A stretch of DNA of 20,000 bases. It comes from an uncultured virus (IMG/VR IMGVR_UViG_3300024268_000045). Lineage: Duplodnaviria; Heunggongvirae; Uroviricota; Caudoviricetes. This document shows, one piece after another, positions 1-20,000 of this stretch. The translations under genes were made by a program, and so were the position numbers. The first letter of the stretch is position 1; each line of letters begins with the position of its first letter. Below the pieces are notes generated by a model. That model did no database searches. It was not told where the DNA came from and saw nothing but the letters and a program-made list of their open reading frames with translations. Where the stretch lies: IMG/VR virus record IMGVR_UViG_3300024268_000045; one strand, written 5' to 3'.

Positions 1-2298
1 GACCGTCAAGGTGTTGATTGGAAATCACAAACATTATTAGCAGAAACAACAGAAGAAAGAACAGTTATTCTTATATGTGTTAAAGATAACGAAAGAGAGA
101 CAGGAATGGTTGGCTTTTTCGGTGGCGAAATTGTTGAACTTGGAGAAGATGTTGAAAGTCACTATCAAGTTTCTTTAACTTCAACAGGTTCTCGTCTTAT
201 AAAAGGCGCAACAACAAATAAAAAGAAAGCCAAACCTTGCTTTGTAAAATATAATGGAGATTACTATTACGGACTCCATTTTAAGGAATCTAGCCCTGCA
301 AAAATTTATCACGCAGGTTGGTCAAATATCCCAGGCCCTCTTGCAGCGCCTTCATACACGACTTACACAGATGGAGATTTCTCAGAAATCGTCGACCTCG
401 ACGATGATTCTGAGACAGGGACGGAAGTAATTGAATTAAGTTGGGCAGACATTGAAAGCTACAACTGGGAATTCATAGGTGAACTTACAAGCAGACAAAC
501 TGTAAACTTTAGAAACAACTATAATGCAGTTGGCTCAGGCAATAACCGATACTATTCTCTTGCTTCAAACATTCGCTTATATCCTGTAAACAGAAGCGGC
601 TCAAATGCATCAACAGTTGAACTTCACCCAGGGCGGGGCTCAATTACAGTTGAAGGACGCGATGTAACAAATGTTCGATTTGCTATCACTGATGATGTTG
701 GCTATGTTACATTAAGACTTAAGAACTGGGGAGGTATGAACAACATTCCTCGTCAGGGTGCAAATATGGTTATCTTTCATGATAATGGCACAGGAAATGC
801 TCCTAACACTGCTCAGCAATTAGAAAGCCATTACTTCCCTTATGCAGCTACAGGCACTGATGGGTATATCTCTGACTTTACTTTCGGACCACTTCCAAGA
901 GGAACCTATTGGATAAGACAGGGCTCAGGTAATTATAACACAAAGGTTGAATACTACATTCTTCAAACAGAAGCATACTCAGGTGAAGATGACATAGTAA
1001 CGGCAGGCGACCATTATGATTATGATTTCAAGCACGGTTTGAAAATCAAAACACATAATGACATTCACTGGGAAACAAGTCGTAATGGCAACAGTGGCGT
1101 TATTATTTGTGATGCACCTACAAACGAAGTTGACTCAGAAGGCCTTTTACAGGTTGAGGTTTTAGGTCCTTGTAGATTTACAGTTGGATTTTCTAAACTA
1201 CCTGATGATGAAGCGCCTACTACAACATTACTTATATCTGAAACTCTTGAAGCTGGGGATGAAGCTTGGCAAAGAGCAGTTCAAGGATATTCACGAAATG
1301 ATGCAGCAATCACTGATGTTACTTATGAGTATTCTGGAAAGTGGGGTAAAAAGCAAACTCTTTATGTTGCAACTGACCGTCCTGCTGCCATATATTATGC
1401 TGCAATTGAATACCCATCATTCTCAGGTGGTGCAATTATTGCAGATATTATTCGTGGCCTTGATGAAACAGGAGAGGACGGCTCACCTCATATTATCAGA
1501 CCTTCAGGCGTTATTGATAAAGCATCTTTAATGACAATTGCAGGCGTATGTCTTAATTCTGAAAAACAGTTGGTAATTGACTTAAGTAACTGTACTGCTG
1601 CCACAGACGCGCAGGATTGGTCAGGTGATGATGATTTGTCAAAACTATTCCAAGGTGCTTCTTCAGTAAATAAGTTTATTTATCCTAAAGGAACTTTGAC
1701 TGCAGGTAATGCGCCGTTCTTGAACTGTTCATTCTTAAGAGATATTGAATTTAATGATGAAATGTATCAGCTCGGTTACTCTACGTGGGTTAACAGAAAC
1801 CAAGGATTCTTCTCAGGTGCTCGTATTAAAGAAGTATGGCTTCCAAAGCAATTAGGTCAGAGAACAGGTGTTCACGCTTGGGGCGGATACTTTATGGCGC
1901 AGAACAACGTTATTGGGTTATACATCAGACCTGATTCTTATTATGCTCAGAATAATATAAGCATAGCTAACATATTTACAAATCAAGATTGGTATAACAC
2001 AGCGCATCAATTCTGGTCAACTTGGAACTACTCTCGTGGCGACTTCAAAATATATCTTCCTTGTAAACGTATTGGGTCACCTGAAGATAATAATTGGGAA
2101 ACAGGAAATCAATGGCTTTATAATCGTTGGATGAACCAAGTAGGAAATACAACTTTTGCATCAGTAATGAACGAGTATTTGTCAAGCGTTACAAAAAATG
2201 TTCCTTCTTTGGAAAGAACAGACCTTGTAAGAGACCACTTGGTTCCTTATGATGTAAATGAAATGTGGTATGAGCCAAGATGTTTGGATCTTGTGTAA
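1..2298 (+). CDS. Large putative virion/adhesin protein with C-terminal BspA/TpLRR-like leucine-rich repeats (5' truncated by window edge)
   Basis: Frame is open from base 1 (DRQGVDWK...) into the ATG at 106, so the gene starts upstream. The N-part is beta-rich and G/S/T/N/Y-rich. The C-part has LRR_5-like strings (LVIDLSNCT, LFQGASSVNKFIYPKG, PFLNCSFLRDIEF, FFSGARIKEVWLPK). Ends TAA just before the capsid gene. Confidence 0.55.
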   Translation, partial: DRQGVDWKSQTLLAETTEERTVILICVKDNERETGMVGFFGGEIVELGEDVESHYQVSLTSTGSRLIKGATTNKKKAKPCFVKYNGDYYYGLHFKESSPAKIYHAGWSNIPGPLAAPSYTTYTDGDFSEIVDLDDDSETGTEVIELSWADIESYNWEFIGELTSRQTVNFRNNYNAVGSGNNRYYSLASNIRLYPVNRSGSNASTVELHPGRGSITVEGRDVTNVRFAITDDVGYVTLRLKNWGGMNNIPRQGANMVIFHDNGTGNAPNTAQQLESHYFPYAATGTDGYISDFTFGPLPRGTYWIRQGSGNYNTKVEYYILQTEAYSGEDDIVTAGDHYDYDFKHGLKIKTHNDIHWETSRNGNSGVIICDAPTNEVDSEGLLQVEVLGPCRFTVGFSKLPDDEAPTTTLLISETLEAGDEAWQRAVQGYSRNDAAITDVTYEYSGKWGKKQTLYVATDRPAAIYYAAIEYPSFSGGAIIADIIRGLDETGEDGSPHIIRPSGVIDKASLMTIAGVCLNSEKQLVIDLSNCTAATDAQDWSGDDDLSKLFQGASSVNKFIYPKGTLTAGNAPFLNCSFLRDIEFNDEMYQLGYSTWVNRNQGFFSGARIKEVWLPKQLGQRTGVHAWGGYFMAQNNVIGLYIRPDSYYAQNNISIANIFTNQDWYNTAHQFWSTWNYSRGDFKIYLPCKRIGSPEDNNWETGNQWLYNRWMNQVGNTTFASVMNEYLSSVTKNVPSLERTDLVRDHLVPYDVNEMWYEPRCLDLV

Positions 2299-2329
2299 AA
2301 ATGGCACAGCTTTCAAAAAATGATATACT

Positions 2330-2338
2330 AACTAATTA
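2330..2338 (+). promoter_or_regulatory. Putative late-promoter motif AACTAATTA upstream of major capsid gene
   Basis: Variant of the AACTAAATA motif found upstream of the portal gene and the 7603-8427 gene; resembles T4 late promoter TATAAATA. Confidence 0.45.
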
Positions 2339-2486
2339 CTAAAACAATTTGTGTAGTGCTTAATATATGCAGATAAGCGGGAATTATATACCGCAAAAAG
2401 TAGGGTTTTATATATCTAAATATATCGTTCAAGTACACCACATTCTTGTTTTAATTTTCAACAATAAAATAAGGAAAGGTGAAAAA

Positions 2487-4118
2487 ATGAGTGCAACATC
2501 AGTAATTGCAGGTCAGAAAGACGCTGCAGCATTGCGTGAGGCAACAAGAAAAACTCTCGCAAAAACAGAAAGAGAATTCCGTGGAGCTAAGTTCGTAGAA
2601 TCTTGGTCTCGTATCCCTAAAATCGGTGCAGGTTTGAATAAGCTTCCTGAAGCAGTAGCTCGTAACACAGCTATCAACCTTCAGACACAGGCTGCTTCAA
2701 TGGCAAAAATGACAGAAGCACAGCTTTCAACTTCATTCCAAGGTTTCACACCTGAGAATATGTTGAGACTTGTTCGTTTAGCAATGCCTAACACTTGCCG
2801 TAACAAGGTATTCACAGAGTTCGCTATGGAGTCAGCAAAGGACTCTATCAAATACATCAAACCTGTTTATTCAAAGACAGTTGATGGTAGTGATCTTCAC
2901 GACAAGCACACTGCTAACAAAGAAGGTGCTTATCAGGATGCATCAAAGTATAAAGATGTTTACAATGACATCAACGAAGACGATTTCCAGAGAGCTCTCT
3001 ATGAGAACACTGAAGACCGCTTCACTCAGGAGCTTGTAAACATTCAGGGTACAGATGGAGTGTTCACAATCCCTGCAACTCCTGCTGCTGATGCAAATCC
3101 TTTTGTTAAAGCATCAAAGCTCATCCCAGGTTATATGAAAGTATACGTTGGTGATGAAACACATCCAGTTGCTGAAGAGAACAAAAGAACAGGAAACTTC
3201 TTCGTAAACACAGACGACTATCCTAACGCAAAAGTAACAAAGACTGTAGACGACGAAACTGGTGATATCACAATCAAAGTTGAAGGCGTTGAAGGCGACG
3301 TTAAAGTATTTGCACGTTTCGATATGGAAGACGACTTCCTCGGAACAAACCTTGGTGAGATTGAACTCGTAATGAGCGACTACAAGTTTGAACCACGTCC
3401 AACAACAATTGGTGTTACTTGGTCACAGCTTGCTGAAATCACTCTTGACGCTTCATTCGGTCTTTCAGCTCAGGATATGTTGGTACAGTATGCAGGTGAT
3501 GCAATCCGTATCAATCTCGACCTCCGTTCATTCAAGCTTGCTTACGGTGTAGCTCGTTCAAACAAGGACTATATCGTTGAGTTCGATGCTGCTTATGGTA
3601 ACGGTGAAAACATCGAAGGTTACTTCCACACAGCTCAGACATTCCCATCTGCAGTTGATACAGTAACTGACGTTATGGTAAACGACATCAACCGTGGTGG
3701 CGTTTCAAGAATGGTTGCAGGTTTCTCTGCAGGTTCTTACCTCAAACTCGTTAAGGGTACATTCTCTGACAAAGGCCGTCAGGCTGCAAAGGGTATTTAC
3801 CAGATTGGTGAGTTCGGTGGAATCCCAACATTCAAGGCTCCTTCAAGCATTATCCCAACAAATGAGATTATGTGTGTATGGAAGGACGACGAAAACGAAG
3901 GCGACGTTGCAATCGCATTCGGTACATTGGTTCCATTCTTCAACACTGGTATCATCCAGAGAAAGAACTTCTATAAAGAAGCTGGTCTTGCAACATATGG
4001 TGACTGGGCAGTACTTAACAGACGTTATCTCGCTCTTATCCGTATCAAGGGATTGAAGGATACAACAGACGGCCGCGTAGGTGGTATGTTGAAATATTCA
4101 CAGGGTCCAAAGGACTAA
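2487..4118 (+). CDS. Major capsid protein, T4 gp23-like (543 aa)
   Basis: SD-like AAGGAAAGGTG precedes ATG 2487, so the track start at 2367 is likely too early. MLRLVRLAMPN...FAM...IKYIKPVY and EIELVMSDYKFEPRPTTIGVTWSQLAEITLDASFGLSAQDML...IRINLD match gp23 core motifs. Codon bias is that of a highly expressed gene (CGT, ATC, TTC, AAC). Followed by hairpins. Confidence 0.9.
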   Translation: MSATSVIAGQKDAAALREATRKTLAKTEREFRGAKFVESWSRIPKIGAGLNKLPEAVARNTAINLQTQAASMAKMTEAQLSTSFQGFTPENMLRLVRLAMPNTCRNKVFTEFAMESAKDSIKYIKPVYSKTVDGSDLHDKHTANKEGAYQDASKYKDVYNDINEDDFQRALYENTEDRFTQELVNIQGTDGVFTIPATPAADANPFVKASKLIPGYMKVYVGDETHPVAEENKRTGNFFVNTDDYPNAKVTKTVDDETGDITIKVEGVEGDVKVFARFDMEDDFLGTNLGEIELVMSDYKFEPRPTTIGVTWSQLAEITLDASFGLSAQDMLVQYAGDAIRINLDLRSFKLAYGVARSNKDYIVEFDAAYGNGENIEGYFHTAQTFPSAVDTVTDVMVNDINRGGVSRMVAGFSAGSYLKLVKGTFSDKGRQAAKGIYQIGEFGGIPTFKAPSSIIPTNEIMCVWKDDENEGDVAIAFGTLVPFFNTGIIQRKNFYKEAGLATYGDWAVLNRRYLALIRIKGLKDTTDGRVGGMLKYSQGPKD

Positions 4119-4123
4119 TCAAT

Positions 4124-4173
4124 GGGGCGTAAGCCCCTTGTAGAAATAAAAAAGGCAACCGAAAGGTTGCCTT
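4124..4173. terminator. Two hairpins forming a probable bidirectional intrinsic terminator between convergent genes
   Basis: GGGGC-GTAA-GCCCC (4124-4137) and AAGGCAACC-GAAA-GGTTGCCTT (4152-4173), with A-tract 4148-4153 giving a U-tail on the minus strand. Confidence 0.8.
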
Positions 4174-4197
4174 GTTCATTTTAAATCAATTGTTTTA

Positions 4198-4671
4198 CTA
4201 AAGAATGTATTGCCAAACAAGTCTTGGAACAATCATTCCTTTTTCACGGATCCATTTAAACTTCTGAATTGATGCCTTATTGCTTAATGACTTTATCAGG
4301 CCAAGAACGATTTCGATATATTCTTTTGCATTATCTGTAAGTTTGTAATGTCCACGATTTTTCTTGTAATCTGAAGCCCATTCAAAAACATTTGGATTTG
4401 CACGGAGCGGTTCCAAATTTGAAGGAGTTGAAGAAAATTTGGTAAGCTGCTTATAAGTAACTTCACCATCATTCTGATAAACAAAAAGCAAAGTCATAAA
4501 CCAATCTGAAATTACCATATCGCCGTCTGCATCGATCTTAAAAGGATATGTGCAGTGAATTGATGGGGTAAAACGATATTTTGGATTTGCAGGAAGAGAC
4601 ATAAGTTTGCCTGTATGAATCCCGTATTTGTAAGAAAGGTTCCTAAGCAGTTTTGTATATATGATACTCAT
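4198..4671 (-). CDS. Hypothetical protein (157 aa), possibly winged-helix-like
   Basis: SD AAGGAG before ATG, own promoter motif, tandem TAG TAA stop. GEVTYKQL...GHYKLTDNAKEY is only weakly wHTH-like. Confidence 0.65.
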   Translation of the reverse strand: MSIIYTKLLRNLSYKYGIHTGKLMSLPANPKYRFTPSIHCTYPFKIDADGDMVISDWFMTLLFVYQNDGEVTYKQLTKFSSTPSNLEPLRANPNVFEWASDYKKNRGHYKLTDNAKEYIEIVLGLIKSLSNKASIQKFKWIREKGMIVPRLVWQYIL

Positions 4672-4699
4672 AATTTGCTCCTTTTACTGTTATTACAAT

Positions 4700-4731
4700 A
4701 ATAATATAAAGAAGTAAATATGAAAGTTTAA
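4700..4731 (-). promoter_or_regulatory. sigma70-like (early) promoter TTAAAC-N17-TATATT, copy 1
   Basis: Minus strand TTAAACTT-N8-ACTTCTTTATATTATT; the same two blocks recur at the same spacing at 15227-15258. Confidence 0.65.
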
Positions 4732-5312
4732 ATTATATAAAGATTTTGTGCAATTTGTTTGATATAGGAGTCAATTTCATTTACGACTTGGGAAAGGTGT
4801 TTTGTCAAGTGAATTTCTTGATTTTGCAAACCACCTGAAGCAGCGTGTTTTTCATCCCAAATGCCTTTTCCTTTTTCGCCTGTAAACTTGTAAATTGATA
4901 AGTTGTGTTTTGCAAGTCCTTCCCAACAACCCTGCCAATAAAATGATGGGTCATCAGAATAAAACTTTACATCACAACTGTGAATTGCTTTTTTAAGTGC
5001 CTGCTCAAGTTGTCCATAACCCATATTCTTTTCATCTTTAAGATATTGTCCAACTTTATAAAAGCGAAGACACAATGTGTATTGCTCGTTCTTTCCTTGA
5101 GGAAGATTTGTTGAGGCTATATACCCAGTTGCCCCGTAAGTTGAGTTGGCAAAAAATATCAACTCGAGAAAATCTTGTTTTCTGTAATAAGCAGCTTGGC
5201 CCAAATCAATGTTGAAATCATTTTGATAACGCAAATCAAGATGATGTTGTGTCAAGCCTGAAACTGAATTACCTGCTAATGAATCTATAGTTGCCTCAAG
5301 GAATAACTGCAT
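4728..5312 (-). CDS. Hypothetical phage protein (194 aa) downstream of portal; degenerate SWIM-finger-like pattern
   Basis: ATG lies 1 nt after the portal stop. DVKFYSDDPSFYWQG...LTKHL resembles the CxC-P-x-F...CKHL spacing with the cysteines lost. Confidence 0.7.
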   Translation of the reverse strand: MQLFLEATIDSLAGNSVSGLTQHHLDLRYQNDFNIDLGQAAYYRKQDFLELIFFANSTYGATGYIASTNLPQGKNEQYTLCLRFYKVGQYLKDEKNMGYGQLEQALKKAIHSCDVKFYSDDPSFYWQGCWEGLAKHNLSIYKFTGEKGKGIWDEKHAASGGLQNQEIHLTKHLSQVVNEIDSYIKQIAQNLYII

Positions 5313-5313
5313 T

Positions 5314-7506
5314 TTACTCTCCTACTCCACCTGTAAGAATATCTGACGCAATTTGTTCATCAATCTTTCTGCGTCTTTCTGCTTCATCTTCAGTTGTAAA
5401 TGAATCTTTAATCTCCTGCATCTTATCGCCTACACTCTGTTCAGAAAGACGACTGCTGCTTGCAGGTACGCCTGTTCTCAATTCATACAATACTTTTATA
5501 GTATCATTAAGAACATCGTTTTCTTGAATTTTTGGCATTACATATTTATGAGAAACTGTTCCGCCCTCACCGTTGTAATTTGGAATCCAATCGTTTCCTG
5601 CCCATTCAGTAAGGTGTTGACTTTCAACAAACTTTATAAACAAACCGTCTTTTGCTTCTTTGTATCTGTTTGATACTTCACGAAGTCGTTTCTGTTGCAA
5701 TTCTGTCATACGAGCTTTTCTTTCACGAAGAAGCTTCTTTGCTTTTGCTGCTTCAATTTTAGCGGATTCCATAACAGTATCATCTCCGCCACCCATATCG
5801 TCGCCACCAAAGTCGAAATCATCTCCGCCATCATCGCCACCGTCTTCATCATCTCCGCCACCTACAGGCTTTAAGAATGATGACAAACGCATCCACTTTT
5901 GAACGTCTGTTGGGTCAAGGAATGAATACTTTGAAAGAATATCGGTAACAACATCTTCAGGAAGAGGCTCTCCTTCTTCAAGTCCTAAAGCTGATGTAAT
6001 CAATTCCATAATGGTCTGAGTCATTTCAAGAGTTGCCATACGAGCTTCACGTTTTTCCTGTCCCATCTCTTCAGCAGGGAAACGCATTGAAAGAACGAAT
6101 GGAGTGTTATAATCAAACTCACCTGTGATTGCAAAATGCAATCTTATGAGTTCACCAATACCATCAAGACAGGCTGATTGAATTGTATAAACGTGGCGAG
6201 CAAACGGCTTGTACTGTTCTGTCAATGAAATGCCTGAGTTACCAAATCCGCCAAACTCTTGGTCAAGATATGCCTTAGGTACACCTGATGCACGAGCAAC
6301 ACGGTCTTGGTAAAGTTCAATATCGCCTACGAAGTCAATGTCACATTTTGACTCTTTTACTTCAACATCAATCAAATCCTTAGGTGCCCAAATTTTTGTA
6401 TTTACAGTGTAAACTTCATTACCCGCATTTGCAGGATTTACGCCGATATTATCATATTCCTCACGAACTTCATTTACGTGTTCGAAAGCAACATCAGGTC
6501 CCATACCTTCAGTTCCTTGTACACCATAAATTGTTACTGGGAATGACATTTGTCTTGCAAGGCCTTGCAACATAATTGCAGAGAAAGCCAACTTAAATGG
6601 TGAAATACAACCTAAAAGAGGCGGACGACCATAAGGATAGAATTCAGAGTTTTCTGCATTGTAACGGAAATGTGATACTTCCCAAGGTGGTAAAATATTT
6701 CCGTCATACAATTCATATCCCAAAAGTTTAGCATCATAAGAATCTGCAATGTTTTCATCAAGGTCCATTGTCTTCTTATCAATAATTATATCTACAAGCT
6801 TTTGTATTTTCTCGGCGCGGTTTTTATTTGCAGAAAGATAGCCATTTTTCTGTGAAAGATATTCTGCCATTCTGATTGGGTTAAACTCAAGTCTCTCCAT
6901 AACTGAATTGACTTTGATAGGCTTAATACCTTCAATACCATTAAGACCTACTTTGTGAAGCCAGAATGATTCACCATAAAGTTCAAGGTCGTGGCATACT
7001 TGCTGCAATCTTTGTTGATTGATACCCCATCTTGCAAACAATTCATAACACTTTGAAGAGAACGCTGCGTTAGGAGAGTCAACTGTCAAGATACGGTTTT
7101 GAACATCAAGCTGTGTTGCTTCTGCAGCACAAAGTTCAACTACACGATAACCGAAGTCGTCATTGTAATAAAAGAATGACAACTCATTAAGTCTTTGCTG
7201 TCTATCCTGAATGTCGTTATATGAAAGAGTTGTCTCCTGCATATAAGCATCAAAGTATTTTTCAACATTTTCTGTAAGATGTTCTGATTTGAATACTGAA
7301 CCAAGAGCGGCGTTCTTGAAGCGGTATGCATCGTTGTTCAAGTCAACACGAACAAACTCCATACCATATTTTTTAACTAAAGGGTCATCACTCTTTTCGT
7401 CTCTTTTTGCTCTAAAGCCAAATAATGATGAGAGGCGAGAAACATATGAACTTTTCAATATGCTTGATTTAGGAGCCTCTCCACTTCTATAAATATCATC
7501 TGCCAT
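5314..7506 (-). CDS. Portal protein, T4 gp20-like (730 aa) with acidic/Gly linker and C-terminal extension
   Basis: Motifs VVELCAAEATQLD, LYGESFW, PWEVSHFR...FYPYGRPPL, LARQMSFP and DIELYQDRVARASGVPKAYL fit gp20-type portals of large phages. SD GAGG upstream. Confidence 0.85.
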   Translation of the reverse strand: MADDIYRSGEAPKSSILKSSYVSRLSSLFGFRAKRDEKSDDPLVKKYGMEFVRVDLNNDAYRFKNAALGSVFKSEHLTENVEKYFDAYMQETTLSYNDIQDRQQRLNELSFFYYNDDFGYRVVELCAAEATQLDVQNRILTVDSPNAAFSSKCYELFARWGINQQRLQQVCHDLELYGESFWLHKVGLNGIEGIKPIKVNSVMERLEFNPIRMAEYLSQKNGYLSANKNRAEKIQKLVDIIIDKKTMDLDENIADSYDAKLLGYELYDGNILPPWEVSHFRYNAENSEFYPYGRPPLLGCISPFKLAFSAIMLQGLARQMSFPVTIYGVQGTEGMGPDVAFEHVNEVREEYDNIGVNPANAGNEVYTVNTKIWAPKDLIDVEVKESKCDIDFVGDIELYQDRVARASGVPKAYLDQEFGGFGNSGISLTEQYKPFARHVYTIQSACLDGIGELIRLHFAITGEFDYNTPFVLSMRFPAEEMGQEKREARMATLEMTQTIMELITSALGLEEGEPLPEDVVTDILSKYSFLDPTDVQKWMRLSSFLKPVGGGDDEDGGDDGGDDFDFGGDDMGGGDDTVMESAKIEAAKAKKLLRERKARMTELQQKRLREVSNRYKEAKDGLFIKFVESQHLTEWAGNDWIPNYNGEGGTVSHKYVMPKIQENDVLNDTIKVLYELRTGVPASSSRLSEQSVGDKMQEIKDSFTTEDEAERRRKIDEQIASDILTGGVGE

Positions 7507-7525
7507 CTAAAAGATACCTCTTATA

Positions 7526-7534
7526 TATTTAGTT
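7526..7534 (-). promoter_or_regulatory. Putative late promoter AACTAAATA (portal)
   Basis: Exact 9-mer also at 8446-8454; both lie about 20 nt upstream of a start codon. Confidence 0.6.
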
Positions 7535-7542
7535 TTAAAAAG

Positions 7543-7576
7543 AAAAAAGCGTTCATATTTATGGTATATGAACGCT
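7543..7576 (-). terminator. Intrinsic terminator
   Basis: AGCGTTCATA...TATGAACGCT inverted repeat followed by a T-tract on the minus strand, downstream of the 7603-8427 gene. Confidence 0.7.
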
Positions 7577-7602
7577 CAACTATTATATATTAACAGTCGA
7601 CT

Positions 7603-8427
7603 TTATTCATTAAGAAGTTTATCGAAAAGCTGTTTCTTTGACTCTTCAAGAGGGTCGTAGTCAACTGTTTCAGGACTTACATCAGCTGCAACAAAGGTAT
7701 TGTGATTTTTATCAGTGAGATCATCATTGTCACTTGCAATCATATCCAAGTACTCGTCAGAAAGTTTGTCAGAGTCTTTTCCAAAACCTTTCTTATATAC
7801 AGGAATGCCTGTGTCAGCTATGTCATTTTCTTCTTCATCCATCCACATAGCTTCCTGTGCGTTCTCGATGCCATTTACATTAGAATTGAAACCGTCTTCC
7901 ATTTCGCCGTCATAAACGAAGTCATCATAACCTTCAGCATCAAAATCTTCAACTCCGCCGTCATAAACAGGAAGACCGTCTTCATCATCGTAAAGGTAGT
8001 CACCTACAGCTTCACGAATTCTTGTTTTCTCATCAGTATTCATTTTTGCCTCGAATAAGCCAAAGCAGTCTGCTCTGGAAAGAGCCGAATCCAAAGTTGG
8101 GAATGGGCCCATTTTATTATAAAGTCCATTTGCTAAAGAGAACAAATAAACCTCAAATCCACCTCCCTTTTCTTCTGTTTTTGTTGTCTTAATAACAACC
8201 AAATACTTTTTGTTTCCTGCAAGTGTTGCTCTAACTTCAGCACAAGCAGCAACAGAACCTTTTCCCTTTACAGCGTCTTTAAGTGCAGCGTGTTCTGGGC
8301 GTTCAGATGGAATAACATTATCAATGCAGCCTGAGCCTTTTTCAAGACCTCTGCAATAATCGCCTTCAGTATTTGCAGTTTTACGACATTCAATACCGAG
8401 ACAGTAAACATTATCAAAATTGTTCAT
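7603..8427 (-). CDS. Hypothetical acidic protein (274 aa), possible internal head protein
   Basis: SD GGAG, late-type motif upstream, very D/E-rich C-half, candidate protease sites LFEA, IREA, LEES. Confidence 0.7.
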   Translation of the reverse strand: MNNFDNVYCLGIECRKTANTEGDYCRGLEKGSGCIDNVIPSERPEHAALKDAVKGKGSVAACAEVRATLAGNKKYLVVIKTTKTEEKGGGFEVYLFSLANGLYNKMGPFPTLDSALSRADCFGLFEAKMNTDEKTRIREAVGDYLYDDEDGLPVYDGGVEDFDAEGYDDFVYDGEMEDGFNSNVNGIENAQEAMWMDEEENDIADTGIPVYKKGFGKDSDKLSDEYLDMIASDNDDLTDKNHNTFVAADVSPETVDYDPLEESKKQLFDKLLNE

Positions 8428-8445
8428 TATTTATCTCCACTTTAT

Positions 8446-8469
8446 TATTTAGTTGCAATAAACTAATTT
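8446..8469. promoter_or_regulatory. Divergent pair of late-promoter-like motifs
   Basis: AACTAAATA on minus (8446-8454) and AACTAATTT on plus (8461-8469) in the 45-nt gap between divergent genes. Confidence 0.55.
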
Positions 8470-8472
8470 ATT

Positions 8473-10095
8473 ATGACTGGTATATGTTATTTTGCAAACG
8501 ATGAGGTTGAATACTTTGCAGAACAGCAAGTTAATTCAATCGTAAATGATATTGATGACGGCGCAACACTTATAAGAGAAAATGAAGCTTTCTCTCCTGA
8601 GCTTGTTGATAATTTAATTGAAGAAGCTGCAAGTAAGAAATGTAATAAATTGGTTTTGATGGTTGAAGGTAAAAAGTATCATCAATACTCAAAAGTAATT
8701 CCTGAAGTTTACGGCGATATGTTTGAGTCAATCGAAGTTGTACCTGAAAACTTTGTAAGAGTTAGAGAAAGTAACAACTATGACTACTATGACGGAATGG
8801 AAGCAGATGCTGTGTTCTGGGCAGATAAGTATGACGAATATGTTGACGCAGGAATGACTGACCCTGATGATGGCATTGTCGGATTTGTTGCAGGAAAGAT
8901 TGATGAAGACCATCCTTCTGACAGCCCAGAGCAATATGCTTCATTGGAAAGATGGGTTATGAGCATCCTTAAAGAAAAAGGATACTTTAAGATGCCGTGG
9001 ATGACAGAAGCTCTTTTGAGAGAAAATGATACAGCTGCAAGAGGCGCTCAAGCTTTGCCTCAAAATGAACAAACACAGCAGGCAAAACCTGTTCAGCAAA
9101 ATAATCAACAACCATTCAACGATGCAGGTTCTGTTACATATATTCTTTGTGATGCTGCCCATATCAACCTTGCTAACATTAAAGCTTTTGATAATGATAC
9201 AAAACCTCTTATAGGAAAGTTTAAATTACAAAATGTAAGAAGATCATTTACAACTGTTGATAGTGCAAGACTTGAAGGCGCGGCACTTAAAAGCCTGTTG
9301 GTTGAATACCCAAAGAAAGTTGCAAACCTTGAAACTGTTGCACAGCAAATGTCACCTGATGCTCCAGACTTTTCACTTGAAGCAGATGGACAAATGACAT
9401 TACAAGCATTCTTACAAAAAGCAGGAACTGTAACACAAAAAGTAAAAGATGCTCAAGGTAATGAAGTTGAACAGCAAGTAAATACAGGCACAGGCGCAAA
9501 TATAAACATTTTTGCTCCTACAAAGCAGTATCAGTATTTAATGAAATTTGCAGGTGCTTACCAAAACATCCGTGTATTCAATCTTGGTAAGTCTTATGAA
9601 AATCAAAATAACCAAAAGATTAACCAACTTATGGAAATTCTTTTGAACACAGATAAAGAACTTGAATACACAGGAAAAGAAGAAGATTGGGTTGCCGCTC
9701 AAAAAGAAGGTAAAAACAATCTTGATATGCAGTTTATCAATTATGTTCGTTCAATAATGAAATTTATGAACGAATACGCAAATTGTGATAGACGCAAGCC
9801 ACACGATAAAGCAAAGCGCGAAAGTGAATTGATGAAAGCATTGAAAGATCAGCTTATGAAGTGGTCAGGCATTGGTAATGCAAAGAAAGAATTGAGTGAC
9901 AACTCTGCAATTGCAAAGTTTGCTATTGAGACTTTTGATAAAGTTAAAGATGCTGCAAAGAAAGATTTACAGGGTAATGAAAAAGATAAGAATAAAGGTA
10001 TGTTTGATGAAAAACAAGCAAAAGACCGCAACCCTAAAAATATCTTTATGTGGAAACATTACGCTGAATTAAGAAAACTTCTTATTGATAGATAA
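8473..10095 (+). CDS. Hypothetical protein (540 aa), possible processed head protein
   Basis: Long ORF, no clear SD (possibly leaderless after AACTAATTT); motifs IRENE, VRESN, LREND; Q/N-rich linker. Confidence 0.75.
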   Translation: MTGICYFANDEVEYFAEQQVNSIVNDIDDGATLIRENEAFSPELVDNLIEEAASKKCNKLVLMVEGKKYHQYSKVIPEVYGDMFESIEVVPENFVRVRESNNYDYYDGMEADAVFWADKYDEYVDAGMTDPDDGIVGFVAGKIDEDHPSDSPEQYASLERWVMSILKEKGYFKMPWMTEALLRENDTAARGAQALPQNEQTQQAKPVQQNNQQPFNDAGSVTYILCDAAHINLANIKAFDNDTKPLIGKFKLQNVRRSFTTVDSARLEGAALKSLLVEYPKKVANLETVAQQMSPDAPDFSLEADGQMTLQAFLQKAGTVTQKVKDAQGNEVEQQVNTGTGANINIFAPTKQYQYLMKFAGAYQNIRVFNLGKSYENQNNQKINQLMEILLNTDKELEYTGKEEDWVAAQKEGKNNLDMQFINYVRSIMKFMNEYANCDRRKPHDKAKRESELMKALKDQLMKWSGIGNAKKELSDNSAIAKFAIETFDKVKDAAKKDLQGNEKDKNKGMFDEKQAKDRNPKNIFMWKHYAELRKLLIDR

Positions 10096-10320
10096 TTATT
10101 TTTCTGCAAGATCTTTTGTGTAAGCGATTGTGAGTTGATTGTTTCTGACGAGTTTAAGCAACATTAAAGTTTTTGTTAATTCGTCAGTTATGATTAGTTC
10201 ATCAGTATTTGTTAAATGACACGGACATATTAAAGGGAAGCCTGCGTTTTTATATTTTTGATAAGCAAGAGTCGTTTCTGTACTTGTGCTAATCTTAAAA
10301 ACGTGGCTTCCCACTTTCAT
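10096..10320 (-). CDS. Hypothetical protein (74 aa)
   Basis: TAATG stop/start overlap with the upstream gene at 10318-10322. Confidence 0.65.
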   Translation of the reverse strand: MKVGSHVFKISTSTETTLAYQKYKNAGFPLICPCHLTNTDELIITDELTKTLMLLKLVRNNQLTIAYTKDLAEK

Positions 10321-11051
10321 TAGAATCTTCCTACTTCAGACCCAACTGCTTTATGAGAAATCTGACAACGAATCTGAAGTTCAGCTGCCTTTGCGATAAT
10401 CTCTTTTGCATTTGTCAAGTCTTCAATGATTACCGATATACGGTTCTTATCACATTGAGCAGTCTGTGACTCAACATAATTTTTGTAAAAATTTTCAACA
10501 TCATCAGCGTTCTTACAAACACACTGACAGTTTGAGAAAATATTTTTTGACATATCAAGGAATGCAAACATATTCTTTGGTGCTTCAGTATCACAATCAA
10601 TTAACACAACGTTGAAGTTTTCGTAAAACTGTTTTACACCTGAATAATTTATAGGCTTTCCTTTGAAAGCAAACTTTGGAGGCTGCTTACGGAATTCAAC
10701 AGTCTCCTCATTCTGTAAATCGTGGGAAATATGAGAAATCATTGCAAAGAGAATCATTGACTCGTCAATACAATTTTTGTTTGCCATATCTTCACCGATG
10801 AAGAAACCATACTTTTTTGAAAGAAGGAAGTCAATCCAATCATCTTCAAGTCCCTTTTCTTCAAGCTTCTTTTTTACATCTTCAAGAACAGCCTCGCATT
10901 CTTTTGTAAGGTCTTCTCTTGCAGGTTCTTTCTGTCCTTCAGGAATTGTAAACTTTCTTCCGTCATCTGAAAATCTAAACACGAGACCGTTCAAACCTTG
11001 AACCTGTCCTTCTGGGAAGTACTCCCAATCTAAGCTGTCCAACTTAAGCAT
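10320..11051 (-). CDS. Hypothetical protein (about 243 aa)
   Basis: Best start is ATG 11051 (MLKLD) after SD GGAGGA, overlapping the end of the previous gene. Confidence 0.7.
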   Translation of the reverse strand: MLKLDSLDWEYFPEGQVQGLNGLVFRFSDDGRKFTIPEGQKEPAREDLTKECEAVLEDVKKKLEEKGLEDDWIDFLLSKKYGFFIGEDMANKNCIDESMILFAMISHISHDLQNEETVEFRKQPPKFAFKGKPINYSGVKQFYENFNVVLIDCDTEAPKNMFAFLDMSKNIFSNCQCVCKNADDVENFYKNYVESQTAQCDKNRISVIIEDLTNAKEIIAKAAELQIRCQISHKAVGSEVGRF

Positions 11052-11403
11052 TCTTTTTCCTCCAATCGTCAATCTCTTCTTTCATACCTTCAATTGCTGC
11101 TTGATATTCCATTGAACCACGGTCTCTTAAAGGGAACTTAAGTTCAAGAATAATTACATTCTTGTCGTCCTTTTTGTAAGCCAATGAAATCTGGTCTGTA
11201 TCGAAGCAACGGAATACATCGAGATTATATCTTTCCTTACAATATGCAGTAAGGTCTTCAAACACATTGTTCTCAATATCAACCAAGTTGTCGTGTTGTT
11301 TGAATAATGTGTTCTTCTTTTTCTTGTCCAAAACTTTTGATGTCACAATGAGATTTGCAAGTCCTATGACAATATTAAGAATAAGTAATACACTTATTAA
11401 CAT
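11044..11403 (-). CDS. Hypothetical protein with N-terminal membrane anchor (119 aa)
   Basis: SD GGAGG before ATG 11403; MLISVLLILNIVIGLANLIV followed by a KKKK cluster. Confidence 0.7.
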   Translation of the reverse strand: MLISVLLILNIVIGLANLIVTSKVLDKKKKNTLFKQHDNLVDIENNVFEDLTAYCKERYNLDVFRCFDTDQISLAYKKDDKNVIILELKFPLRDRGSMEYQAAIEGMKEEIDDWRKKNA

Positions 11404-11423
11404 CAAAACCTCCAATATAATAA

Positions 11424-13322
11424 TTAGATTGTTTGTCCTTTTTGCAAAGAAAACAATTTTTTCCAAATGCCTTCACTGATATATTTTTGATTGAACAAAG
11501 AGTTAAGTGTTTCGCCTTTTGTCTCCAAGTTCAATTCCTGCAAGTTGTCGATTGAATTATCATATCTTAAAGAATATGTTCTTGTGACTTCAGTCTGCCC
11601 TGGGCGGTATATACGGCCTCTTGACTGAGTGTACTCAACAAAGTTATATGTCTTTTCAACATATACTTCATATTTACATTCAACGCAAGTTACAGATGTG
11701 TTCATAACTTTAATAGAAGCAATCAAAAGCTTTTGCTTAGGGTCTTTCAAAAACTTCTTAACTAAAGGAATGCGGTCGTCCATCGGAACATCAGCTGAAA
11801 TAATGCAAGGATTATAATTTGCATATCTTTCACTCAAAGTAACCATTGTCTCTGGGTGGAAATACCAAATGATACCTTTTTGTCCATCAACATCAGTTCT
11901 TTCTTCAATGATTTCATCAACAAGTTTAATCTTATTATAGTCTTTATTGTAATCAAACTTTCTGATGTCTTCTTTTAGGTCCTCTGGGAAGTACTCAAAC
12001 TTTTTATTATTCAATAATGCAGTTGGGTTGTCAACACAAGTTTGAAAATACTGAAATAAGTTCTTCATTCTTTCAGAGAAGCTCTGACCACCTTCACTTG
12101 CAATGTTTGCCTGTTCAGCAGCAGTAAAATTGCTGAAGCGTTCATATATTCTTCGATGTAAAGGCGACATCTCCATAAACATTGTTGGGACTTCATAATT
12201 CAATGGCAAGTCAAGACAATCAATCATAAGACGCTTTGCACAATAATGCTTCAGCATCTTTTTATTGAATTCTTCAAGTAAGTCAAGTCTCCAACCATTA
12301 GGATTGATTGCATAAGGGCTGTAAGAGTTACCAATATCATTATACTTTGCACACCAAGTTTGATAGTCCATACCATCAACTAAAGCAGGGTCAAGTATCT
12401 TTGAAGGCTCATACAATTTTTCATATTTATCTGCAAGAGTTCCTGTAAACTCAAATCTCTGTTCAAAGAACGGAACAATAAAGTTCATAATCTTTGTTCG
12501 TCTTGAGGTAGGTGAACTTAAGTAATGATTCTCATCAAGAAACAAACCACCTGGGTGTCCGTCAAGCCATTCTTTGATAGGCATTGGATTTTTAGTATAA
12601 GCTGTGCCCGTAGAAGGATGCTTATTCTTTTTTGTTGCAAACTTAATATCATAATAATAATTACTTACAGACTTCAAGGCATCGTAAGAAAGAATGATAA
12701 TTGTTTGAGGATACTTTTCAGTATTGAAAATATCGCGGTCTTCAAACTTTACTTTTGCCATAGAAGTAATTGTAAGAATATCTTCATCTCTCATATTCTT
12801 ACCGTGTAGCAACAATTCACCTTTAACATTACGAGTACCGATTGATGAAGAAAATATCAAACATTTATTTATGTCACCGTAATATCTTTTATGTTCGATT
12901 AAACCTGCAAGAATCCAAGATTTACCTAAACCCATTTCGTGGTGATATAAAAATCTGTTCTGACAAAGTCCTCTTAATAAGTCCTGTATTTGATAACTTT
13001 CATAAGGATGTTTTCCAACAAGAGGCGGATTGTTCATCAATTCTTGTCGGTAAGTTCGACGATATATTTTAAGTTCTTTTAAGTTTTCGTGATAAAGTTT
13101 TATCTCTTCTTCAGTAAGTAAATCAACTTCAGGCTGCTCACCAAAGTCAACACAAGATTTATAAAAATCTTCATATCTTGTTACATTAAGAGTCCATCTT
13201 TTTAATGTGGCATTCCATCGACAACCTTCTTCTTTCAAAAAATCAACAAGGTCGCGGAAATTATCGCCACCAATCTTAATAAGAAGATTTTTATCAGATG
13301 AGTCATATTCTATAGCAACCAT
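11424..13322 (-). CDS. SNF2-family (SF2) helicase/ATPase (632 aa)
   Basis: Walker A HEMGLGKS, Walker B LDENH, motif III TGT, motif VI QSRGRIYRPGQ. Start moved to ATG 13322 because the track start 13367 would run through a terminator. Confidence 0.88.
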   Translation of the reverse strand: MVAIEYDSSDKNLLIKIGGDNFRDLVDFLKEEGCRWNATLKRWTLNVTRYEDFYKSCVDFGEQPEVDLLTEEEIKLYHENLKELKIYRRTYRQELMNNPPLVGKHPYESYQIQDLLRGLCQNRFLYHHEMGLGKSWILAGLIEHKRYYGDINKCLIFSSSIGTRNVKGELLLHGKNMRDEDILTITSMAKVKFEDRDIFNTEKYPQTIIILSYDALKSVSNYYYDIKFATKKNKHPSTGTAYTKNPMPIKEWLDGHPGGLFLDENHYLSSPTSRRTKIMNFIVPFFEQRFEFTGTLADKYEKLYEPSKILDPALVDGMDYQTWCAKYNDIGNSYSPYAINPNGWRLDLLEEFNKKMLKHYCAKRLMIDCLDLPLNYEVPTMFMEMSPLHRRIYERFSNFTAAEQANIASEGGQSFSERMKNLFQYFQTCVDNPTALLNNKKFEYFPEDLKEDIRKFDYNKDYNKIKLVDEIIEERTDVDGQKGIIWYFHPETMVTLSERYANYNPCIISADVPMDDRIPLVKKFLKDPKQKLLIASIKVMNTSVTCVECKYEVYVEKTYNFVEYTQSRGRIYRPGQTEVTRTYSLRYDNSIDNLQELNLETKGETLNSLFNQKYISEGIWKKLFSLQKGQTI

Positions 13323-13332
13323 AATATAGAAT

Positions 13333-13341
13333 ATATTAACA
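13333..13341 (-). promoter_or_regulatory. Extended -10-like motif TGTTAATAT
   Basis: Exact 9-mer on the minus strand in four intergenic regions (7587-7595, 13333-13341, 16516-16524, 19616-19624). Confidence 0.6.
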
Positions 13342-13365
13342 AAAAAGGGTACCATTGCGGTACCC
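13341..13365 (-). terminator. Intrinsic terminator
   Basis: GGGTACC-N5-GGTACCC followed by T6 on the minus strand. Confidence 0.8.
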
Positions 13366-13389
13366 ATATATTTTTAACTTTTTATTTTG

Positions 13390-13698
13390 TTATTCTTCGT
13401 AACCTTCTGGGATATAGCAGAACAAATCTTCTTCATCTTCCCAAGGCTCATCGCCTGAAACTTCATCCCCATCTTCGTTATAGAAAACAGTTGCCTGAAC
13501 TTTTCTTCCACCTTTAAGATTGTTAAAAGCTCTTTGTGCAGTTTCTAAATCACCTTCATTATCAAATGAATATGACTGTCCATCATCATTATTTATTGTA
13601 ATGTTATGATGGCCTGAAATATCACGGAGAATATCTTCAATTGAAATCTCAAAAAGATCTCCGCCTTCATAATCAGTTACTCTTACAACTTCGTTCAT
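13390..13698 (-). CDS. Hypothetical acidic protein (102 aa)
   Basis: ATG 1 nt after the previous TAA with SD GGAG; D/E-rich. Confidence 0.7.
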   Translation of the reverse strand: MNEVVRVTDYEGGDLFEISIEDILRDISGHHNITINNDDGQSYSFDNEGDLETAQRAFNNLKGGRKVQATVFYNEDGDEVSGDEPWEDEEDLFCYIPEGYEE

Positions 13699-13699
13699 T

Positions 13700-14377
13700 T
13701 TACTCTCCCATTACTTTTTCGTATTCGTCATAATCATCTGAATCCAACCAAGACTCAAATCCGTCATCAGGAGCTTTACCGTTTTCATCTCTCTGTTCGA
13801 TTTTGATAAAAGCACCGCCCATTCCGAGAGTTTGTTCAACAACTTCAAGTCCCATCCCTGGAGCTGCAGTATCAAGGAACTGCTGAAGCTTGTTTACGAA
13901 ATCAATAAAGTTTATTTGTGCGCTCTTGAACTTACCTTCTTTTAACAACTTTTTGCTTTCTGATATTCTTTCCATTGTTTTAAGATTTTCAAAAAGAAAG
14001 CCCTGTCCTGCAGAAAGGTCCTCAAGTTTTTTAAGTTCTGCATCGTCAATGTAAACTCTGTCTTCCATCTCAGATACATCTGAAGCCATTTCAAACAAAC
14101 CTTTGATAGCTTGTTTCAAATCACCGCCCATATTCATCTCACCAATCTCGTCTTCATATTGCTGAGAAACATAAAAGCAAACTTTACCAGCCGCGTCTGG
14201 GTCTTCATAGCCCGTTGCAGTAATGCCAACATTGAAGCCTGCACCACAATAAACAGTTATAGCAACTTCTTCGTGAACTGGGTCATCAGATGTTTTTGCT
14301 TTTGCTCTATATGCTGCTCTAAGAAGGTCAGCCACTTTTGAATATGGAAGACCCTCTTCATTTTCAGTCATTTTCAT
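13700..14377 (-). CDS. Hypothetical acidic protein (225 aa), possible head protein
   Basis: ATGA overlap with the ligase-fragment gene, SD AGGAG; motifs MTEN, LFEN, ISES, LKEG. Confidence 0.7.
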   Translation of the reverse strand: MKMTENEEGLPYSKVADLLRAAYRAKAKTSDDPVHEEVAITVYCGAGFNVGITATGYEDPDAAGKVCFYVSQQYEDEIGEMNMGGDLKQAIKGLFEMASDVSEMEDRVYIDDAELKKLEDLSAGQGFLFENLKTMERISESKKLLKEGKFKSAQINFIDFVNKLQQFLDTAAPGMGLEVVEQTLGMGGAFIKIEQRDENGKAPDDGFESWLDSDDYDEYEKVMGE

Positions 14378-15210
14378 AAATATCTCCTATTGATATTTAG
14401 TAACATTTCAAGGAATGCTTCAGGAGATATAATTGCTGTACCGAGTTTCTTTGCTTTTTCTGATTTTGCTGAGGTTGAGTCTGGGTCAGCCTGAACAAGA
14501 TATGTAAGTGTTTTATTTATTGAGGAAACAGTTCCGCCGTTATCAACAACCATTTTTTCAAGGTCAGCTCGTTTGTAAGCCATTGCGCCTGTGAAGCAGA
14601 AACTCATTCCTGCAAGAACGCCACCTGCAACCTTTTCTTCTTCACCGATATTGCAAAGTTTTGATACTTCAAGCAGATCTTTTTTGATTTCTGACAAAGC
14701 CTGCAAAACTTTAATGCCTGACTCCAAAGTCCAACCTTTGATATTTGATATGTCACGAGGATTTGCTTTTTCAAAGAAACTTTCGATTGTGTTGTAACCT
14801 GCGTCAACTAAAGACTGCAAACGCTTTTCGCCGAAGTCTTCAATATCGAAAGCAGAGATAAAGTTGGCAAGTGTTCTTTTCTTTGACATTGCTGCCTTAA
14901 GATTTTTACGGATTTTTTCGGCATTCTTGCCTGCGATTTTATCAAGAACTGGGCTGTCGATTTCACGAAGGAATTGTGCAAGGGATTTGATATTTGCTTC
15001 TTTTACAAAGTCTTCAACAACTCGTGGACCAATTTCAAGAACATTCCACTTATTTGACATCTTTATGATTGCGTGTTCAATCTTCTTTGCGCAGGAATCG
15101 TTTGGGCAAAAAACTTCTCCACTGTCATTGATTTCAAGTTCTGTGCCGCAGCAAGGGCAGACAGTAGGCATTCCCCAATTGTATTTTTTAGCAAGTTCTG
15201 ATGCTTTCAT
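14374..15210 (-). CDS. C-terminal half of NAD-dependent DNA ligase (Zn finger, HhH repeats, BRCT); no adenylation or OB domain
   Basis: PTVCPCCGT...VFCPNDSC zinc finger, IGPRVV / FGEKRL / IKGW HhH motifs, LAGMSFCFTG...GGTVSS...TYLV...KSEKAKKLGTAII BRCT. Has its own SD AAGGAG and promoter. Confidence 0.85.
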   Translation of the reverse strand: MKASELAKKYNWGMPTVCPCCGTELEINDSGEVFCPNDSCAKKIEHAIIKMSNKWNVLEIGPRVVEDFVKEANIKSLAQFLREIDSPVLDKIAGKNAEKIRKNLKAAMSKKRTLANFISAFDIEDFGEKRLQSLVDAGYNTIESFFEKANPRDISNIKGWTLESGIKVLQALSEIKKDLLEVSKLCNIGEEEKVAGGVLAGMSFCFTGAMAYKRADLEKMVVDNGGTVSSINKTLTYLVQADPDSTSAKSEKAKKLGTAIISPEAFLEMLLNINRRYL

Positions 15211-15226
15211 ATTAACTCCTTACAAA

Positions 15227-15258
15227 AATAATATAAAGAAGTTATTCAGGAAGTTTAA
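15227..15258 (-). promoter_or_regulatory. sigma70-like (early) promoter TTAAAC-N17-TATATT, copy 2
   Basis: Shares a 16-nt and an 8-nt exact block with 4700-4731 at identical spacing. Confidence 0.65.
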
Positions 15259-15661
15259 TTGAAGACCAATTTTCTAACAACTTTTTTGCTTCTTTTTTAG
15301 AGTATTTTGGCTTTATATAGACAATTGAGTCTTTTTGTGTTTCCATTGAAAATTCAGAAAATATGCGATTTCTTATAGGAACACCTGGGCCTTTTTGAAC
15401 ATTCTTTTCAGACTCTTCAACATCCTTTTTATCGAAAAATGTTGGAAAGCGGTCAATAATTGTTTCAATTGCTTCTTCAGTAAGTTCAGCTTTTTGAGTG
15501 CCGTCTTCTCCAAAAACATATTGTTTTATTACTTCTTCTGGGTCGTTTTTGAAATCAATACTGCCGCTGAAAGGCATTTGAAGACGAACGAGTCTTAACA
15601 TATTCTCAGGAGTAAACTAATTGAATGACGATGCCAATTCTTCTTCTGTTTTATTTTTCAA
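15242..15661 (-). CDS. Major-capsid-fragment paralog 1 (in-frame TAG at 15617-15619; intact 119-aa ORF from 15601)
   Basis: SD AGGGAGG + 8 nt + TTG at 15661 gives MKNKTEEELASSFN*FTPENMLRLVRLQMP, matching capsid MAKMTEAQLSTSFQGFTPENMLRLVRLAMP. Later RNRIFSEFSMETQKDSIVYIKPKYSK matches RNKVFTEFAMESAKDSIKYIKPVYSK. Confidence 0.8.
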
Positions 15662-15695
15662 AGCAGCTGCCTCCCTTTCAAATATAGACCGTGCG

Positions 15696-15860
15696 TCAAA
15701 TCTCCTCAACAACTTCGTACCAATCCTTTCTTTTTGAGGTTTCAGCGTCTTTGTCAAATCCTGTCAAAGCCAACATTTGTTTATGAGCTGAGTCTTCTGT
15801 TGGCCAAGATTCATAATAAGTTCTTTCACCTGATTTTGTTACGTGATAAATATTAAACAT
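15696..15860 (-). CDS. Small hypothetical protein (54 aa), absent from ORF track
   Basis: MFNIYHVTKSGERTYYESWPTEDSAHKQMLALTGFDKDAETSKRKDWYEVVEEI*; TAATG overlap with the upstream stop; fills the gap. Confidence 0.65.
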   Translation of the reverse strand: MFNIYHVTKSGERTYYESWPTEDSAHKQMLALTGFDKDAETSKRKDWYEVVEEI

Positions 15861-16509
15861 TACTTCTTACCTCTCTTCTTTGGTTTAGTAAATTGTATTT
15901 TTTGAAGGTACAACTGATCTGATGGCGGAGCCATAGGTTTTTCTTTGAACAATTTACTTACTCTTTTATCAGAGTCGTGGTCAGCAAGTTCCAAGTCCTG
16001 TTCATCAAAGAATGTTGGGTACTTATCCAAAATCTTTTCAATTGTTTCTTCAGTAAGCTCGGCTTTATTACCGTCTCCAAAAACGATTTCTCTCAACTCT
16101 TCATAAGTATAATCGTCAAGGTTGATATTTTCTAATGAACCACCTAATATCGCTGATGGGAATATTGGTCGAACCTGAAGCTGTGATATAGGGTCAGCTA
16201 AAGTAATAGCATTCCCGTTATTGCCAATAACGCCTGTTGTTACGACAGGAGCAAGTTTGCCATACACTACTTGCGGCGCATCATCATCTTTATTTTCATA
16301 AACAGTAAGCAAGGAGCCGTCAGGCATCTGAACTTTTTTCTCAAGTTTTTTGTTGCTTTTACAAGTTTATCTGCTTCTTTTTTAAGTCTCTTATTTTCTT
16401 TCTCTTGTTCTTTTGTAACGTCGCTGCACCAATTACTGAACATATTCCATATTGAATGAGCTTCATCATCTTTCATCTCTAAAGAGATACTACCTTTAGG
16501 TCCTAGCAT
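15860..16509 (-). CDS. Major-capsid-fragment paralog 2, split into two ORFs (16267-16509 and 15860-16327) joined by a -1 shift
   Basis: Shares VFG.G..KAELTEE.IE.I.D..PTFFD with paralog 1. SKLFKEKPMAPPSDQLYLQKIQFTK aligns ungapped to capsid NKVFTEFAMESAKDSIKYIKPVYSK. In-frame A_AAA_AAC and A_AAA_AAG lie at 16333-16351. Confidence 0.6.
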
Positions 16510-16523
16510 ATAATGATATTAAC

Positions 16524-16547
16524 AAAAAAGGCAGGCTTCGGCCTGCC
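16524..16547 (-). terminator. Intrinsic terminator after flaA
   Basis: GGCAGGC-N4-GCCTGCC hairpin followed by T6 on the minus strand. Confidence 0.8.
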
Positions 16548-16570
16548 AATAGAGTCCGAGACCCTAGATT

Positions 16571-17383
16571 TTATTTTGCATCTCCTGAAGAATCCATTTT
16601 TTCTTTTTCTCTTTCAATCAGTGCAGCTTTAAGTTTGATTGCTTCTTTTTCTCTTTCTTCAACCTTTGTCTTATCACCTGACTTCAAATTGAAAGTTTCA
16701 TCTGTTGACTTAATAATCTCAAGTTCCTGTTCAGTATAAGCAAGATCATAAATAACCTTTACATTACTTATGTAAACAACTGAAACATCATAACCTGTGA
16801 TAGGGATTGTTCTTATGCGAATTGCTCTAATATAAAGTTCATTTGTTGCCTTTCCACCATAAGCTGGGTAATTCAAAACATCTCTTTTATTAGGGTCATC
16901 AACATATTCAAGGTTATCCCATTCAAGAACAACTTCACCAATAGTCTGCAAGTCGCCTTTGAATTTATATTCTTTACCTACTGGGTCATTTGGGTCAGTT
17001 GCTAAAAATATTGATACTTCATCATTTCTGTTTATGCCATTAACTGTAATACCAAGTTTCTTTAATGTGCCAACATTTGTCAAGTAGCCAAACTCTTTAT
17101 CAGCTTCAGTTATAATAGGATTGTATGGCGGCACAATGTCATAATACACATAACGATTTTCAGGAATGTTCTGAACACAAACAGCAAGTTTGCCATCAAC
17201 AATCTTAATCTGATAAGGAACTCCCTTAAGAGATGACATTGGACGAACTTCCCAATTTTCATAGGAATAACCATCAACTGCGTTTTCGATAAAAGTACTT
17301 GCATTAAGGAAAGTCTTTTCCTCAGCAAATGTTGTAAAACAAATTGCGAATAGCATTGCAAATATCGCAAACAACTTCTTCAT
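16571..17383 (-). CDS. flaA: Spirochete flagellar filament sheath (outer layer) protein FlaA-like, with Sec signal peptide (270 aa)
   Basis: Signal peptide MKKLFAIFAMLFAICFTTFA. IVPPY, GYLTNVGTLKKLGITVNG, LEWDNLEYVDDPNKRD..YPAY and YISNVKVIYDLA correspond to conserved Treponema FlaA blocks (NVGTIK, W.NP.Y...R.R...YP.Y, YFKDVKIIYDKA). Directly downstream of flaB; SD GAGGAG. Confidence 0.8.
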   Translation of the reverse strand: MKKLFAIFAMLFAICFTTFAEEKTFLNASTFIENAVDGYSYENWEVRPMSSLKGVPYQIKIVDGKLAVCVQNIPENRYVYYDIVPPYNPIITEADKEFGYLTNVGTLKKLGITVNGINRNDEVSIFLATDPNDPVGKEYKFKGDLQTIGEVVLEWDNLEYVDDPNKRDVLNYPAYGGKATNELYIRAIRIRTIPITGYDVSVVYISNVKVIYDLAYTEQELEIIKSTDETFNLKSGDKTKVEEREKEAIKLKAALIEREKEKMDSSGDAK

Positions 17384-17407
17384 TTATAATCTCCTCAAAT
17401 TAAAGTA

Positions 17408-17485
17408 AGGGGAACCGAAGTTCCCCTAGTTAAGCTCTTTTTTAAATACTAGGCAACTACCCACCCAATTGAGCCTCAGTTGCCT
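17408..17485 (-). terminator. Structured flaB-flaA spacer: two hairpins (partial terminator or mRNA stabiliser)
   Basis: AGGCAACT...AGTTGCCT (17451-17485) right after the flaB stop, and AGGGGAAC-TTCG-GTTCCCCT (17408-17427) with only a weak U-tail. Confidence 0.6.
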
Positions 17486-18343
17486 TTACTGTAAAAGCTG
17501 CAATACATTCTGTGACTGACTGTTTGCTTGCGCAAGCATTGCTGTTGAAGCCTGCTGAAGAATTGAATTCTTTGTGTAATCAACCATTTCTTTTGCCATA
17601 TCAGCGTCGCGAATAATGCTTTCTGATGAAGTCATATTCTCTGCTGCAACGTTGATACCTTTTGCTGCCATCTCCATTCTGTTCTGAACAGCACCAAGGT
17701 CGGCTCTCTGTCTGTTTACATTCTTCAACGCTTCGTCGATTGTTGCAAGTGTACGGTTTGCTGTTTCAGTATCTGAAACTGATACAAGAGCTCCGTCTTC
17801 ACCATCCTGCCCTTTTCCGCGAAGTCCCAAAGATTCAGCAGTTGCAGATGCAATGTTAATCTTGATGTTCTGGTCAACATTTGCGCCAACTTGGAAAGTG
17901 ATTGAGTTGTCAGTTTCTTTTGCGAAACGACCTGTCAACATATTGTAGCCATTGAACTGAGCAGTAGATGCGATACGGTCAACTTCAGCAACAAGCTGTG
18001 AAACTTCTACCTGAATTTGCATTCTGTCTTCATCGCTGTAAACACCATTTGATGCCTGAACAGCAAGTTCACGGATACGCTGCAAGATGTCTGTTGTTTC
18101 CTGAAGATAGCCAGAAGTAACTTGTATGAAACTTATAGCATTTTCAGTATTTTTGCTTGCTTGATTAAGACCTCTGATTTGAGCTCTCAATTTTTCACTT
18201 ATTGCAAGACCAGCTGCATCGTCACTTGCTTTATTTATGCGTTGACCTGAAGATAATTTTTCAATAGAACTTTGAACTTCCTTTGCATTTATTCTCTCCA
18301 TACGAGAGGCGAACATTGAACTAAGATTGTGATTGATAACCAT
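17486..18343 (-). CDS. flaB: Flagellin, spirochete FlaB core type (285 aa)
   Basis: [103 protein letters not shown]. Short variable region typical of spirochete FlaB; SD AAGGAG. Confidence 0.97.
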
Positions 18344-18364
18344 TTTTCTTCTCCTTAAGAGTCA

Positions 18365-19225
18365 TCACTTCCGTGTTTTGTATGGCTTACAAAGTTTACC
18401 TGCAACAAAGCCAGATGGACATTCATAACAGAAAATGTTCTCTTTTCCATTATTGAACCAATGTTTTCCTTTTCCAAACTTTAAGCGAGCTTCATTTGCT
18501 TTCTTCTTAGTCTCTTCGTTGATAGGCTTTTGAAGTTTGCCTTTTTTGAAGCCTTCAGGACACTCAAAATCAAGAATATTTTCTTCACCATTATTGAACC
18601 AATGTTTTCCTCTATGAATATCTGCAAGCCTCTTAATTTGATTTTTGCATTTATCACTGTTCTTCATAGAAGTTTTTATATGCTCAATATGTTCGTCTGT
18701 TTTTTTATGTCCTTTCAAAGATTTAGAAATATTATCATTCCAAGATTCTGTTCTTTCCACTGAGCTTAATTTCTTTGACATATTTTCTTTATATTCTTTA
18801 AGTGTTTGTTCATCCATTTCTCGTATAGCAGAACGACCATACATAGGATTCCCAGAACCAGAATATATTTTTGAAAAATGTTTCTTAACCTCGTCTGAAC
18901 ATATATGACCTTTATTGAGTTCTGATGATGCTTGTCCTACCAAAACTCTCAATCGTTCATATTCCCTACTTGAAACTTTATGCTTACCTGAATGTGATAG
19001 CCTCCATAAAGCAAATATCATTCCTTTTGTAGGATAAATCTTTACCAAAAGCTGGTGGCAAAAATAATGTTCTCTTGCAGTTAAGAGCACTTGATTAGAA
19101 AGTCTATCTTTCCAAAGAGGGAATATTGACTTTGGAAGTATATGATGCTTCTCATAATAAGCACCATTCTTCTTTTCTCTTAATCCCAACTTTTGCTCAT
19201 TCAAAGCTTTTGTAATAATTATCAT
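18365..19225 (-). CDS. Free-standing HNH homing endonuclease with NUMOD3-type and repeated C-terminal DNA-binding modules
   Basis: YYEKHHILPKS...NQVLLTAREHYFCHQLL HNH core; KGHICSDEVKK, GSGNPMYG and KGHKKTDEH NUMOD3-like motifs; two GKHWFNNG..N....ECP.GF..GKL repeats. Confidence 0.9.
   Translation of the reverse strand: MIIITKALNEQKLGLREKKNGAYYEKHHILPKSIFPLWKDRLSNQVLLTAREHYFCHQLLVKIYPTKGMIFALWRLSHSGKHKVSSREYERLRVLVGQASSELNKGHICSDEVKKHFSKIYSGSGNPMYGRSAIREMDEQTLKEYKENMSKKLSSVERTESWNDNISKSLKGHKKTDEHIEHIKTSMKNSDKCKNQIKRLADIHRGKHWFNNGEENILDFECPEGFKKGKLQKPINEETKKKANEARLKFGKGKHWFNNGKENIFCYECPSGFVAGKLCKPYKTRK
18447..18611. repeat. 24-nt direct repeat inside the endonuclease gene (domain duplication)
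   Basis: CCATTATTGAACCAATGTTTTCCT at 18447-18470 and 18588-18611. Confidence 0.9.
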
Positions 19226-19527
19226 ATGAACGGATATTCGGCTAAAGACCGAATATCTTCCTAATCTTACGAGCCGAGTACTCGACTTGATGGATTAGAA
19301 ACTTCGTGCTTCACAGCACTGCTTGGTGCTCCACACGCATTTGTACTTTCGGCTCGTTCCCTGCCTACTATGTCAGAGTCAAATCTGACTTCATTTTATG
19401 ATTTGCACCAGATAATACTGATCCCTGTGACTAACGTGGATTTCAATCATTTCTAATATAGTTAGTTGATTTTGAGCCTATTCAAATGTTTGGCTAAAGA
19501 CCAAACATTTTTCTAGGCTCGATTTCT
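19226..19527 (-). mobile_element. Non-autonomous IS200/IS605-family element (302 bp) with omegaRNA-like right end
   Basis: Two subterminal hairpins share the loop CTAAAGA (19233-19257 and 19484-19510). The minus strand ends ...GTTCAT and is preceded by TTTAC. No target duplication. Removing it rejoins ...FIHIY to MIIITKAL in frame. The 3' part reads like a tnpB tail (NACG...VKHE). Confidence 0.75.
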
Positions 19528-19552
19528 GTAAATATGAATGAAACTGTAAGCA

Positions 19553-19590
19553 CCTCCTAAGGCAAAAAAAGGTAGCATCCTTGCTACCTT
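19553..19590 (-). promoter_or_regulatory. Flagellin-type leader: AGGA-loop hairpin (CsrA-site-like) plus AGGAGG
   Basis: AAGGTAGCA-AGGA-TGCTACCTT, then a T-tract, then TTAGGAGGT. Could also act as an intrinsic terminator. Confidence 0.55.
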
Positions 19591-19594
19591 ATTA

Positions 19595-19621
19595 TTATCG
19601 ACATTTCATATAAAAATATTA
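19595..19621 (-). promoter_or_regulatory. sigma28 (FliA)-like promoter
   Basis: TAAT-N15-GTCGATAA versus consensus TAAA-N15-GCCGATAA; points toward HNH-flaB-flaA. Confidence 0.6.
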
Positions 19622-19636
19622 ACAATTATTTTTAAT

Positions 19637-19879
19637 TTATGCTTCAAAAACTTCCATAAGTTTTGCGGCAAGTTTACGAACGATGTCAGAAGGAACGTCT
19701 GAGTTATCAAAAACATCAACCATCAGCTGAACGAGAGAGTCATCGTCTGCGCCCATTCTTCTGTTTCTTTCGTAAAGTTCATTTACACCAGTTATCATCT
19801 TTTCGAAAGCTTCGTAATCCCCACCGCTCTCTTGCATTTTATTTGTTGTGCAAATTGCTTCAAATAATTTTTTATCCAT
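19637..19879 (-). CDS. Hypothetical acidic protein (80 aa)
   Basis: SD AGGAG; motifs LFEA, MQES. Confidence 0.7.
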   Translation of the reverse strand: MDKKLFEAICTTNKMQESGGDYEAFEKMITGVNELYERNRRMGADDDSLVQLMVDVFDNSDVPSDIVRKLAAKLMEVFEA

Positions 19880-19888
19880 TGTTATCTC

Positions 19889-19999
19889 CTACAGTATAGC
19901 ATTAAGCCAATAAGGCAAAGTTATATTCCATTTTAATTTTAAAATCAGCGTTGCAATATGAAGTAAGAAAAAGCCGCCAAGTATCGCTACTACAATTGA
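19889..19999 (-). CDS. 3' end of a hydrophobic (membrane) protein, truncated by window edge
   Basis: ...SIVVAILGGFFLLHIATLILKLKWNITLPYWLNAIL*; the TAG stop overlaps the SD of the next gene. Confidence 0.5.
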   Translation of the reverse strand, partial: SIVVAILGGFFLLHIATLILKLKWNITLPYWLNAIL

Positions 20000-20000
20000 A

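Follow-up and report, generated by a model that had tools for sequence, protein, structure and literature searches.

Each of two neighbouring minus-strand genes of an uncultured giant tailed virus links one shared, undescribed domain of about 60 amino acids (aa), for which a helical structure is predicted, to short stretches copied from the most strongly conserved regions of the phage's own major capsid protein (MCP), as judged from profile comparisons. The genes, which lie in the 20,000-nucleotide (nt) stretch of DNA analysed here (the window), are ancient paralogs of each other. The products are too small for shell subunits, and we propose that they act as molecular mimics: tentatively, and with somewhat less than even confidence, we favour the reading that these putative mimics compete for the partner of the MCP N-arm and C-terminal hairpin during head assembly.

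The capsid protein and the pieces copied from it

The features that underlie this proposal are as follows.

2487..4118, plus strand: MCP, divergent T4 gp23 type, 543 aa with the second Met in the ORF 2367-4118 taken as residue 1
2655-2789, plus strand: MCP donor block, residues 57-101
2796-2879, plus strand: MCP donor block, residues 104-131
3849-3959, plus strand: MCP donor block, residues 455-491
15242..15601, minus strand: paralog 1, the 119-aa ORF left after an in-frame TAG
15572-15601, minus strand: paralog 1 residues 1-10, copy of the capsid N-arm
15377-15571, minus strand: paralog 1 residues 11-75, the shared domain ('insert')
15296-15376, minus strand: paralog 1 residues 76-102, copy of the first strand leading into the capsid insertion domain
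15860..16327, minus strand: paralog 2, the 155-aa ORF downstream of a frameshift
16223-16327, minus strand: paralog 2 residues 1-35, copy of the capsid C-terminal hairpin (capsid 455-491)
Paralog 2 residues ~68-124: the shared domain
Paralog 2 residues ~124-153: degenerate copy of capsid 106-134, the same strand as that copied in paralog 1

The first-pass annotation had taken the large ORF for an MCP of the T4 gp23 type, and this assignment is borne out by the family profile, by hhalign and by the ESM Atlas. The window MCP itself produced no Pfam match even at E 10; PF07068 is matched by 25 of the 83 aligned MCP relatives (best E 3.8e-12). The family profile retrieves the PDB entry 'Gp23' 9ukm_A (E 2.2e-19) and T4 gp23 itself (6uzc_a, E 1.1e-3), hhalign pairs the MCP family with T4 gp23 across 388 columns (96.2%, E 2.5e-9), and the ESM Atlas score of the MCP to Gp23 clusters is 0.97. 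An AlphaFold2 model of the MCP built on a 7-row alignment has a mean pLDDT of 36 and is confident at residues 180-280 only. Searches of GenBank phages by tblastn, seeded with either paralog 1 or the capsid protein, returned no match. Some short matches among the listed capsid relatives (at least 150) were considered as further mimic genes and rejected, the 10 inspected resembling contig-end fragments or chimeras.

Both small ORFs reported by the first-pass annotation are present, and its description of paralog 1 as capsid-derived segments around an insert of about 63 aa agrees with the two collinear blocks recovered by profile-profile comparison with the MCP (99.1%, E 7.5e-19; 72 aligned columns broken by a single 63-residue gap); the match to a deep capsid profile reaches 98.8% (E 8.5e-17). 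At the level of single sequences, BLASTP aligns paralog 1 residues 76-102 with residues 144-170 of the capsid ORF (18/27 identical, E 3e-10) and residues 1-10 with residues 132-141 (9/10 identical). The shared domain thus sits exactly at the hinge between the N-arm copy and the first-strand copy, and a Lys-rich tail follows residue 102. The motif FTPEN, previously counted as part of paralog 1, lies upstream of its ATG, directly after the in-frame TAG and outside the 119-aa ORF. The identity of 25/27 nt between capsid positions 2751-2777 and paralog 1 is exact as reported, both changes being synonymous. Across the entire blocks, nucleotide identity is 58/81 and 44/81, and by our own estimate the chance of 6 matches at the 8 degenerate third positions of the 25/27-nt stretch is about 0.05; this stretch is not evidence of recent gene conversion.

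Paralog 2 carries a different piece of the capsid protein, absent from the first-pass annotation: its profile matches the C-terminal hairpin (capsid 455-491) at 89% (E 2.3e-6). Its C-terminal block yields a weak match to capsid 106-134 (E 0.017, suboptimal alignment), and the protein ends with a basic tail. The segment LQVRPIFP, earlier read as an N-arm copy, is unsupported in all profile comparisons and shares with the arm only a MAFFT column with an invariant Pro. In total, 72-74 of the 543 MCP columns are aligned for paralog 1 and 36 for paralog 2, the remaining capsid having no counterpart. With about 72 and about 36 of 543 residues covered and the spine helix and A domain missing, an HK97 shell subunit is impossible, as had been argued from the outset.

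The relationship between the two genes rests on the insert, which is common to both as claimed (BLASTP 39% over 80 aa, E 3e-13; profiles 98%, E 7.8e-14). An HMM of the shared domain detected only these two genes among the 831 six-frame ORFs of the 53-kb record, and the same two genes plus weak capsid matches in four related records; a widespread 'address' tag was therefore rejected. Origin of the insert from the spine-helix region of the capsid was likewise rejected (E 0.24, not collinear). Among proteins of 245-2000 aa related to P0004, none of 763 candidates was a longer or fused form at E 0.01 or better, and no capsid carrying the insert was found in this set, which is weak evidence in both cases. 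The predicted fold of the paralog-1 family alone is all helical (mean pLDDT 62, pTM 0.29), and a modelled complex of this family with capsid 78-543 (83-row alignment) scored 0.00 in two runs, which speaks neither for nor against binding.

Conservation among relatives and lesions in the window lineage

Most relatives encode longer proteins: 27 of the 30 paralog-1 matches have at least 134 aa, more than the window copy, and 33 of the 35 paralog-2 matches have 181-221 aa and include an N-terminal coiled coil. Synteny is kept in three related contigs (L006, L019 and L020). Both families are under purifying selection, with dN/dS of 0.17-0.28 for paralog 1 and 0.28-0.41 for paralog 2 (all pairs with dS > 0.3, 5 loci). 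The alternative foreseen in the first-pass annotation, neutral decay across relatives with no conserved insert-containing family, thus fails at the family level. Furthermore, the near-invariant MCP-family positions within the copied blocks (E77, P89, F109 and D119; D473 and G479) are all kept in the small proteins. Synonymous sites are saturated (44/81 nt vs 18/27 aa identical in the first-strand block), and the likeness to the capsid is therefore maintained at the protein level.

The window copies may be partly disabled by N-terminal lesions, which map to the following positions.

15617..15619, minus strand: in-frame TAG in the paralog-1 frame, where intact relatives have Gln or Gly
15620..15712, minus strand: upstream remainder of the paralog-1 frame, matching capsid ~57-86, a range that contains the equivalent of the maturation-site Glu
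15659-15661, minus strand: candidate start TTG for this remainder, with GGGAGG 7 nt upstream
15707-15712, minus strand: candidate start TTG-TTG for this remainder
16345..16351, minus strand: position at which an A-run of paralog 2 has lost 1 nt compared with L006, L019 and L020
16267..16509, minus strand: 80-aa ORF that encodes the coiled coil, rich in Lys and Glu, at the N-terminus of paralog 2

The TAG also occurs in two other contigs, L004 and L005, and three contigs of this lineage carry both lesions; the function is accordingly dispensable at least in part. Compared with L006, 6 of the 8 nucleotide changes in the upstream paralog-1 remainder fall at third positions (13 non-overlapping codons), which suggests that 15620..15712 is translated. 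Recoding of TAG as Gln was rejected because this codon ends 8 of the 85 ORFs of at least 100 aa, reading it as sense would extend the summed ORF length from 20557 to just 22328 aa, and tRNA searches of both the 53-kb record and 188 kb of a nearly identical contig were negative. The deletion in paralog 2 leaves an A6 run, read A_AAA_AAC in the upstream frame, and splits the gene into the 80-aa and 155-aa ORFs, the former being fused in frame to the rest of the protein in 33 of the 35 relatives. Since L006, L019 and L020 lack the deletion and are in frame, this heptamer is a lesion and not a conserved signal, and a programmed -1 frameshift was rejected; slippage at A_AAA_AAC may nevertheless provide low-level correction of the frame. 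We infer that the window lineage makes at most shortened products, from internal ATGs.

A decidedly unlikely explanation, in our estimation, is that the window copies are decaying remnants, that is, pseudogenes without present function in a family that is functional elsewhere. The unrecoded stop codon, the split of paralog 2 and the presence of both lesions in three contigs are what such decay would produce, and where paralog 1 of the window departs from that of L005, at a single site, the change affects a Pro of at least 90% conservation. However, both frames are fully intact past the lesions, with an ATG within 5 codons in paralog 1 and 9 codons in paralog 2, so that only the N-terminal 20-60 residues are removed, and a -1 shift on the A-run would restore the paralog-2 frame. 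Contigs from RNA libraries of three studies also span the region in relatives that are about 90% identical, although this is weak evidence of transcription because DNA may be present in such libraries, and it is uninformative on transcript ends, strand and level; the RNA runs each contain only 5-10% of the sequence words.

Counterparts in T4 gp23 and a possible role in head assembly

The pairing of the T4 gp23 segment VRRAIPNLIAFDICGVQPM with the copied part of the capsid protein, proposed in the first-pass annotation, is recovered by alignment; T4 VMGMVRRAIPNLIAFDICGVQPM corresponds to capsid 92-114, the stretch found again in paralog 1. Overall, the small proteins copy the counterparts of gp23 residues ~63-103, ~104-135 and ~430-463 and keep the residues of these blocks that are conserved across the family. 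Unlike gp23, they are free-standing proteins of 120-220 aa that lack the spine helix, A domain and insertion domain, and in which an unrelated domain splits the capsid blocks or is joined to them. We know of no such capsid-piece genes in T4 itself.

One study (PMC9546572) describes gp23 residues up to 105 as disordered and located in the interior of the head before expansion, where they probably contact the scaffold, and as refolding into the N-arm/N-fist after expansion. The same text places the head-length mutations A94V and G97S in this stretch and reports that, on expansion, Met98 of the arm takes over one contact from Met444 of an adjacent subunit. In our alignment of the MCP family with T4 gp23, that Met98 falls within the block copied by paralog 1 and that Met444 within the block copied by paralog 2.

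Under our preferred reading of assembly mimicry, the paralogs would offer the arm or the hairpin to the normal docking site of these elements, for which the P-domain of an adjacent shell subunit, the scaffolding core and the portal are candidates, and would thereby tune or cap head assembly of a phage of about 300 kb. In the window lineage, the N-terminal parts would have been lost through the stop codon in paralog 1 and the frameshift in paralog 2. A selected free-standing copy of a stretch that refolds on expansion, carries head-length mutations and touches scaffold and portal, together with a sister bearing the hairpin with which it swaps places in T4, could serve as a natural probe of the binding partners; if the proteins are assembly regulators, they would be relevant to the control of head size in jumbo phages. 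A weak lead in favour of assembly mimicry is that the protein-language-model features of the paralog-1 family lie close to those of phage scaffolding families (0.91, low overlap). Against this reading, the genes lie in a run of ligase-like and helicase genes rather than among head genes, the predicted fold of the paralog-1 family alone is uncertain, and Pfam, PHROGs and NCBIfam gave no match of either small protein to families of scaffold, decoration or core proteins. Neither protein resembles T4 gp67 or gp68, and both genes are damaged in three contigs.

A related explanation, which we consider quite unlikely, is that the proteins are prohead-core or internal head proteins, whose capsid-like N-terminus would direct them into the prohead near the scaffold, to be trimmed or degraded there by the prohead protease like gp67 and gp68 of T4. 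The paralog-1 family aligns with the capsid protein from about residue 57 through an x-T-E motif that corresponds to L-T-E65 of T4, the gp23 cleavage site, and two papers (PMC9026906, PMC9958956) give the L/I-x-E cleavage rule and describe the small core proteins gp67 and gp68. The basic tail of paralog 2 would suit such a role, as would the protein-language-model features of the paralog-1 family, which are nearest to unnamed viral clusters and to phage scaffolding families (PF06810 and PF14265, 0.91 and 0.87), a weak lead given the low feature overlap. However, the residue three positions before the cut in the window type is Lys, not Leu, Ile or Met, and no protease or scaffold gene adjoins the pair. 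The small proteins resemble gp67 and gp68 in size and in their charged, helical character, and may likewise be connected with the N-terminal region through which the shell protein faces the scaffold; they differ in genome position, and gp67 and gp68 contain no significant copy of capsid sequence, the similarity of gp67 to gp23 51-78 around the cleavage site being faint and non-significant (11/28, E 0.6). A direct relationship was rejected (hhalign E 0.67 for gp68 and 0.61 for gp67; E 0.6-9 overall).

Other parallels are provided by T4 gp24 and the size redirectors of satellites, which are likewise derived from, or act on, the MCP to alter the shell. In contrast to the short shell-protein fragments described here, gp24 is a complete HK97-fold paralog, and redirectors, P4 Sid among them, are not known to derive from a capsid protein.

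Gene neighbourhood, the Gol region and possible counter-defence

Two further features help to place the genes in the transcriptional layout.

15696..15860, minus strand: 54-aa ORF between the paralogs, conserved in all related loci
16530..16547, minus strand: terminator-like hairpin plus T-run after a FlaA-like gene

The 54-aa ORF had no family match. The small-gene cluster begins just downstream of the terminator-like hairpin, and no terminator-like site was found on the minus strand before the ligase-like gene; the paralogs head a minus-strand run that continues into the ligase-like and helicase genes, outside any head-gene cluster. Such a location is more in keeping with early or middle genes than with late structural genes. 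The count of sigma-70-type promoters (10 vs 8.7 expected) is uninformative.

The stretch copied in paralog 1 is positionally homologous to the Gol peptide, which we take to be T4 gp23 residues 93-122 and which is a classic trigger of host suicide defence, acting with EF-Tu and the Lit protease of the E. coli prophage e14. One paper (PMC3014915) gives Gol only as a '29-residue region', stating that no part of gp23 is better conserved and that it binds EF-Tu. The correspondence is broken in the middle: whereas Gol lies within gp23 itself and triggers defence, the stretch here belongs to a separate protein and is split by 63 aa, the insert mapping to T4 gp23 residues 104-106. A contiguous Gol core of 20-29 residues is accordingly lacking, the insert following the residues MP in mid-core.

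These relationships bring up the main rival of assembly mimicry, which we hold to be rather unlikely, namely that the proteins would be immune decoys or blockers. Displayed before the shell protein is made, the conserved epitope (the Gol-equivalent stretch, or the C-terminal hairpin in paralog 2) would occupy a putative host sensor of gp23-type capsids, for example one resembling CapRel or Avs or a Lit-like protease that works with EF-Tu, without triggering it. The homology to the most conserved, EF-Tu-binding part of gp23, the location among replication rather than head genes and the selection for likeness at the protein level are all consistent with this idea, and splitting of the epitope by the insert could conceivably uncouple binding from activation. 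On the other hand, because the insert cuts the Gol-equivalent core in two, no contiguous epitope is presented; furthermore, both genes are truncated in this lineage. The available parts of the literature on capsid decoys or mimics and on rumen jumbo phages with flagellin offered nothing relevant and no capsid-fragment decoy, and in the available part of a recent preprint (bioRxiv 10.64898/2026.01.04.697583) the term 'decoy' refers to mass-spectrometry databases only. If the proteins are decoys, they would represent the first counter-defence made of pieces of the very protein that is sensed. It might then be, although we regard this generalization too as unlikely, that giant T4-type phages repeatedly evolve small free-standing carriers which display the most conserved, immune-visible capsid epitopes (the Gol-equivalent arm and the C-terminal hairpin) ahead of shell-protein synthesis and blind host sensors, a counter-defence by self-mimicry of a structural protein.

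The capsid likeness could also be turned against other phages. As an anti-competitor weapon, which appears highly improbable, the mimics would poison head assembly of co-infecting relatives that share the conserved arm in their shell protein, while timing or stoichiometry shields assembly of the producer. The phage's own shell protein presents the identical target and no mechanism of self-protection is visible, nor did the available literature contain a precedent. Nevertheless, the neighbourhood suggests early expression, and the copied blocks are invariant in 7 of the 7 related capsid proteins compared, so that all of these would be affected.

Capsid-derived blocks in two small proteins

The capsid protein, encoded within the ORF 2367-4118(+), most likely starts at the second Met (2487; 543 aa) because its relatives begin at the counterpart of this residue. 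The protein itself has no Pfam match and a single PHROG match, to a PHROG of unknown function. A scan of 1.84 billion representatives yielded 236 relatives; in the 83-sequence alignment of the family, 25 members match PF07068 (Gp23), and the alignment profile matches a PDB chain named Gp23 (9ukm_A, E 2.2e-19) and T4 gp23 (6uzc_a, E 1.1e-3). Direct hhalign comparison of the family with T4 gp23 gave 96.2% (E 2.5e-9, 388 columns), and the ESM Atlas features of the protein (0.97 to Gp23 clusters) agree with this identity. We infer a gp23-type fold from homology, because AlphaFold2 with a shallow alignment gave no usable model. The sole part modelled confidently, residues ~181-278 (3027-3320(+)), is a beta-rich insertion domain. 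Among 7 related capsid proteins no other part varies strongly, the remainder being almost invariant, a pattern suggestive of surface exposure and diversifying pressure on this domain.

The first-pass annotation described paralog 1 (15242-15601(-)) as built from capsid pieces, and the comparison bears this out: the 119-aa ORF contains two collinear blocks with 9/10 and 18/27 residues identical to the capsid protein. The family profiles align at 99.1% (E 7.5e-19) over capsid residues 61-132 with a single 63-residue gap, the insert, and the deep capsid profile matches at 98.8% (E 8.5e-17). The reported identity of 25/27 nt to capsid positions 2751-2777, with both changes synonymous, is exact but confined to a short stretch: over its full length the first block (A) matches at 58/81 nt. 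In the second block (B; 44/81 nt, 18 of 27 residues identical), the third base differs in nearly every shared codon. Taken together, these figures indicate that the duplication is old and that the likeness has been held at the protein level, not renewed through gene conversion.

Paralog 2 (15860-16327(-), 155 aa) shares with paralog 1, as had been noticed, the middle domain and the block after it (E 3e-13; profiles 98%, E 7.8e-14). Its last block does match the capsid protein (residues 106-134), but weakly (E 0.017), and no profile comparison supports LQVRPIFP as the counterpart of the capsid arm. Residues 1-35 match the C-terminal hairpin of the capsid protein (455-491) by BLASTP (E 0.005) and by profile comparison with the shallow (E 2.9e-4) and deep (89%, E 2.3e-6) capsid alignments. 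The small proteins retain all positions near-invariant in the capsid family that fall in copied blocks (E77, P89, F109, D119, D473, G479). Conservation within each paralog is highest in the shared domain, which has no family match; it is absent elsewhere in the 53-kb record, and in four related records it occurs in the two genes only, besides weak capsid matches.

Gene models, lesions and conservation

The paralog-1 relatives (30 clusters, 74-93% identical) are longer than the window ORF, with 134-166 aa in 27 clusters and 129, 111 and 110 aa in the remaining three, and reach further upstream, across the residues that correspond to the maturation site of the capsid protein. The window frame is open upstream apart from a TAG at 15617-15619, a position occupied by Gln or Gly in relatives. 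Across the 13 codons clear of the neighbouring ORF, 6 of 8 nucleotide differences between the window and the related locus L006 are in third positions (chance probability ~0.02, our estimate). The frame above the commonly called start thus looks translated, which leaves the true start uncertain. The 35 clusters related to paralog 2 open with a ~60-aa Lys/Glu-rich coiled coil and in 33 cases measure 181-221 aa; in the window, a 1-nt deletion in an A-run at 16345-16351 (relative to L006, L019 and L020) shifts the frame.

Features around the small genes
15659-15661 (-), candidate paralog-1 start, TTG, with GGGAGG 7 nt upstream
15707-15712 (-), candidate paralog-1 start, TTG-TTG
16267-16509 (-), separate 80-aa ORF, the coiled-coil part of paralog 2
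16530-16547 (-), terminator-like hairpin preceding the small-gene cluster

Both lesions are present in L004 and L005, contigs from other samples, and are therefore real alleles rather than assembly errors. Recoding of the TAG was considered and rejected, as TAG terminates 8 of 85 long ORFs and is an ordinary stop; neither the 53-kb record nor a related 188-kb contig (65% complete) yielded a tRNA gene. Accordingly, just N-terminally shortened products, starting at ATG 15601 and ATG 16327, are expected in this lineage, although paralog 2 could be rescued by low-level -1 slippage at the A_AAA_AAC heptamer. The two lesions would fit decay of both genes in the window lineage, which we consider very unlikely given that the frames are otherwise intact.

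Pairwise Nei-Gojobori dN/dS among 5 loci (all pairs with dS >0.3) is 0.17-0.28 for paralog 1 and 0.28-0.41 for paralog 2. The order flagellin, FlaA-like gene, paralog 2, 54-aa ORF, paralog 1, ligase-like gene is identical in L006, L019 and L020. The 54-aa ORF (15696-15860(-)) has no family match and is nearly unchanged in sequence at all related loci; it overlaps, at its 3' end, the open frame that continues upstream of paralog 1. Since a hairpin precedes the cluster and none was found on its strand up to the ligase-like and helicase genes, the paralogs are probably part of a non-structural transcription unit, which may be an early or middle one. RNA-library contigs from three ruminant-gut studies (relatives ~90% identical) span 14801-16165, which is compatible with expression without proving it.

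Correspondence with T4 gp23 and possible role

The maturation cut of gp23 removes 65 residues, after L/I-x-E (PMC9958956, PMC9026906). By hhalign, T4 L63-T64-E65 aligns with capsid M75-T76-E77, of which E77 is near-invariant across the family, T4 91-135 with capsid 87-131, and T4 430-467 with capsid 457-495. In the unexpanded T4 head, gp23 is disordered up to residue 105, lying inside, probably on the scaffolding core, and L106 is the first ordered residue; upon expansion the N-terminal region turns into the external N-arm and N-fist, which provide intra- and inter-capsomer contacts and build the Soc site jointly with the linkers of the insertion domain (PMC9546572). The length mutations A66D, A94V and G97S fall in this region, and at the portal vertex Met98 of the arm takes the place of Met444 of the neighbouring subunit during expansion (PMC9546572). 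On this map, the two blocks of paralog 1 correspond to the arm, including the A94, G97 and M98 positions, and to the first linker strand, with the insert falling at the 104-106 hinge between them; the capsid-derived part of paralog 2 corresponds to the hairpin with the M444 position. Because the Met98 and Met444 positions map to the arm and hairpin copies, the paralogs display two capsid elements that use the same T4 contact in turn.

Our tentative reading, to which we give somewhat less than even chances, is that the small proteins are mimics: the arm counterpart displayed by paralog 1 and the hairpin counterpart displayed by paralog 2 would dock on their usual partner, for which the scaffold, the portal and an adjacent subunit's P-domain are candidates, and by competing for that site would modulate head assembly. 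A monomer model of the paralog-1 family was of low confidence (all helical, mean pLDDT 62, pTM 0.29). The copied stretch is also homologous to Gol, the gp23 region that binds EF-Tu and triggers Lit, which together with the non-structural gene neighbourhood could point to an immune decoy; this is unlikely, as the insert cuts the Gol-equivalent core in two. A role as prohead-core proteins, suggested by the retained cleavage-site counterpart and by weakly scaffold-like language-model features, is quite unlikely, since neither protein families nor gene position back it, and the small proteins are not related to T4 gp67 or gp68. The prohead-core protein gp67 of T4 does itself faintly resemble gp23 residues 51-78, on either side of the maturation cleavage site, but not significantly so (11/28 identical, E 0.6). 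That the small proteins are weapons against competing phages is highly improbable, no self-protection being visible. Searches of openly accessible literature found no capsid-fragment mimics or decoys; the window itself holds damaged alleles of the two genes.

Genome context and neighbouring genes

The window spans bases 18792-38791 of a 53,426-bp IMG/VR viral record, which is 18% complete (CheckV), and because related contigs span 188-306 kb, the virus is a jumbo phage of roughly 300 kb. The G+C content is 36%, most window ORFs have no family match, and neither the capsid protein nor paralog 1 has a relative among GenBank phages.

The neighbourhood includes a complete flagellin gene (Flagellin_N E 1.7e-42, Flagellin_C E 8.8e-26) at 17486-18343(-) and, at 16571-17383(-), a FlaA-like gene for a flagellar filament outer-layer protein (PF04620, E 3.4e-10). 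A terminator-like hairpin follows each of these two genes, which are both kept in L004, L006, L019 and L020. Since FlaA is a protein of the spirochaete type, its presence is a hint that the host is a ruminant-gut spirochaete whose motility the phage affects. A free-standing homing endonuclease with a NUMOD3 motif (18365-19225(-); phrog_655, E 8.7e-35) adjoins the flagellin gene. The stand-alone 278-aa ligase-like protein (14374-15210(-)) matches NAD-dependent DNA ligase in its C-terminal portion only (positions 385-653 of 656 in phrog_3869, with BRCT and HhH); the ORF has no adenylation domain, and either a split ligase or an accessory function is conceivable. Finally, the near-identical 188-kb contig carries a tmRNA gene predicted by ARAGORN (14026-14406(-)), with the tag peptide ATKRSVFARKSNSVFARIAA.

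Follow-up and report, generated by a model that had tools for sequence, protein, structure and literature searches.

A core flagellin gene and a sheath gene in tandem

The window, a 20,000-nt stretch of uncultured-virus DNA, carries two genes for filament proteins of the spirochete periplasmic flagellum. Both lie on the minus strand, as do all the features described around them. The first, flaB (17486–18343), encodes a spirochete-type core flagellin of 285 amino acids (aa) that consists of domains D0 and D1 only. The second, a flaA-like gene (16571–17383), encodes a 270-aa short-type sheath protein with a predicted N-terminal Sec signal peptide. Between them, a hairpin with a weak T-run (17408–17427) sits in intergenic sequence that is conserved in the relatives L008, L011 and L015; it may act as an attenuator or RNA stabiliser. 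Just after flaA, a 7-pair stem with six G-C pairs followed by TTTTTT (16530–16547) resembles an intrinsic terminator. Upstream of flaB lie a homing-endonuclease-like gene, a miniature insertion element and a candidate control region, which are treated below. An Rfam scan of the whole window (E ≤ 0.1) returned no matches.

FlaB retains assembly residues of Treponema flagellins

The length of FlaB and its Pfam matches to Flagellin_N (E = 1.7e-42; 145.3 bits, cut-off 26.6) and Flagellin_C (E = 8.8e-26; 90.5 bits, cut-off 23) indicate a bacterial flagellin of the spirochete FlaB type. Its top four PDB sequences are all Treponema-type filament flagellins of 284–286 aa (E 1e-102 to 2e-106), and the best solved relatives are 9pil (E = 2.4e-106) and 9pim (E = 1.1e-102). 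Identity to the FlaBs of 301 sampled Treponemataceae genomes is at most 71%. We number residues after T. denticola FlaB1, taking contacts and glycosylation sites from those given in the available text of PMC13439194. On this numbering phage FlaB retains Q88, R91, E92, D106, R223 and E225, and the glycosylation sites S115, S126 and T137, together with the FlaA-contact residue D162, are conserved in 100% of the phage FlaB clade defined below. The second FlaA contact, N147, is Asn in just 56% of that clade; the lateral-contact residue R244 is Ile in phage FlaB and in 62% of the clade, and the T171 position is occupied by Ser. A four-residue loop bearing S152 is missing from phage FlaB, as it is from the chain whose numbering fits FlaB3. 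Overall, phage FlaB appears to carry the residues for filament contacts and the sites for O-glycosylation that are found in T. denticola FlaB1.

In a FlaB tree of 126 rows, the window protein falls in a 48-row clade (SH-aLRT 99), whose other rows are four known phage loci and 43 proteins from databases. We call this clade phage-type, a label under which 43 of the 48 rows are database proteins without a traced genomic origin. None of the 64 spirochete-type FlaB rows from bacterial genomes or MAG contigs falls inside it, and its sisters are Treponemataceae FlaBs. Phage-type FlaB thus appears as a clade of its own nested within Treponemataceae FlaB. A flagellin search of INPHARED phages matched 12 records, every one below 60% identity.

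The 5′ end of flaB is a mosaic. Codons 1–80 (18104–18343) share 64% nucleotide identity with the relative L008 (pS 0.75), against 94% for codons 81–285 (pS 0.21), and the break at nucleotide 240 is sharp. The first 80 codons were probably replaced from a divergent lineage.

The second gene encodes a short, divergent FlaA

The FlaA family (PF04620) matches residues 98–215 of the flaA product and no others (E = 3.4e-10; 40.4 bits, cut-off 25), and 25 of the 27 members of its alignment (A2) match the same family. A profile of the family has a full-length match to the FlaA chain 9pim_BR, which is 349 aa long (E = 2.6e-54). In a Foldseek search of the PDB with an AlphaFold model (pLDDT 86, pTM 0.84), ranks 1–3 are sheath protein FlaA1 chains of 9cyn (E = 6.5e-9; TM 0.59–0.63 on the target); the next ranks are carbohydrate-binding jelly rolls. 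The predicted fold is that of FlaA, a beta jelly roll with C-terminal helices. The N-terminus, read by eye, has two lysines, a hydrophobic core, and an alanine ahead of two glutamates. It is kept in all seven phage-type sequences, and in the alignment it coincides with the signal peptide of the 349-aa chain. It is probably a Sec signal peptide for export to the periplasm.

Compared with bacterial FlaAs of 323–412 aa, identity is 26–36%, over the C-terminal two thirds only. The protein lacks the full architecture of a major FlaA (∼350 aa): next to 9pim_BR, its N-terminal half is short of two segments. It belongs to a ‘short FlaA’ clade that is distinct from canonical FlaA and also from minor paralogues of 240–258 aa. 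In T. denticola, FlaA S86 contacts FlaB1 D162 (PMC13439194, available text). Mapped by hand, S86 aligns with S51, which is invariant in phage FlaAs. The FlaB-contact residue K317 maps to Ala, and the FlaA-FlaA lattice residues D220, R292 and R306 are not conserved, in a hand mapping that is weakly aligned in the charged C-terminal helix. A prediction of the complex that phage FlaB might form with mature FlaA, run without controls, scored 0.00 and is evidence neither way. Searches for FlaA in INPHARED phages gave no match, nor did viral-contig scans with two other short FlaAs (P0148 and P0141); the 17 short FlaAs that we aligned are too diverse for scanning.

A first-pass annotation of this DNA, made without database searches, had described flaB as intact and close to host type, and flaA as signal-peptide-bearing, strongly diverged and shortened. 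These descriptions hold, for FlaB through its full length, its two domains above cut-off and its identity to Treponemataceae FlaBs, and for FlaA through the N-terminal reading and alignment, the low identity and the missing segments. The profile and structure searches that it had called for matched both the flagellin and FlaA families, the phylogeny that it had proposed returned a separate phage-type FlaB clade with Treponemataceae sisters, and the lack of a FlaA fold at 16571–17383, which it had named as refuting, was not what the model gave.

The pair belongs to a T4-like jumbo phage

The 53-kb contig that contains the window is 99.992% identical, across 53,299 bp, to a 188,745-bp IMG/VR record with a CheckV completeness of 65%. 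This record encodes a head protease, baseplate wedge, UvsX, DnaB/DnaC and NrdD; its integration-and-excision matches are transposases only, with no integrase match in 188 kb. Within the window, ORF 2367–4118 is a gp23-like capsid candidate (Atlas score 0.97), with PF07068 (Gp23) the commonest family among its best matches (23 of 30), and a helicase and a DNA-ligase piece are also present. The same contig carries a tail tube (phrog_45), rIIA, PolA and SbcCD. An Atlas query with ORF 8473–10095 returned sub-threshold matches only (≤0.78) and did not identify it as a portal; neither portal nor terminase was identified when T4-like membership was checked. The gp23-type capsid, contractile-tail parts, UvsX and rIIA are those of a T4-like (gp23-capsid) myovirus, which looks lytic-type. 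In a relative, the two ends of a 306,108-bp contig overlap exactly, by 141 bp. On the best explanation, the window comes from a T4-like jumbo myovirus of ∼300 kb that occurs in animal gut and faecal samples. This habitat statement leaves out sheep and bovine runs with a small share, except run X14, which contains a 7,124-nt contig of a relative.

The first-pass annotation had placed the two genes among those of a T4-like phage, and the capsid-like ORF, helicase and ligase piece in the window, with the tail tube, rIIA, PolA and SbcCD on the contig and the UvsX and baseplate wedge of the longer record, confirm this setting. It had also named a chimeric assembly and a contig of host chromosome as refuting. 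Neither is the case: besides the near-identical viral record, the same cassette occurs in two further viral records, and contigs from another public run, one not flagged as a possible source, cover all 30 bins, with no difference in any of the pieces listed. Its remark that flaB has phage-like codons stands in part. Codon use of flaB and flaA falls within the phage's own range, but the measure fails to separate phage from Treponemataceae, whose flaB genes score 0.60–0.77 on the phage reference; phage flaB itself scores 0.74.

The pair recurs in related phage contigs, as the first-pass annotation had proposed to check. Contig sizes common to the flagellin and FlaA clusters are 301,296, 303,745, 306,535, 160,344, 119,407, 38,532 and 6,911. 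In the distant phage L123 (a 259,307-bp viral record), FlaB is 73% and the FlaA-like protein 28% identical to those of the window, and the two genes lie between PolA/SbcD/exonuclease genes and a ligase piece that are the same in both phages. Over ten pairs each, dN/dS is 0.11–0.18 for flaB and 0.00–0.105 for flaA; both genes appear to be under purifying selection. The flaB-flaA pair is best explained as an old, vertically inherited two-gene module among replication genes. We found no report of a phage FlaB and FlaA pair in the literature, in line with the first-pass annotation, which knew of none.

A mobile insert separates flaB from a host-type leader

In the window genome a 1.2-kb insert parts flaB from a host-type leader. 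Nearest to flaB, and ending 21 nt upstream of its start codon, is a free-standing homing-endonuclease-like gene of 286 aa (18365–19225; phrog_655, E = 8.7e-35) with a NUMOD3 motif. It is absent at the corresponding site in L008, L010 and L011, and L015 has a different insert of ∼0.9 kb there. Free-standing homing endonucleases of the Seg and Mob types are known from T4; the gene described here likewise sits beside a conserved gene and next to a co-converted divergent tract, and its activity is putative. Beyond it lies a miniature IS200/605-derived element (19223–19532) that consists of a left and a right end without tnpA or tnpB. Compared with a full TnpA/TnpB copy (G001, about 102200–104027), 19454–19532 has 85% identity to its left end and 19223–19372 has 97% identity to its right end. 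The TnpB genes themselves are away from flaB, the nearest ∼35 kb off; of the three, two are paired with TnpA. The first-pass reading of the 16571–19621 region had left out the endonuclease, the miniature element, the detached leader and the mosaic 5′ end of flaB.

Past the insert, 19550–19622 looks like the detached ancestral control region of flaB. It comprises a sigma-28-like promoter (TTAA at 19619–19622 and TCGATAA at 19595–19601), a hairpin with a GGA loop (19569–19590) and a second hairpin that holds an AGGAGG ribosome-binding site (19550–19563). The same two hairpins sit directly before the flaB start codon in L008, L010, L011 and L123. Comparison of relatives reveals both-side changes at one pair in each hairpin, and the folding z-scores of the two-hairpin leader are −2.9 and −4.1. 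Two loop GGAs, the second overlapping the ribosome-binding site, are the pattern of a CsrA-controlled flagellin leader and can be read in these four relatives and in the detached copy (19550–19590). A GGA in a loop is what we take to be the CsrA motif, and CsrA binding to the phage leader is putative. The current leader of flaB in the window is unstructured (z −0.31), with one GGA at −27 and another in its ribosome-binding site.

These signals resemble those of the likely host group. According to the available text of PMC9481697, the T. denticola flaB2 promoter has a −35 TTAA and a −10 CCGATAA, T. denticola has csrA and fliW, and CsrA sites lie near the flaB1 and flaB2 ribosome-binding sites; the same text cites B. 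subtilis hag, C. jejuni flaA and B. burgdorferi flaB as leaders under a CsrA-FliW checkpoint. The phage leader likewise has two hairpins with loop GGAs, the second holding the ribosome-binding site, but it belongs to a phage gene and, in the window, is split from flaB by the mobile insert. No FliS, FliW or CsrA was found encoded by the phage in three records searched, so it must use those of the host.

Host and expression

The host is most likely a Treponemataceae spirochete. Among 401 sampled Treponemataceae genomes, none matched the 1.9-kb TnpA/TnpB element, and window positions 1–16500 gave short, imperfect, AT-rich matches in 107, none of them spacer-like; the best (E = 1.1e-5) is 80% identical over 60 nt. 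An RNA library contains one 1,720-nt contig, 93% identical, that runs across the endonuclease into flaB, covering its first 288 nt, with DNA carry-over possible. Most pieces over flaB in this metatranscriptome are 85–90% alike and come from other flagellins. Such contigs cannot demonstrate a transcript, and DNA may have been present.

What the phage may do with a flagellum

Conserved genes for both core and sheath suggest upkeep or rebuilding of the host's swimming organelle. The first-pass annotation had proposed three roles, namely remodelling of the endoflagellum, titration of the FliW/CsrA checkpoint and repurposing of the proteins. We put at roughly one in two the probability that the phage maintains or remodels the host periplasmic flagellum during infection. 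Phage flagellin would be made under host-type late-flagellar control, through a sigma-28-like promoter and, in most relatives, a CsrA/FliW-type leader. It would then be exported by the host flagellar type III apparatus and co-polymerise into the filament core, and the short FlaA, exported by Sec, would coat that core. Over a long infection, the phage could in this way keep up or reshape the periplasmic flagellum, and with it motility or the shape of the cell. We infer the host, expression in infection, filament incorporation and any benefit to the phage. In favour of remodelling or upkeep are the signal peptide of FlaA, the assembly residues that FlaB retains, and the promoter and leader of host type in relatives. 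Because flagellar filaments are stable, it is not obvious that infection would call for fresh supplies of them. Also set against upkeep are the position of the host-type leader, 1.2 kb from flaB here, and residues R244, N147, K317 and the FlaA lattice residues, which are not kept throughout.

A fuller version, which we offer tentatively and think somewhat doubtful, is that a family of ∼260–306-kb T4-like gut-treponeme phages has long carried its own endoflagellum kit. A host-compatible flagellin would be plugged into sigma-28 and the CsrA/FliW checkpoint and combined with a minimal, fast-evolving sheath; together they would re-engineer filament stiffness or curvature and hence swimming or shape, with the flagellin gene entrenched and a landing site for homing endonucleases.

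Titration of host FliW, FliS or CsrA is an alternative: the phage flagellin, the GGA-rich RNA of its leader or the two together might in this way rewire the CsrA regulon or the checkpoint, with no filament built. The CsrA-type leader keeps this idea alive: relatives have the canonical two-hairpin form with loop GGAs, T. denticola has the regulators and sites noted above (PMC9481697, available text), and the phage encodes none of the three proteins in the records searched. We nonetheless consider it unlikely, as it leaves unexplained both the co-conserved, Sec-exported FlaA and the conserved filament-contact and glycosylation residues, and the C-terminal chaperone-binding parts alone would suffice for it.

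Less probable still is a flagellar swap, in which an altered core and sheath evade competing phages or host immunity. Its precedent is the prophage flagellins of Enterobacteriaceae with TldR, which remodel flagella and raise host fitness (PMC13418256; 10.1101/2025.07.22.666180; available text of both), and FlaA varies strongly between phage lineages (28% identity) and is constrained within them. A periplasmic filament, however, is poorly exposed, and the phage looks lytic, is T4-like and has no integrase match. In the TldR system the phage is temperate, and a guide RNA and a TnpB-like repressor that is nuclease-dead lie next to the flagellin gene. TnpB-family elements do occur in this phage genome, but no TldR-like gene or other TnpB-derived repressor adjoins flaB, where the nearby element is a gene-less pair of IS ends; control here appears to be of the host sigma-28/CsrA type, not RNA-guided. 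The two cases share a phage-borne flagellin, which alters the host flagellum there and is proposed to do so here; they differ in the periplasmic flagellum and in the sheath gene alongside the core gene.

That the proteins were repurposed as virion or other phage structures, such as fibres, seems very improbable. Flagellin-like PHROG families exist (phrog_16088, without an assigned function), yet a Sec signal peptide would take FlaA out of the cytoplasm, where virions assemble, flaB and flaA lie among replication genes outside the structural block, and flaB has flagellar-type control signals; the kept FlaB assembly residues likewise argue against a virion role. An artefact, a piece of bacterial chromosome or a recent non-functional passenger is hardly credible: one relative's contig was deposited within a ‘Candidatus Fimenecus’ MAG, but this MAG has FlaA solely on the 306-kb contig and no FliS, FliW or CsrA anywhere, which marks that contig as mis-binned phage, independent records agree base for base, and purifying selection with conserved gene order across distant lineages rules out a recent passenger.

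Comparison with known filaments and outlook

The closest characterised counterpart is the T. denticola filament, with a FlaB1/FlaB3 core and a major FlaA sheath (PMC13439194, available text; 9pil, 9pim and 9pin by sequence match). Phage FlaB does not differ in length or in D0-D1 architecture, and the D162 contact, three sites of O-glycosylation and the residues for polymerisation are conserved. Phage FlaA is homologous to T. denticola FlaA over its whole length by profile, with a similar signal peptide and A|EE cleavage context. The differences are that the genes described here are on a lytic-type jumbo phage, that FlaB is in a separate clade, and that FlaA, at 26–36% identity, is ∼80 aa shorter.

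Phage auxiliary genes can resupply host machines, as cyanophage psbA does. Like psbA, flaB and flaA are host-derived structural genes under apparent purifying selection in a lytic phage; the host machine in question here is one of motility rather than metabolism. Phage-borne flagellins have so far been known from temperate enterobacterial phages with TldR, and here a large lytic-type family carries both filament layers. For the genus Treponema, the available text of PMC11144348 gives a single characterised prophage. The phage proteins form a natural set of ‘minimal’ FlaA and FlaB variants for testing the rules of core-sheath coupling from recent cryo-EM. They also offer a handle on viral manipulation of motility or shape where flagella double as cytoskeleton, and a short-type FlaA with a phage-type FlaB may serve as a marker when gut and rumen data are searched for jumbo phages of spirochetes.

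Organization of the locus

A FlaB flagellin of 285 aa is encoded on the minus strand at 17486–18343 (Flagellin_N, E 1.7e-42; Flagellin_C, E 8.8e-26). Downstream, at 16571–17383 on the same strand, lies a gene for a 270-aa FlaA-family protein whose PF04620 match (40.4 bits against a cut-off of 25) covers only residues 98–215. Both genes carry a strong ribosome-binding site, and a G+C-rich hairpin with a T-run lies downstream of flaA. At its N-terminus, FlaA has paired lysines ahead of a hydrophobic core, and then an alanine and two glutamates, an arrangement that we read by eye as a putative Sec signal peptide. The interval that the first-pass annotation assigned to the pair (16571–19621) also contains a homing-endonuclease-like gene of 286 aa (18365–19225, minus strand; phrog_655, E 8.7e-35; NUMOD3), whose end lies 21 nt from the start codon of flaB, on its upstream side, and, further upstream, ∼400 nt of non-coding DNA. 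Elsewhere in the window, a stand-alone 278-aa ORF (14374–15210, minus strand) matches only the HhH-BRCT C-terminal part of NAD-dependent DNA ligase. This ORF is kept at the same place in L123, a locus on a distant 259,307-bp viral record.

Genomic context and soundness of the assembly

The window spans bases 18792–38791 of a 53,426-bp contig that encodes a tail tube, rIIA, a split family-A polymerase, SbcC/SbcD, a methylase, TnpB, and two homing endonucleases; to these, the window contributes a helicase and the ligase piece. A lead to a gp23-type capsid protein is the 583-aa ORF at 2367–4118, which is similar to capsid clusters of that type (score 0.97, 224 of 256 features, 23 of 30 matches). 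Over 53,299 bp, the contig and the central part of a 188,745-bp IMG/VR record (65% complete by CheckV) share 99.992% identity. The record also contains a head maturation protease, baseplate wedge, UvsX, DnaB/DnaC, thymidylate synthase, dCMP deaminase, and anaerobic ribonucleotide reductase. Transposases are the record's only integration-and-excision matches.

The related locus L015 (flagellin 87% and FlaA 94% identical to those of the window) lies on a contig of 306,108 bp that begins and ends with exactly the same 141 bases, as expected of a circular assembly. It is deposited as part of a ‘Candidatus Fimenecus’ MAG. The MAG has FlaA on that contig only, and a search of the MAG found no FliS, FliW, or CsrA; we read the contig as a mis-binned phage, a complete relative of the window's phage, with the MAG assignment probably wrong. 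Close copies of both FlaB and FlaA are also found on contigs of 301,296, 303,745, and 306,535 bp. The stretch also occurs in public runs labelled feces metagenome, with at least half of the sampled words in 12 of the 24 listed runs. One run not flagged as a possible source (X9) contains zero-difference pieces over flaA into flaB (15797–17754) and over the endonuclease (18348–19256). We therefore reject both a chimeric assembly and a host-chromosome origin. The placement of flaB and flaA in a phage, as first annotated, stands.

Identity of the FlaA-family protein

Searched as a single sequence against 1.84 billion representatives, the window FlaA gave 67 matches at E ≤ 1e-3, among which proteins of ∼245–295 aa align full length and canonical FlaAs of 340–440 aa align only over residues ∼95–230. 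A profile built from 27 of these proteins (A2), some of them canonical-like and 25 of them matching Pfam FlaA, aligns along its whole length with the 349-aa chain 9pim_BR, a ‘flagellar filament outer layer protein’ (E 2.6e-54), and with 201–246-aa ‘FlaA, putative’ chains at only ∼1e-4 to 1e-3. With the window protein alone as query, E-values are only 1.2e-5 for 9pim_BR and 6.2e-6 for the 326-aa form 10pl_Ab. AlphaFold, given A2 as its alignment, produced a confident model (pLDDT 86.1, pTM 0.84). In a Foldseek comparison of this model with the PDB, three FlaA1 sheath-protein chains rank first (9cyn, E 6.5e-9 to 2.1e-8), ahead of carbohydrate-binding jelly rolls. Model, structural matches, and profile thus indicate a FlaA fold for 16571–17383.

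The first-pass annotation had described this FlaA as shortened and strongly diverged, and both descriptions hold. At 270 aa it is ∼80 residues shorter than the major FlaA and lacks two segments of the N-terminal half relative to 9pim_BR. Phage FlaA matches 91 of 201 sampled Treponemataceae genomes at E ≤ 1e-8 (best E 2e-12), at 26–36% identity, from ∼residue 80 onward only, and always in open frames of 323–412 aa. In a 70-row tree (quick IQ-TREE), the window protein falls in a 26-row clade of short proteins (SH-aLRT 99) separate from both the long Treponema FlaAs and the 240–258-aa Treponema paralogues. No NCBI source was found for any of the ten representatives of this clade that were looked up.

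Conservation and spread of the pair

A search of related phage contigs, proposed in the first pass, recovered the pair, including in the same gene neighbourhood in L123. This record encodes a 283-aa FlaB, 72.6% identical to that of the window, and, two small ORFs later, a 276-aa FlaA-like protein that is 28% identical; the pair has the same neighbours as in the window's phage, namely the polymerase piece, SbcD, and 5′-3′ exonuclease at one flank and the NAD-ligase C-terminal piece at the opposite one. A 10-kb contig, L013, carries a FlaA-like gene (42–44% identical) between GroEL and unknown ORFs, near gp32, UvsX, and methylases, with no flagellin within the contig. In a bovine-gut relative (run X14, 7,124-nt contig), 873 other letters replace the 171-nt flaB–flaA spacer (window 17395–17567), which suggests an extra gene between the two.

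Phylogenetic analysis of FlaB (126 rows) groups the window sequence with four phage loci already known and 43 proteins from databases in a 48-row clade (SH-aLRT 99). All 64 spirochete-type FlaB rows that come from bacterial genome or MAG contigs fall outside it. The sisters of this clade are the FlaBs of ten Treponemataceae genomes. With the window and four known phage loci among its 48 rows, we regard a phage-only clade as a supported guess. Of 301 sampled Treponemataceae genomes, 300 contain a flagellin match, none more than 71% identical to phage FlaB. Samples of 201–401 genomes served for the Treponemataceae searches, and DNA comparison with sampled genomes revealed no direct host link.

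Selection and assembly residues

Across five phage alleles (10 pairs for each gene), dN/dS is 0.11–0.18 for flaB and 0.00–0.105 for flaA. We identified chain 9pim_CJ as T. denticola FlaB1 because the residue numbers given in PMC13439194 fall on the right residue types. The longitudinal contacts listed there (Q88, R91, E92, D106, and E225) are all kept in the phage protein; of the lateral contacts, R223 is kept and R244 is Ile in 62% of the phage clade. Among the O-glycosylation sites in the same paper, S115, S126, and T137 are 100% conserved in the phage clade and T171 is Ser (83%); the four-residue loop with S152 is absent from phage FlaB, and likewise from the chain whose numbering fits FlaB3. 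The FlaA contact D162 is 100% conserved, and N147 is Asn in the window FlaB and in only 56% of the clade. By hand mapping, the invariant S51 of phage FlaA corresponds to T. denticola S86, which in that paper pairs with D162; K317 and several FlaA lattice residues are not retained, in what is a weak alignment. Phage and bacterial FlaB rows separate cleanly at only four positions (16, 167, 238, and 266 of the window FlaB).

Flagellin control signals and a mosaic flaB

In three related loci (L008, L010, and L011), TTAA, a spacer, and TCGATAA precede the flaB start codon, a putative sigma-28-like promoter close to T. denticola P-flaB2 (−35 TTAA, −10 CCGATAA) as given in PMC9481697. Two hairpins follow (folding z −2.9), the first with AAGGA in its loop and the second containing the AGGAGG ribosome-binding site. 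The L123 leader lacks the TCGATAA box and keeps both hairpins (z −4.1), each with one pair changed on both sides; this covariation is thin, coming from five sequences of which three are nearly identical. A two-hairpin leader with the ribosome-binding site in the second is the layout of CsrA-repressed flagellin mRNAs, which the phage leaders appear to share. According to PMC9481697, T. denticola flaB1 and flaB2 have CsrA sites close to their ribosome-binding sites.

The window has the same promoter and hairpins at 19550–19622, no longer adjoining flaB: relative to L008, L010, and L011, a 1.2-kb insert (∼18344–19549) sits exactly between leader and gene. It consists of the endonuclease gene and a miniature IS200/605 element (19223–19532, minus strand), recognized by IS-end identity, with a left and a right end and no genes. 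Against a full TnpA/TnpB copy at another site in the phage, identity is 85% to the left end for bases 19454–19532 and 97% to the right end for 19223–19372. The element could yield an orphan TnpB guide-RNA scaffold whose end lies 1–2 nt upstream of the endonuclease start codon. As it now stands, the flaB leader is unstructured (z −0.31), with GGA at −27 and in the ribosome-binding site.

The first 240 nt of flaB (18104–18343, 80 codons) are only 64% identical to L008 (pS 0.75, pN 0.26), with a sharp break to the remaining 615 nt (94%; pS 0.21, pN 0.013). Synonymous sites in these 80 codons, beside the endonuclease, are saturated relative to relatives without the insert. In L015 this position is taken by a different insert, and comparison of its flaB with L008 gives the same contrast between 5′ end and remainder. 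We read the mosaic as probable endonuclease-driven turnover with a co-converted tract, which would make flaB a conserved landing site common to co-infecting relatives.

Possible roles of phage FlaB and FlaA

Four features point to action in the host flagellar pathway and periplasm: the FlaA signal peptide, the position of the genes among those for replication, controls of host type, and conservation of the assembly residues. No FliS, FliW, or CsrA is phage-encoded in the three records searched, so the phage would depend on the host's. On these grounds we favour upkeep or remodelling of the endoflagellum, at a probability of roughly 0.5. Titration of the FliW/CsrA checkpoint by the phage flagellin is a distinctly less probable account, and a protective swap of the flagellum is more doubtful still. 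A role in the virion seems very unlikely, the same four features speaking against it. An artefact is the least credible, chimera and host chromosome both having been rejected.

Other features of the phage genome

The family-A DNA polymerase on the window's contig is encoded as two ORFs in permuted order (L002:6165-7217(+) and L002:8042-10102(+)), with the C-terminal palm/fingers part upstream of the exonuclease and N-terminal part; L123 also has a polymerase piece with the same neighbours. On the 188,745-bp record (G001), a 1.8-kb TnpA/TnpB insertion (∼102200–104027) is absent from the window's contig (G000 end), and the IS therefore appears to be currently mobile in the phage population. The record also carries a tmRNA gene called by ARAGORN (L097:13926-14306(-)), adjoining a homing-endonuclease gene, and no tRNA genes were found in its 188 kb. 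Giant phage ORFs of 3,911, 2,341, 1,968, and 1,618 aa lack a family assignment. Other genes encode a BspA-type leucine-rich-repeat protein (L096:15092-15835(-)), a flotillin-like protein (L096:8667-9275(-)), a microbial PARG (L102:18573-19406(-)), and a full-length eukaryote-type topoisomerase IB with Topoisom_I_N, catalytic core, and C-terminal domain (L102:1988-3682(-)). Finally, a multi-pass membrane protein (L096:4263-5267(-)) contains a GGDEF domain (E 6.7e-30) in which the GGEEF motif is intact; such a membrane-anchored cyclase is a candidate for a possible second handle on host motility, via c-di-GMP.

Follow-up and report, generated by a model that had tools for sequence, protein, structure and literature searches.

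A 302-bp insertion at the 5' end of a phage endonuclease gene

The window, by which we mean the whole stretch of 20,000 nucleotides that was analysed, is part of a 53,426-bp IMG/VR virus record (18% complete according to CheckV) and carries a 302-bp element at positions 19226-19527, whose top strand is the minus strand of the window and which has no ORF of at least 30 aa on its own strand. Read on the minus strand, the element opens directly after TTTAC and closes with CCGTTCAT, abutting the ATG of an ORF of 286 aa. The following features make up the locus:

18365-19225, minus strand: Mob-type HNH homing-endonuclease ORF of 286 aa (phrog_655, 8.7e-35), starting at the ATG that abuts the right end of the element
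19226-19527, minus strand: protein-less IS200/IS605 derivative, very probably a PATE-type mini-element (hereafter mini), delimited by junction comparison and by the empty site of a full-length relative
19233-19257, minus strand: right-end subterminal hairpin of 9 bp, with loop TCTTTAG on the element strand
19474-19520, minus strand: left-end subterminal hairpin, a long imperfect palindrome with loop TCTTTAG on the element strand, which is also present in full-length elements
19528-19532, minus strand: target and presumed TAM pentamer TTTAC, which adjoins the left end on its 5' side and doubles as Ile-Tyr codons of the upstream reading
19528-19578, minus strand: 17 codons lying upstream in the HNH reading frame, the final seven of which (YSFIHIY) align with the MNYxKxY start of homologues
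19569-19590, minus strand: intrinsic terminator of an upstream 80-aa gene, with ATG 19578 in its loop

A repeat search placed the arms of the right-end hairpin at 19233-19241 and 19249-19257 (9 bp, perfect) and those of the left-end hairpin at 19474-19493 and 19501-19520 (20 nt, 85%). Both hairpins enclose the same 7-nt loop (CTAAAGA on the plus strand) and are directly oriented, forming a 30-nt repeat of 80% identity in which the stem differences are compensatory, just as an earlier note on this DNA had described for its two palindromes. Directly oriented subterminal imperfect hairpins at both ends, in the absence of terminal inverted repeats, are a trait of IS200/IS605 elements, and the same plan recurs in all copies of the family described below.

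By tblastn, the HNH ORF has matches in 696 phage records, mostly T4-like and none above 60% identity, along with a weak NUMOD3 match. It resembles T4-type Mob and other free-standing HNH homing endonucleases in having an HNH core and repeated C-terminal DNA-binding motifs, but differs from them in that the N-terminal MNYxKxY motif is cut off by the insertion. Five homologues (L082, L084, L086, Aeromonas phage phiA8-29 and Klebsiella phage Mexia) begin with M[N/D]YxKxYxx[I/L]I, whereas the window ORF begins seven residues further on; the conserved Tyr of these homologues falls on the TAC of TTTAC that immediately precedes the insertion. On this alignment, the Mob-type HNH gene has its conserved N-terminal motif interrupted by the insertion, which agrees with the location in an endonuclease 5' end given by the earlier note. 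The same note had proposed that clean excision would restore a typical HNH N-terminus beginning at ATG 19578; the 17 codons are indeed in frame and the motif is split, but this ATG, the only one in frame, lies in the terminator loop and no start codon is present at the homologous N-terminal position. For the remaining HNH ORF, which starts at the right-end boundary, no Shine-Dalgarno sequence is visible.

Beyond the endonuclease gene, 19 neighbouring ORFs were tested, and only FlaB (PF00669/PF00700) and FlaA (PF04620) proved to be flagellar, the others being a helicase, a ligase-like BRCT protein, one phage family of unknown function and orphans. The locus had been taken for a flagellar operon; its surroundings are instead those of a large phage genome. 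The spirochaete-type flagellin FlaB (285 aa) and the flagellar sheath protein FlaA (270 aa) lie side by side at 16571-18343 on the minus strand of this virus-classified record of mostly orphan genes; flagellar filament genes in a phage may serve as auxiliary genes or hint at the host.

Full-length relatives and other copies of the element

A 20-mer covering both hairpins occurred at 11 loci in 7 viral contigs and matched 57 metagenome stretches, about 48 of which belong to the family, a recovery that is far beyond chance. Matches without family context were set aside as chance matches, both among the genome loci (five of seven: L018-L021 and L023) and in the metagenomes (L028, L040, L050, L057, L061, L074, L075 and L078). 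The spacing between the hairpins is bimodal, at either ~250-265 nt or ~1765-1780 nt, and the full-length elements, of 1813-1827 bp, encode a 142-aa Y1 TnpA and a 405-aa TnpB between the same hairpins. In L004 and L006, the two copies whose ORFs were read (the remaining full-length copies being assigned from length), the 142-aa ORF is a Y1 transposase (PF01797, 2.7e-30) and the 405-aa ORF has the PF12323, PF01385 and PF07282 domains of TnpB; a 1.35-kb form (L032) has a single ORF of 394 aa. The parent TnpB aligns with the ISDra2 TnpB chains 8bf8/8h1j over residues 3-363 (E 7e-44), including the D, E and D motif segments, which carry the RuvC acidic residues.

The mini is 99.3% identical to L004 between its positions 156-301 and the last 146 nt of that element, and 94% identical to the left end of L004 at its positions 8-56. 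The reading as a miniature IS200/IS605 element is borne out by these relatives, since the same hairpins flank 1.8-kb elements with Y1 TnpA and TnpB, and such a tnpA/tnpB-bearing parent with the same ends was found in sister phage contigs.

Further copies of the mini came from other viral contigs and metagenomes, but not from its own record, where BLAST detected no second copy and the covariance model described below found the mini only (179 bits), plus a 23-bit match on the mini's own left-end hairpin. The same 302-bp copy, 100% identical, is present at the same site in two other viral contigs, that is, in three contigs in total. The same mini type occupies a second site in L009/L003 (98.3% over 176 nt, including the mini-specific middle, with a TTCAC end), and further mini lineages are represented by L010, L037, L022/L030, L071 and L103. 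The mini shows the PATE/MITE-like traits of having no coding capacity and more than one insertion site, and its family is IS605-type and resident in large phage genomes from animal-gut and digester-type metagenomes.

The mini's own record lacks a cognate tnpB, containing only the 36-codon remnant described below and a distant solo TnpB of 34% identity to the family TnpB. This solo TnpB-like ORF (L096; G000:C1:281-1627, plus strand, outside the window) encodes 448 aa, and the scaffold model found nothing next to it; L096 therefore belongs to another TnpB element of this phage record, unrelated to the family.

Several variant copies were seen along with the family. Solo elements of ~50 nt (L046/L047, L054 and L067), bounded by TTTAT and TTCAC and devoid of scaffold, consist of the left-end hairpin's left arm and the right-end hairpin's right arm, fused through the loop that both hairpins have in common, and may have arisen by recombination between the two hairpins. 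L034, L055 and L073 keep the right-end hairpin stem with a reverse-complemented 7-nt loop (CTAAAGA instead of TCTTTAG on the element strand), and the scaffold upstream of this variant is divergent (43 bits). The L010 mini lies within a phage tRNA array (IMGVR contig of 35,939 bp, 286-3981, 10 tRNA matches), and the L105 mini, in a Treponema MAG, comes directly after a tRNA gene. Among metagenome contigs, L027 agrees with L032/L033 in its left flank and in the left arm of its left end but continues into a different interior, which suggests element exchange at one site or a chimeric assembly.

The 3' module as a putative guide-RNA scaffold

The right half of the mini, together with its flank, contains three features related to TnpB and its guide RNA:

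19226-19370, minus strand: putative omegaRNA scaffold and right-end module of 145 nt, TAGTAGG...CCGTTCAT, 99.3% identical to L004, scoring 179.4 bits with covariance model R1 and having covarying helices
19267-19377, minus strand: tnpB remnant, the last 36 codons plus stop, overlapping the scaffold and 89% identical to residues 370-405 of the L006 TnpB
19206-19225, minus strand: predicted guide segment, the 16-20 nt that directly follow the right end and form the first HNH ORF codons, placed according to ISDra2 and IS605 geometry

The module corresponds to the final 145 nt of the full-length elements, which comprise the 3' end of tnpB and the right end, and has the location of an omegaRNA, at the tnpB 3' end (codons 370-405) and running through the right end to the boundary. 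The scaffold overlaps coding sequence in the parents, and a conservation profile of three close full-length elements showed it to be no better conserved than the remainder of tnpB and was therefore uninformative. In a second mini lineage (L010/L037) the middle differs, yet similarity to the parent starts at the same TAGTAGG. Retention of the complete scaffold from an identical first base in at least two mini lineages is an argument for selection on it.

The 165-nt right half folds at -47 kcal/mol (z = -3.49), a stability that none of 200 shuffles attained. Of the pairings listed in the earlier note, the 9-nt complement between ACGAGCCGA (19269-77) and TCGGCTCGT (19349-57) is exact in the window, and CTAATC/GATTAG and AGCAC/GTGCT are likewise present. 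In a MAFFT alignment of 15 right-end modules (A1), five helices were paired in 91.9% of cells, versus 37-43% when the partners were slid, with 23 double-sided cells and a score that none of 500 shuffles reached. Covariance model R1 also finds distant modules (L022/L030, L042, L045, L053, L070 and L071) at 75-106 bits. A wider alignment of 24 matches (A3), which is fitted to the covariance model and whose pair counts lean towards the structure for that reason, was 93.1% paired over its 23 distinct sequences and had 21 pairs with double-sided change, again with 0 of 500 shuffles reaching the score. The double-sided changes in A3 fall in columns 34-38/65-69, 41-45/55-59 and 73-81/112-120 and in the right-end hairpin, where 8 of the 9 pairs covary across the 23 distinct relatives; covariation in this hairpin could serve TnpA on DNA as well as the RNA.

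The 9-bp long-range helix, present in the window as claimed, does not extend to the whole family: it is clade-specific, with 72.5% of cells paired and pairing kept only in close relatives, and it clashes with a short 5' stem (columns 6-8/18-20) that is 98.6% paired and in which all three pairs covary. In every one of the 23 distinct sequences, GAAC in the loop of this stem is complementary to a GTTC that immediately precedes the boundary; the bases are invariant and never covary, so that a GAAC/GTTC pseudoknot, though 100% paired, is only a proposal. The short 5' stem with loop-to-3'-tail pairing appears to fit the aligned modules better than the long-range 9-bp helix. An RNAalifold consensus helix, GGGAAC/GTTTCT, was rejected in favour of the double-sided helices, as it has only one-sided G-U/G-C changes.

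Rfam gave no match at gathering thresholds over the whole window, and at E up to 10 only sub-threshold chance matches on 19100-19700; on L010, L030 and L071 it returned tRNAs only. The identity to L004, the recovery of family modules by the covariance model and the covarying helices speak for the earlier proposal that the mini has kept a TnpB guide-RNA scaffold. Window 19226-19370 would then be the omegaRNA scaffold of the family's TnpB, for which expression, TnpB binding and TAM-dependent guided cleavage are predicted.

Left end, middle modules and mosaic build

On the minus strand, the parts of the mini follow each other in the order left-end hairpin, left-end motif, middle module M1, small hairpin and 145-nt parent 3' module. 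The parts between the left-end hairpin and the 3' module are:

19455-19467, minus strand: left-end motif ACTAACTATAT, repeated upstream of tnpA in full-length elements (alignment)
19394-19458, minus strand: middle module M1, 65 nt, absent from full-length elements
19372-19389, minus strand: 6-bp hairpin directly 5' of the scaffold, reading terminator-like on the plus strand

The motif ACTAACTATAT may be a promoter element; a sigma-70 scan gave no match at the motif and no promoter-like site in the element on the relevant strand. M1 is 94-95% identical to the middles of two minis in an uncultured Treponema MAG (L103 and L105, on contigs 13 and 19). In the comparison with L103, 52 of 53 positions of M1 are identical; for the left end and the scaffold the figures are 44 of 77 and 84 of 145, respectively. 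Near-identity of M1 between elements whose ends and scaffolds are only ~58% alike suggests an unrecognised functional part upstream of the scaffold. A second middle module, M2, is common to L010/L037, L071 and L022/L030/L104, whose scaffolds and right ends fall into three types, and other mini lineages place a different small hairpin at the same point, directly 5' of the scaffold. Both M1 and M2 are missing from the tnpA/tnpB parents, and each is combined with different scaffold/right-end subfamilies; that they are a promoter or a 5' leader for the guide RNA is a guess.

The covariance model has five matches in the Treponema MAG, which also contains one tnpB (59% identity) and a FlaB that shares 66% identity with its phage counterpart. 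A model search of 121 genomes of its genus matched this MAG and none of the other 120, and M1 searched in 201 genomes of the genus gave real matches in this MAG only, three others being chance matches of 21 nt. In viral contigs, M1 matched the same phage only. One right-end module (L017) resides in a contig labelled as a Clostridia MAG. With a single MAG matched in the genus and L017 in a Clostridia-labelled contig, the assignment to a spirochaete host rests mainly on flaA/flaB.

Junctions and mobility of the family

All fetched loci together provided 23 distinct left contexts and 24 distinct right flanks. The family target TTTAT is found at the boundary or 1-2 bases off in 20 of the 23 left contexts, the exceptions being the window copy (TTTAC), L066 (GTTAT) and L076 (TTTGT), and the right end is TTCAC in 23 of the 24 right flanks, TTCAT being unique to the window type. 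These junctions agree with the positions at which the earlier note had set the boundaries, but TTTAC and TTCAT are not the motifs of the family. The window copy departs from the family norm at the base preceding each cleavage site, TTTAC on the left and TTCAT on the right, and because of these departures TnpA cleavage and TnpB TAM recognition may both fail in this copy.

Over 2478 nt, as far as ...GGAGTTTAT, the end of the mini's own record (L013) matches L006 at 100% identity, and it then resumes with the sequence that follows ...CCGTTCAC (the TTCAC end) in L006. This empty site reads ...GGAGTTTAT/TATGTC... (the slash marking the junction) where L006 has a 1827-bp tnpA-tnpB element, and there is no duplication. 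A near-identical sister contig of 188,745 bp has a full-length element at the site that is empty in the mini's own record and carries the identical 302-bp mini at the same HNH site, ~15 kb away. The presence and absence of a full-length element between near-identical phage genomes indicates that the family is active in this phage lineage. Insertion in the IS200/IS605 manner (3' of a short motif, without duplication and with a scarless empty site) is hence seen for a full-length relative, with TTTAT as the motif. The mini lineage, too, was mobile recently, given the second locus at which this type of mini has the usual TTCAC end.

At the mini's own site, two flank-joining patterns for an empty allele had 0 matches in viral contigs, and the only HNH relatives of 100% identity (L080 and L081) both contain the mini. 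Contigs of four faecal-metagenome runs (X10-X13) showed the HNH site filled (X10 records 2 and 4, X11 record 10) and none joined across the mini; since assembly drops rare variants, this null result is no proof that empty alleles are absent. The same runs contained full-length forms, in which 1624 letters replace the 99-nt middle of the mini (X11, X12) or the sequence continues into tnpB (X10, X13). The earlier note had named a lack of other copies, of empty-site alleles and of a tnpB associated with these ends as grounds for rejecting its reading. Other copies and a tnpA/tnpB parent clearly exist, and empty alleles of the mini's site were not found in the viral contigs or in the contigs of the four runs.

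These junctions bear on whether the window copy is a fixed fossil, i.e. a genuine IS605-derived mini that is now inert, locked in place by its changed bases and retaining its scaffold only because the insertion is young, an alternative to which we assign somewhat less than an even chance. A locked copy would give rise to no empty allele, and hence to no cutting directed by the guide RNA. A fossil would account for the two boundary sequences, each unique or nearly so in the family, for the 100% identity of the copy in three contigs and for the filled site in every junction-spanning contig of X10-X13, with no empty site in the viral contigs; moreover, only 2 differences from L004 over 146 nt leave little time for decay. 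It sits less well with the second site of the same mini type and its normal TTCAC end, which point to recent mobility of the lineage, with the full-length tnpA/tnpB copies in the same samples and in the sister genome, and with the retention of the whole scaffold, from the same first base, in at least two mini lineages.

Discussion

We are highly confident that the 302-bp element is a PATE with an omegaRNA scaffold. The locus as a whole is probably best explained as a non-autonomous, protein-less IS605-type mini that would be moved by TnpA acting in trans and would home by means of a guide RNA used by TnpB. The sequences show the anatomy of the mini and the DNA-level mobility of its family; the steps of excision, transcription and cutting are inferred by analogy with IS608, ISDra2 and the Geobacillus elements. 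A full-length copy would supply in trans the TnpA that cuts the mini out and inserts it, as ssDNA, 3' of TTTAT-like sites. Transcription of the mini would yield an omegaRNA whose guide comprises the 16-20 nt past the right end, that is, the start of the HNH ORF. TnpB from a full-length copy, such as the one 15 kb away in the sister genome, could then use this RNA to cut mini-free alleles beside the target pentamer, and recombination with a mini-bearing genome would restore or spread the mini. That the window copy itself is still mobile and homing is rather doubtful, given the off-norm base before each cleavage site and a site that is filled in every genome seen.

A more far-reaching reading, which we regard as quite unlikely, is that the minis are self-contained guide-RNA cassettes instead of deletion debris and that the window copy is a fixed guide-RNA gene, aiming a phage-borne TnpB at co-infecting phages with an uninterrupted HNH allele. 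A conserved chassis (left end plus M1 or M2) may in that case be recombined with the scaffold and right end that match the resident TnpB/TnpA, and the window copy would owe its fixation to the loss of the consensus base at both TnpA cleavage sites. If true, this would amount to RNA-guided marker exclusion aimed at a protein-guided homing gene.

A role as co-opted regulator is very unlikely. The insertion would here uncouple the HNH gene from its native start and signals, resulting in a shortened or silenced enzyme, or would provide read-out transcription from the mini. The parting of the conserved N-terminal Tyr from the rest of the HNH ORF, the start of the remaining ORF exactly at the right-end boundary without a visible Shine-Dalgarno sequence and the fixation of the insertion in all genomes seen are compatible with such a role; however, the element has no promoter-like site on the relevant strand, expression of the HNH gene or a need for it is at most predicted, and insertion at a T-rich pentamer is ordinary behaviour for the family. 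That the endonuclease gene contains an IStron or a self-splicing intron, or that the palindromes are REP-like repeats or due to chance, can be regarded as refuted as far as sequence evidence reaches and has a negligible probability. Introns are classically found at such a position, near the start of a phage homing-endonuclease gene, but no group I/II intron or other Rfam family was found at E up to 10, the length of the element is a mere 302 bp, its two ends and its 3' module share homology with tnpA/tnpB transposons, and the relative's empty site reveals insertion at the DNA level.

Among known systems, the mini can be set beside IS608, ISDra2 and the PATEs of Geobacillus. The IS608 target, TTAC, differs from the family's TTTAT, and the right-end motif is different as well. 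In the peel-and-paste model for the Y1 TnpA of IS608 (Helicobacter pylori), directly oriented subterminal hairpins, insertion 3' of a short motif without duplication and a scarless empty site are all as in our family.

ISDra2 of Deinococcus radiodurans (PDB 8bf8, 8ex9, 8exa and 8h1j) has a TnpB of similar size (408 aa, versus 405 aa in the parent) and TTGAT as target/TAM instead of TTTAT, and no Rfam or sequence similarity between the RNAs was detected. According to Nakagawa et al. 2023, the ISDra2 omegaRNA has a pseudoknot that stacks on stem 1, and its scaffold overlaps disordered, poorly conserved C-terminal tnpB codons. Similarly, the family scaffold overlaps the C-terminal codons of tnpB and ends at the right-end boundary, and its 5' stem has a loop complementary to the 3' tail next to the guide, a likeness to stem 1 and pseudoknot that is only proposed; unlike ISDra2, whose ordered scaffold is given there as 116 nt, the family has a scaffold module of 145 nt.

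Meers et al. 2023 report that PATEs often encode omegaRNAs that need TnpB in trans from other IS elements, and the IStron preprint likewise shows a PATE. The ISGst PATEs of Geobacillus stearothermophilus, as described by Meers et al. 2023, are like the window mini in having no protein gene, ends common to tnpA/tnpB relatives, a retained omegaRNA part and a need for TnpA and TnpB in trans. The differences are that the window mini lies in a large phage genome and not in a bacterial chromosome, that the family target is TTTAT and not the Gst motifs, that the mini has an extra 65-nt M1 in common with minis of a different scaffold subfamily, and that the window copy has atypical bases before both cleavage sites. 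In the open-access literature searched, including a 2026 review and the IStron preprint, neither such a mini in a phage homing-endonuclease gene nor conserved middle modules of minis were found to be described.

The kind of element is already known, and the window mini is a well-documented new example of it, with no new mechanism. It offers a natural example of the modular TnpA/TnpB/omegaRNA system within a phage population, as a gene-less satellite that keeps exactly the guide-RNA module. With the mini in the first codons of a classical homing-endonuclease gene, RNA-guided and protein-guided homing collide at this site, and since phage co-infection with high recombination is where TnpB homing should work best, the locus is a testable case.
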